Assembly (NCBI RefSeq): GCF_004010195.1
Contig: NC_057747.1
Location: 3,478,345 to 3,542,344 of the forward strand
Direction: 5' to 3'
DNA from: Chiloscyllium plagiosum
Taxonomy: Eukaryota
DNA length: 64,000 nt
Below, piece after piece: positions 1 through 64,000 of the stretch (position 1 is the stretch's first letter; each line of letters begins with the position of its first letter). Below the pieces are notes generated by a model. That model was not told where the DNA came from. It searched no databases and saw nothing but the letters and a program-made list of their open reading frames with translations. The position numbers were made by a program, and so were the translations under genes.

Positions 1-160
1 CTTGTATGTCTCTATATGTGTGTATTTATGTGTCTGTTTGTATGCATTTGTTTGTCTGTCAGAATCTGCCTGTTTGTATGCCTGTCTGTCTGTATGTATG
101 TGCATATATGCCTGTTTATATGTTTGCATTTGTGTGTGTCTGTCTGTACATGTGTGCATG
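1..160. repeat. Degenerate (TG/TGTC/TGTA)n low-complexity tract
   Basis: Direct inspection. It generates the spurious Cys/Val-rich ORFs at 2-293. Confidence 0.85.
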
Positions 161-1845
161 AAATGCCTGTTCTTTTTTTGCACTCGCATGCAGATAAGAA
201 GTGGTGAGGATGCAAAACAAAGCAACCTCCAGAGCACAGGCTTCTTATGTCAGTGCAGATTAAAAGTGTGTTGACTGGAGAACGCACTGTCAATCTGTAC
301 TACCACAATAAGTGCAAGCAATAACCTGGACAGCTCAGTGAATATTCCACTCCCCTAACCCTACCGTCAGGATCACTCAAAGATAACCTTGCTCTTAATT
401 CTGTTATGTATGGAAGCTCTGGTTTCTGGCAGGTAGTCAGAAGGCAGGGTTTACTGTGACTGCCAAAGCATATAGCTATTTTGTAATGTCTATCTACAGG
501 CTTCATTAATACCTTTCACCACTGGAGTGCAGTAACTGTAAACTCAAAATACAAGCCAATTAAGTGCCTATTTGACTCTTTTCTTTCTCAGAAAGGAAAG
601 CGTTTTTAACAATGTCGTTCTACTGCAGAAATCAGTGCCCCTTACCAACTCCAAACCCATTGCAGCCATAATTGGTACAATCAGATAGCTAGTGCAAAAA
701 AAGTACATGGAAACATCAGCTATTATGTGGCCTTTCATTCATCCAAGATCGGTCTGTTGAAGAAAGTAAACTGCTTTTCGGTCTTCATTCTATGCCTTCC
801 ATCGTCAACTCCGGAAGTGAAACACAATCGAATTTACTGAGAACTGTAGCATGTAAGTGTGTCGGGATTTGAACAGTTAAATGTGGCCCTCGGTGCTTCT
901 CACAGATAGCGCTTACTGCTTTTGGTCATTTCCTGTAAAGAGTGTATGTCATTGGAACCAAAGTGTTTGGAGAATCGCCAGGAGCAGAGAGCTCAATAGA
1001 GCTTGGTGGGTATGGTCTGGGAGGAGGGATGTAAGGGACAATGGTATAGCCAAGAGACAACTAAGAGATGGCATATGTACTCGCCAGAGCCTCCCCGACG
1101 CTGAGTGGAAAGAGGGGTTGGCGGATGTTGGGGGGGGGGGGGTGGCAGGAAGGGTCATAGATGCTTCGTGGAGTTGGGGCAGGAAGGTCATCGGGGTGGG
1201 GGGGGGGAGGTGACGAGGTTACAGTGTTGTGCACTCCCTCCATCCATAACACCAGGAGTCAACATTGGCCAGAGTTTTGAGATTAGGCCGTCTTGTAAAC
1301 ATGATTCGGCGAGGAATGAGTCCGTTTGTTTAACCCACCAGTTGTCATGTCACTGTTGCCTTCCCAGACATGGTCTTCATGTGAACAACAGATGTTCTTT
1401 CACTGTTGTTTCATTAGGCCGATAGATATATTTGGAATCATTGCAATCACCAAATTAAACATGGGAGCATGAGCTCGTCCAAATGCCGAGTTAATGTTTT
1501 GAAGCACTGAAGCAGCTTTTTTTTTTGTTAATGTATTTTTTTTAAATCAATCCATTCATTACGATATACGCATATATATATATCTATATATGAGCTATTT
1601 TGTTTCCTTCTCTTTATCTTTTTTTTTCAGTCCAGTCAATAGGAACCAATGGGGCTGAAATGGGAAATAAAGCCAAAAGTTTAAATATACCAATGGCACC
1701 ATAGTTTGAAGGAGAAACAGCCAAAGTCAGAGTGTTCCACGTTGCTCAGAGTAGATGTCCAATTATCTGTCCTTCCACCACTCTCACAGATTAACAATTT
1801 TGTTTTCTAAGTTTTCCAGTTCTTCATCCCAACTGTTGAAATTGA
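1..1845 (-). other. Probable 3'UTR of the pax2-like gene (end not seen)
   Basis: Lies downstream of both stop codons and lacks the TE copies that fill the introns. No AATAAA/ATTAAA was found by eye on the minus strand. Confidence 0.55.
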
Positions 1846-1967
1846 TCAGACTGGTACAATGTGGAGCCCGAGAGATTCATCTTGCAGTTTCATGTGGTTG
1901 CCATAGTAACTAGTGGCGGTCATAGGCAGTGGCAGCAGTGGGGGGTGCAGCACCCCTGGATGCGGCA
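1846..1967 (-). CDS. pax2: Alternative terminal exon frame via an internal acceptor 19 nt downstream: MPHPGVLHPPLLPLPMTATSYYGNHMKLQDESLGLHIVPV*
   Basis: The AG at 1968-1969 (TTATTATTATAG|TGCCG) joins the phase-1 A of the previous exon to make ATG. The frame is visible in ORF 1846..2061(-) and resembles the recalled human PAX2 alternative C-terminus ending FGLHIVPV. Confidence 0.8.
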
Positions 1968-1986
1968 CTATAATAATAAGGGGAAC
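1910..1986 (-). CDS. pax2: Pax2-like terminal coding exon, canonical frame: (S)SPYYYSAASRGAAPPTAATAYDRH*
   Basis: Acceptor aactttcAG (AG at 1987-1988) and TAG stop at 1910-1912. Classic Pax2/5 C-terminus SPYYY...AYDRH. Confidence 0.96.
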
Positions 1987-3539
1987 CTGAAAGTTAACAC
2001 AGGAGAAGATGGACCAGTTGGAAGGACATATAAAACTTATCAGCAAACAGTGCCCACCCAACAGAAAGTTGGCTTGACCTTATTTTATTAGGGCAGTCCG
2101 CTCCCTGTGCCCTGGCCTGCTTCCACACACCAACGTATCGGCATCCACCCCAGTTGTGATCTCTTCAGATATTTTGTTTTCCCCAAATTGATCAAGCTGT
2201 TTCTCCCTATCTTTGGAAATTACAACTTCCTATTTATTATTTCATGTGATATGGTCACAACTGTCAAGCCAGACTTCATTGCCCATCCCGTATTGCTTGG
2301 CCATTTCAGAGGGAGGTGAAGAGCCAGCCATAATTGGGTCGGAGCCATATTTGGGCCAGAAGGGGTAAGGACAGCAAATTTCCTTTTGAGAACCAGGCAT
2401 GTTTGTACACCAACTGATGACAGCTATCACAGTCACTATTACTGAAACTAGCTCTATATCCAAGATCCTCTGATCAAACTGAATTTCCCCCAGCTGCTAA
2501 ACTGAGATTTGAACTCATGTTCCCAAATCATCAGTCTTGGCCATAGGATTACTAGTCCAGTGGCACTGCACCAGACCACGATCTACTTCAACACTGGGTG
2601 GAAAATGACTATCTTGCAATGTAAAAACAATTGTATTTATATGGGCCAAGTTGAATGGACCCAACGTTTTCTTTCTCTCAGAAGATTTCGAGTCTTTGGA
2701 ACTCCCATTCCCAAGAGATAGTTTCACTGAATATATTTAAGACAGATTCTTGACGAACAAGGGAATTGAGGGTAGGTGAGAATTTAGAGTTGAGGCCACA
2801 ATCAGATTGTATTAAATGATGCATGAGGTTGACTGGGTCAAATGACCTATTTCTGTTCCTAACTGGTATGTTAGCATGTTCAGAACATCCTTTCCTTGCC
2901 TGTCATCCTTTGACATTTTTGGCATCTCTCAGGCTTCCACCAATTCTGCTCTGAATCTTGCTTAAAAACTGCCGGGAAATCAAAGTGTAACAAGTGGCCC
3001 CAATTTTTACTTACTAAGTTACGTGGCAACACCTATGGTGGGGATGGCATTGAGCAGACATGAGTGAAAGACAGCTGAGCAAGTTGGCAACAGTCTGTGT
3101 GCCAGAGCGTAATGCTGTCTCCATGGCATTGCTCAGAATTCCCTTTTGCGGTGTTACAAATTTCTGACAGTCCAATAAAAATTGTCAGCTAAAATTCACT
3201 TCCAAAGCTTTATGTCAAACAACAACTTGCATTTGTATAGCACCTTCAAAAGGCAGGACAGTGGAGTTAAGGATGATCAGATCAGCCATGACTGGCAGAG
3301 CAGACTCAATGGGCTGAATAGTCTACTTCTTGTTATATGGTGGATCAAAAGGGTATTATTGAGCCACTTCAGGAAATATTAAACAGATGATAATGCTTGG
3401 TCCATTGGGAAGTTTTAAGGAGCATTTTAGTTTGGGAGAGCAACAGAGGTGGAGAGTTTAAGGAGCGAATACTATAGTTGCGTGCTCAGGCAGTCAGTCA
3501 TCAGCGATAGCAGCATGCAATGGGTCAGAAGAAGTGGAA

Positions 3540-3730
3540 TCATAGAATCCCTACAGTGTGGAAGCAGGCCATTGGCCTGTGGGAGGAAAGCCGAGCACCT
3601 GAAGGAAACCAATACAGACACAGGAAGAATATGCAAACTCAACACAGACAGTCACCCTAGGGTGGCATCCAACCCAGGTCCCTGGTGCTGTGAGGTAGCA
3701 GTACTAACCACTGAGCCACTGCCCTGCGCA
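3540..3730 (-). mobile_element. HE1-like V-SINE, internally deleted
   Basis: Reverse complement of the tRNA-derived head (GTGGCTCAGTGGTTAGTACTGCT) plus the tail CACACTGTAGGGATTCTATG. Confidence 0.8.
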
Positions 3731-3829
3731 GGAGGATGTAGATAGTTTGGGGTGAGAGCATGGAGAAATTTGAAAATGAGGATGAGAATTTTAAATCCAG
3801 TTTCATTTTAAACCCTTTAGATTGGAACA

Positions 3830-4181
3830 TTAGACTAGATTCCCTATAGTATGGAAACAGGCCCTTCAGCCCAACAAGTCCACAATGACCCTCCTGAGAG
3901 TAACCCACCCAGACCCATTCCCCTACCTTATTACTCTACATTTATCCCTGACTAATGCACCTAACCTACACATCCCTAAACACTATGGGCAATTTAGCAT
4001 GGCCAATTCACGTAACCTGCAAATCTTTGGACTGTGGGAGGAAAGCAAAGCACCCAGAGGAAACCCACACAGACACAGGGAGAATGTGTAAACTCCACAC
4101 AGGCAGTCAACCTGAGGTAGGAATCAAACCTGGGTCCCTAGCGCTGTGAGGCAGCAGTGCTAACTAAGCCACTGTGCCGCC
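3830..4181 (-). mobile_element. HE1-like tRNA-derived V-SINE, near full length
   Basis: A-box/B-box head GGCGGCACAGTGGC...GGTTTGATTCC, V-domain TGTGTGGAGTTT...GGGTTTCCTC, and CR1-type tail with (TCTAA) repeats. Confidence 0.88.
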
Positions 4182-5070
4182 TATTAGCCATGAGGTTGTT
4201 CAAAGACGTCTCAGTGTGATGTCTCAGGGTTTTAGGGGTTGGGTAGCTGCTGACATTACTGAGGCCTATTCAACTAGAATAGGAAGGAATACGTGATGTT
4301 TTGCTGGCACTCCTTAAAGATTAAAGCAGCTTTAAACAGAATAGGTTGGATAGATGGTGAGACGCTATCACTTTACACTTGGGACCTGAACTCAAATCCC
4401 ACCCAGACTGGCAGGACAAAGCTCTTTCTGTTTGCTTTCCGCAACAAGTCCTGTACGAAACAACTTAGAGCATTTGCAAACCAGGTTCTGTTTGGTGTAG
4501 ACCTGCAGCACCACACTGACTGATGTGCTCACACAGACAATGACTGAAGTGGGAAATACTGCAGTCATTCTTTTGAGGTAGAGGCTGAGTGGAGGAAACA
4601 TCCCTTCCATCCTAGGCTGGAGCAAAAAAGCATTTGATGCGGCCCTTGGGTGTCTGAAATGGCTAATGTTCCATTCCTTGACTATTCACAGTAAATGGTA
4701 GCTTTGATTACAGGAACAGAGTTCCTATTCTCTGTAATGAGAAGGACTTCAATTGTAAAATTGCTGACTAACATTGTGCCTACTTTTAAATTCAAATATT
4801 TGCAAGTTAAACACAAGTCTGACTCAACACTCAGTAATTTGCTACAAAACGGATTTGCTTTTAATTGTACAGTTTGAATGTTCGGACCCTTATCGGACCA
4901 AGTCTTTGAGGTGGAAACAGCTCGTTGAGGCACAGCCACAAGCAGGTGAAATATAATCAGCAGGCTGATCGACTGTGTGAGCCCTCACCGCTCATCCTGA
5001 TCATGTAGGCATTTCACGGTCATTCGTAATCTAAGGGCAACATTATAAGGTAGAAATCAATCATGGACAG

Positions 5071-5277
5071 GGCGAAAGTGAGCACTGCACATGCTGGAGA
5101 TCAGAGTCAAGATTAGAGTGGTGCTGGAAAAGCACAGCAGGTCAGGCAGCATCTGAGAAGGAGGAGAATCGACGGTTTGGGCAAAAACCCTTCATCAGGA
5201 ATGAGGCTATTTTTGTCAATTTTCCTGCTCCTCGGATGCTGCCTAATGTGCTGTGCTTTTACAACACCACTCTAATC
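5071..5277. mobile_element. Fold-back (palindromic) Penelope-derived short element, family A
   Basis: Inverted arms GATTAGAGTGGTGCTGGAAAAGCACAGCA... / ...TGCTGTGCTTTTACAACACCACTCTAATC. 16-nt direct repeat AATCAATCATGGACAG at 5055-5070 and 5274-5289. Confidence 0.8.
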
Positions 5278-5665
5278 AATCATGGACAGCCTGCCTGGTT
5301 AATCCTGGCTCAGACAGCAATGTTCACCATCATTGTTCCTCTAAAAACCTGATCACCACCATTCCTGTTGGAGTTGAAATCATTCAAGTTAGCACTGATA
5401 CAGTCCAACACTCTGGAGTGTACTCATTCATTGACCCACCAAGGGAAACCCAAACATTAGTTAATTCAGGAATTCAAATGGTATTTATTTGGGGGAGAGT
5501 GAAGCAACATCACTGTATATGTGAAAACCAAAAGCAGTAACAGGAGCCCAGTTTTAAAAAAAAATCTATTTGCTGTTAGTTCTTAAGTTTAGATCACATT
5601 TATAGAAGCCTTTCTGAAGCAACAGACACAAAATAGGCAACAGCAATGATTCAGAAAATACTCAC

Positions 5666-5752
5666 TTAGTAATCCCGGGTTAGTGAAACGCCAGGCTTCA
5701 TTGTAGGTTGTGTATTGTGGATGAGTGTAAGGGTTTCCCGAAAATTCACTGC
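5666..5752 (-). CDS. pax2: Pax2-like penultimate exon (87 nt, phase 1->1): (G)[28 protein letters not shown](S)
   Basis: Acceptor tttctttccttAG and donor GTGAGT. Matches the Pax2/5/8 SEFSGxPYxHPQY...WRF motif, and NEAWRF is PAX2-like. Confidence 0.96.
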
Positions 5753-5879
5753 CTAAGGAAAGAAATGAGAAAGAAAATTTTCTTTTTTTAAAGAAAGCAG
5801 AGAATAATTTGGAACCTTTTCATTGAGTTGCGGGTTGTGTTTTCCTCTTTGGACTGTTCATCTTATGTTCATTACTTTG

Positions 5880-6250
5880 GTTGAGCTCTACACTGAATTG
5901 CTGCGAGAACTCATTAGAAAGAAAGACTTGAATTTAGATAGCAACATTTCTGAAGTGAGGTCACTGCTGCAGTAAATTTTCCCATTGTGAGATCCTACAA
6001 ACAACAGTGTCACAATGATTCAATAACCCATCTCTTTTCAATAAGTAGGAGATAAATATAAGTAAGACATCGAGTATAACCCCTCTGCTTTTCTACAAAG
6101 TAGCAGCATGGGTTCTTTAACCCCTCCACCTTCCTCAAGTTAGCAGACAGAGACTAGATTTAACATTTTATCAGAAAGACAGGTGCCACTAATATTGCAG
6201 GACATCCTCAACAATGAGCTGGAGTTTCAGCTTGGACCCTTGAGGAACAC
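5880..6250 (-). mobile_element. Decayed Deu-domain SINE (SacSINE1/AmnSINE1-like)
   Basis: Reverse similarity by eye to the copy at 16840-17312 (gatcctacaaacaacagtgt, tagcagcatgggttcttt). Confidence 0.55.
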
Positions 6251-6504
6251 TGAAAAGGAGTCTGTGATTAAGAATAGAGGTACATACACATGTAAGAGAT
6301 GATGCCTGCCTTTGTCACATGTCTAAAATCAGAGTTTGCTGAATTGCTTAACCAAACAATACTGGGATTCTAAGTCAGTCACTCTCCAGAAGGAGAGCGA
6401 GTTGGCAACTTTCTTTGAACCCTCCATCTCGCTAGTTGGAAAGAAGCCAACACTTTTACTGCAAGAAAGGACACCATTTGGCCCAGTTCACCGAGGAACC
6501 TTTT

Positions 6505-6625
6505 TAGGTTAGATTCTATACACTGTGAAAACAGGCCCTTCGGCCCAACAAGTCCACAAAGACCCTCTGAAGAGCAACCCACCCAGGACCATTCCCCTAC
6601 ATTTACCCCTGACTTATGTACTGCC
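6505..6625 (-). mobile_element. HE1-like SINE 3' fragment
   Basis: Tail revcomp GGACTTGTTGGGCCGAAGGGCCTGTTTTCACAGTGTATAGAATCTAA. Confidence 0.75.
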
Positions 6626-6702
6626 TTAATAAATTTCCTGAGTATAGGTGTGCATGAAAGGAGTAGTAAAGCAAATCCCCGAGTTTTTGAATGCTTTGTT
6701 AT

Positions 6703-7010
6703 GGGTGGCACGGTGGTTAGCACTGATGCCTCACAGCACCAGAGACCTGGGTTCAATTCCCGCCTCAGACGACTCTCTGTGTGGAGTTTGCACATTCTCC
6801 CAGTGACTTTGTGGGTTTCCTCCGGGTGCTCCGGTTTCCTCCCACAATCCAAAAATGTGCAGGTTAGGTGAATTGACCATGCTAAATTGCCCCTAGTGTT
6901 AGGTGAAGGGGTAAATGTAGGGCAATGAGTCTGGGTGGGTTGCGCTTCGGCAGGTCGGTGTGGACTTGTTGGGCCGAAGGGCCTGATTCCACACTGTAAG
7001 CAATCTAAAC
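6703..7010 (+). mobile_element. HE1-like V-SINE, full length
   Basis: GGTGGCACGGTGGTTAGCACTG...GGTTCAATTCCC head, V-domain, and tail GGGCCGAAGGGCCTGATTCCACACTGTAAG. Confidence 0.9.
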
Positions 7011-7594
7011 CCTATCTTTGATTTCGTCCTAAACTGTTACACTCTGGGTTTATTTCAAAATGTGGAATCCCAAACAAGGTTTTGGGGAACACCTTTCAGC
7101 TGACCTCAGTACCAGATGGGAATAAAAATGAAAAAGAGGAAAGCAAACACTACTTTCCTGTCCTGAGCTTAAGATGAGTAAAGCAATCATAATTTCAATT
7201 CACCCCATTTCCACTTTGCTCGTGACACTTGTCACTTATCAGCCCAAACCTGGATGTTATTCAGTTCTTGCTGAGTTTAGCCGTATCTGAGGAGCCATGA
7301 ATATGGCTGAACATTGTTTGCTGCTGTTCGCACATCTCCACTTCGGGAAGGAAAATGAAGCAGCTGAAGGGTAGGACAGGAACCTGAGAAACTCCTGAAA
7401 AGGGGTTCTGGAGCTGGGGGATGCGAGGTTGACATTAGGTGATCTGGCTAGTTTCATTCTGAAGGGCTGAATGGCCTAATCTTTCTGCCATCTTCGCTGT
7501 TTCGCTCATTATCAGGTCCAGCAAAGGTCAAGATATCACATGCTCAGCCAATTTGCCCTTGAAGGGATTGAGCTGCAGACAATTAAAGATCGTA

Positions 7595-7800
7595 AGACTT
7601 GGCAAAGTAGACATGGAGAGGTTGTTTCCCCGGATGGAAGAGTCTAGGACAGAGGCAATTATCTTAGAGTAAGGGATTGCACATTTAAGACAGAAATGAG
7701 AAGGAATTTCTTCTCTGAGAAGGGAAGGAAACTATGGAATCTTTACCACAGAGGGCTGTCAAGGATAGGTCACTAAGTATATTCAAGATTTGAGATTTTA
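7595..7800 (+). mobile_element. CR1-clade LINE 3' fragment
   Basis: Degenerate ORF2 C-terminus (...LFPRMEESRT...FKTEMRRNFFS...). Confidence 0.75.
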
Positions 7801-7802
7801 AT

Positions 7803-7961
7803 CACAGCTGAACAATGTGTTGCTGGAAAAGCGCAGCAGGTCAGGCAGCATCAAAGGAGCAGGAGAATCGACGTTTCGGGCATAAGCCCTTCTTCAGGAA
7901 TGAGGAGGGTGTGCCAAGCAGGCTAAGATAAAAGATAGGGAGGAGGGACTTGGGGGAGGGG
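7803..7961 (-). mobile_element. Penelope-like element 3' end/pLTR with an intact minimal hammerhead core, running into a gap
   Basis: Reverse complement matches 22700-22852. Revcomp of 7865-7901 is ATTC-CTGAAGA-AGGGCTTATGCCC-GAAAC-GTC-GATTC. Confidence 0.8.
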
Positions 7962-8693
7962 NNNNNNNNNNNNNNNNNNNNNNNNNNNNNNNNNNNNNNN
8001 NNNNNNNNNNNNNNNNNNNNNNNNNNNNNNNNNNNNNNNNNNNNNNNNNNNNNNNNNNNNNNNNNNNNNNNNNNNNNNNNNNNNNNNNNNNNNNNNNNNN
8101 NNNNNNNNNNNNNNNNNNNNNNNNNNNNNNNNNNNNNNNNNNNNNNNNNNNNNNNNNNNNNNNNNNNNNNNNNNNNNNNNNNNNNNNNNNNNNNNNNNNN
8201 NNNNNNNNNNNNNNNNNNNNNNNNNNNNNNNNNNNNNNNNNNNNNNNNNNNNNNNNNNNNNNNNNNNNNNNNNNNNNNNNNNNNNNNNNNNNNNNNNNNN
8301 NNNNNNNNNNNNNNNNNNNNNNNNNNNNNNNNNNNNNNNNNNNNNNNNNNNNNNNNNNNNNNNNNNNNNNNNNNNNNNNNNNNNNNNNNNNNNNNNNNNN
8401 NNNNNNNNNNNNNNNNNNNNNNNNNNNNNNNNNNNNNNNNNNNNNNNNNNNNNNNNNNNNNNNNNNNNNNNNNNNNNNNNNNNNNNNNNNNNNNNNNNNN
8501 NNNNNNNNNNNNNNNNNNNNNNNNNNNNNNNNNNNNNNNNNNNNNNNNNNNNNNNNNNNNNNNNNNNNNNNNNNNNNNNNNNNNNNNNNNNNNNNNNNNN
8601 NNNNNNNNNNNNNNNNNNNNNNNNNNNNNNNNNNNNNNNNNNNNNNNNNNNNNNNNNNNNNNNNNNNNNNNNNNNNNNNNNNNNNNNNNNNNN
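7962..8693. other. Assembly gap (N run)
   Basis: Run of N. Confidence 1.
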
Positions 8694-9100
8694 TCCAGGG
8701 AAAACAGCCCCAGCCTGTTCAGCCTCTCCCTATAGCTCAAACCCTCCAACCCTGGCAACATCCTTGTAAATCTTTTCTGAACCTTTTCTAGTTTCACAAC
8801 ATCTTTCTGATAGGAAGGAGACCAGAATTGCACACAATATTCCAACAGTGGCCTAACCAATGTCCTGTCCAGCCGCAACATGACCTCCCAACTCCTGTAC
8901 TCAATACTCTGACCAATAAAGGAAAGCATACCAAACGCCTTCTTCACTATCCTATCTACCTGTGACTCCAATTTCAAGGAGCTATGAATTTGCACTCCAA
9001 GGTCTCTTTGTTCAGCAACACTCCCTAGGACCTTACCTTTAAGTGTATAAGTCCTGCTAAGATTTGCTCTCCCAAAATGCAGCACCTTGCATTTATCTGA
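8694..9100 (-). mobile_element. CR1-clade (HER1-like) LINE ORF2 C-terminal fragment
   Basis: DKCKVLHFGR...LVRPLLEYCVQFWSP...RFTRMLPGLEGLSYRERLNRLGLFSL. Confidence 0.92.
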
Positions 9101-9311
9101 CTTGATTGGTTGAATGGCCTTCTTCTGCTCCAACGTCTTATGTTTCCTTTCTTAGGGACTTGTTAGTTCCTTAAGGGGGCATTAATCAGCCCAGCTGTGG
9201 AGAGGTTAACTAGAAGTCCTCCACATCCCATCAAACAGTCAGGGCTGACCAGCAGGCAGTGGACAGGTCACAGGCAGCAATTTATTAGCCTGTCAATTGG
9301 GAATTATACAG

Positions 9312-9655
9312 TCATAGAATCCCTACAGTGTGGAAACAGGCCATTCAGCCCAATAGGTCCACACTGACATTCTGAAGAGTAACCCACCCAGACACATTCC
9401 CCTAACCTATTATCTACATTTTCCTTGACAAATGCACCTAACCTACACATCCCTGAACACTATGGACAATTTAGCATGGCCAATTCGCCAAACCTACACG
9501 TCTTTGGACTGTGGGAGGAAACCGGAGCACCCGGAGGAAACCTACGCAGACACGGGGAGATGTGTAAACTCCACACAGATAGTCACCCGAGGGTGGAATC
9601 TAACCCAGGTCCTTGGTGCTGTGTGGCAGTAGTGCTGACTACTGAGCCAGAGTGC
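9312..9655 (-). mobile_element. HE1-like V-SINE, full length
   Basis: Same head, V-domain and tail as the other copies, reverse strand. Confidence 0.88.
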
Positions 9656-10999
9656 CAAACTGTAAAATACCACTGAATGGGATGAGAGTTAATATGAACA
9701 TGTGAACTGAAGAAGGGTCATCATGTCAAAGTGAGGCAGGAGGTTATAGCGCGAGAACAAAAGCTGAAAAGATCAACAGAAAATTTAAAACATGCGTCTG
9801 AATGTTTTCCTTCCTTGAATAGTGAAAAACGTGAGGAATAATTTGCCAGACGAACAATGTAGAAATGCAAATATTAATTCAATGGGAGTGGAGCAATATG
9901 TTCCAAGTAATACATTTAGAATCCTGATTACCTGAGCCCTCTTTAGTCCAGTGGAGTAAAGGTAAGGTCACCTTAGTCCCATAGGGCCATAATGCTGCTC
10001 TTTCATTGCAGCAGGATGGCTGGTGGTGAGTTTAACCTGAGAGGGTAGATGCACTGAACCGATCTAACTTGCTGGGAGGGCCACTGTTCAATTTGAAGCC
10101 CTTGGAAATCTGCCATGCTGCTGTTGGGATGTAAGGATGTCCAATGTAGTTTGATTTTGGCCCATAGTACACTTTTGTGAAGGGCTTTGGTCTAACATAC
10201 CAGAAAAAAGTGCTTCATCTCTCCTTGGAGCATCAAGGGCACAGCTTTAAGCAGGAGCCTTCATCGGCACCCTCATCTCACTCACCCGCCCCAAACAGCC
10301 CTGGTGGGATTCACTTCTGGCGGAGTCTTCAAGTTACATAGCTCTCCATCCAATCTGCATCACAGAAATAGGCCTTCCAGCCCAAAAATAGTCCACCGGA
10401 ACCTTCTTCCAACATCTTCACCTTATTCCAGCAGCATGGCATTCTATCCCATTCTTTCATATGTCCCAGTATAGATTCCCATCAAATGAATCTGTTACTT
10501 GCTTCAATCAGCCCTTGTGGCAGCAGCAAGCATTCCTCATACAAAAGACGACCGCTACATCAATACAATTAAATCAGCAAAAACAAATCAATACAATTAA
10601 ATACAACCAGCAAAGGCCATGAGAGAGAGGAACAGGGTCATTTGGCCACTCCAAGCCTGCTCCATCATTAATAGGATCAGAGTTCATCCTATATGGTAAG
10701 TGTTAGCACCAGAGGAGTGAAAAATGCAGAGGAACATTGCTCATAGATACAGCGGACCATTTTTAAGGACTAAAAACACAGATCTATATCAGTGAGATTG
10801 ATTGTTGAAACTTAGTGTGAGATAGACTCATGGATAAGGCAGAGTGACAAGTATTTCTGTTAAATGTTTTATTAGTGTCTTTAATTAGAATAACATGTGT
10901 CAAAGACAGTGTTACATTTACGTGACAGAACCCTAGTGGCTTCTTTGAAGCCCCCTTCTTCCTGGTAATGATAGGCAGGGTAGCCTGTACTGAACTAGA

Positions 11000-11387
11000 G
11001 TCATAGAGGCACAGCAAAGAAACAGGCCCTTTGTCAACTCATCCACACTGACCAGATTTCCTAAACTGGACCAGCCCCATTTGCTTGTGTTTGGCATATC
11101 CCTTTAAACCTTTGCCATTCATGTACCTGTCCAAATATCTTTTAAATTGTAATTATACCAGCCTCTACCACTTCCCCTGGCAGCGCATTCCATACAGACA
11201 CCCCCTTCTGTGTCAAATAATTGCCCCTCAGGTCCATTTTTGATCTTTCCCTCCTCGCCTTAAATCTATGCCCTCTCGTTTTAGACTCTCCTATCCTGTC
11301 AAAAGGATCTTGGTTATTCACCTTATCTCTGCCCCTTATGATTTTGTAAACCTCTATAAGGTCAGCTATGAGCCTCCTACTCTCCAG
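11000..11387 (-). mobile_element. CR1-clade LINE 3' end
   Basis: LESRRLIADLIEVYKII...TRGHRFK...WNALPGEVVEAG, followed by the 3'UTR ending CTCTATGACTCT. Confidence 0.88.
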
Positions 11388-12589
11388 TGTTACAAAGGTA
11401 GCTAAGTATTCTTCTTCTTTAAATGGGGTGGGAAGAGGGATGAAGTGGGTACATGACGACAACAAATAGGTTTAGCACAAGTTACAGTCAGTGGGTCTTA
11501 CTGGTTCAATCTCTAGTAAAGCCCCTCACGAGCTGAGCTTCTGTAGTTAAACTATCAGGCACAGTGAACTGTCCAGCCACAGTTTAAACAAATGCAATCC
11601 TTTATTCCATGCACTGCTGTGAGAGTTTTGATGAGGGTTACAGGATTGATTTTTCCTAATATCACTCCTGCTGTGGTGCCTCTATTTGGGAATGCACATT
11701 CTCTGCAATGTTTCCTGTAATTTTCTGAATGGAACAATTGTGACTGACCTCTTGTGTTATCCGTAAAGTCTTCAAATCTAACTACAGACACCAGATGGTA
11801 GAAACAAAACTATGATCAAAAGATTGAATCTGTTTATATGCAGTGAGTGAGACAATTAAATATGATTTAAAAGAAGTATGATTCTCATTCCAAATAAGTG
11901 GGGTTTGGTAAATCTGCGCACAGAAAGGTGAAGGCTCAAGATTCAATAATGTACCATGACTTTCCCTGGACCAAGAAATCTGTCCCATCAGCTTCCAGGC
12001 AGGATCTGATGCCAATTTTTGTTCCGCCCATAGAAGTTTGAAACCTCCTAGGACCTGAGTGTGAGAAATGATTGGCGTGTAAGTGAGAGTCCTGGGGTGA
12101 AGAGAGAGAGGCTGTGACTCATGCTCCAGACTGTGATTTAAATACTTACAGACTTTTCTTCAATTCTGTGACCCTGAAATGCTTCTCTTGAACCTGAACC
12201 GCAGGTTAAGTAGAGAGAACTGCAACAGCTGCACAGCCCACAACAATGTTTATCGATGACTTGTGAAAATGTGTGTTAGATAATGCGCTCTGGGGTGATA
12301 TGTGACTAGAAGGAACTGTCCTACCTCATTCTAGATAGTAATCAAAGATGTTCAATTTGCTTTTCAACATTGGATTTTTCCCAACTGCCAACCTTCTGTT
12401 AATGCCAGCTACCTCGATGTCTCTATATTAACATAAGTCTTCTCTGTTTTCCTCTCTGTGACAAACTTTCTTTAATATTAGTAACCATCTCTCCCTTGTT
12501 CATCTCATGCCTGCTGTTATCTTTCTCTCTCCATCTTTCTCTGCCTTTCCTGCCCTACAATAAGCTCAAAGGCAGAGAATCATATTGGG

Positions 12590-13205
12590 GCCTTACCAGA
12601 CTTTATTGGAAACTTATTAGACCACACTTGAAATATTGCAAGGGGCTTCAAGGATGTCTTGGCTTTGGAGTGGGTCCAGAGGACGTTTACAAGAATCAAC
12701 CGAGGAATAAAGGGCTTGCCATATGAGGACTCTGGGTATGTCTGGATGGAGTTTTGAAGGTTGAGGTGGGATCCAATTGAAACTTACAGAATACTGAGAT
12801 GCCTGGATAGAGCAGATGGGGGAGAACATGTTTCTAATAGTAGGAGAGACTACGACCCAAGGGCACAGCCTCAGAGTGAAGTGGCATCCTTTGAGAATTG
12901 ATCCAGAGGGTAATGAATCTGTGGATTCCATGAAAATGTTGACAGTATTCCAAATGTGGTCCGATAAGTTGCCAATTAAGTCTGATAAGCTTTTCTGTCT
13001 TTGAATTCATTGCCACAGATGCCTGATGAGCCCAAGTGATTCAGTGTATTCAAGATAGAGATAGATAGGTTCTTGATTAGTAAGGGGATCAAACGTTACA
13101 AGGAGAAGGCAGGAGAACATGGTTGAGAAACAAATCATCCATGATCGAATAGCAGAGCAGATTCGATGGGCTGAATGGCCTAATTCTGCTCCTATATCCT
13201 ATGGC
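12590..13205 (+). mobile_element. CR1-clade LINE 3' part, degenerate
   Basis: LYWKLIRPHLKYC, MFLIVGETTTQGHSLRV, and 3' tail GGGCTGAATGGCCTAATTCTGCTCCTATATCCTATG. Confidence 0.82.
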
Positions 13206-13384
13206 CTAGTCAGGCCTGTCACTTGGAATTTCGGTGACATGGACCTTAAAATTCGGGCTGTGATTTACAAATCTTAAGTTGGCTTTCATCACTTTTTCCA
13301 GAGAGCTTCATGCAGGATATGATTTGCTGCTGTTAATATCACAGAGGCCAGCTGCATCCCATCTTTCGTTAGTCTCAAGTCTTT

Positions 13385-15400
13385 TGATAAGACCATGGCC
13401 AATCTGATCGTTGTATTATCTCCACTTTCTTATTTGTGCTCCAGTACCTTTCATTCCCTTACCCACCAAATGTTTGGTGTCAACTTTAAAGAAAAAAACA
13501 TACAATGTGGAAAACTTTAGGCATAAACCAGAGGATTGCAAAACATTTTTTTTAAACAGATCACAATGATGAAAAACAAAGAGGGAGAAAACAAACTTTG
13601 AAGGCAAACTAACAAGTAATATATAAACAGATAGTAAGAGCTTCTTTAAATGTACAAAACAGGAAGAGTGAGGCCAAAGCTTGGGCTCCTTAGAGGATGA
13701 GCCTGGGGAAAGTATAATTGTGAACCAGGAAATGGAAAAGGAGGTTAATAAATAAATTGCAGCAATCTTCAGGTAGAAAACAATCATGTCATATCAAAAA
13801 CTATTACATAATCAATGGACAAAAGCTGGGAAAGGAAAAAAATACAATAACTACCACTACAGAAAATGTATAAGGGAAATCTAATGTTGGATTTGATGAG
13901 TCTTAGGATATTAAAAGATAGTGGATGCACAGGAATAATCATCCATGGATCCTTGGATTCATGAAAAATCAAAGAGGATTGGAAAGCTGCTGGTGAAATG
14001 TCTTTCTTTTCAAAAAAAGAAAGGAGATAATAACAGGCAACTACAGGCCAGCTAGCTTAATTTCTGTCTTTGTGAAAATGCTAGAATCTATTGTAAAGGA
14101 TGTAACAGCAAAGTATTTAGAAATGCATAACATAATCAAGCAGAGTCTGCATTGTTCCACTAAACAAAAACCATGACCGACAAATATATTAGAATTCTTT
14201 GATGATGTAACAATGGCATAGGTCAAGGGAACCAGTAGATATTCCACATTTGGATTTCTAAAAGACATTTAATCAAATATCCGGCACAAGAATTATCCTC
14301 ACGTCCTTCTTCAAAGAAAGGCATAATTCCTAAATTATATTTGTGTTGCCTAGTTTTATCTCCACTACTAAAGGAAGTATCCACTCACAATCTACCTTTC
14401 AAATCCTCTCACGATCTTATGTGTTTCAGTAAGATCACCTCCCATTCTACAAAACTCTAAGGGTAAAGGTCCAATGTTTTTCCTCATGAGAGAAGCCATT
14501 TATCTCAAGAACTAGTTGAATAAACCCTCTCTGAACAGCTTCTAATGCAATTATAATTAAAAAAAAAATAAATGGCCAAAAATGTACATAATACTGCAGA
14601 AGCAGTCTCACCAAGACCCTGTAAGGTTGCACTAAAATTTCTGAATTTGCATATTCCACTCCCTTGTTTTAAGCAATGACATTCCATTTACCTTCCTCGC
14701 TATTTGCTGTACCCATTTTTATCAACATTTTGTGATTCATGTACAAGGGTGCTCTCTATTTAAATAATTTGATTTGATTCATTTATTTATTATCATGTGT
14801 ATTTATTACAAAATACAGTGAAAAGCATTTTACCATGTTGCCACTGTCCAGTGTCATCTTAAAACATAGAAAAATAAACTAAAACATAGAATAGAAAGGT
14901 AGAAGAATAACGAAATAAAGAAAAGGTATTCAGCTTTACAGTCCTTCTTGTTAAATAACATGCTACCATTCAGTCCTTCTTGCCAAAGTTGACAAGTGCA
15001 TGTTTGCCTTCAATATAGTCCATCTGCAAAATTTACTTTCCAACTTATTCTGGTGTCATCTGTAAATTTAGCTATTGTGTCTTCATCCTTCATCAAAGTA
15101 ATTGATATAGATTTGTAGGTGTCAAAGGTTGTTAAACTTTCCTTGTGACAATTTGCCAAATAAAACCTGACCCATTATCCCTACTGTTTGCCTTCTGTTA
15201 GCTAACCAATCCTTTATCAATGCTAAAATCATAGATTTACCATATGATGTTGCCCTGTGTAGTAACCTTTGAGGCAGCACCTTATGAAAAATCTTTTGAA
15301 AACCAAGAACGCCACATCTACTGGTTCCTCTTTAGCCACTTTATTTTTTACTTCCTCAGAACACCATAAATTAATGGAACACTATTTCTCTTGCCTGCTT
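13385..15400. mobile_element. Old CR1 LINE segments in both orientations: 3' end on minus (~13385-13490), RT-proximal piece on plus (~13500-14290), RT to 3' piece on minus (~14290-15400)
   Basis: Plus strand shows NYRPASLISVFVKMLESIVKD...LEFFDDVT. Minus strand shows PYRVLVRLLLQYYVHFW...LEAVQRGF. Confidence 0.75.
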
Positions 15401-15469
15401 ATGTAATGATTTTATTTTATTGCTCAGCACCATTCATGACGCGTCAGATATTGAAGAAGCCCATGTGCA

Positions 15470-16050
15470 TGTGAATGTAAGACCTGGATAATATCCAGTC
15501 TTGGGCTGATAACATTTGTCACACACAAGTGCCAGGCATTAACCATCTCCAGTTAGAGAGAAGTTAATCATCACTCCTTGATGTTCAATATCAGTGTGTC
15601 AATTTTGAATCCTTGGAGTTATTATTGATCGGAAATTGAATTGAAAGTACCATATCAGTACTATGGCTACAAGGGCAGATCAGAGGCTAGGAATTACATG
15701 GTAAGTAACTCACCTCCCGCCTCCTCAATACTTTTCCACCATCTAGAAGGCACAAGCCTTAATGTGATGGAACACTCTACTTTTGCCTGCAGTGGGGCAG
15801 TTTCAATAACTTAAGAATCTCAACACCATCCAGGACCAAACTGCCTGCTTGTTTGGCAACCTATTTATCAACTTCAACATTCACTCCTGTCACCGCCAAA
15901 GCACAATGGCAACACAGTGTACCATCTACATGATACACTGAAGCAACTTACCAAACATCCCTCAATATTTACCTTCCAAATCTGCAACTTCTATTATCTA
16001 GAAGGACAAGGACAGCATGGCATGAAAGTGCCCCTCTGAACCGCACATTA
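15470..16050 (+). mobile_element. Decayed L2/CR1-group LINE 3' region
   Basis: gacctggataatatccag...cacacaagtgccaggca...ccatctagaaggcacaag...; the same family occurs at 51050-51630. Confidence 0.6.
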
Positions 16051-16057
16051 TACTAAC

Positions 16058-16160
16058 TTGATGTGGAGGTACCGGTGTTGAACTTGGGTGGACAAAGTCA
16101 GAAGCCCAGTATATTTGAAATCACAAGCATTCGGAGCGCTGCTCCTTCGTCAGATGAACA
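16058..16160 (-). mobile_element. Penelope-derived pLTR fragment, family B
   Basis: Revcomp CTGACGAAGGAGCAGCGCTCCGAATGCTTGTG...CAACACCGGTACCTCCACATC matches 40211-40333. Confidence 0.7.
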
Positions 16161-16164
16161 CTTC

Positions 16165-16500
16165 ACTTCTCCAGCAAGGAAATTCTAAAGACTCTTAAAA
16201 ATCTCCTTTGTTTTTCTCTTAAATGAGCAACCCCTTCATTTTAAACAGTGGCCACTCATTCAAGATTCTTCCATAAGAGGAAACATTCTCTCTACATCCA
16301 CTCTATTGAAACCTCTTAGGATCTTATATGTCTTAATCTCGTTACTCTCCTTACAGTCCTGTGGATACCAGCTTTGCTGTCCAACATTTTCTCTTTCGAC
16401 AACCCAATCCTTCTAGGTATTAGTCTAGTAAACCTTGTCTGAAACATTTTCAACCCATTTTCATCTCTCCTTAACTGAAGAGACCAATACTGTACACAGT
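16165..16500 (-). mobile_element. CR1-clade LINE 3' fragment
   Basis: CVQYWSLQLRRD...TRFTRLIP. Confidence 0.75.
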
Positions 16501-16839
16501 CCTGTATCTGGCCACAGAGAAAATCAGAGGAGCTGAACCATAGCCCCAGATCCCTGCCAGAATCCACGGAGTTGAGCACCTAACACTCCAACCACTTTAA
16601 CAACTGAGTGAGTTCCTGGGCTATTTCAGAGGACAGTTAAAACTGCCATTGATCACACAAGAGTCAGACTGGGTAAAGAAGGCAAATCTCCTTCCTGAAC
16701 AGACATTAGCGAAGGATTAACAGTTCAGTAATTCATGTCACCATTACCAATCATAGCTTTTTCTTTCATATCTATTTAGTTCACTGAATTTAAATTCACC
16801 CCCTCCCACAATTATGGATTCAAGTCTGAACCAATCCTT

Positions 16840-17312
16840 GAGTGCAGAAATTACAATTGATGCTCTATTGCAGTACTGATGGAGCACTGCACTATCTTGC
16901 AGTTGAAATGCTACATTAAAATCCATCTGCCCTCTCATGTGGGCGTACAAATCTCAACTAAAAAACTGGATAAACTCAGCAAGACTGGCAGCATCCACTG
17001 GGGAGAGAAATGGTATTTCAACTCTTGGCCTCTTGATTTGGAATAAAATTTCAAGGCATTAGTTCAAAGAAGAGCATGAGAGTTATCTCTGGTATCATAG
17101 GCAATACTTAGCCTTCAATCCACATAAAGTAAACAGATTATCTGTTCATTATCACATTGCTGTTTGTGGGACCTTGCTGTGTGCAAATTAGCTGCTGTGT
17201 TCCCTACATTAAAATAGCGACTACACTTCAAAAAGCACTTAATTGGTTGTAAAGTGTTTTGTGATGTCCTGTGGTCATGATAGGTGTGATATAAATGCAA
17301 ATCCTTCCTTTT
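16840..17312 (+). mobile_element. Deu-domain SINE (SacSINE1/AmnSINE1-like) with a nested short insertion at ~16955-17040
   Basis: ATTATCACATTGCTGTTTGTGGGACCTTGCTGTGTGCAAATTAGCTGCTGTGTTCCCTACATT...ACTACACTTCAAAAAGCACTTAATTGGTTGTAAAGTG is the Deu-SINE core and tail as recalled. Confidence 0.75.
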
Positions 17313-17755
17313 TCAAATCAACAAACATAAAATCTTCCATGAACCAGCACAATCGGGAGGTGTAATAAAATGTAATAAAATGTGATTGTTTTCTTTCTTT
17401 GCATTAACAATTATTGTTTGATGTATTTAAAACTTGATAATCCTGGTGCAGTTTTATTGATATAGTTATTGCTGAAAATGGGTTGATCATAATAAATTTG
17501 AAGTTTTAATATGATTGTCAGGACCATCACATGTAAGTAACCAATTTTAAATCGAATAAAACAACATTTATAAGCTACGCTGAAACATTTACCAATTTTC
17601 TACACTTTAATAGTTTCTTAGTAATATATGTCTGTTTCAATTTTCTTTTTAAAAATTTATACAACATGTATCTGTGTGTCTAAAAAGAACTTAATATGAA
17701 GAACCTCCTCCACAAGATGCCCATCAATGGCAAATAGTCATGGTGACTGGTTCAG

Positions 17756-17854
17756 GGCTGATTCCTGATCAAGGGCTTATGGTCGAAACGTTGATTCTCC
17801 TGCCTCTTGGATGCTGCCTGAATGTTGTGCTTTTCCAGCAGCACACCCTTGACG
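17756..17854 (+). mobile_element. Solo Penelope pLTR fragment (family A) with a perfect 16-nt TSD
   Basis: ATTCCTGATCAAGGGCTTATGGTCGAAACGTTG...CTTTTCCAGCAGCACAC. ATGGTGACTGGTTCAG at 17740-17755 and 17855-17870. Confidence 0.8.
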
Positions 17855-17949
17855 ATGGTGACTGGTTCAGTCTAACAGCATGTCCAGGTTTGTGGGTATG
17901 ACCATTTTCCAAAGCAATTTTTAAAGAATACCAAAGATTGCAGAATTGG

Positions 17950-18420
17950 AGAAACAGAAAACAGGAATAAGCCCCTTGAGTCTAAATTGTCAATGAATAG
18001 ACTATGACTGATCTTTTACCTCCACACCATTTTCCTGCAGCATCCCCATATCCCAGACCAGAGAACGTAGGAATAAAATCCCACACCTTGTTGACTTTAA
18101 AATCTAGAAAGCTATCAATCTCTTGTCACTAATATATTCAATGATACAGCTGCCAAGGCTCTCCACAGTGGAAAATTCCAAAGAGTTTCTATGCTCTCAG
18201 TGAAGAAATTCTTCCTCAGCTCAGTCATAAAGAATCTCCCTCCTATTCTGCAACTCTGTCCCCTGATACTTGACCTTACCAACAGGGAATACATCCTTAG
18301 TTAATCTATCCTGTTGATCATTGAAAGAATGAGATTGCATCTACAAAACTCTAGAGAATACAGGCCCAGTCTCTTAATAGGATGGTCCTGCTACCCCAGT
18401 AATCCAACTGGAAACTTACT
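17950..18420 (-). mobile_element. Old CR1 LINE 3' end
   Basis: Reverse-strand CR1 motifs (gaagaaattcttcctcagctcagtc, ggaaaattccaaagagtt). Confidence 0.7.
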
Positions 18421-19084
18421 TAATACTTACTCTTAAAGTTCTTTGACATTTTACACTGGTTTAACTCCTTACAGGTCTTTCTAGTACCCTGTCTTCTGGA
18501 GAAATCTTGCTGATGAGTCTGCCTCTAAAAGCAGTCCTAATCATATTGACTTGTAAGGGGCTCTGATTCTAGCATTCCCCACTTAACAAAAGTCATAATG
18601 ACTGTATTCCCTACCTTCAAGGGATCCAAACGTTTGGCCAATCTTTTGAAAAACTAACACCTTCGATGCAGAGCTTTTTGAAAACATTTTCGGGGTTAGT
18701 TGAACTGAAGTTCTTCTCATTAAACTAAAGAAGTTTAAGATGAGGTCAAAAAGGAGTGGTCATGTTTTGAAGGCCATTGTTAAAAGAAATTTTGAAAACC
18801 TTTCCTACCGCTTAGTGACACAGGACCTATGGGGGTTGGTTAGATCAGTTGGCTATACAGCTGATTTGCGATGCAGAGTGATGCCAGAGATGCAGAGTGA
18901 TGCCAACAATGTAGGTTCAATTCTTGTATCAGCTGAGGTCACCATGAAAATCTTATCTCCACAACCTCGCACCTTGCCTGATGTATGGTTAACCTCTCAC
19001 GTTGTTTCTCTCTAATCATAGAGCAATGAGACTATGCCAACTTCCGTCTAAGATCATCACCGAAACAATGAACAGAAAATGTTT

Positions 19085-19550
19085 TCTGAGAGGTTTGTGC
19101 AAGGACTAGGGATGAGGAATTTAAGCTACGTAACAGATTAGAAAAGTTGAACTGTTTTCTTTGGCAAGGAGATGTGGTTGAAGTTTTCAAAATCATAAGC
19201 AGTCTGGACAAAGTCGATAGCGAGAAACATGTGTCACTCACACAAGGATCAAAAACAAAGGCAAAGGTTTAAACTGATTTGCAAAAGGAGTGAATGTGAG
19301 TTGAGAAAAAAGCTTTTTCACATAGCAAGTAGCTAAAGCATAAAACATATTGTCTGAAAATGTGGTGGAAGGCAGTGTCAATCGAGACATTCAAGAAGGC
19401 AGAGGTGATTATTTGAATAGAAACAATGTGCAGAGTTACAGGGAAATGTCAGTAGGCCAGTACTGAGTCATAATGTCCATTTGGAGAGTCAGTATAAACA
19501 TGATGAGCCAAATGGCCACCTTCTGTGGTGTAATAAATCTCTTTGATTCT
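19085..19550 (+). mobile_element. Old CR1 LINE 3' end
   Basis: agattagaaaagttgaactgttttct...gttttcaaaatcat...atgagccaaatggccaccttctg. Confidence 0.7.
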
Positions 19551-20208
19551 GTCTGTGCAAGAGAAACCTGCAGAATCAGTATCCATTGTAGATAGTAAAG
19601 GTGAAGTGGAGAAATAATCTGTTGAAGTGTTTCGAGATAAAGGGAAGGGGACTTGGTCTGAATATCTCTTTCACAAAGGTATTGTGGGCCAATGGCCTCC
19701 TTCGGCAAAACCCTATGATTCGACACTTCGATATCAGATAATTGGAATCCAGCAAAAACAAGGCACTGCTCTTGCACTGCATTGAAGCAAGGATCACTAA
19801 ACACTTTTTTTTTTCTCTTTTACATTGTTCTTCTTTCAAAGTGATGGATTGTCAAAAATCCTTTTTAACATCAAATTCATGGATTGCAAAACAATAAGTC
19901 GCCAAAACCTCAAAAACCTTCCCCTGTCTCATTCTACAGAGTGCCACCTGACAATCCCGCAGCTTTGAACCCAATAGCACTGCTCTGCAGCCGAAATATC
20001 CAGCCATCACCTGGCAGTTCGATTGTGTCCCATACTCTTTGACATACTCATCATCCCTGCACTGTCACTCTCTCGTTGCTGGTGACTGTGCAGCTGCAAA
20101 TATAACATGCAACCCCGGCACATGATCAGAAATGGGGCATAGCCACAGAGAAAATTTCCCAGGACAATGCTAAACTTTTGTCAGCATTCACCTTAAAGCT
20201 TCTCATTA

Positions 20209-20346
<138 letters not shown>

Positions 20347-20380
20347 TTATACACAATCGAGAAATCACTTCATTACTGTA

Positions 20381-20680
20381 GATGTACGCGTGTGTTACTG
20401 TGTCTCTGTCTCTGAGTGTGTTTGTGTATGAATCAATCTCACAGTATATCAGAAGTGTATATATTTGAGTGCATGAATGTAAGTGTGTAAAAATGCATTT
20501 GTGTCAGTGTGAGTGAATGAGTTTGAGGGTGATAGTGAGATTGTGTGGTGAATTTGTGAAAGTGAATGCAGATATGACACTTGAGAGTGCGCACCTGTGT
20601 GTAAGTACATGTGTTAATGTGAGTGTAAAGGTATACATTTGTGAGGATGAATGTGAGTAAGTGTGTGAGAATGAGCAAAT
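20381..20680. repeat. Degenerate (TG/TGAG)n low-complexity tract
   Basis: Direct inspection. Confidence 0.8.
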
Positions 20681-20751
20681 CTGTATCCCCACATGTGAAA
20701 GTTTTGTATCAGGCATGATGATGGTCTGACCAAAGCTCACATGTTCTTCAG

Positions 20752-20947
20752 TACAAAGTTAAAAATCACACAACACCAGGTTGTAGTCCAACAGGTTTAA
20801 TTGGAAGCACACTAGCTTTCGGAGCGATATCAGGTGATAGTCGCTCCAAAAGCTAGTGTGCTTCCAATTAAACTTGTTGGACTATAACCTGGTGTTGTGT
20901 GATTTTTAACTTTGTACACCCCAGTCCAACACCGGCATCTCCAAATC
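20752..20947. mobile_element. Fold-back Penelope-derived element, family B
   Basis: About 75-bp near-perfect inverted arms GTACAAAGTTAAAAATCACACAACACCAGG...GGAGCGA / TCGCTCC...GATTTTTAACTTTGTAC, plus a 3' tail. Imperfect TSD GTTCTTCAGTA / GTTTTTCAGTA. Confidence 0.8.
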
Positions 20948-21204
20948 GTTTTTCAGTAAACAGTCTCAGATAATCACTCTGATCAGTCTGTTTAATCTAT
21001 GGCACTAAGCAGAGCATAATAGATTAAACAATTAAGAGACCAGGAGAAAATATCATTAACTGACCAGTAATTAGACTGTTGATTAATAAATTGCAAATAT
21101 TTTATTATCTTGTGCTCTCTGCAAAGCACAAAGGAGACAAAGCCAAAGTAGAATGCAGTCCACGTGAGCTGTTAAATGAGTATAGTCAAATTATACACTG
21201 AAGG

Positions 21205-21415
21205 ACACGTGTGTACACATTGATACTGAGACACATGCAGAGATACATGCACACACATCCACACAGCTACACACTGAAACACAAGTGCACAAGCATCCAC
21301 ACAAACACACATACATATCCACACACAAAAATACACGACTGCACACACAACAGTTACCCAAGCTCGCTCATTCACTTTCTCACGCACACATATACACACG
21401 CACACACACACACAA
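21205..21415. repeat. Degenerate (CA)n tract
   Basis: Direct inspection. Confidence 0.8.
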
Positions 21416-21677
21416 TAGTTCAGTTAATAGCACTGTTGCCTCGTTTCTGCGTCAGGAGTTCTGATTAGACCCTCTGTAGTCATTTTAAATAAATTTTATT
21501 TAAATTGGTATCAGCCACACTCCAAGACAATAAATCTTAAGTCACATTAAGGAATGGATTTATAAAGGAGACAGCCAAAAGATTGTTGATAGTCAGGGGC
21601 CAGGTTCATGCAGAATGCTTGGAGTGTTGATGTCGAGGGCTATGGTTCCTCAGATACCAACTTACACCAGGCCTTGA

Positions 21678-21939
21678 AAGTAAAAACCATTACCAACACT
21701 CCATCGTGGTACTGAGGAGGTGTCAGCTTTTAAATGAGACATCTAACTGAGGTCTCACCTCCATGTGGCACTATCCAAAGTAATCTCCAGGCAACATCAT
21801 AAAAGCAAAAACCATTACCAACACTCCATCGTGGTACTGAGGAGGTGTCAGCTTTTAAATGAGACATCTAACTGAGGTCTCACCTCCATAGTAATCCTTG
21901 TGGCACTATCCAAAGTAATCTCCAGGCAACATCATAAAA
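21678..21939. repeat. Tandem direct duplication of a ~125-bp unit
   Basis: AAAAACCATTACCAACACTCCATCG...CAACATCATAAAA occurs twice. The copies differ essentially only by a 10-nt indel (AGTAATCCTT). Confidence 0.92.
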
Positions 21940-22006
21940 AAAAAACTGTAATTTATCACATTGTTATTTGTGGCACCTTCCGTGAGCAAATTGGCTGCTA
22001 TGTTTC

Positions 22007-22888
22007 ACAACCCTGCACCGCCCGTTTCTACCTCCTGCCCAAAATCCACAAACCTGACTGCCCCGGCCCCACCGAACTCATCCCTGCATACCTCAACACG
22101 GTCCTGTCCCCCTTAGTCCAAGAACTCCCCACCTATGTTCGGGACACCACCCACGCCCTCCACTTCTTCATGAATTTTCAGTTCCCTGAGTACCCTTCTA
22201 CTGACACCCTTCTTCGACTGACTGAACTGGTCCTCACCCTGAACAACTTCTCTTTCCAATCCTCCCACTTCCTCCAAACCAAAGGAGNNNNNNNNNNNNN
22301 NNNNNNNNNNNNNNNNNNNNNNNNNNNNNNNNNNNNNNNNNNNNNNNNNNNNNNNNNNNNNNNNNNNNNNNNNNNNNNNNNNNNNNNNNNNNNNNNNNNN
22401 NNNNNNNNNNNNNNNNNNNNNNNNNNNNNNNNNNNNNNNNNNNNNNNNNNNNNNNNNNNNNNNNNNNNNNNNNNNNNNNNNNNNNNNNNNNNNNNNNNNN
22501 NNNNNNNNNNNNNNNNNNNNNNNNNNNNNNNNNNNNNNNNNNNNNNNNNNNNNNNNNNNNNNNNNNNNNNNNNNNNNNNNNNNNNNNNNNNNNNNNNNNN
22601 NNNNNNNCAATCTTCTTCCCAACCTCTCCACCCCCACCCCCTCTCCGGCCTATCACCCTCACCTTAACCTCCTCCCACCTATCGCATTCCCAATGCCCCT
22701 CCCCCAAGTCCCTCCTCCCTATCTTTTATCTTAGCCTGCTTGGTACACTTTCCTCATTCCTGAAGAAGGGCTTATGCCCGAAACATCGATTCCCCTGCTC
22801 CTTGGATGCTGCCTGACCTGCTGCGCTTTTCCAGCAACACATTTTTCAGCTCTGATCTCCAGCATCTGCAGTCCTCACTTTCTCCTCC
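22007..22888 (+). mobile_element. 5'-truncated, internally deleted Penelope-like retroelement (RT fragment, gap, pLTR)
   Basis: ARFYLLPKIHKPDCPG...YVRDTTHAL...LVLTLNNFSF...FLQTKG is typical PLE RT. 12-nt TSD CTGCTATGTTTC at 21995-22006 and 22889-22900. N gap at 22288-22607. Confidence 0.9.
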
Positions 22889-24289
22889 CTGCTATGTTTC
22901 CTGTCAGGTCAGGCTGTGGGGGACATTGGGTGCACAGGGGAGGGCATTGGGTCAGGGATTTGATGAGTCAGGGGATTGTCACATGGGGAGTGCAGTTGGG
23001 TTGGGTTTAATCCAGCAGTTACCTAGTTGAAGTGAGGAGGATATAAGTTCAGGGGAGGGCTCCTGGTGAGAGGGATCCTGATAAACATGATTCACCACCA
23101 AAATTTTCAATATCCTTGCCAATTCCTTCTAATCCCAGTTGACGCTGCTCCAACAACCATCTGAATATCTGGGACTATACAAATATACATTGTTGTTGAA
23201 TGCTTCAAAAACTTAATTTGAACATGAATGAAGATGAAAATTTTCATTGATACAGCGCTTTTCATGACCTCATCACATCCTAACTTCTTTATAGCAAATG
23301 AATTGTTTTTGGAGTTGCTCACTGGTGTCACATAAAACAGCACAGTTACAGGCAGCCAGGAGTCAGAACCAGTCAGTAGCCAAAACAATCTGCATTACCC
23401 TGGGACCCTTATTAGCAAAACACAATGCAAACTACTTTACAAAGAAGTTCATGAGAACAATGCACAATGTGATATACAAGAGAGCTGTCAGGAGCAAAGC
23501 TTACCCAATAAAATTAGTCCTGTTTGTTTGTTTGTTTGACCTGATTTGGGTAATACCCTTTGACAGATTCCCTGACAATTGAGGCTGCTGTGGGTTTTAG
23601 CTCCCAGCTCCAAAGGCCATAAGGACTCTATATGGGTTGGGCTCTTGTTTGAAACCAGTAATTCAGAGAGTGAACACCAACTGACAGGACTAAGAGGCCA
23701 CTCCCATTCCAACTCAGTGACTCACAAGCAAGGCCTTCGTGCAGTTAGGTATAATCTTACAAGAACAATTAGACAGGCTGTTTAGAAAAATTGTGTATTC
23801 GTTTGTTTATACAGTAACCAAAGATGACTCTCTGTCACCTCTATTCTTCCAAGCTGGTTTTGTTTGCATCCACTGTCTGGTTTTAATCTCCAGTAAAACT
23901 GAACAGGTAAGCCCCCAATCCATTAGTATCCAGCTGGGACTGCCTCCCAGTTCATCTTGTCGATATAAGTTAGTGTTGAGCTGGACTCAATTGTCACTGA
24001 GTAACAGTAGACTTTCTTGGTGTCAAGCAATGTTCGCATTCTTGCTGCTTTGTTCTGTGACTATTTAGACACCAGCCCCTGAAACCTGAGGAGATCCATT
24101 TCTTCAGCCTTAGCTGCTTCTGACATAGCTTCTCCAGCCAAGAGTTCACAGATACGTTAATTGATTTCGTAAAGCTTGCAGTGCCAACTGCTCCTCATCC
24201 TGAAGCTGACACAGTCAACACCAGCGTCAGATCCATCAGAGTTATTTCAAGGAAATACTGTGCCACTTTCTGGAAATTTTTCTTGAAGG

Positions 24290-24410
24290 ACCTGGACATC
24301 GCTGGCCAGGCCGGCACGTATTGCCCGTCTCTAACTGCCCTTGAGAAGGTGGTGGTGAGCTGTCTTCTTGAACCGCTGCAGTGCATGTGCTGGAAGTAGA
24401 CCCACATTCA
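24290..24410 (-). mobile_element. L2-group LINE/SINE 3' tail fragment
   Basis: ggacatcgctggccaggccggcacgtattgcccgtctctaactgcccttgagaaggtggtggtgagc is the reverse of the tail at 51530-51615. Confidence 0.6.
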
Positions 24411-24630
24411 AAGTTCAGATGCACAAATGAGAGAAAATGTGAGGGGCATCGAGACCTGACAACCCCGAAGGGATAGCGGATCTTTGATTTATATGCGTAA
24501 CTCCAAATAGCTCAATGTCCAAACTCCGACATGGGTAGGACAACAGTTGGGGCTAGGGGGGATCCACTCTTATTGTCATCTTACTTGTCCTTTCTCACTT
24601 GCTTGCCCTTGAATTTTCTCAGAAGCAGGT

Positions 24631-24692
24631 CGGGGGGGGGGGGGGGGGGGGGGGGCGCGGGGGGTGGGATCGGACANNNNNNNNNNNNNNNC
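24631..24692. repeat. Poly-G run next to a short N gap (24677-24692)
   Basis: Direct inspection. Confidence 0.9.
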
Positions 24693-25550
24693 GCTAACAG
24701 AAATCCTTAAATATCCAACAAATGGCCAGTTTGAGGTCTCTTAAAGCTCTGGCTCTTCTCTGCTGGGATTTTACCCACAGTGGGAGACACCAACCCCAGA
24801 TATCCAGCCTGCCCTGATGTGGCCAGGCAAGGTACTGGTGGTGTGCAGGGTGCAAACCTTTTGAGGTCCTATCAGAGACCAATCACTACCCTGTTCCCTC
24901 CTCATGCCAACTCCCATTCCCAATAATTAATTTCTTTCTCTACATCACTTCCTGAAGGTGAATACGTCCTTCATGCCCCTGTGTAAATATTACAGCATTC
25001 AGGATAATTTCATAATTATTTTCACTCCTTCTCCACTTGACTCTCTTAAACGCCCTTTGAAATCTATCTTTCTCTTCATCCCTGCAACTTGGGTTTCTTG
25101 GCTCTCTATCTATTCTTTTTTTCCTTGCTACCATAACGCTTCCTTCTGCAGGACCTCAAAGCTGGGGATTGAGGCAGAAACCCTCAACTCATTTAAAAGG
25201 AACCTACATCTGCATATGAAAATGCAAGACTGGTTTCTTACAATCACCAGTGACTGACCTCATCAATCCTCCTATCCTTTCTACCCTCAGTACTTGTCCT
25301 GCACAAAGGACCAATGCCTTGCCACTTGAGATCTCAATGAGACAGATGATTTTCCATGATAGATTTGGTGAGAATCTCACATTTATCCAACATGTATCCA
25401 GAGTTCCAGGCATGGAGATGATCTTTGTGGTCATGGACATTTGCCCACAAACCAACACAATATTCAAAACCTAATCTGAAAAGGCATCTGAAATCAGCGA
25501 TGTCATCACACACTCCTGGAACAGGCAGGACCTGAACCCAGGCTTCCTGG

Positions 25551-25766
25551 GGGAAAGTAGGTACTGCAGATGCTGGAGATTAGAGTCGAGAGTGTAGTGC
25601 TGGAAAAGCACAGCAGGTCAGGCAGCATCCAAGGAGCAGGAGAATCGACGTTTCAAGCATAAGCTCTTCATCAGGATTCCTAATGAAGGGCTTCCGCCTG
25701 AAACGCCAATTCTCCTGCTCCTCGGATGCTGCCTGACCTGCTGTGCTTTTCCAGCAACACACTGTC
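25551..25766. mobile_element. Fold-back Penelope-derived element, family A
   Basis: About 85-bp inverted arms centred on TCAGGATTCCTAAT. TSD AACCCAGGCTTCCTGG (25535-25550) / AACCCATGCCTCCTGG (25767-25782). Confidence 0.85.
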
Positions 25767-26000
25767 AACCCATGCCTCCTGGCCCAGACATAGGGACACT
25801 ACCACTGCACCACAAAGGCCTTCTCTCTTTACCATCTAAAAGTTAATGCTTAATATCTTACAGGGGACAATGCAATCAAATCAGGGAAGGTGGGGAGGGT
25901 GAGTAAGTAATAGTAGCAATGAGTAAAACAATTTGACAAAAAAACCCCAATGAACTGTGGATGCTGGAAATCAGAAACACAACCAGAAAAACTCAGCAGG

Positions 26001-26325
26001 GAGAAAGTCAGGACTGCAGATACTGGAGACCAGAGTTGAAAAGTGTGGTGCTGGAAAAGCGCAGCAGGCCAGGCAGCATCCGAGGAGCAGGAGAATTGAC
26101 ATTTTGGGCATAAGCCCTTTTTCAGGAATGAGGCTGGTGTGTGAAGCAGGCTGAGGTNNNNNNNNNNNNNNNNNNNNNNNNNNNNNNNNNNNNNNNNNNN
26201 NNNNNNNNNNNNNNNNNNNNNNNNNGGAAGATGAGGCGCTCTTCCTCCAGGCGTCGTGTGGCCAGGGTCTGGCGATGGAGGAGGCCAAGGACCTGCATGT
26301 CCTTGGCGGAGTGGGAGGGGGAGTT
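26001..26325 (-). mobile_element. 5'-truncated Penelope-like element (GIY-YIG C-terminus plus pLTR) nested in an older PLE-derived repeat
   Basis: Revcomp encodes FNSPSHSAKDMQVLGLLHRQTLATRRLEEERLIF. TSD AAACTCAGCAGG at 25989-26000 and 26326-26337. Gap at 26158-26225. Confidence 0.85.
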
Positions 26326-27567
26326 AAACTCAGCAGGTCTGGCAGCATGTGTGGAGAAGAAGCAGATTTAACATTACAGGTCTAGCGACCCTTCTCCAGA
26401 ACCAATCTGTAAAACAATGTGATCTGTTCTTATTGTGAATATCAATCTCTATCCTAACAGACAACACCTTACATATCTTATTTTCAGTTTTCAATCATAT
26501 TGGACTGAGAGTTACTGTGCTGGAAAGCAATGTAGGTCTTTTCAAAACATAACTGTAGAACTGTAACAGCACAGAAGAAAGCCACTCAGTCCATCCAGTA
26601 CTGGCACTCAGAGAAACTCTCCCTGTAACCCAACACATTCTCCCTTTGTAACATTTTGAATGCTTTGATTGAAAGAAGACCACTTTAATTTCAAACATAA
26701 TGTCTCTGTTTATTGAATATTGGACTCAACAAAAAATGAGCCTCCATTTTCATCCCAACTTTCAGTCCTCACAATATTGCCGAAAAATCTAATACTTGTA
26801 AAAGAAACATAAATATCGTCAATAGTACCCGAATCACACACTGGACTTGAAAATTGCTTTACGGTCAATGATTTATGTTTGAAATGCAGTCACTGTTATC
26901 TCAGCATCCAATTTACATGCAGTGAGGCTGAACAAACAGTAATAAGATGAATGTTCCTTTAATCTCTTTTGGTCTTGTTGATTAAGGGGTGAATTTTTGC
27001 CAGGATATCAGAAAAATCCTTCTTTTCCTTTGAACAGTGCCACAGAATCTTCTACATTCCCCTCATCAGCCAAACAGATCCTGAGTTTAACAGTTCACCT
27101 CAGAGAACAGTACATTCAACACTGGGATCATGTGACAACCATCAAGTTGTGATCACGTCCTGGTTGAGACATGAAAGAATCTGCAGCCCAGTGAATGTTG
27201 GCAGCAGCTTGTCCAAGTTGCCATTTACCTTTTAGAGGCTCCAGTAAAGCAAAAAATAGTCAAAAGGTCAAAACGCCAGAGTTCCTTGGGATAGGCTTGT
27301 CGGATCCAACTGAGGAGCACCAATATCTCATCAAAAAGTCTATTAACTTCAGTCATAGTTTACTAGACTATTCGACGGTGCCAGAGTTGCACAGAATCTG
27401 TTACAGCTCAGAAACTACCTCATTGGCGGAACCGGTCAAAGTCAGTGTTAATGCTCCACACAAGCCTCATTAGGAATGGGAGATCGTCAACCCCCTCAAG
27501 CCTCTTCCATCACTCAATTAGATCCTGCTGACCTATCCCTATATTCTGTTTACCTGCCTAGTATTTT

Positions 27568-28341
27568 TCTATTCATTCACGGGATGATGGCATCACTGGC
27601 CGTGTCAGCATTTTTTGCCCATCCCTAATTGCCCAGAGGAAAGATGAGAGTCAACCACATTATTGTGGGTCTGGAGTCACATGTAGGCTAGACCAGGAGA
27701 GAATGGCAGTTTCCTTCCCTAAAAGACATTAGTGAACCAGATGGGGTTTTCCAACAATCCAACAATGGATTCATCATCATCATTAGATTCTTAATTCCAG
27801 ATATTTATTGAATTCAAATTCCATTATCTGCTGCAGCAGGATTCAAATCCGGGTCTCCAGAACATTACCTGGGTCTCTGTGCTTGACAACAGAGAAACAA
27901 TTTGGAATCATTTCTGTATCTTTGTAGGTGAATAAACCAATATTCAACAAACAGAGACATTATGTTTGAAATTAAAGTGGTCTTCTTTCAATCAAAGCAT
28001 TCAAAATGGGACTAGGCAACTGTTACAAAGGGAGAATGTGTTGGGTTACAGGGGGAGTTTCTCTGAGTGCCAGTATTGGATGGACTGAGTGGCTTTCTTC
28101 TGTGCTGTTACAATTCTACAGTTATGTTTTGAAAAGACCTACATTGCTTTCCAGCACAGTAACTCTCAGTCCAATATGATGGAAAACTGAAAATGAGATT
28201 TGTAAGGTGTTGTCGGTTAGGATAGAGATTGATATTCACAATAAGAACAGATCACATTGTTTTACAGATTGGCTCTGGAGAAGGGTCGCTGGACCTGTAA
28301 TGTAGTAATCCAGTGATAATAAAGCTAGGCCATCGCCTCCC
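27568..28341 (-). mobile_element. tRNA-derived SINE with a (TGAA)n L2-type tail, interrupted by a 426-nt templated insertion at 27878-28303
   Basis: The head revcomp GGGAGGCGATGGCCTAG... is at 28341 and the body resumes at 27879. Compare the uninterrupted heads at 56030-56126 and 63786-64000. Confidence 0.8.
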
Positions 28342-28459
28342 TTTAATCTTTAATTCCCTCATCTCGGAAAAATGTAAAACTCTCTCATTCTGTCTTATGT
28401 CACACCATCAACATATTATTCAAATCCTTTCTCCATCATCTACCTTTCCTCAGATCGTG

Positions 28460-28741
28460 ACATAGAACATAGAACAATACAGCACGGAACAGGCCCTTCT
28501 GCCCACGATGTTGTGCCGAACATTTGTCCTGGCTTAAGCACCTATCCATGTGCCTATCCAATTGCCGCTTAAAGGTCACCAAAGATTCTGACTCTACCAC
28601 TCCCACAGGCAGTGCATTCCATGCCCCCACCACTCTCTGGGTAAAGAACCCACCCCTGACATCTCCCCTATACCTTCCACCCTTCACCTTAAATTTATGT
28701 CCCCTTGTAACACTCTGTTGTACCCGGGGAAAAAGTTTCTA
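28460..28741 (-). mobile_element. Young CR1 LINE 3' end
   Basis: KGGRYRGDVRGGFFTQRVVGAWNALPVGVVES, with tail (TTCTATG)n. Confidence 0.88.
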
Positions 28742-29344
28742 GTGACGGTACATTATTTAGAGAGCCTGACAGTTTCACCAATGGAATATTGTGGAAATGA
28801 TTTGCAAACCACTTGTTGGTTACGTTTAAAAAGGTTTGCCCATTTTATACATGTTGCATTAAGTTTACGTAGAGCACGTCAACTTGCCAATTATGTCACA
28901 AGTCCAAACAAAACCCTCCAGATGTTTACTGCACAGTAAAGAAGAGTTCACATCTCATTCATTTTAAATAGGTTATGCTAATCTCTGCAACATAAAATCC
29001 ACAAGATCAATAACTTCAATCACTTAATTGACAGTGAAAACATTTCATGATATTCTAGATAATATAGAAATAAAAAATGTAATTGTCAGTACTTTTGAGA
29101 ACAATGGTGTTATTAATGTAGAATTCAAAATGCACTGTGTGTTAATGAGCACACCATTCCACCAGAGTTTCGTTTCTAACCTTATCAGATGAAAGACTGT
29201 CTTGAAGGAGATGAAAAACTCTTACCTACTAATTTTATTTCCATTTAAAATGCCTTCCCCATCACCCCACCAATACAACATAAGGCCAGCAACTGAGGAC
29301 AGGTTGATGGATAACACTCAGATGGTAAGAGTCATGAGAGGCAG

Positions 29345-29615
29345 AGAATGAATATTAGAGAGGACACAAGGTCAAACATTTTTACCTGGAGCATTGTGGG
29401 CGCTTGGAATTGGTTGCTCAGTTTGGGAGTTGAGGCAAAAGCCCTCAACTCATTTAAAAGAAACCTGGATCTGCATCTGAAAATGTTGTCATCTGAGAGG
29501 CAACGGGTAAGGTCTGAAAATGCAGGATTAGAATGCTTGGTTCGGTTATTCAGCTGGCACAGCCAATGATGAGCTGAATGGCCTCATTCTCTGCCATAAG
29601 GTTTCTCTGATCCTG
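29345..29615 (+). mobile_element. CR1 LINE 3' end
   Basis: TRSNIFTWSIVGAWNWL...EAKALNSFKRNLD. Confidence 0.75.
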
Positions 29616-30554
29616 AGACAGAGAGTCACAGGGCTGTGTGGGTTCATTGTGTGTTGTGCCCAATTCTGACATAATTAATTCTGCATGTCAGTAAATTGAG
29701 TCCCGTGGTCATTCATAAATACAAAGGGTGACTCCCAAGTTAGAGTAGCTGACGCCATCGTTATATGTAATCAAGACTCTCAATGACAAGAAAAATATTG
29801 CCAGCTATGAAGTTTGGGACTGAGTTTTCTGCAACTGATGATGGGTCAGGACTGATGGTGAATGGCAATCCTAGGGACTTTATTGCCTCTGCGACTGAAG
29901 TCATCAACAACTTGAAGTCTGGAGCTATTGCTTAAAGTCCCATGAAAGGATGGATTAGAATAGTTAGATGGTTGTTTTTGACTGGCATGGATGCGATCAG
30001 CCAGAGGGTCTTTCTCTGTGCTGCAGATCTCTATGACTCTGTGAGAGATGGAGAGCAGTGAGCCAAAGATAGGAGATCCTTAAGGCAGTACATGGATCAA
30101 TGACCAATGGATTATTATGCAGCGCATTGAGGAAACTGGACAGCCACTGGGACATAAAAAGGGTTGGTTGGTATATTCACCTACAAAGATACAGAAATGA
30201 TTCCAAATTGTTTCTCTGTTGTCAGGCACATTAAGAAGGGCTCCACCAGTGAGTCACAAATCTAGTGTATCCTAGCAACCAGATCAATCCCATGATTTGG
30301 AATGAGAATGCTGTACAGCTGTTTGATGCCAACCAGCAGCAGTAGAGATCCATCTGCATGGACAAACTGACTGCACAGACAGAAGGTCTTAAAGAATTAG
30401 ATAAATGATGATGGTGGAGCCCACACTTCATCACCCAGTTAACAGTAATGTGGAAGGCAGACAGAGTCTTCCAGTTGGCACTCTTGAAAGTTGCACTACA
30501 TGACAGAGAAGAAAGGATCTTAGAATAGGGCCAGAAAACACCAATTCAAAATGG

Positions 30555-31230
30555 CAGCAAGAATAGGCCATTCAGCCCCTAATCCATCATTTGACAAAAT
30601 TATGGCTGATCTGGTTGCCATCTCTTCTTTCTGGTCTACCACATCATACCTCCCTTATCACTGAAACATCGAAAATAGGAAGAGGAATAGGCCATTCAGC
30701 CTTCAAGCCAGCTCCACCATTCAAGACGATCATGGCTGATCTTCCGACTCAGTCGCCTTTCCCACTTTCTCCCCATACCCTTTGATCCCTTTAGCCCTGA
30801 GAAATATATCTACCTCCTTTGTGAAAATGCTTGATATTTCAGCCTCAACCGCTTTCTGTGGCAGAGAAACCCACATACTCACCAGTCTCTGGGTGAAAAG
30901 GTTTTCCTCATCCTAGTCCTAAATTGTCTACGCTATATCCTGAGAGTGTGACACCTGGATCTGGTCTTCCCAGTCATTGGGAACATTCATCCTTTACCCT
31001 GTTTAGTTTTATTAAAATGTTATAGATTTCTATGCAATTCCCTCTCATTCTTTAAACTCCAGTGAATACAGTCAAATCTCTTTTCACAGGTCAGTTCAAC
31101 CGTCATACACAAAGAGTTTACCTAACTCTCTCTTAAAAATGTTCAAAGGTCTTATTTCCACTCGTTTCTAGGGAAAAGAATTTCACAGATAAACAAACTT
31201 ATGAGTGAAAAAGAAAATTCTCTTCATCAT
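30555..31230 (-). mobile_element. Nested CR1 LINE 3' ends
   Basis: Two tails (aataggccattcagcc...) and reverse ORF2 C-terminal motifs. Confidence 0.75.
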
Positions 31231-31234
31231 CATC

Positions 31235-32340
31235 TAAAAGATTCTAAAACAAGGCAAACTGGGTCCAATATTGGGGCTTACAAACAGGCAGCAAAGGGTG
31301 ATGGTGGAGAGTTGCTTTTGTGATTTGAGCCTGTGACCAGCAAGGTACCACAGAGACCGGTGCCGTGCGCTTGCTGTTTGCTATGTACATTGACGACTTG
31401 GATACAAATGTAGAAGGTATAATTAGTAACTTTGCAGATGACACAAAAATTGATGGTGCTGTTGATAGCCAGGAGAATGGGCCCAGGCTACAGACCAATT
31501 GTGATCAGCTGGTAAATTGGGCAAAGCAATGGCAGATGGAATTTATTCTTGATAAGCGTGAAGTGATACACTTTAGAGGTCTAATGAGGGAAGGGGTTAC
31601 ACAATGAATACAGGTCCCAAGGGAGTACTGAGGAATAAAGAGGTTTTGGTGTACAAGTCCATAGATTGTTGAAGGTGTCAACACAAGCAGCTAGGGTTGC
31701 AAAGAAGACATACAGAATGCTTGCCCCAATTAACTGGGGCATAGAATATAGGAACAGGGAAGTCTTGTTGCAACTTTATAAAACATTGGTTCAGTTAAAG
31801 ATGGAATACTGTGTGCAGTTCTGGTTGCCACACTGTTGGAAGGGCGGGATTGCACTGGAGAGGGTGCAGAGGAGATTCACCAGGATGTTGTCTGGAATGA
31901 AAATTCTCAGTTATGAGGAGAGACTGGATAGGCTGGGCTTGTTTTCCTTGGATCAGAGAAGGCTGAGGAGCAATCTGATTAAGGTGCACAACATTATGAG
32001 AGGTATAGACAGAGCAGATCATGAGAATCTTTTCCCCATGGCAAACCTGCTTAAAATTGAAAATCGTGAGTTTAAAGTGTGCAGTAAGTAGTTTAGAGCA
32101 GAACTAAGGAAAACACGGAAGGTAGAAGCATAATATGCTCTGCCCAGGAGGCTGGTGGAGACATGTACTCCTGCAGGATTTAACAAGCATCTGGATGAGT
32201 GCTTAAAATGCCAGAATAGTGCAGGCTATGGAGAAAATGCAGGTAAATGAGATTAATACAGTAGGATGGTGTTTGTGGGTCAGCATAGAGATGGTGGGCT
32301 GAAGGGCCTGTTGCTATGCTGTATGACTCCATGACTATGA
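31235..32340 (+). mobile_element. CR1 LINE, RT C-terminal half to 3' end, degenerate
   Basis: MYIDDLDTNVEGIISNFADDTKI (RT FADD motif), EYCVQFWLP...LERVQRRFTRM, and tail CTCCATGACTATG. Confidence 0.92.
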
Positions 32341-32344
32341 GAAG

Positions 32345-32695
32345 ACTCTTTATTTTTAAAATGTATCCCCTAGTTTCAGTCCCTCCTACAAGGGGAAACA
32401 TCCTTTCAGCATCCATTCTTTTAAGCCCTATAAGAATCCTCCAAGCTTTAATAAGATCACTTCTCAGTCTTATAAATTCGAATGAAAACAGGCACAACGT
32501 AGCTATCCTTTTATTATAACAAACCCTTCATCCCAGGAGTCAGAGCTTACTTTGAACAACTTTGACTGCAATTATATCCCTTTCCAAAATAAAGAGATTA
32601 AACTGTACAAGTATTTCAGATGATATACCAATGACCTGTACAACTGTAAGAAACCTTCTCTGTTTCTTTGTTCCATTCTTCTTGCAATAAAGCTC
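32345..32695 (-). mobile_element. CR1 LINE 3' fragment
   Basis: LFSFEFIRLRSDLIKAWRIL...MFPLVGGTETRG. Confidence 0.78.
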
Positions 32696-33060
32696 GAGTT
32701 ACTGAGGGGAGGATAGGATTCTGTTTGAGTTATGCACACCTTCATATTTTCAATGCACAATGCATGGGATTCCTGATGGATGGTAAATTCAACCTGGATG
32801 CAATCCTGGACTGAGAAGAAGTGAATTGCATCTTTATCCTTTTTGTCTTTACTTCGATGTAAATCCAAGTGCAGATTTGTTATACACTATGAGATATATG
32901 ACCAAATTAACTCCATTCCTGGTTAACACAGAACTTAGAACAGTACAGCACAGGAACAGGCCCTTCAGCCCACGATGTTGTGCCAAACATGATGCCAAAC
33001 TAATCCCTTCTGCCTGGCCTTGATCCATACCCCTCCATTCCTTACATGTTCATGTGCTTA

Positions 33061-35437
33061 GTGGCAGTTATGATGTTGTGGGGATAATGGAGACGTGGCT
33101 TCAAGTGGACAGGGCCTGGGAAATGAATATTCAAGGCTATACGTGCTATCGTAAGGACAGACTGATGGGCAGAGGGGGTGGGGTGGCCCTGTTAGTAAGG
33201 AATGATACTCAGTCCCTTGTGCGGGAGGACTTAGAATCAGGGGATGTAGAGTCCGTATGGATAGAGCTGAGAAATTCTAAGGGTAGAAAGACCCTCATGG
33301 GAGTTATCTACATGCCCCCAAACAGTAGTCTGGATGTAGGGTGTAAGTTGAATAAGGAGCTGAAATTGGCCTGTCGCAAAGACATTACTACAGTTGTTAT
33401 GGGAGATTTCAACATGCAGGTAGACTGGGAGAATCAGATTGGTAGTGAACCCCAAGAAAGGGAGTTTGTGGAGTGCCTCCGCCTACCCGGGGGGGGAAGG
33501 CAATTCTGGATCTGGTGTTGTGCAACGAACCGGATTTGATCAGGGACCTCGAAGTGAAAGAGCCATTAGGAGGTAGTGACCATAATACAATAAGCTATAA
33601 TCTGCAATTTGAAAGGGAGAGGGTACAATCGGAAGAGACAATATTTCAGTTGAATAAAGGGAACTATGGAGCTATGAGGGAGGAGCTGGCCAAAGTTCAA
33701 TGGTGCAATACCCGAGCAGGGATGACAGTGGAGGAACAATGGCAGGTATTTCTGGGTATAATGCAGAAGATGCCGGATCAGTTCATTCCAAAAAGGAAGA
33801 AAGATCCTAAGAGGAGGCAGGGGTGGCCATGCCTTACAAGGGAAGTTAAGAAACATATAAAGTCAAAAGAGAAAAAGTATAACATAGCTAAGATAAGTTG
33901 GAAAACTGAGGACTGGGAAGCTTTTAAAGAGCAACAGAGGATTACTAAGAAGGAAATACGCAGTGNNNNNNNNNNNNNNNNNNNNNNNNNNNNNNNNNNN
34001 NNNNNNNNNNNNNNNNNNNNNNNNNNNNNNNNNNNNNNNNNNNNNNNNNNNNNNNNNNNNNNNNNNNNNNNNNNNNNNNNNNNNNNNNNNNNNNNNNNNN
34101 NNNNNNNNNNNNNNNNNNNNNNNNNNNNNNNNNNNNNNNNNNNNNNNNNNNNNNNNNNNNNNNNNNNNNNNNNNNNNNNNNNNNNNNNNNNNNNNNNNNN
34201 NNNNNNNNNNNNNNNNNNNNNNNNNNNNNNNNNNNNNNNNNNNNNNNNNNNNNNNNNNNNNNNNNNNNNNNNNNNNNNNNNNNNNNNNNNNNNNNNNNNN
34301 NNNNNNNNNNNNNNNNNNNNNNNNNNNNNNNNNNNNNNNNNNNNNNNNNNNNNNNNNNNNNNNNNNNNNNNNNNNNNNNNNNNNNNNNNNNNNNNNNNNN
34401 NNNNNNNNNNNNNNNNNNNNNNNNNNNNNNNNNNNNNNNNNNNNNNNNNNNNNNNNNNNNNNNNNNNNNNNNNNNNNNNNNNNNNNNNNNNNNNNNNNNN
34501 NNNNNNNNNNNNNNNNNNNNNNNNNNNNNNNNNNNNNNNNNNNNNNNNNNNNNNNNNNNNNNNNNNNNNNNNNNNNNNNNNNNNNNNNNNNNNNNNNNNN
34601 NNNNNNNNNNNNNNNNNNNNNNNNNNNNNNNNNNNNNNTGGTTATCCACTTTGGTGGCAAGAACAGGAAAGCAGATTACTACCGAAATGGAGTCAAGTTA
34701 GGTAAAGGGGCGGTACAGAAAGATCTGTGTGTTCTTGTACATCAGTCAATGAAAGCAAACATGCAAGTACAGCAGGCAGTGAAGAAAGCTAATAGCATGC
34801 TGGCCTTCATAACAAGAGGAATTGAGTATAGAAGCAAAGAGATTCTTCCGCAGCTGTACAGGGCCCTGGTGAGACCGTACCTGGAATATTGCGTGCAGTT
34901 TTGGTCTCCAAATTTGAGGAAAGACATTCTGGCTATTGAGGGAATGCAGCGTAGGTTCATGAGGTCAATTCCCGGAATGGCGGGACTATCTTACGCTGAA
35001 AGATTGGAGCGACTGGGCTTGTATATGCTTGAGTTTAGAAGGCTGAGAGGGGATCTGATTGAGACGTATAAGATTATTAAAGGATTGGACACTCTAGAGG
35101 CAGGAAGCATGTTTCCGCTGATGGGTGAGTCCCGAACCAGAGCACACAGTTTAAAAATAAGGGGTAGACCATTTAGAACAGAATTGAGGAGAAACTTCTT
35201 CATCCAAAGAGTGGTGGCTGTATGGAATGCTCTGCCCCAGAGGGCAGTGGAGGCCAAGTCTGTGGATACTTTCAAGAAAGAGTTGGATAGAGCTCTTAAG
35301 GATAGGGGAATCAAGGGTTATGGGGATAAGGCAGGAACAGGATACTGATTGAGGATGATCAGCCATGATCATAATGAATGATGATGCTGGCTCAAAGGGC
35401 AGAATGGCCTACTCGTGCACCTGTTGTCTATTGCCTA
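33061..35437 (+). mobile_element. Young CR1-clade LINE ORF2: APE endonuclease, gap, C-terminus and 3'UTR; frameshifted near 33480
   Basis: VGIMETWL, GRGGGVALLV, VMGDFN, LDLVL and GSDHN are endonuclease motifs. The C-terminus IHFGGKN...GYGDKAGTGY* is open to 35348. Tail (TCTATTG). N gap at 33966-34638. Confidence 0.95.
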
Positions 35438-35485
35438 TTATTCAAAAGTCCCTTGAACACCCCCTTTAAATCCATTGCATCTGCT

Positions 35486-36456
35486 CCCAGGATGACCAAT
35501 TCCACTACAGAACATACCAGATGGCCTCCTTCTTCAAAGGCTGCAATTTCCCCTTCCACATGGTTGATGATTCCCTCCAGTGCATCTCATCCACTTCCTG
35601 TACCTCCGCCCTTGAACCCCACCCCTCCAACCGCAACAAGGACAGAATCCCCTTGGTCCTCACCTTCCCGCCCACCAACCTCCATATATATCATTCTCCA
35701 GCGTTTCTGCCACCTACAAACGGACCCCATCACCAGAGATATATTTCCTTCCCACCCCTTTCCACTTTCTGTAAAGACTATTCCCTCCACGACTGTCTTG
35801 TCAGGTCCACACCTCCCACCAAGCCAACCTCCCCTCCTGGCAGCTTCCCATGCCACCACAGGAATTGCAAAACGTGAACCACACATCCCTCCTCACCTCC
35901 GAATAAGGCCGCAAAGGAGCCTTCTACATCCATCAAAGTTTCACCTGCATTTCCTCACGTCATTTACTGTATCTGTTGCTCCCGATGCGTTCTCCTCTAC
36001 ATTGGGGAGACAGGACACCTACTCGTAGAGCGCTTCAGAGAACATCTCCGGGACCAATCGACCTCACTGCCCCGTGGCCAAACACTTCAACTTCCCCTCC
36101 CATTCCGCCAAGGACATGCAGGTCTTGGGCCTCCTTCATCGCCACACCCTAACCACTCAACGCCTGGAGGAAGAACGCCTCATCTTCCACCTCGGGACCA
36201 TCCAACCACATGGCATCAATGTGGATTTCACCAGTTTCCTCATTTCCCATCCCCACCTTATCGCAGTACCAACTCCCAACCCGGCACTTCCCTCATGACC
36301 TATCCTACCTGTTCATCTTCCATCCCACCTATCTGCCACACCTCGGCTCACAACCCCATTTTTGATGAAGGGCTCTTTGCCCAAAACATCGATTTTCCTG
36401 CTCCTCGGATGCTGCCTGACCTGTTGTGCTTTTCCAGCACCACACTCTTGACTCAT
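35486..36456 (+). mobile_element. 5'-truncated Penelope-like element (Cys-rich linker, GIY-YIG endonuclease, pLTR), frameshifted
   Basis: DRIPLVLTF, FPCHHRNCKT, VIYCICCSRCVLLYIGETG (from 35959), VAKHFNFPSH...EERLIFHLGTIQPHGIN. ATCTGCT flanks both ends. Confidence 0.92.
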
Positions 36457-37464
36457 ATCTGCTTCCACCACCATTCTTGGCAGTGCATTTCAGACTCTTA
36501 CCACTGTCTGCATAAAAAACCTATCCCTCACATCCCCTTTGAACTTTTCCCCTTCTCATCTTAAATGCATGTCCCTACTATTAGACATTTCAACTCTGGG
36601 AAAAAGATTCTGACTGTCAATGCTCTCTATGCATCATATAATTTTATCGACTTCTATCAAGTCTCCCCTCAGCCTCCACCATGTCAGAGAAAACAACCCG
36701 AATTTTTCTAGACTCTCTTCATAGCTCATGCGTGATGTGTGTATGTATTTGTGTTGCGCGTGTGTGAGCGTGTACATGTGCGTGTCAATGTGTGAGACTG
36801 AGAGAGACAGCAGCATGTAGGGATAGGTCTGGTCCATAATACCCTGTCTACGAGAACTCTGAAAGAAGGGTCAAGGTTGTGGCAGTCATTTATCTTTGCC
36901 AAAATCTCTCATGTGAAGCAATTTTGGTAATTTATAAGCCCATGCATGATAAGGGGTCTCCACAGCTTGAACACCTGAATTGCCAATAGACTGCTGATGG
37001 AATTGTCACTGCATGGTGAGGGAGGGTACCATGTGTTCTTGCCATGTTGCCATAGGAAGGTGATAATAGGTGCACAGTGAATTGTAATTTCCCATTATCC
37101 TATGATCCATAGGTAACTCCTTCCCATGGATGTGGGATCTCTCTGGAGCTGAGTGAAGTGATGAAGAATTTCAGAAATAAGTCAATCCATCGTGGAGGAA
37201 GGCCTGTCAAGGTCTACTCCGAGGAATATTCACAGAAAGGCAAGTGGAAATCTTAGCTTCTCAAAGTAAATGCAGGAAAGAGGAGCTAAGGATTATCAGA
37301 TCAGAAATGATCTCACTGAATGGCACAGCAGATCTGATGGGCTGAATGGCCTACTTCTGGTCCTATGACAACAAGGCCTTCTGCTCTTCTGTCCTTTGTT
37401 TTTGAATCAGTTACATCTTCATGTCTGTGAATGGTAGATCTTTGTTAAGCATCATAGAATATGA

Positions 37465-37635
37465 ACAATTCCAACATTTAAAAGGCATCTGGATGGGTAT
37501 ATGAATATGAGGGGTTTGGAGGGATATGGGCCAGGTGCTGGCAGGTGGGACTAGATTGGGTTGGGCGCTCTGGTAGGCATGGACGAGTTGGACCGCAGGG
37601 TCTGTTTCCATGCTGTACATCTCTATGACTCTATG
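37465..37635 (+). mobile_element. CR1 LINE 3' tail
   Basis: catttaaaaggcatctggatgggtatatgaat...gtctgtttccatgctgtacatctctatgactctatg. Confidence 0.82.
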
Positions 37636-39870
37636 AAGCAAAGGTGGCAAAATAAAGCTGAGGTATCGATCAGCTAAGGACAGCATTGAAATAATCTCAA
37701 GGGACTGAGTACCTCACTGCTCCTCCTAAGCAGCTCAGGGGAGGGGGAGGGGGTGTGGGTGGTGGTGGTTGGGAGGGGTGTGGGGGGTGCTGCTGAATGG
37801 CATTCTTCTGTTTTGACGGTTCTAATGATTAAGCAGTCATGGGAAATCTCAGATGAGAGTTCTGCAGCTCCTTGATTTTGCATGGATTCAGTGCAACCTG
37901 CGCAATGCACAATACCTGACAGACTATACTGTGGAAAGCTGAATGCTGACGGGCTGGGCTGCATGAATCAGACACAGGTTCCAAAGACACTTTTCAGTGA
38001 TTTCGTGTCTGGAATGCTTGCAAAAATGTGACGAGAAAATCTCGATTTTACACTCACCAGCATATGTTGTTTGCAGAGGAGCAAATGAGGGAAGACAGGA
38101 AGAAGAGGAAAAGTTGTCCAAATACCAAAAGAGGGCACAAGCGAAAAGAACAGGAAGATAAAATTAAAGGAAAATCCCTCTGCTAGTTAGTCAGTGACCA
38201 CCTGGTGAGAGTGGAGTCCATGAATGAGAAGCCTAGATGAGAAGCACCTGAACAACAAAGGAAGAAATAATCCTTTCTTTTCGGTTCTGGCCTAACCAGT
38301 TAGTCAAATCGTCAATCCACATATTTATAAGATAAGGCATTGCTTTGTTACGTAGCTGCACCATATCATTTCAGACTTCAAACAGTCCCCTTTATGACAG
38401 AGTGCATTTACTGTCGCTTTTCTGATGGTTTGCGTCTAATTATGTGAATTTTAATAAAGCACTCTCATATTAACCTGACACTGACAACTGGACATTATTG
38501 AGTTTAACTCTTTGTCCGTCAGTTGTTCTTGTATCTTTGTGGTTCACTTATAATGTCATGGCCAGTTCATCTGCAGGAAGCCAGATTACTGCCAGTGTTA
38601 CAGTCAGTCGAGCTGCAGTGTGCTATGCAGTTGAGAAGTCATTGCAGGCTGCAAAAGGAAACCATCCAGGGTGCACAACTGCGAATGTGATTCCTTGTTT
38701 ATCCTGAGTTAGCTGATATTAGACAAAGCAGGGCAGAGGCAGAACAATTTAGCCTCTAAGCCCTGTGGCCACCCCTTTCTCAGTCACTCTTCCGTAATTT
38801 TTTGTGTGCAATAGATGCTGATTAAGCGCAAGAGGTGGCTCAGAGTGATGCTGGATGTGAACAATTGTGGATATGTAATCTGTAATATTGCACTTTTTGA
38901 AGTGATGGGGAGAGAATTACCTCCTGAAATGAATCTCTTTGGAGCTCCTTGTTTGGAATCAAGAACGATTTGCAATGGTGAGGGCAAGAAAATGCTGCAC
39001 AGCTACTTTTTTAAAAGTAGTTGCAATATTAGAAAAGCACAGCCAATTTGCACACAGTATATTCCCACAAATCGTCATCTGACTTCAAACAATCTATGAT
39101 CGTGGGGACTGGGATTAGACAGAAGGGTGCCATAATGATGAAGAGTTTCTGCCTGTGGGTCACAGGGTGCCTGAATAAGAAAGCACCCCTTCCCCAAGTC
39201 AACTAGGTGGGCACCAATGAGGGACGGCAGAGGGTGGAGGACCCACTGTCTTGCACTGCTGCTGTGTCATTTTACCACAGTGGAAAATGTGGAGGTCAGC
39301 CTTCCAGTCCATTGAGGTGATTAACCAATCACTTTTCAGCCTTTTCCCACAGCTTCTGGCTATTTGGCAGTGGGGGGGCCACTCCTGCCTCAATGGGAGA
39401 CCACATCGGGAGCCCCGGTAGCTTCCTGGAGGCCTTATGGGAGAGTTTCCTTCTTATTCAGACACCATGTGTCCCTTGGGGGCTGCTCCTCAGCAATAAC
39501 CAATGTTGCCCTCATCACAGTGCCACCCCACTGTGTACCCTCCATTCTGACCACTCCCCCTCCAGTACGCCCAGATCACACACACAGTTGGTAGAGTGGA
39601 GATATCCCTGTAGCAACCTCCATTCCCAGTTGCGAATGATTGCTGGATTCCTTAAAGTGACAGTAGTCCCGGCGGTAACTGTTTCATTGCCTGACCCAGG
39701 TAAATTGCAGGTGGAGATCCCACGGTATGCCAAGGTGGGATCACCCCCTCCAGCTCTGGCCTGCTGCCAGAAACCACACTGCAACTGCAAATTTCAGCTC
39801 ACAGTTTGCCAGCTAGCTATTATCTTCAAGGGCGTACTGCAACTGAGCCCAATTTTGTCCTCCTTTACTA

Positions 39871-40135
39871 GGATAGCATGATGGCTCAGTGGTTAGCACT
39901 ACTGCCTCCCGGGATCTGGGTTCGATTCCACCCTCAGGCGACTGTCTGTGTTGAGTTTGCACATTCCCCCCACATATGTGTGGGTTTGCTCCGGTTTCCT
40001 CCCTCAGCCCAAAGATTTGTAGGTTAGGTGGTTTGGCCATGGGAAGTTGAGTGTGTGGGTCTCAGTGGGATGTTCTTCAAAGGGTTGGTGTAGACTTGAT
40101 GAGCTGAATGGTCTGCTTCCACAGTGCAGTGATTC
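39871..40135 (+). mobile_element. HE1-like V-SINE
   Basis: TGGCTCAGTGGTTAGCACT...GGTTCGATTCC head and V-domain. Confidence 0.82.
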
Positions 40136-40145
40136 AATATGTATG

Positions 40146-40335
40146 AAGTTAAAAATCTCACAACACCAGGTTATAGTCCAACATTTTGAAGCACTTGGTT
40201 GTGTCGCAACCACCTGATGAAGGAGCAGCACTCCAAAAGCTAGTGCTTCCAACTAAACCTGTTGGACTGTAACCTAGTGTCGTGTTATTTTTGACTTTGT
40301 ACACCCCAGTCCAACACTGGCGCCTCCAAATCATG
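40146..40335 (+). mobile_element. Partial fold-back Penelope-derived element, family B, with a hammerhead-like core at 40211-40245
   Basis: AAGTTAAAAATCTCACAACACCAGGTTATAGTCCAACA is inverted against 40260-40298. TSD AATATGTAT at 40136-40144 and 40336-40344. Confidence 0.82.
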
Positions 40336-41324
40336 AATATGTATACTCCCCATGCTACAAACAAGAGTGATCCCTTTAATGTGACTCTCCCACAGGACAC
40401 GGAAGCTTGCAACCTCCACTTTGGCTGAAGGCACCTGATTTATTCTTTCCTGGTCTCTATGACTGAACCCACATTTTTATCCTCCATTATGCATGATGGG
40501 GTGAAGTAATCAGTTTGCTCCAATAATAGATTGTGTGAAAAGCAGAGTAGTTCTTGTTTACAAGCCCTATTAGACACACACCTTACTGATCCTGAATGAA
40601 CTGGGGCAGTTTGCTATTGAAACAACTGTACCATTGTTTATCAATACCTGAGTGTGAAAAAATGAAGTGGTTCTGTTCTTCTTCATCTGAAAGAATCATT
40701 TTACACAGAAAAGCTCACCCAAGTACCTCTGAATTTATCCATGAATTCATTGAGGCACCCATTTCCATTCATCTAACTGTCAACACACCCACGCACCCAC
40801 CTAACCATTTATTAATCCACCCAATATTCTATCTTGTCACAATCCATCCATAATCAATCTCAAATTATGCATCAAAACATTGGTGCATAAAACATTGGTG
40901 CAAAACATCAGCTCTCAATCCTTCACTTCACCTGGGCCAGCATTTGTTAATGATCCCTGATTTCCATGGAGGGGGCTATGATCAGTTGAGTTCTTGAAGC
41001 AGCAGGTCTAGGGGTGTAGAGACAACTACAGGTAGTGCAGTTAGAGAGGAAACTCCAGGTTTTTGACCCAGAGACAGTGAAGGAATGGCAGTATTTTCCA
41101 AGTCAGGATAACAGGTGGCTTGGAGGGAGTGTAGAGATGGTGGTGTTCCTATGTATGAGCTTGTGGGTTGAAAGGTGCCATCAAAGGAGTACTAGTGAGT
41201 TGGTGCAGGGTACCTTGTAGATGGTACACACTACAGATCATTGGTGAAGGGTGCTCATGATTAATATGGTAGAGAGGGTGTCAATCAATCCTGTTTTTTT
41301 GTGGATGGTGTTGAACCTATCAGA

Positions 41325-41560
41325 GAGGTAAAAACAATGACTGCAGATGCTGGAAACCAGATTCTGGATTAGTGGTGCTGGAAGAGCACAGCAGTTCAGG
41401 CAGCATCCAAGGAGCAGGCAAAAGCCCTTCATCAGGAATAAAAGCCTGTTATTCCTGATTTTATTCCTGATGAAGGGCTTTTGCCCGAATCGTCGATTTC
41501 GCTGCTCCTTGGATGCTGCCTGAACTGCTGTGCTCTTCCAGCACCACTAATCCAGAATCC
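41325..41560. mobile_element. Fold-back Penelope-derived element, family A variant
   Basis: Arms GATTCTGGATTAGTGGTGCTGGAAGAGCACAGCAGTTCAGGCAGCATCCAAGGAGCAG and its reverse complement. Perfect TSD TTGAACCTATCAGA at 41311-41324 and 41561-41574. Confidence 0.88.
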
Positions 41561-42114
41561 TTGAACCTATCAGATACCTATCCTTTTACTCACCAGACCA
41601 TTTCCTACCAACAAGGTGAACATTTTTGTGGTCATGGTACTAGACTAGCTATCCTCAAACTTTGGCCAAAACTCTGGCATTATGGGTTCAAATGCCACCA
41701 AGGCATTTGTTGGAACTTAAATTGAATTAATAAGATCTGGAATTAGAAACCGGTCTAATTGATAGCGATCTTGAAACTATCATAAATAGTCATAAAAAAC
41801 AATCTAAGTCACTGATCTTCTTCAGGACCAGACATTGGCCATCCGTCCCGGGTCTGGCCTACATGTCACTTCAGACCCACAGCAATGTGGTTGACTCTGA
41901 ACTGCCCTCTGAAATACCCCACGTAAATCATTCAGTTCAAAGATAATTCTTTGTAGGTGGGTAATAAATACTGGCTTCATCTCTGGCAATGCCCACTTTA
42001 CATGAGTAAATAAAGAAAAGCAATTTCCCACCTTATAATTTATTCATTCATGCATTCACTATCTACTCATTCACCTTTCAACCTACCCGCCCACTCATTC
42101 ACCTACCTTGCTTC

Positions 42115-42392
42115 TGATTCCCTACAGTGTGGAAACAGGCCATTTGGCTCAACAAATGCACACCGACCCTCCAATCAGGAGGGTAACCCACCCAGACCCA
42201 TTTCCCTCTGACTAATGCACGTAACACTATGGGCAATTTGGCATGGCCAATTCACCTAACCTGCACATCTTTGGACTGTGGGAGGAAACCCACACAAACA
42301 CAGGGAGAATGTGCAAACTCCACACAGACAGTCACCCGAGGCTAGAATCAAATCCAAGTCTCTGGCGCTGTGAGGCTGCAGTGCTTAACCAC
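42115..42392 (-). mobile_element. HE1-like V-SINE
   Basis: Same family, reverse strand. Confidence 0.85.
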
Positions 42393-42911
42393 TCTTAATG
42401 TATCTAGCCAACTATTTCACTAGCTATTACAAGTAAAGCCATAAATGCATTCATCCAACTCTATATTTTTAAATCCATTTCCCCATCTATCCATCCAACA
42501 CCTATCATTCCATCATTTAAGATAGAAGCAAGATAAGGTGGATACAGGAAAATTGAAATAAAAGCAGGAAGTGCTGGAGAAACTCAGCAAGTCTGGTGGT
42601 ATCTGTGGAGAGATAAACAGAGTTAAAATTTTGAGTCCAGATTAATGATTCTTCAGAATAGTTAATTCCGTTCCTTCTCACATCGACTCGATTGTTGAGT
42701 GATCATCTATTATGATCCATCCAACTTAATTAGCATCTGAAAGTCATCTAAAATCATGAATGTATGTGGAATCCTTCATGAACTGAGAGATGGTCTTTTA
42801 ATCCCTGCCTTCTATCCCTTTAAATTAGGAAAAATAAAGTTCTGAACTAGTCCGGTGGCAGTTCCATGAAAACACCAATGAATTCTCATCAAAGATCTGG
42901 CTGTCCTCAGA

Positions 42912-43340
42912 GTGCAGCTGAATAGGTTGGGACTGTTTTCCCTGGAGTGTCAGAGGTTGAGAGATGACCTTACGAAGGTTTATAAAATCATGAGTGGCAT
43001 AAATAGGGTGAATAGGCAATTCTTTTACCCAAGGCTTGGGAGTCTAAAACTAGAGGGCATAGGTTTAAGGGGAGAGGGGAAATATATAAGATGGACCCAA
43101 GGGGAAACATTTTCACACAGAGGGTGGTGCGTATATGGGATGAGCTGCCAGAGGAAGTGGTGGAGGCTGGTACAACTACAACATTTAAAATGCATCTGGA
43201 TGGGTACATGAATAGGAAGGGTTTAGAGGGATATGGGCCAAATGCTGGCAAATGGGGCTAGATTAATTTAGGATATCTGGTCAGCATGGTTGAGTTGGAG
43301 TGAAGAGTCTGTTTCCATGCTGTACAACTCTATGACTCCA
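42912..43340 (+). mobile_element. CR1 LINE 3' end
   Basis: LNRLGLFSLECQRLRDDLTKVYKIM..., with tail CTCTATGACTCCAT. Confidence 0.88.
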
Positions 43341-43645
43341 TAACTGCCTAAGTATCTTTAACCCATTTTTAGCCATGTTTCACTAGCCTGGGTGTTCTGG
43401 AACCTGAAGTATGAAAGGATTTGAGTCACATTTAAACTTTGCTGGCACAAATCATGTTGAAGTAAATGCAACAGTGAGTGAGTGACGAAGGAGAAGTCAG
43501 TCCATCTGTCACAACAACAACACTTGAAATCAAGGTGACAATGCACCTTTGAATGTTCCCTGTTCCCCAAATGCAAATGCTTTTTCCCCGCACTCTCTAT
43601 TTTCTGCCCTTTTTACTAAGATGGCAGATGAGCTAGCCACCTTAC

Positions 43646-43772
43646 CTGTCACAACAGGATAGCTCTGGGGTCCTGAAACGTTGGTCCCAAGGTCAGGAGT
43701 GGCTGCGGCTGAGAGGCTGCTTTTGACATCTTCCAATCCAGAGGCCAGGGCAGAGAGGGAATACTCATTAGC
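43646..43772 (-). CDS. pax2: Pax2-like exon (127 nt, phase 0->1): [42 protein letters not shown](G)
   Basis: Contained in ORF 43530..43850(-). Acceptor tttttctcAG and donor GTAAGG. Resembles recalled PAX2 [21 protein letters not shown]...YPVVTG, and is in frame with the neighbouring exons. Confidence 0.95.
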
Positions 43773-45422
43773 CTGAGAAAAACACAAACATGGTATAATG
43801 AAGAGAGTTTGGTTTGGATTTCCTTGTAAGTCACTTGCATCACATTTCATAATTTTATAATACTTCGGTTATTTTTTATTTAACTTTGTTTTTCTAATCA
43901 ATCAGTTCAGAGACGTTACTACACACCTCTGGAGCAGGTGGGACTTGAACCCTCATAACCATCGAACCGCCCCATAAAAATAACAGAAGCTTCATCTTTA
44001 TTTTTCCCAGAGTACACAGCTGGAAAATGACACTCCTTTTACATCCCATCAATGTGACTTAACAGAGAATCTAAGAGTGAGACACAAACAACAAAGAACT
44101 GGGGCAGAGACACAGAAAGTGACTGAAATTTCGAATGAGGTTTAGAGTGTAATATGTATCTAAGAATGAAATGCAGAGAATAACTGACCCTGGGAAGGAA
44201 ACACAGGGAACAACAGAGGCTTGGAGTCAGTTACAGAAAATTATTAACAGTGACCTACAAGAATATGCAGTAATTTGAATAAGGAATAGGAATGGGAATA
44301 GGCCACTCGATCCCTTGAATCTGCTCTACAAAGTGATAAGATCACAGTTGACCTGATAACTCCACATTTCTACCTATTTCTGATAGATTCAGGATAAGCA
44401 AACAGGTGTATCTGCCACTCCTTAAATATATTCAAAGATTCTATTTCCATTGACTTTTGAGGAATAAGAGTTTAGAAGTCTCACAACCCATGGAAGTAAT
44501 AAGACTGGCAATAAGAGACTGAATATTGCTGGAACAGCAAATATTTACTTATTCTTCAAGAGAATAGATGTTTTATATCTACTAAAACAGGGAGCATCAC
44601 TCCCAAAGAGATTTTACCTCTAAAAGTACCACACTCCCTCAATACTTAACCAGAGTGTCAGCCAGGAATTTGGGTTCAAGATGCTGGACTGGGCCTTGAA
44701 CCTCGGGAAGAAAGAGTTTGAGGTTTGAGTATCACTGGCATGTCACAGCAGCTGCCTTTATTGCTCACAGTAATGTTAAAATGGGATCTCAAAGAACAGC
44801 AAGTATCGGGTTGGCTTTAGTCTATCAGGTGAAGTGTTCATTTCAAATTCATTTGCTATAGAGTGGGAGGTCACAGATGAATCAAACACAAAATGAGGTG
44901 GAGGGGTCATCTCTGGAACCTGAGCTCAAATCCAGGTGACAGTAATGGGCAAAATGTCTTTGCTGCCTGACAGGTTTCTAAATGTGCAGCCTCAAGCCAA
45001 CAAAAAATCTTCAATGGCTTGGAGACAGTATGGTCTCCTGACAAAGGGTTCTGACCCATAACATTGACTTTCCTGCTCCTCCAATGCTGTCAGACCTGCT
45101 GTGTTTCTCCAGCTCCACATGTAAAGAATCTTCACTGATGACTATCAAAAGCAGAGCCAATTCCTCAGTCCAAAAGAGATAGTGGAGTCCTCCAGAAATT
45201 GAAATGGATTTAATTTTCAGTCCTTTACCTCCAACTTAAGATGACACTGACTTGAAAAGTTAATCTGTCCCCTTCTAAACTGATTACCATATTCCAGAAA
45301 TTATTTCACAAAGTCTCAAACAGCGAGGCCTCTGCTGGAGTGAGTTCTGTTATGCACGTTCAACTGTCACCCAGAAACTCAGGAGTTCAGGTTGACATGG
45401 CCCCTTGAAGTGGAGAAGATGT

Positions 45423-45727
45423 GGGTGGCATGGTGGCACAGTGGTTAGCACTGCTGCCTCACAGCGCCAGAGACCCGGGTTCAGTTCCTGCCTCAGGCGA
45501 CTGACTGTGTGGAGTTTGCACATTCTCCCCGGTTTGCGTGGGTTTCCTCCGGGTGCTCCGGTTTCCTCCCACAATCCAAAGATGTGCACGTCAGGTGAAG
45601 TGGCCATGCTAAATTGCCCGTAGTGTTAGGTAAGGGGTAAATGTAGAGGTATGGGTGGGTTACGCTTTGGCGGGTTGGTGTGGACTTGTTGGGCCGAAGG
45701 GCCTGTTTCCACACTGTAGGTAATCTA
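45423..45727 (+). mobile_element. HE1-like V-SINE, full length, low divergence
   Basis: GGTGGCACAGTGGTTAGCACTGCTGCCTCACAGCGCCAGAGACCCGGGTTCAGTTCC..., with tail CACACTGTAGGTAATCTAA. Confidence 0.92.
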
Positions 45728-45749
45728 AAGATCCATTTATGGCTTGGCT

Positions 45750-46722
45750 CACTGGAATTACAAGGTCAACATTGCTGGGTCCACTGTTTGTCATCATTTA
45801 TATAAATGGTTTGGATGTGAATATAGAACATATGGTTAGTAAGTTTGCAGATGATACCAAAATAGGTTCTGTAGTGGACAGTGAAGATTATCTCAGAGTA
45901 CAATGGGACCTTGATCAGGTGAGCCAATGGGCTGAGGTGCGGCAGATGGAGTTTAATTTGGATAAATGTGAAGTGTTGCATTTGGTAAGATAAACCAGGG
46001 CAGAGCTTCTACCATTAATGGTAGGGCCCTCGTAAATGCTGCCAAACAAAGAGACCTAGGGAGTGCAAGTGCACAGTTTCTTGAAAGTGGAGTTGCAAGT
46101 AGATAGGGTAGTAAAGAAGGAGTTTCACACGCTTATCTTCATTGGTCTGGACACTAAGTATAGGACATTGGTGAGGCCACCTTTGGAATATTGTTTACAA
46201 TTTTGGTCACCCTTCTATATGAAAGATGCTGTTAAACTTGAGAGAGTACAGAAAAGATTTACAAGAATCTAGACTAGAGGGTTTCAGCTATAGGGAGAGA
46301 CTGAATAGGCTGGGACTGTTTTCTCTAGAGCGTCAGAGACTGACGGGGTGACCTTACAGAGGTTTATAAAATCATGACGGGCTTGGATAGTCAAGATCTT
46401 TTTCCTTGGGTGAGGGAGTCTAAAACAAGGGGACAGAGGTTTAAGGTGAGAGGGGAAAGATTTACAAGGGACCTAAGGGGCAACTGTTTCACACAGAGTG
46501 TGGTGCATGTATGGAACAAGCTGCCAGAGGAAGTGGTGGAGGCTGGTAAAACTACAACATTTAACAGGCACCTGGATGGTATATGAATAGGAAGGGCTTA
46601 GCAGGATACAGGTCAAAGTTGGCAAATGGGACGAGGTCAGATTGGGATCTCTGGTTGGTGCAGGTGAGTTGGAACAAAGGGTCTGTTTCCATGCTATAGG
46701 ACTGTGTGGCGCTATGACTCTG
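45750..46722 (+). mobile_element. CR1 LINE RT C-terminal half to 3' end
   Basis: LLGPLFVIIYINGLD...VSKFADDTKIG...QMEFNLDKCEVLH and LVRPPLEYCLQFWSP. Confidence 0.92.
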
Positions 46723-47374
46723 TCCGAAGGTAGCCTCTTCCATTCTTTTCTCTCTATCTTTCCTTTGCTATTGACTTATGTCCTCTCCAGTCTCCAAAGT
46801 TTCATGGCCAATTTGGTCCCCAATAGACTGACAGTGAGGTGATCCCCTAAAGCAGTATTACCACCCAACCCTGTCATAATAATCCTGGATATGAGTACAG
46901 AATTCATGAGTGATTCAAAAGAAAACTTCAAACACCAACACTGAGAATCAAGTGATATATGGGACAAAGGAAGAGGAAGGATCGGGAGAAAAAGTGTAAA
47001 ACCAAAGGGTGATCAGAGAACATCAAAAACAGGTGGAGAACCAAAGGAGACTGAAGAGCAGAAATAAGGAAGTGTTAGAGGGAAGATACATAAAAATATC
47101 TGCAGTGTCATTGCACATTTTGTAATGATCCTCAAGTGGTGTGCTACCCCAAGTGACCATGTCGTGATAGGCCTCTTGCTGACCTTGCCTTGTCTCAATC
47201 AACAACATCTAACCCCTGATTTTCTCCTTCAACTGTCGCCCAGATGCTGGAATGCTCTCTTCTTAATGGCATTCAACTGCATAACAGTAATTCCCCAAAG
47301 CAAGGCTGGCTCTGAGAAGGGATAACATTGCGTACTGGAGTGTGGGGCGATGACTCATTGAATTTAAAAGCACG

Positions 47375-47965
47375 TCAGACTACATCAAGCGTCCATCCAG
47401 ATGAACAGTTACATCTCAAAGCTACTTTTACGAAGACCAACAAGCCAATTGTCCTCATGAATATTACATTAGATTGAGACTGATTCGCTTTTGCCTCCGC
47501 ATTCCAGACACATGGCTTTCTTTTTTCTCCACGTGCTCTTGTTCTCTCTCTAACTCGCTCTTTCAGTCTCCATGGCGGAGATTGCAAGTCATTTCCAATT
47601 CGTTGTGGTATTGATCTTTCACTGGGAATCAGTTTTCTAATTAGCTGCAAATTAGGCTTTCTACTGGGGGTAAGGCCTGTCCCTCTGATTTATCACTGGA
47701 GTAATTCAGTGCGATTGGAGGGAAATTAAAATGAACTCAATTAAGCAACTGGTTTGCTTTATGGGCTCGGATGGAGTTTCAGACGAAAAATTAATAGACT
47801 CTTGTTGTTTAATAGTCTAATGAAAGTAAATAAAGGTTATCCATTGTAATAAGGCAGCAGCTATAAAAAGTTGTATACGGCCACAGCCCTCATTTATGAT
47901 GCTGGAGATTCATAGTGACATTCCAATGTAATTTCTTTTGCATTAAGACAAACATTGTCCACATG
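47375..47965. promoter_or_regulatory. Candidate conserved non-coding enhancer in the pax2-like intron
   Basis: TE-free block with many TAAT/ATTA cores, Pbx-Hox-type TGATTTAT at 47686-47693, and Sox-like CATTGT. Conservation was not tested. Confidence 0.5.
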
Positions 47966-49191
47966 GGGCTTCACTTCAAAGGGGCAGTGTGTATTGTCAA
48001 AGCACCTCCTGCAAAATCCACTCGGCCAGACAGATTCTCTGAGTTACAATTCCCTCCTTTGAATACTGTGTATTCATTCAAGACACAATATCTGATCTAT
48101 ATGTGTGTGTACTGTACTTAGCTATTACTTTGTCAGGTCAAAGGTCAACATCAGAGATCTGCTTTTCCAAACGGTGATGAAAGCTTTTTAACAGAAATGC
48201 TATTCTCATAAATTTTCTGATTTTATTATACAAGCCCTAACATAGGGACAAAGACTCTGCCTATTTAGTCACAGGTAAGTTCTGGTTCCCACTTTTCTGA
48301 TCCTGATTATGATCAGAACTGTGAGATAAATCCAGGTGCCCCTGTAGTGAGAAGGAGAAATTGAGTCAGGATTTCTTGGTTCTCCAGGGATTCAGCATTG
48401 GAAAATGGCAGGATCAGCCATCTGTTTCAGAATGCACAGTTACCATTGTCAGAGAAACCTGGCCACAGAGTCAAATACTTCACAATTCAAGACACAAAGG
48501 GGCCTTGCCACAACTTAAAAAATCAAAGACTTTAGCAAAGGGTAAGAGGAGAGACAATATGTGTCAATGAACTGCTGGGAAATATTCTGTTAAACCTTTA
48601 ACTTTCCACAATGTTTCATCCCTTGACATCTCCCAGGAAAGTCAGGTACACTATTCTCATAATGAACTCTCACCATAAAACCTCTCAACATCTACTTTCT
48701 TACTATAAACACGCATGGATCACTAAAATGGGTGGAGGACTCTAGGCGCATTTATACTGGGTCTGTTCACAGTAATAAAGGCAACACATAAAACTAAGAC
48801 TACATGTGAATTATGATTGTGGCAAGTAAGCCTGCAAACATGTTACTGACTAGCTGCATGTCTCAGCAAGTGACCAACGTTTGTATGAAGTTAGCTCTGA
48901 TCAGCCTGACAAATCCCTGATCATAATGGATGCCCGTTCTTGATTGTCAGGTGCTGGCGGATTCAACAGATCATAATGAACTCAGACAAGTCAACACTGG
49001 TGAGTACAGAGAGGCTACTCCAGAGTAGACAAGCAGCAGAGCCATTTCTATAGAACACCAATCACTGCCTCAAAGATGTCTCTTCATGGTAGCACGATCC
49101 TCCTATCACCTGTAGTTGAGTTGTGGAGATGAGTCAAGGGCCAGGTATGGAGTGAATAATCCTTGTGTCCCTGCAGTCACTTGGTGGTTTT

Positions 49192-49527
49192 CATAGAATC
49201 CCTACAGTGCAGAAACGGGTCATTCAGCCCATTGAGTTCTTGTAATCTCTCCGAAGAGTATTCCACCCAGACTCACCCCATTCCTGTGGGCCTGCATTTC
49301 TCATGGCTAGTCCACCTAAGCCTGCACATCCCTGGACACTAGAGGCAATCTGACATGGCCAATCCACCTAGCCTTCACATCTTTGGACTATGGGAGGAAA
49401 CCAGAGTACCCAGAGGAAATCCACGCAGCCACAGGGAGAATATGCAAATTCCACACAGACAGTTGCCTGAGGCTGGAATTGAGCCTGGCTTCCTTGCGCT
49501 GTGAAGCAGCAGTGCTAACTGAGCCAT
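49192..49527 (-). mobile_element. HE1-like V-SINE
   Basis: Same family, reverse strand. Confidence 0.85.
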
Positions 49528-49579
49528 CAATGAACAGTTGATGGAACAACAAGGGAATGGATGCAGAACTAATGAGACA

Positions 49580-50235
49580 TAGACTTATAGAGTCATAGAC
49601 CTGTACAGCACAGAAATAGACCCTTCAGTCCAACTCATCCATTGGGTTGGGTGGTAGTACTGCTTTAGTGGATTAGCTTACTGTCGGTCGATTGGGAATC
49701 GAATTGGCCATGAAACTCTGGAGACTGGAGAGGAGATAGGTTAATAGCAAAGGAAAGAGGAAGAGAGAAAATGGAAGAGTCCTATAGCATGGAAACAGAC
49801 CCTTTGGTCCAACTCATCTGCATCAACCAAACATCCCAATCTGACCTAGTCCCATTTGCCAGCATTTGCCTCATATCCCTCTAACCCTACCAATTCATAT
49901 ACCCATCCAGATGCCTTTTAAATGTTGCAATTGCACCAGCCTCCACCACTCCCTCTGGCAGCTCATTTCATAAACACACCATCTTTGTGTGAAAAAGTTT
50001 CCCCTTAGGTCCTTTTTAAATCTTTCCCCCTCACCTCAAATCTATGTCCTCTAGTTTTGGACTCATCCGGGGAAAAAAAACCTTGTCTATTCACCCTATC
50101 CATACCCCTCATGATTTTATAAACATCTATAATGTCACTTCCCAGTCTATTCAATCTCTCCCCACAGCTCAAACTCTCCAATCCTTGCAACATCCTTGTA
50201 AATCTTTTATGAACCCTTTCAAGTTTCACAACACC
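49580..50235 (-). mobile_element. CR1 LINE 3' ends containing an inverted copy of 46620-46871
   Basis: KLERVHKRFTRMLQGLESLSCGERLNRLG; see findings. Confidence 0.82.
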
Positions 50236-50754
50236 TGACATCTGCCGAGACAGCAGGCATTCCCCAGCAAGCTGCATTGACGGTCGTGGTTTTCCAACTG
50301 CTCCTTCATGTCCAGTGAGCGCTCATCTCACCATTAAGATTAGGCTTTCAAAACGCCACAAGGGTTTACCTGATGGCACCTTGTACACTCAGGAAACCCA
50401 TATCCAGGGCATGTGTGCATTCCGTCTGCTTCAGTGCATTCAGAGAGAACACAATGAACGCTCCTCTGCTGCTCTTTTATCTCTCTGATATCACAATAAA
50501 TGACAAACTAGAATATCTTGGTTGTTGACGAATACACAAGGGAAGATTGGCAGGAGAGGAGTAAAAACCCATCTGGTTCACTAACAGCCTTCAGCAAGAA
50601 TATGTGCCATTATTACCTGGTTTGGTGTACATGAGAATCCAGATCCACAAAAACATGGTTCAATCTTCGCTGCTCTCTGAAATGGCATCGCATGTCACTT
50701 CTTTTAAGAGTAATTTTGGATGGGCAACTGAAGCTGGCCATGCTCAAGAAGTGT

Positions 50755-51035
50755 CATAGAATCACAGAACCATTGAACCCCTGCAACGTGGAAGCAGGCT
50801 ACTTGCCCATCGAGTTCACACCCACCCCAATATCCTATCCTTGGAATCCTGCATTTCCCATGGTTAACCCAACTAACCAGCACATCCCTGGTCAATATGG
50901 GCAATTTAGCCTGGCTAATGCACCTAACCTGCTTGGAATCTGGGAGGAAACAAGAGTACGCAGAGGAAACCCATGTAGACATGAGGACAATGTGCAAACT
51001 CAGCACAGACAGTCACCCAAAGGTGGAAATGAACC
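50755..51035 (-). mobile_element. HE1-like V-SINE, diverged
   Basis: tgggaggaaacaagagtacgcagaggaaacccatgtagaca...gtgcaaactcagcacagacagtcaccc. Confidence 0.75.
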
Positions 51036-51049
51036 AAGAATAAATAAAT

Positions 51050-51630
51050 AAGAACTCTCCCCGTGATATTCAATTTTTTTGCCATTTCTGAATAATAAAG
51101 CCTGTCCACTATCTACAAGGTACAAGTCAGGATTGCGATGAATAGTAGTCTCCATTTGTTTAGATGAGTGCAGCTCCAACAACACTCAAAAGCAGACTTT
51201 AAAAAGCAGTTCTCATTTGATCAGCACCTCATCAGCACCCCAGCTTCAATATTCACTCCCTCTATAACCAATGCATAGTTACAGCAGTGTGCATGGTCTA
51301 AAATACATGCCATAGCAATTTGCCATGCAACCTCAGCATCTAAATCTGCAACCTCAGCATCTAAGAAGAACAAGATCAGCAGATACATGAACACCACCAC
51401 TTCCAAGCCCCACACCCTCCTAACCTGGAAATATATCATTGTTCCTTCCCTGTCACTGGGTCAAAACCCTAGAGCTGTCTTCTTAGCAGCACTGTGGATG
51501 TAACTGGACCAGGAGGATGGCAATGATTCAAGAAGACAGCATACCATCACCTTCACAAGGGCGATGAGACACAGGCAATGAATGTTGGCCCAGACAGCAA
51601 TGTCCATTCCCCATGAGAGACTAAAAACAA
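51050..51630 (+). mobile_element. L2/CR1-group LINE 3' end
   Basis: ccactatctacaaggtacaagtcagga...caccaccacttccaag...ttcaagaagacagcataccatcaccttcacaagggc. Confidence 0.65.
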
Positions 51631-52446
51631 ACAACTGATCAGTAAATAACCTGCATGCTTTTGCCGGTCGGTTTTCGTTGTGCTGGAAGGGTTTCTTCCT
51701 GCTTCTGAACACTTGTGTCTATGTAGGAAGGAGTGTTACCTAGAGAAGTGAAGTCCTCTAGAATTGAATCAGTGTTAGGCACTGTTTGCTGTGACAATTA
51801 ACCCATTCTGCATGGATCCAAATGTCCTCACCAAGTTAAATTTGGCAATGACAATATGAGAAGTGAATACAAGTGGTCCAGATGTTTATTTCTAAAATGG
51901 CATCCAGAGCACCAAAACTGTTGATGATGTAAACTCTCTCACTATAAACTATCTCAGTTTAAAACCATCACTATAAACTCTAAATACAAATTCCCTCATT
52001 ATAGACTATTTTACTGTGACTTTTCTCAGTGTAAATTCATTTGGAACAGCTCTCTCACTGTCATCTCTCTCAATACAAGCTTTCTACATATAAATTTTTA
52101 TTATAAAAGTGATTAATCACCATAAGCTCATTAAAGCCTCAAACATCATAAACTAAATACAAATTCAATCACTATAAACTTATTTCCTATAAGTTCTTTC
52201 CCTATAAACTCTCACTGTAAACTTGGTGAAAATAAACTCAATCATTAAAAGCTCAAAATAAACAAAAATCTTTCAAAATATATGCTCACACGATACACAT
52301 CTCTTATCAGGTACAAAAGTAGAAGGGGTGGGGAAAAGGGGTTCCAGTAGGTGATGGAGAAAATGTGACATTTACTGAGTGGTGCCGAATGATTCTGAAT
52401 TAGTAGTGTTTTTGCAAGAAGAAAGTGAGATTTGTTGGAGATTGGG

Positions 52447-52902
52447 AGAGGCACAGCAGCTCAGTGGTTGGCACTGCTGCCTCACAGTTCCAGGAACTTG
52501 GGTATGATTTCACCCTAGGGTGACTGTCTTTGTGGAGTTTGTACATTCTCTCCATGTCTGCATAAATTTCCTTTGGATGCTCCAGTTTCCTCCCACAGTC
52601 CAAAGATGCACAGGCTAGATGGATTAGCCGTGGGAAATGCAGGGTCATAGGAATAGGAGTGGTGGGTCTGGGTGGGGTGCTCTTTAAAGCATGGGTGTGG
52701 ACTCAATGGGCTGAATGACCTTCTGGATTAGTGGTGCTGGAAGAGCACAGTAGTTCCGGCAGCATCCAAGGAGCAGCTCGTTGGATGCTGCCTGAACTGC
52801 TGTGCTCTTCCAGCACCACTAATCCAGAATCTGGTTTCCAGCATCTGCAGTCATTGTTTTTACCTACCTGAATGACCTTCTGCCAAACTGTAGGGATTCT
52901 AT
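52447..52902 (+). mobile_element. HE1-like V-SINE with a fold-back element in its tail
   Basis: Head GGCACAGCAGCTCAGTGGTTGGCACTGCTGCCTCACAG; the tail resumes at 52883. Confidence 0.82.
52721..52867. mobile_element. Fold-back Penelope-derived element, family A variant
   Basis: TTCTGGATTAGTGGTGCTGGAAGAGCACAG...GCATCCAAG and its reverse complement. Perfect TSD CTGAATGACCTTCTG at 52711-52725 and 52868-52882. Confidence 0.88.
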
Positions 52903-53859
52903 GGTGTGTGGACTAGCAAGATCGGAAAGTCAGCTGTACATTGGGTAGATTTAAACTTTTGCTGCTTTGAAGAGAAGTGGAACAGGTAGCCACACTCAAG
53001 GATATCAAGGGAAGACAGTAAAGGGCATCAATGACACAGGCAGCTGTGTAGCTAAGCAAACGGGCAGTTCTAGAGGTATTCTGGTCAGTGGAGAGTTGGG
53101 ACTGAAAACCAACTTGCAGGAAGAGCTGTATTTGTCCAAGGACACATACAGAAGGAAGTGACTTTGGAAAGGTGTAGAGAAATGTGAATGGAAGATACAG
53201 AAACAAGAGTTCAGAAATGGCCTGGTTAGTGAACGATTTCACTCCTGCACTCCTCGAGGTAACACTCCTTCCTAGATATACGGAAGTGTTCAGAAGCTGG
53301 AAGAAACCCTTCCAGCACAACTAAAACTGACCAGCAAAAACATGCAGGTTATTTACTGAGTAAGGAGGCCAGAGGAAATGAGAAGACAAGGAGTTGGTGA
53401 TTGATATGGTTCAGAGAGTTTTTATGAAGGAAGAAGATTTGCAAAATTGCTCATTATAAATTACCTCACTGCAATCTTTGTTGCTGTAAAACCTCATACT
53501 GTCCAGCCTTTACTAAAGATTTACTGACAGTAAATTTTCAAAGTAAATTTTCTTGTAATAAACTCACTCATTAGAACTCTCTCCCTGTAAATTCTATCAC
53601 CAGCACATGCACTGTAAACTATGTTAGAGTGTAAGCTTAATATTAACTCTCTCAATGTCAATGCTATGTAGTGTCTGACATTTAATTTAATTGGCAACAA
53701 TGGGACTGAATATCAATTGTTCCAGTGAAATGGCCACCAAGCCAATCCTTCCTGTTTTGTGTCACTGCTTAAAAGCAGGTTTCTAACTTCAGGTATGCAT
53801 AACTGAGACTGTAAATGGTGCAAATCTTCCTCTTATACCCATTTAGTAAAAAGATAGAG

Positions 53860-53995
53860 TGAAAGAAACAATGAAATGACAGAAGGAAGCAAGAAAGAAA
53901 GAGTAGGAGAAAAAGAAATTAAGAAGAAAATAAAAATAAGGAAAAAGTAAAGAAAGTAAGTAGGAAGGAGAAAGAAAATGAGAAAAGAAAGAAAG
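53860..53995. repeat. Purine-rich (GAAA/GGAA) low-complexity tract
   Basis: Direct inspection. Confidence 0.85.
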
Positions 53996-55049
53996 TTGCT
54001 TTATCCTGTGCTATTCACAACTTCAGGATTTTCAAAAGTTTTTTACAACCAATTCAGTACTTTTGAAGTTGGTTGCTGTTAGAAACGTTGACGAGAAATT
54101 CTTTCATCATAAGCTTCTCACTGCATCTTGCACTTGAGACTTTTGCAATACAAATTTTTAACATAACTTTCTCATCAAAAATTTTCACGATAACCTCTCA
54201 TGACACATTCACGACAGGACTTGTTTCATGACCTTTCTCGCAGTATACACATTCATTTTGAACTTTTGCTGTAAGTTGTCTCACTGCAATCTCTCTCACT
54301 ACCAAGTATGTTATATCGATGATCTCAAAGTAAATGTTTGTATAAGAAACTCCATCCTTAGATACACTTAGCATCAACCCTCAGAATAAAACTCCCAAAT
54401 TTTAAAATTCTCTCCCTATAAATTCAGTAAAATCTCTGACCTGGAAGTTGTCTTAATAAATATTCTTTCAGTTTGTAATAGTGTATCATATCATATGTTT
54501 AATATGAGAACTCATTAGCAATGTAACTATTCATTAATTCTGGTCCCTTGTTAAGGGTCACGCACAGATTTACCAGAACAATACTGGGATTTAATGTGTT
54601 ACATTGTGACAGGTGACTGGTTTGCTATCATGGTATGCTATTTAAAACAGTTGCTGAGCTGCTTAAAGAGACAGGCTTCTAAAGAAGTTTACATCAACAG
54701 TGCACTATCCAGGCAAAGTTAAACACTGGGTAGATTCCTGATTAATCTGCTTGCTTTGGAGTTATGAACTAGATATATATTGGCAGACAATGAACACAAC
54801 ACTATGGAATTAAGGGGTTCAAATGGGTTCTAGAAAAGACACCAAGCAGTTAATAGCTTGCATTCAGCTATGCCCCAGCTAAGCTTTTATGGGTCAGGGC
54901 AAACACATGTGGGTAGCTGTGATACATTGAGGAGTTCAGATGGATGATATGCAGGAATACAGGTGGGTAACAGTTGCTGATTCAGAATTCGTTCTTAGGA
55001 TATGGCAATATTGGTGCGGTGATATTCTTGAAAGAATTCTAGGATTTTC

Positions 55050-55310
55050 AGATTAATCAATCAAAACCTGCACCTCCATTCTAACTGATCAAAGATTTAA
55101 CAGCCATCTGAGGTTTGTTCAATACATTTGCATCAGTTGTATGGCCCTTCGATCTTTTACTTATGTGTTGAATGTCTCCTCTCTCACTAATACCTGAAGG
55201 AGTGAGGCTCCGAAAGCTTGTGTTTTCAAATAAACCTATTGGACCATAGCCTGGTGTCATGTGATGTTTGACCTTGTCCAACCCAGTCCAACACCAGTAC
55301 CTCCACATCG
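55050..55310 (+). mobile_element. Penelope-like 3' end/pLTR, family B
   Basis: ...TACCTGAAGGAGTGAGGCTCCGAAAGCTTGTG...ATAAACCTATTGGACCATAGCCTGGTGTC...CCAACACCAGTACCTCCACATC matches 40211-40333. Confidence 0.75.
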
Positions 55311-56456
55311 TGGGTAAAACCCATGGATATAATACCCTTAAGATTTTAGTTACTCAGCTGCATTGTTACAACAATTGTTTTCATGGTCACTTTTCGGTGC
55401 AAGTTTAAAGTTCTCCAAGTGCATTGAATTCAGTTACACTGCCACACTTGAATGATGGTCTATAATATTGTGGTTATTGCAGGCTTCAGTACTCTTCACT
55501 TAGACCCAGACGATCCTGAAAATATACACACAGGAAAGGGTTTTACCAAAAATATGTATTGATATAGCACCTTTATGATAATTGGACATTTCAGTCACTT
55601 CTTCGGAGCACCAAAAAGAAAATTTCAACATGAGCCACATAAGGAGATAGTTGGGCAAAAGATGACCAGGTATAATTTATGAAGAGTCTTAACTTAGGCA
55701 AGCGATGTCAAACTGTGTAAAAGTGGAGGGATGTAATTGCAGAGTTTAAGGCCTAGACAAATGAAGGTACATCCACCACTGGTGACTTGATTGAAATTTG
55801 GGAATGCCCAAGGCTGAAAATGGTGAATGCGGATATCTCAGAAGGTTTTGGGACTGCAGAGATCACACAGATAGGGTGTAGTAGAGCCATGACTTGAAAT
55901 GTAAACCAAGATGAGAACTGTAAAATTGAGAGATTGCTTTACTCAGAGGGAATATGGGATTTCCAGAAAGTAAAAGCTCATGATGTAGGGGCTGGTACAC
56001 TGGCATGCATAGAAGATAAGCTGGCTAACATCCGCCATGGTGGGATTTGGCCCAAGGTGCACAGAACATTATCTAGGTCTCTGGATTAATAGTCCAGAGA
56101 TATTATCACTAGGCCATCGCATCCCCAACTTGAGCACAGCAAGATCACACAGTAACAATTTAAAAATGAAAAGAAAATCCACTTTATTTTCTATCATTGT
56201 GAGTGATTATCATTCAAGGGCAATGATGAGAACTCTCCTGCTCTTCTTTAATACAATTTTTACAGGATCATTTATATTCACTTAAAAAACTATAAAGGCC
56301 TCAACTTAATGTCTGAACACAGCACCTCCAAAAATACAAGCTTCCCTCAATCCAGTGCTGGGATATATTTTGTGCTCAAGTTAAATATTTGCTGCTGAAC
56401 CACCAGATTTAGAGACGTGACTGTGACAGGCTGAACCACTGCAGCTTTTGAGTATT

Positions 56457-56487
56457 TGTGTGTATGTGTGTGTGTGTGTGTGTGTGT
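56457..56487. repeat. (TG)n microsatellite about 60 nt into the intron after the 176-nt exon
   Basis: Direct inspection. Confidence 0.9.
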
Positions 56488-56547
56488 AAACACACCTGAA
56501 GGATAAACTCCTCTCGCACAAAATATTCACACAGCAGAGCGTCTTAC

Positions 56548-56723
56548 CTGTTCTGATTTGATATGTTCGCCAGCGTTGAAGACATCTGAATAGTGTTGCC
56601 GCTCAAAGACGCGTTCCAGAGCCTCCAACTGCTGCTGGGCAAACGCTTCACTCCGCAGCTGCTTCCGTACACTCTCCGCAGTTCCCTGAGAATCACCATT
56701 TGGCCCAGAGGCATCCTGGGTAT
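56548..56723 (-). CDS. pax2: Pax2/5/8-family gene, partial-homeodomain exon (176 nt, phase 1->0): (D)[58 protein letters not shown]
   Basis: Manual reverse-complement translation. Acceptor tcctcttcctcttAG (AG at 56724-56725) and donor GTAAGA. FxQQQLEALxRVFER and HIKSEQ are the Pax2/5/8 partial homeodomain motifs. Paralog assignment is less certain than family assignment. Confidence 0.93.
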
Positions 56724-57144
56724 CTAAGAGGAAGAGGACACAAACTGCATTTTATGTTTTTTTTTGTCTGAATTGTAAAGGGGGTTTTCTTAACATTTTA
56801 AATAAAATGCTGAACAGGCTGAAGAATATTAACATTGCCCTCGAGAGACTTCTGCCCTTGAGAAAGCAGCTGAATTCTCAACCCAGGAGGAAAAGAAATG
56901 CCGAAATGTGTTCGAAAGACACATGTAATGGTCCAACTTGAATTGGAATTTCAAGGATGGAGGACCAGTAGCCCAACACCTTCATTTCCCAGTTACTGTG
57001 GATTTTATTAAACTGGTTTTTCCCGCTGTCATAATCTATATCGACATGACTACGTAGTCCTTAAGTGAAGTTAGAGATTAATATCGGATGCAACAGGACA
57101 GTTTCACAGGGTGCTTCCTTGCCCTGAAGACTGTTCTACATTTA

Positions 57145-57580
57145 GAACCATAGAGTCACACAGACCCTTCATTCCAACTCACCCATGTCAACCAAGTATC
57201 CTAAACTGAGCTAGTCCCACTTGCTTGTGTTTGGCCCACATCCCTCTCAAGCTTTCTATTCAAATACCTGTCCAAATGTTTCTTTAAATATTGTAATTGT
57301 ATCCACTCCAACACTTCCTCTGGCAGTTCATTCCATATACTTCCCTCTGTAAAATATTGCCCCTCACATCCCTTTTAAATCTTTATCCTCTCACATTAAA
57401 CCTACACCTTCTAGTTTTAGACTCCTGTACCCTGGGGAAAAGACCTTGGCTGTTCACCTGATCTCTGCCTCTCATGATTTTATAAACCTCTACAAGGCCA
57501 CCCCTCAGCCTCCTATGTTTAAGGGAAAATGAGTCCCAGCCCATCCAGCCTCTCATTATAACTCAGATCCTCCATCTTCT
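57145..57580 (-). mobile_element. CR1 LINE 3' end
   Basis: Reverse CR1 tail and ORF2 end (ctcatgattttataaacctctacaaggccacccctcagcctcc). Confidence 0.85.
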
Positions 57581-58309
57581 GACGGAGCAGGTGCTAAAGA
57601 CCTTTCTTCCAACGATATGACAGTGCTGATGATATCATTGAGATGTGACTGCCGTTTTAACCTGAATGAGAAGCAATGGGTAAAGTTCAGCTTTGACATC
57701 AGCCCAAAATGAGACACGTGTTAGATACGCGGCCTGATATTCTGTTCCGAACTGCAAGCAATACTGCATTTGCAAGTTATCACTTTTGCTAAAAGGCTCT
57801 TGTTCAATCTCTGTGCATTTCCCAATGGATAAACACAGCAGGGAAACATTTTGGATTGAAGACTTATGAATCGTGAAAGAAGATTAAATTAAAGAGGACC
57901 CGACAACTGTTGAGGTGATCCCAGGTTAAATCAGATCCTGCAGAAGGATCACTAAACCCGAAAGGTTAATTCTGTTTCAGTCTCCACAGATCATGCCAGA
58001 CCTGCTGAGTTTCTCCAACAATTTCTGTTTTTGTTCTGATTTCCAGCGTCCACAATTCTTTCAGTTTTAAATCAGATCCTTATCTGCAAGCTATTGAGTC
58101 AAGCCTGATTCCATCTCCACATGATTTAACTCTGAGGGCAGATCCTTTAGATTTGAGGACTGGTTGTGGAGTGATGAATTTGTGACTTGCTGTTCAAAGA
58201 GGGGCAGCTATGACCTAGATGGGTCATAGGTATGACAAGCTGACAAATCCCTCAATGCCTGGTTACACAGGTCATTACACAACTGCTCCTTGAACGTCCT
58301 CAGCCCCAG

Positions 58310-58809
58310 NNNNNNNNNNNNNNNNNNNNNNNNNNNNNNNNNNNNNNNNNNNNNNNNNNNNNNNNNNNNNNNNNNNNNNNNNNNNNNNNNNNNNNNNNNN
58401 NNNNNNNNNNNNNNNNNNNNNNNNNNNNNNNNNNNNNNNNNNNNNNNNNNNNNNNNNNNNNNNNNNNNNNNNNNNNNNNNNNNNNNNNNNNNNNNNNNNN
58501 NNNNNNNNNNNNNNNNNNNNNNNNNNNNNNNNNNNNNNNNNNNNNNNNNNNNNNNNNNNNNNNNNNNNNNNNNNNNNNNNNNNNNNNNNNNNNNNNNNNN
58601 NNNNNNNNNNNNNNNNNNNNNNNNNNNNNNNNNNNNNNNNNNNNNNNNNNNNNNNNNNNNNNNNNNNNNNNNNNNNNNNNNNNNNNNNNNNNNNNNNNNN
58701 NNNNNNNNNNNNNNNNNNNNNNNNNNNNNNNNNNNNNNNNNNNNNNNNNNNNNNNNNNNNNNNNNNNNNNNNNNNNNNNNNNNNNNNNNNNNNNNNNNNN
58801 NNNNNNNNN
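58310..58809. other. Assembly gap (N run)
   Basis: Run of N. Confidence 1.
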
Positions 58810-59589
58810 GGAGGGCGAAGGGAATGCCCAAGCTTAATTTTGCCACCCCACTACCAATTGAGACCCTGAAGCCTTCAATTAATAATGACTTGAGAGCCTC
58901 ATCCCAGCTGAGCTGCAATTAATTTGAATTCAGGCAGGATGAGGAGGAGTCAGCCTGTCTGACTGCTAACCCAGTGCAGCCAAGTTGTCAGTTTGGGTTC
59001 CTCAATCTGCAAGGGTCTGGAACTTGGGTAAAGTTGGCTGCTGAGAGTCAGCTCCAAGCTCCTCCTTTACTGCCTTGTACACCTCTCTCTGTCATCCCAA
59101 CACTGGAAAGCAGCACCAATGTTTCTTGGTGATGATCCTCCATCTGGGGTTTTAGTTGGTGGTATCCCACTATTCTACTACTGAGTCCTAGAGCTTCTAA
59201 CTTCTGACAGTCCAGCAGTAACGGGCTGGCGGGACTTCCAGCTCTGGGGCTGTAATTCTGAAAGAAATCTTTCCAGCAGTCTGCCTATTGGAAGATGCAG
59301 CAGGCTTCCATTACCTCTGTAGGCCGCAGGGTTCCCTCTTGGAGATTTTTCCACATTTAGTCCAAATAAAATGGGAAAATCTGGCCAAAGTCCTTTTTCG
59401 CCACAAATGAAGATCTTGACGACTCACTTTAATCATGAAATAGGCATCTGTAGGGCCTCAGATATAAAAGACCAGTGAAGGCAGGTCCTGGTGCTTACTT
59501 CATAGTTTTATGCTCAGGAGCTCAGTTTTGTAAAACTCACCCAAGCACTTACAAGTGGGTGAACCTGCCATTAATTATGTAAAATTACA

Positions 59590-60660
59590 TAGAATGCAGA
59601 GAGCAGAAACAGCCCAAGTGACCCAATTGGCATCTGCTGGCATTTGTGTTGCACACCCTCCCACTCCTTTACATCTAACCGTATCAGTATAATCCTCCAT
59701 TTCCTTTCTCTATATCATGTATTCATAGAGTCAAAGAGATCTATGACCTTTTAGCCCATTGTTACTGTGCCAGTCAGAAACAAGCACCAACCATTCTCAT
59801 CCCATTTTTCAGCATCTGGCCCATGGTCTTGTATGCCTTGGCATCACAAGTGTACACCTAATTACTTTTGAAATGTTATGCAGGCTTCTGCATCTAGCAC
59901 CTTTACGGTGAGTTTCTGATTCCCACCACCCTCTGCGTTATTCAACTCAATTTTGCATCATGGTAGTTGGTATCCTACCACTTTCCAGCACTAGGCCCAC
60001 AACCTTGAACACTATGACATTTTAAGTGCTCAACCACGTGCTTTTTAAAGGCTGTAAGATTTCCTGCATTTACTGCCCTCTCAGGCAGTGCACTCGCTGT
60101 CCTTTAGGTTGGAATATCGCAAATCCCCTGTAAACTTTTTGCCCTCTTGTTATTGATCCTTCAACTGAGGGTCATGCTTTCCATGACCCTCAATCTTATT
60201 CACCCCGATCTGATAGCTCCCAGTCTTCTCTGCTCTAAAGAAAACAACCCCAAGCTTATCCAGTCTCTCTTCTGAGCTGGATTACTCCATGCCAGGCAAT
60301 GTCCTGGTGAATCTCCTCTGCACCCTCTCCAATGCATCATGTCCTTCCTATAGTGCAGTGACTAGAATTGCACACGTACTCCAGCTGTGGCCTCACCAAA
60401 GTTCTTTATAGCTTCCTGCTCTGATGCTCTTGCATTATATTCAAATGAATACCCTACTGCTTTTATTACAGCTACTTACAACAGACAAAGCTTAATTTTG
60501 CATTTGCTCATAATTGGAAACATTTTATCTGTATTTATCCATTCAAAGCCTTTTGTAATCTTAATAATTTCTATTGAACCACCCTTCAATCTTCGTTATT
60601 CCGGAGATAAAAATCCACAACCTGTTCAGCCTTCCCTGATAGTTGAACAGTCCCACCTGC
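59590..60660 (-). mobile_element. Cluster of nested CR1 LINE 3' fragments
   Basis: Several reverse tails plus ctggtgaatctcctctgcaccctctccaatgc...agaattgcacacgtactccagctgtggcctcacc. Confidence 0.8.
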
Positions 60661-63600
60661 CTCAGAGATGTGTCGTAACATCTTTGAACACATTAATTAA
60701 AATAACTATACCCATTGTTGGGTTCTTGCGATGCTGAGGTAGTGCCCGAACCTCTGAACCAGGAGGCTCTGCTCCACAGTTTTGTAATAACACCTCTGAA
60801 CAGGATGATTGAAAATATATATATCAAGTGACATGGTCAGCGTTGTGAGCAATTCACCCCCTAATCCACACAGCACTCGGACAGAGGGGCTGCTCTGCAG
60901 CTATCATCCAACACTTCAGTCATGATGTTCAGGAGAACAAGTTGGGCATACGGGTCTGAATTGTGTTGTGAAGTCTTGGATGTCACCTACTGGCTGAATA
61001 TCCAACGGCAGACCTGCACTGCCTCTTCCAGCAGAAGGCCCATCGAAACACATGCCAATCAGGCAGATAGGAAGGCACCATCATATGTCTCGGAATCAAG
61101 ACTCCTGGGACAGAAATCTGATCCAGAGTGAGCTGCTGGCCAATCAGAGGCCATCAGCTCATGTACTCAGCAATGTCATGGCAGTCTCTGGGCATGGAAC
61201 AGCTGCATCAGAGATCTAGGATAAAGATCAGTGATCTGTGGGGAAGTGGGGTTTCTCAGATTAGGGGGGAAGGGATGACAATGATAAAAGTTGGCTCCTC
61301 GTGAGCACCCATCCTCAAAAGTCCAGTTCCTTCATCAGGCAACAACTGCCTTTGATTGAGCGACACAGCCCCCTCCCCAAAGTGACAAACTCCCCACACA
61401 GTTAGACCTGTTGAGTACATCATATGGTGGTGGGCAGCTGGCTTAATCCCCAGCCTTTAACTGGCTGCCTAATTCTTTCAATATCTGGGGCTGAAGTGTG
61501 TCTTTCTCACCGATGGTGAAGATCGGAAATTGGTAGGGTTTGTGTCCATCATCACTCTGCCTCACTTAGTGGCTTTCCCACCCTCAAAACACAGAGGATT
61601 GTCATGGTGACAATGCAAAGTGTCTAAGCCTGTGAGCAACTCTCCTATAAGTGTGAACTGGCCCCATACTTTTATAAACACGCAAAGCATTACATAAATC
61701 CATTGCCTATCGCACAGGAGCTGAATATAACGTTATCTATTACATTGATAGGGAACATGGATTTTACAGTCAAAACTCTTTATATTTTAATTCTCAATTT
61801 TAAATTGTTCTTTTCCAAGATCAAGTCCAATGCTGAAGGCACAGATGCTGGCCTGCATTTAATCTTGCTCCATTCGTCTGAATCCTCCTCCCCCCACCCC
61901 CCATCCTCCTCTTTGCACCTGATTCTAATGCATGGTATCTTTCCTTCCCTCGATCACAAGCAGCCTCTTAAATCTCTTCCAACTGTCAGCCATCTCTCTC
62001 AGTGCAGGATGTGGCACTCTCAGTTTAGTCTGGGGCTTCTGATACCAACAAATCTGTCATTCTAAATTTGCTGCAGATTATGTTCTCTTTTCAATGCAGG
62101 GTGATATATGATATGCAAGGCCCTATTGATTGCCTGATCTTGTGGCAAAGGCTCCAGAAATGAACTTGAAATGAACATCATGCTTCAACTCATTGTGCGT
62201 ATAATACTCTACTTAATCCCGCATTTTTCACTGCTATGGAATTCAATTGATCAATCATGTTTCACTGATAGTACCATTTCAGGGTGTTATTGCTGTTCCA
62301 TTTCAAGGCTTGACCTTTCCTTGGCTAGGCCAGGAGATGAGCTTAAACCAACTCGGGGAAAGAAAGCACCATCTCCTCATAGCAAGTCACTACATTTGTA
62401 TTGAACCTGCTATTTTTACTTCTTACTTTAGTCTGTGTGGGGTCAATATCAGAACCCCGTGCACGGTGTGTGGTCCATACAAACAGAACTATATGTCTAA
62501 GATTGTAAGAGGGCGCTCATTGAGGATGTTGGCTGTGAGGTTAATCATGATGGCAATTCACGCCTGAGTCATTTCAAGATGTGTGGGGTGAAATACAGCC
62601 TAGCATCTAATCGAGGGATCCAGGTAGTTTAACAAAGTCCAGAGACTGAGTTACATCTAGGATCTAATTGAGGGTTTTAGATGCAGAATAATGAATGCCC
62701 TATACTGGGTTACAGACTGAGATCCTATCAAAGGGGTATAATTGAATCCTACACAGAACAATGGATTACAAGGAGTAGTCACATGCTAGTATCTAATAAT
62801 GGGGGGAGCTGGTTGGGTGGGAGTGAAGGGGTAGGGGATTTGGTTGTTGGTGACCAGCATTATATGCTGAAGACACAGTTCATTTGTTATCCTGAAATCT
62901 GAAAAGTGACAACCAATTTAGCCGTGTAGAAAGGCCCTGAATGAGCCTTTATTTAAAACGACTGAGGACATTTTTCTTCACTAAAGATGCCATACAAATG
63001 CACTTTGTTGTTGTTGCAGAAGTAGCATTGTATCTGTAAACACGTGAACTCTTATTAATTATGGTGTGAAATACAGGTGATGTCATCCAATCTGGACAGA
63101 CTTCATTCTACATTTGTAAGTCGTTGAAGTATAATTATTAAGTGTGAGCTGTGAAAGGGTTAATGAGGAAATAAATTATTTTATATTGTTGACAGCAACC
63201 TTTTTAAAAGGTACTCCTAAAGTTATCTCAGATCCACCCACAGAGGAGAATGCTACAGCTGTGTCCAAGTCACTGAGGAATAAATGTATCTCTTTCTCGG
63301 TCAGCTCCTGCATATCTATTAAACAAATCTTTGTTGGCCTCAATGAACACATTTGTACTTTCTTTTCCATGTCAAATCGTATCAGTTACAATATAGATAG
63401 CATCTCAGGGATATGGCCACGGATCTGTGTTGCTGTCTCAGTACAGGCTTTTCCTGGACGACTCCCTTGGGGCCTTTCACACTGGCACCAGTTGTTGCTG
63501 TATCAAACTCAATTGTTCTCCTCGGTACAGAAACAAATAGAGTCATTAATTACTCTCTATCAGCCTGGGTCTACTACATAGGACAATCGATATAAGGCAT

Positions 63601-63785
63601 TTATCATTCACTCCAGCTCCACAAGCTCTTAGTGCAAAATGATAATAAACCTCAGTACCTTCTCAACCAGCAGTTAGAGTTACTTTTTGACACTGAACAG
63701 TGCTGTGTGCAGTTATCACAATTTTTTTTTGTCTAGTTAAATTGGGTGTTATTTTATTTTAAATTTGACACTGGAGTGGAAAAGA

Positions 63786-64000
63786 GGGAGGTGATGGCTT
63801 AGCGGGATTATCTATTGGCTATTAATTCAGAGGCCCAGGTAATGTTCTGTGGACCCGGGTTTGAATCTCACATATGGTGGGTCTTGAACTCAATAAAAAT
63901 CTAGTATCAAGACTCTAATAATGATGATGAAATCATTGCCAATTATGAGAAAAACCTGTCTGGTTCACTAATGCCCCTTAGAATAGGAAACTGCCATCCT
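63786..64000 (+). mobile_element. tRNA-derived SINE, same family as 27568-28341, cut by the window edge
   Basis: GGGAGGTGATGGCTTAGCGG...GGACCCGGGTTTGAATCTC A-box/B-box head. Confidence 0.75.

Follow-up and report, generated by a model that had tools for sequence, protein, structure and literature searches.

The shark form of PAX2d/e: two acceptors in the last Pax2 exon and an alternative C-terminal tail that is probably under protein-level selection

Background

Why should the last exon of a Pax2 gene be readable in two frames, each entered through an acceptor of its own, and is the second protein end kept because it does something or is it a product of splicing noise? The question is raised by the window analysed here, that is, the whole stretch of 64,000 nucleotides from Chiloscyllium plagiosum, whose minus strand carries the 3' part of the shark Pax2 gene. 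An earlier note on this DNA had described a second acceptor 19 nt inside the last exon, leading to a 40-residue tail that runs past the canonical stop, and had pointed to a human isoform of the same kind. Translation of both exon joins reproduced every number given there for coordinates, acceptors, stops and tail, and the human isoform proves to be real, PAX2d lacking the first 19 bp of exon 12 and stopping 64 bp downstream.

The shark feature is the known PAX2d/e splice variant, already annotated in sharks. The human and mouse PAX2d and PAX2e isoforms were reportedly described by Tavassoli, Ruger and Horst in 1997. They share with the shark form the use of the last exon, the 19-nt deletion, the new frame and the stop 64 nt downstream, and differ from it in species alone. 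The annotated shark and ray Pax-2 isoforms (P0002-P0010 among them), which are automatic annotations, have the same sequence as the one found here. In the literature, the available part of PMC2689858 describes PAX2d and PAX2e, with PAX2d as a 19 bp deletion; that of PMC8665868 likewise places the PAX2d stop 64 bp downstream and reports an extension conserved between human and mouse; and that of PMC9962628 puts an alternative acceptor in exon 12 and calls the function of the isoforms "not fully understood". Further context is given by excerpts of PMC4488758, PMC3288081 and PMC6157899. In a search that most subscription papers lay outside, no publication gave a comparison with sharks, a dN/dS value or a branch point for PAX2d/e. 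What the present analysis adds is that the tail looks protein-selected across jawed vertebrates.

Gene structure and the two exon joins

The features on which the argument rests are the following.

20215..56724, minus strand: three upstream Pax2 coding exons, gene-identifying context (tblastn)
5666..5752, minus strand: penultimate Pax2 coding exon, 87 nt, a 100% tblastn match to shark Pax-2 records
5664..5665, minus strand: GT donor common to both splice forms
2031..2040, minus strand: two weaker branch-point-like motifs from a motif scan, with A at -45 and -54 from the proximal acceptor
1987..1999, minus strand: conserved intron end, with a branch-point-like heptamer and the proximal AG (1988-1987)
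1968..1986, minus strand: 19-nt segment, the canonical start of the last exon together with the pyrimidine tract and AG (1969-1968) of the distal acceptor
1910..1967, minus strand: dual-coding stretch, closed by the canonical TAG (1912-1910), in which the canonical frame dominates
1846..1909, minus strand: post-stop extension, open to the alternative frame only, 20 codons and TGA (1848-1846)

Exons at about 56724-56548, 43775-43620, 20328-20215 and 5752-5666, and the one from 1986 onward, match shark Pax-2 records by tblastn. The gene is Pax2: its exons match P0010 and P0002 at 100%, and the named matches listed are Pax-2. The paired box is located beyond the matched upstream exons, and the matching full-length record P0003 carries the Pfam domains PAX and Pax2_C.

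Each of the two acceptors, at 1986 and 1967, follows directly on an AG, and they lie 19 nt apart. When translated from the window, 5666 spliced to 1986 yields the canonical tail of 25 aa, closed by the TAG at 1912-1910; 5666 spliced to 1967 yields the alternative tail of 40 aa, which runs to the TGA at 1848-1846, 64 nt beyond the canonical stop. The junction codon takes its first base from the last base of the penultimate exon and reads Ser with the proximal acceptor and Met with the distal one. The 40-aa tail is single-copy in the assembly searched, G000 (a single match at E 3e-18; the remaining four all at E>6). Pfam has no family matching it, and it is short and likely disordered. That the distal acceptor is spliced in this shark we infer from the annotated isoforms of sharks and of other vertebrates.

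Other ways into the alternative frame were also considered. A cassette exon in the last intron was rejected as chance: of the 31 candidate acceptor-donor pairs from a loose scan of that intron, the two that would lead into the tail in frame (4731-4712 and 3598-3555) were set aside because their sites are weak and find no support among the compared proteins. PAX2c was rejected as the form reaching the alternative tail, since its reading frame closes at the end of exon 11, ahead of any tail of the shark type; with its 83-bp exon 10 it resembles the C-terminal variants of Pax5 and Pax8 in likewise altering the C-terminal regulatory region by splicing. As regards the penultimate exon of the window (5752-5666, minus strand), its shifted frame is open until a TAA from the last three bases of the exon, as is reported for human PAX2c; the penultimate exon of the Pax5-like paralogue described below is open likewise, and the open shifted frame is possibly a by-product of shared codons.

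Several further observations concern the surroundings of the last exon. Six runs of N, 2308 bases in all, fall within the Pax2 introns (7962-8693, 22288-22607, 24677-24691, 26158-26225, 33966-34638 and 58310-58809), so that small cassette exons could be hidden there. Some frog Pax-2 isoforms (P0045, P0053, P0102 and others) have an extra in-frame, cysteine-rich exon of 33 residues before the penultimate exon; tblastn at E<=1 placed the extra exon of P0045 nowhere in the window. Past the stops, the coding strand of window positions 1-1845 contains no AATAAA or ATTAAA, and the first polyA-signal candidates stand about 600 and about 1040 nt beyond the window start (locus L007). The 3'UTR is thus at least 2.4 kb long if a canonical signal is used.

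The Pax5-like paralogue

With the penultimate exon as query, G000 yielded a second, separate locus on C2, with its penultimate exon at 140219020-140218934 (minus strand) and its last exon at G000:C2:140204523 (minus strand). We label it Pax5-like by comparison with the ends of Pax5 proteins. Its last exon has an AG at the same +18/+19, and the pyrimidine counts are the same as in Pax2 (13/17 and 12/17). The presence of the internal AG in both paralogues is attributed to the PYYYS codons found family-wide, of which it would be a by-product, and the internal AG and its pyrimidine content, being equal in the Pax5-like exon, were rejected as evidence. The proposal that the SPYYYS codons form an internal acceptor is therefore upheld as far as the AG itself goes, but the AG is weak evidence, given a paralogue that has it without the tail.

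Beyond this AG the two genes part. The shifted frame of the Pax5-like exon encodes 29 unrelated residues, and identity after the stop is 17/64. With the AG common to both, the Pax2-specific parts are the extension and the intron end. On the direct comparison with the Pax5-like last exon, which is without it, the tail is Pax2-specific and not Pax2/5/8-wide.

The intron end and the choice of acceptor

The window was compared with L008, the sole confirmed locus among 139 stretches matched in a scan of metagenome contigs. L008 was found by a peptide pattern taken from the alternative frame and then confirmed by tblastn, and it is called teleost-like because its tail resembles named teleost records (P0196). 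The two sequences are identical at 13/13 positions of the intron end and at 19/19 between the acceptors, as against 2/20 at intron positions -40 to -21.

In the last 60 bases of the intron the best branch-like heptamer has its A at 1994, at -8 from the proximal and -27 from the distal acceptor, and matches the U2-pairing consensus at 5/7 positions. L008 has the same motif at -8/-27. The best branch motif of the Pax5-like intron lies at -24, with none at -8/-27, and would seem suited to the proximal AG. A wider view of this place is offered by 29 gene calls whose reading continues across the intron end, collected with a pattern requiring NFQ or IFQ: 22 have VNFQ, 6 INFQ and 1 IIFQ, which puts Asn at the branch-like place in 28/29. 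The single record without it is P0195, teleost-like. Farther upstream, the two weaker motifs at 2031..2040, whose register is not kept in L008, are candidate branch points for the canonical splice.

According to the available part of PMC5378181, the lower limit from branch site to AG is about 8 nt, with steric hindrance up to 12-18 nt, and in human data a branch site near the upstream AG accompanies use of the downstream AG. By that limit the motif at -8 is a borderline case and could still serve the proximal AG. On balance we lean towards two branch points, one of the upstream candidates (-45, -54) serving the canonical form and the motif at -8/-27 the shifted form, which would make the motif at 1994 a likely splice switch. 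The choice would then be set at the branch point: the motif 8 nt before the first AG is likely too close to it, so that branching there would select the distal AG, 27 nt away, and branching further upstream would select the proximal one.

A different arrangement, which we consider possible though rather unlikely, has one upstream branch point for both acceptors, the choice being made by competition at the second step or by an exonic regulator, and the intron end serving as a protein-binding element or simply as part of a shared pyrimidine tract. It would accommodate the teleost-like P0195, which lacks the Asn at the motif, and the fact that branch motifs are short and degenerate; moreover, where alternative acceptors more than 12 nt apart are conserved, conservation is generally found in the intron upstream of them as well (PMC2018619, in excerpt). 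It is less easily reconciled with a conserved block of only about 13 nt that is centred on the branch-like heptamer, or with an A-containing motif that interrupts the pyrimidine tract at -8 and is kept in the shark and in L008, and not in Pax5.

The alternative tail across vertebrates

A protein search with the shark tail gave 346 matches, of which 120 were listed, and one with the bichir tail gave 302, again with 120 listed, adding sturgeon, gar, lungfish, zebrafish and other teleosts. Searching cluster representatives with a profile yielded 24 matches; the 20 that were identified include macaque, bats, whale, seal, carp, plaice and grenadier. The taxa with the tail comprise sharks, rays, bichir, sturgeon, gar, teleosts, lungfish, amphibians, reptiles, birds and mammals. 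Its occurrence from sharks through bony vertebrates means that the tail predates the shark/bony-fish split, and its range from sharks and rays to mammals bears out the date first proposed for it, in the jawed-vertebrate ancestor. Among the matches listed there is no human-named record and no lamprey, hagfish or chimaera name (226 of the 346 and 182 of the 302 matches stand outside those listed), and the taxa listed set only a lower bound on the age of the tail.

The length and stop of the post-stop segment are kept, as had been claimed. The tail is contained in 215 of 219 compared proteins, with exactly 20 post-stop residues in 215/215, under a pattern that allowed 16 to 36. It ends at the expected terminus in 199 of these and runs on through W in the other 16, presumably gene calls in which TGA is read as Trp. 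The distal junction is present in 177/219 proteins and is followed by the 40-aa tail in 177/177; nine records from Chiloscyllium, Stegostoma and Rhincodon (P0002-P0010) share an identical junction and an identical 40-aa tail. Four proteins gave no match: P0197, an unrelated repeat protein; P0213, an isoform with the canonical tail; P0217, a fragment; and P0200. The compared proteins are redundant by species, with many isoforms per species, and because they were found by likeness of the tail, lineages that had lost it would be missed. As for P0200, from the teleost Dissostichus, it departs from the conserved tail after 10 post-stop residues, which may reflect a genuine loss in one of the teleost duplicates or else an error of prediction or assembly.

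Conservation within the extension is uneven. The last P and V never vary over the 37 distinct 20-mers that follow the stop (P19 in 37/37); L15 and H16 are each present in 36/37 and G14 in 33/37, K7, L8 and Q9 stand at 32-34/37, position 6 holds only M, I, L or V, and positions 10-13 are free to vary. Changes in the tail end, LHIVPV, are rare and mostly conservative across these 20-mers. The shark tail and that of mammals (P0185, P0186) are of equal length and identical at 14/20 post-stop residues, and the tail ending given in the earlier note is matched exactly by macaque P0185, bat P0186 and whale P0184. At the codon overlapping the canonical stop, P0104 and P0188 have Asn where others have Ser; this would fit a change of TAG to TAA at the canonical stop, with both frames intact.

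The residue pattern also bears on the idea that the tail is translated and selected as a turnover signal, in which case a hydrophobic C-terminus would shorten the life of the protein and splicing would set the dose of Pax2, its partners remaining unchanged. Hydrophobic C-terminal tails can route proteins to degradation, and this tail has a hydrophobic end whose very last residues do not vary. In human disease, heterozygous truncations show PAX2 to be sensitive to dosage (PMC10931086, in excerpt). Nonetheless, residue-specific conservation (G14, H16, P19, K7, L8, Q9) exceeds what a generic hydrophobic degron needs, and Western bands appear in cell lines at the sizes of PAX2d and PAX2e, to which they were assigned by size only (available part of PMC2689858). 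We regard turnover as an improbable explanation of the tail.

Selection on the post-stop extension

Along the last exon, identity between the window and L008 is 50/58 in the overlap and 44/64 after the canonical stop, and falls to 11/64 in the following 64 nt. The 20 post-stop codons hold 20 differences, distributed 4/2/14 over codon positions 1/2/3, a third-position excess with a hypergeometric p of 3.8e-5 and a binomial p of 9e-4. By the Nei-Gojobori method pS is 0.68, pN 0.23 and dN/dS 0.15 (Fisher p=0.001), from a single sequence pair of 20 codons with dS near saturation (1.76) and with a bias toward synonymous differences, L008 having been found through its alternative-frame peptide. The other two sense frames of the segment give dN/dS values of 2.3 and 5.7, both with stops, and the antisense frames give 2.1, 4.2 and 0.30, the frame with 0.30 sharing third positions and containing a stop. 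Identical post-stop residues number 12/20 against a mean of 8.0 when the same substitutions are placed at random (p=0.008). The open frame as such was rejected as evidence for selection, since at the observed divergence it arises by chance in simulation with P=0.55.

The overlap (1910..1967) behaves differently from the extension. Its differences from L008 comprise 7 synonymous and 1 non-synonymous in the canonical frame and 1 and 7, respectively, in the alternative frame, where dN/dS is 3.6; the proline-rich first half of the tail thus drifts with the main frame. Main-frame pS is 0.43 in the overlap, against 0.68 in the post-stop codons and 0.66 between Pax2 and Pax5, a comparison over 18 codons that carries no significance test. 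Three features go beyond chance: the distribution of the differences over codon positions, the constant length, and the fall in identity past the second stop. As far as these alignments go, selection would seem evident only after the canonical stop, so that the protein-level selection first claimed for the tail is borne out for its post-stop codons, by one distant pair, and not for the overlap. The alternative tail is probably under protein-level selection and, on the same comparisons, likely functional.

Contigs of four runs were compared with positions 1300-1960. X11 and X14 gave no match, X6 gave short matches only, in a low-complexity part of the UTR, and X5 gave three contigs. Over 1655-1894 an X5 contig, from a closer relative, shows 20 letter differences, of which the 18 listed all lie at 1702-1798, and five indels between 1719 and 1812. 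No substitution is listed at 1813-1894, and high conservation in this contig continues for about 33 nt beyond the second stop, a sign that some constraint acts on the nucleotides as well. The segment 1813-1845 (minus strand), with no listed change in the X5 contig where the UTR beyond differs by about 11%, is not conserved in the teleost-like L008 and is possibly a shark-level UTR element.

It is very unlikely that 1846-1909 is simply a conserved 3'UTR element, with the distal AG a leaky by-product of the PYYYS codons and the peptide conserved through its nucleotides only: this would agree with the same internal AG in the Pax5-like paralogue, with the X5 contig unchanged over 1813-1894 (no synonymous change listed where about 1 is expected, a weak point), with the chance of an open frame (P=0.55) and with the finding that most alternative frames are without selection (10.64898/2026.05.28.727796, in excerpt), but it leaves unexplained the 14/20 third-position differences in the alternative frame (p=4e-5) and offers no account of the zero length change in 215/215 tails or of the drop in identity at the second stop.

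Discussion

The Pax2 tail can be set beside the ancient dual-coding regions that have been catalogued in other genes. In the available part of a 2026 preprint (10.64898/2026.05.28.727796), 105 dual-coding pairs show selection on each of their frames, at least 53 dual-coding regions go back to the jawed-vertebrate ancestor, and the extension test is the one used here. Such regions, as presented in excerpts of that preprint, PMC13160074 and PMC13247117, resemble the Pax2 tail in that a non-triplet splice yields a new C-terminus; in them too one frame dominates the overlap and selection is seen in the extension. PAX2 is not named in the main texts of these three sources, nor in the nine supplements of PMC13247117. 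Table S1 of PMC13160074 lists PAX2, and the NMD label of the entry suggests that it is probably the PAX2c-type shift of the penultimate exon.

We hold it probable that the locus represents the shark form of PAX2d/e, with two acceptors, a swap of the 25-residue for the 40-residue tail, a last stretch of 20 residues that is likely protein-selected and a choice of acceptor that is likely set by the branch point. Use of the second acceptor sequence would shift the frame and replace the canonical tail. Stop codons in the last exon escape NMD and, since both stops lie in the last exon, neither mRNA should be an NMD target. The likely product would be a Pax2 protein that binds DNA as before and whose C-terminal regulatory end differs. 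In its tail, the invariant hydrophobic terminus LHIVPV is likely the element that binds a partner, and the proline-rich first half, dictated by the main frame, is likely a passive spacer. The canonical tail, which we take to be part of an inhibitory domain, would be lost in this form, and the altered tail may affect transactivation; the C-terminal inhibitory domain is reportedly associated with work by Dorfler and Busslinger in 1996.

A bolder reading, which we think unlikely, is that a Pax2-specific branch point, in place since the shark/bony-fish split, constitutes a hard-wired switch from a tail shared with Pax5 to an LHIVPV-COOH ligand with a partner of its own. For such an end we considered the pattern of a class II C-terminal PDZ ligand. 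If this reading were true, the two Pax2 forms would have different jobs in the development of kidney, ear or optic stalk, and variants in 64 nt that resemble 3'UTR, or in the last 13 bases of the intron, could cause PAX2 disease.

For the preferred reading, that of a shark PAX2d/e with a probably selected tail, the implications are more modest. Protein-level selection on the tail would argue against splicing noise as the origin of PAX2d/e, and a single adenosine as candidate switch would make isoform-only alleles possible, through the branch motif or through a silent edit of the distal AG. If the tail has a function of its own, variants in the tail and at the intron end would merit attention in PAX2-related kidney and eye disease.
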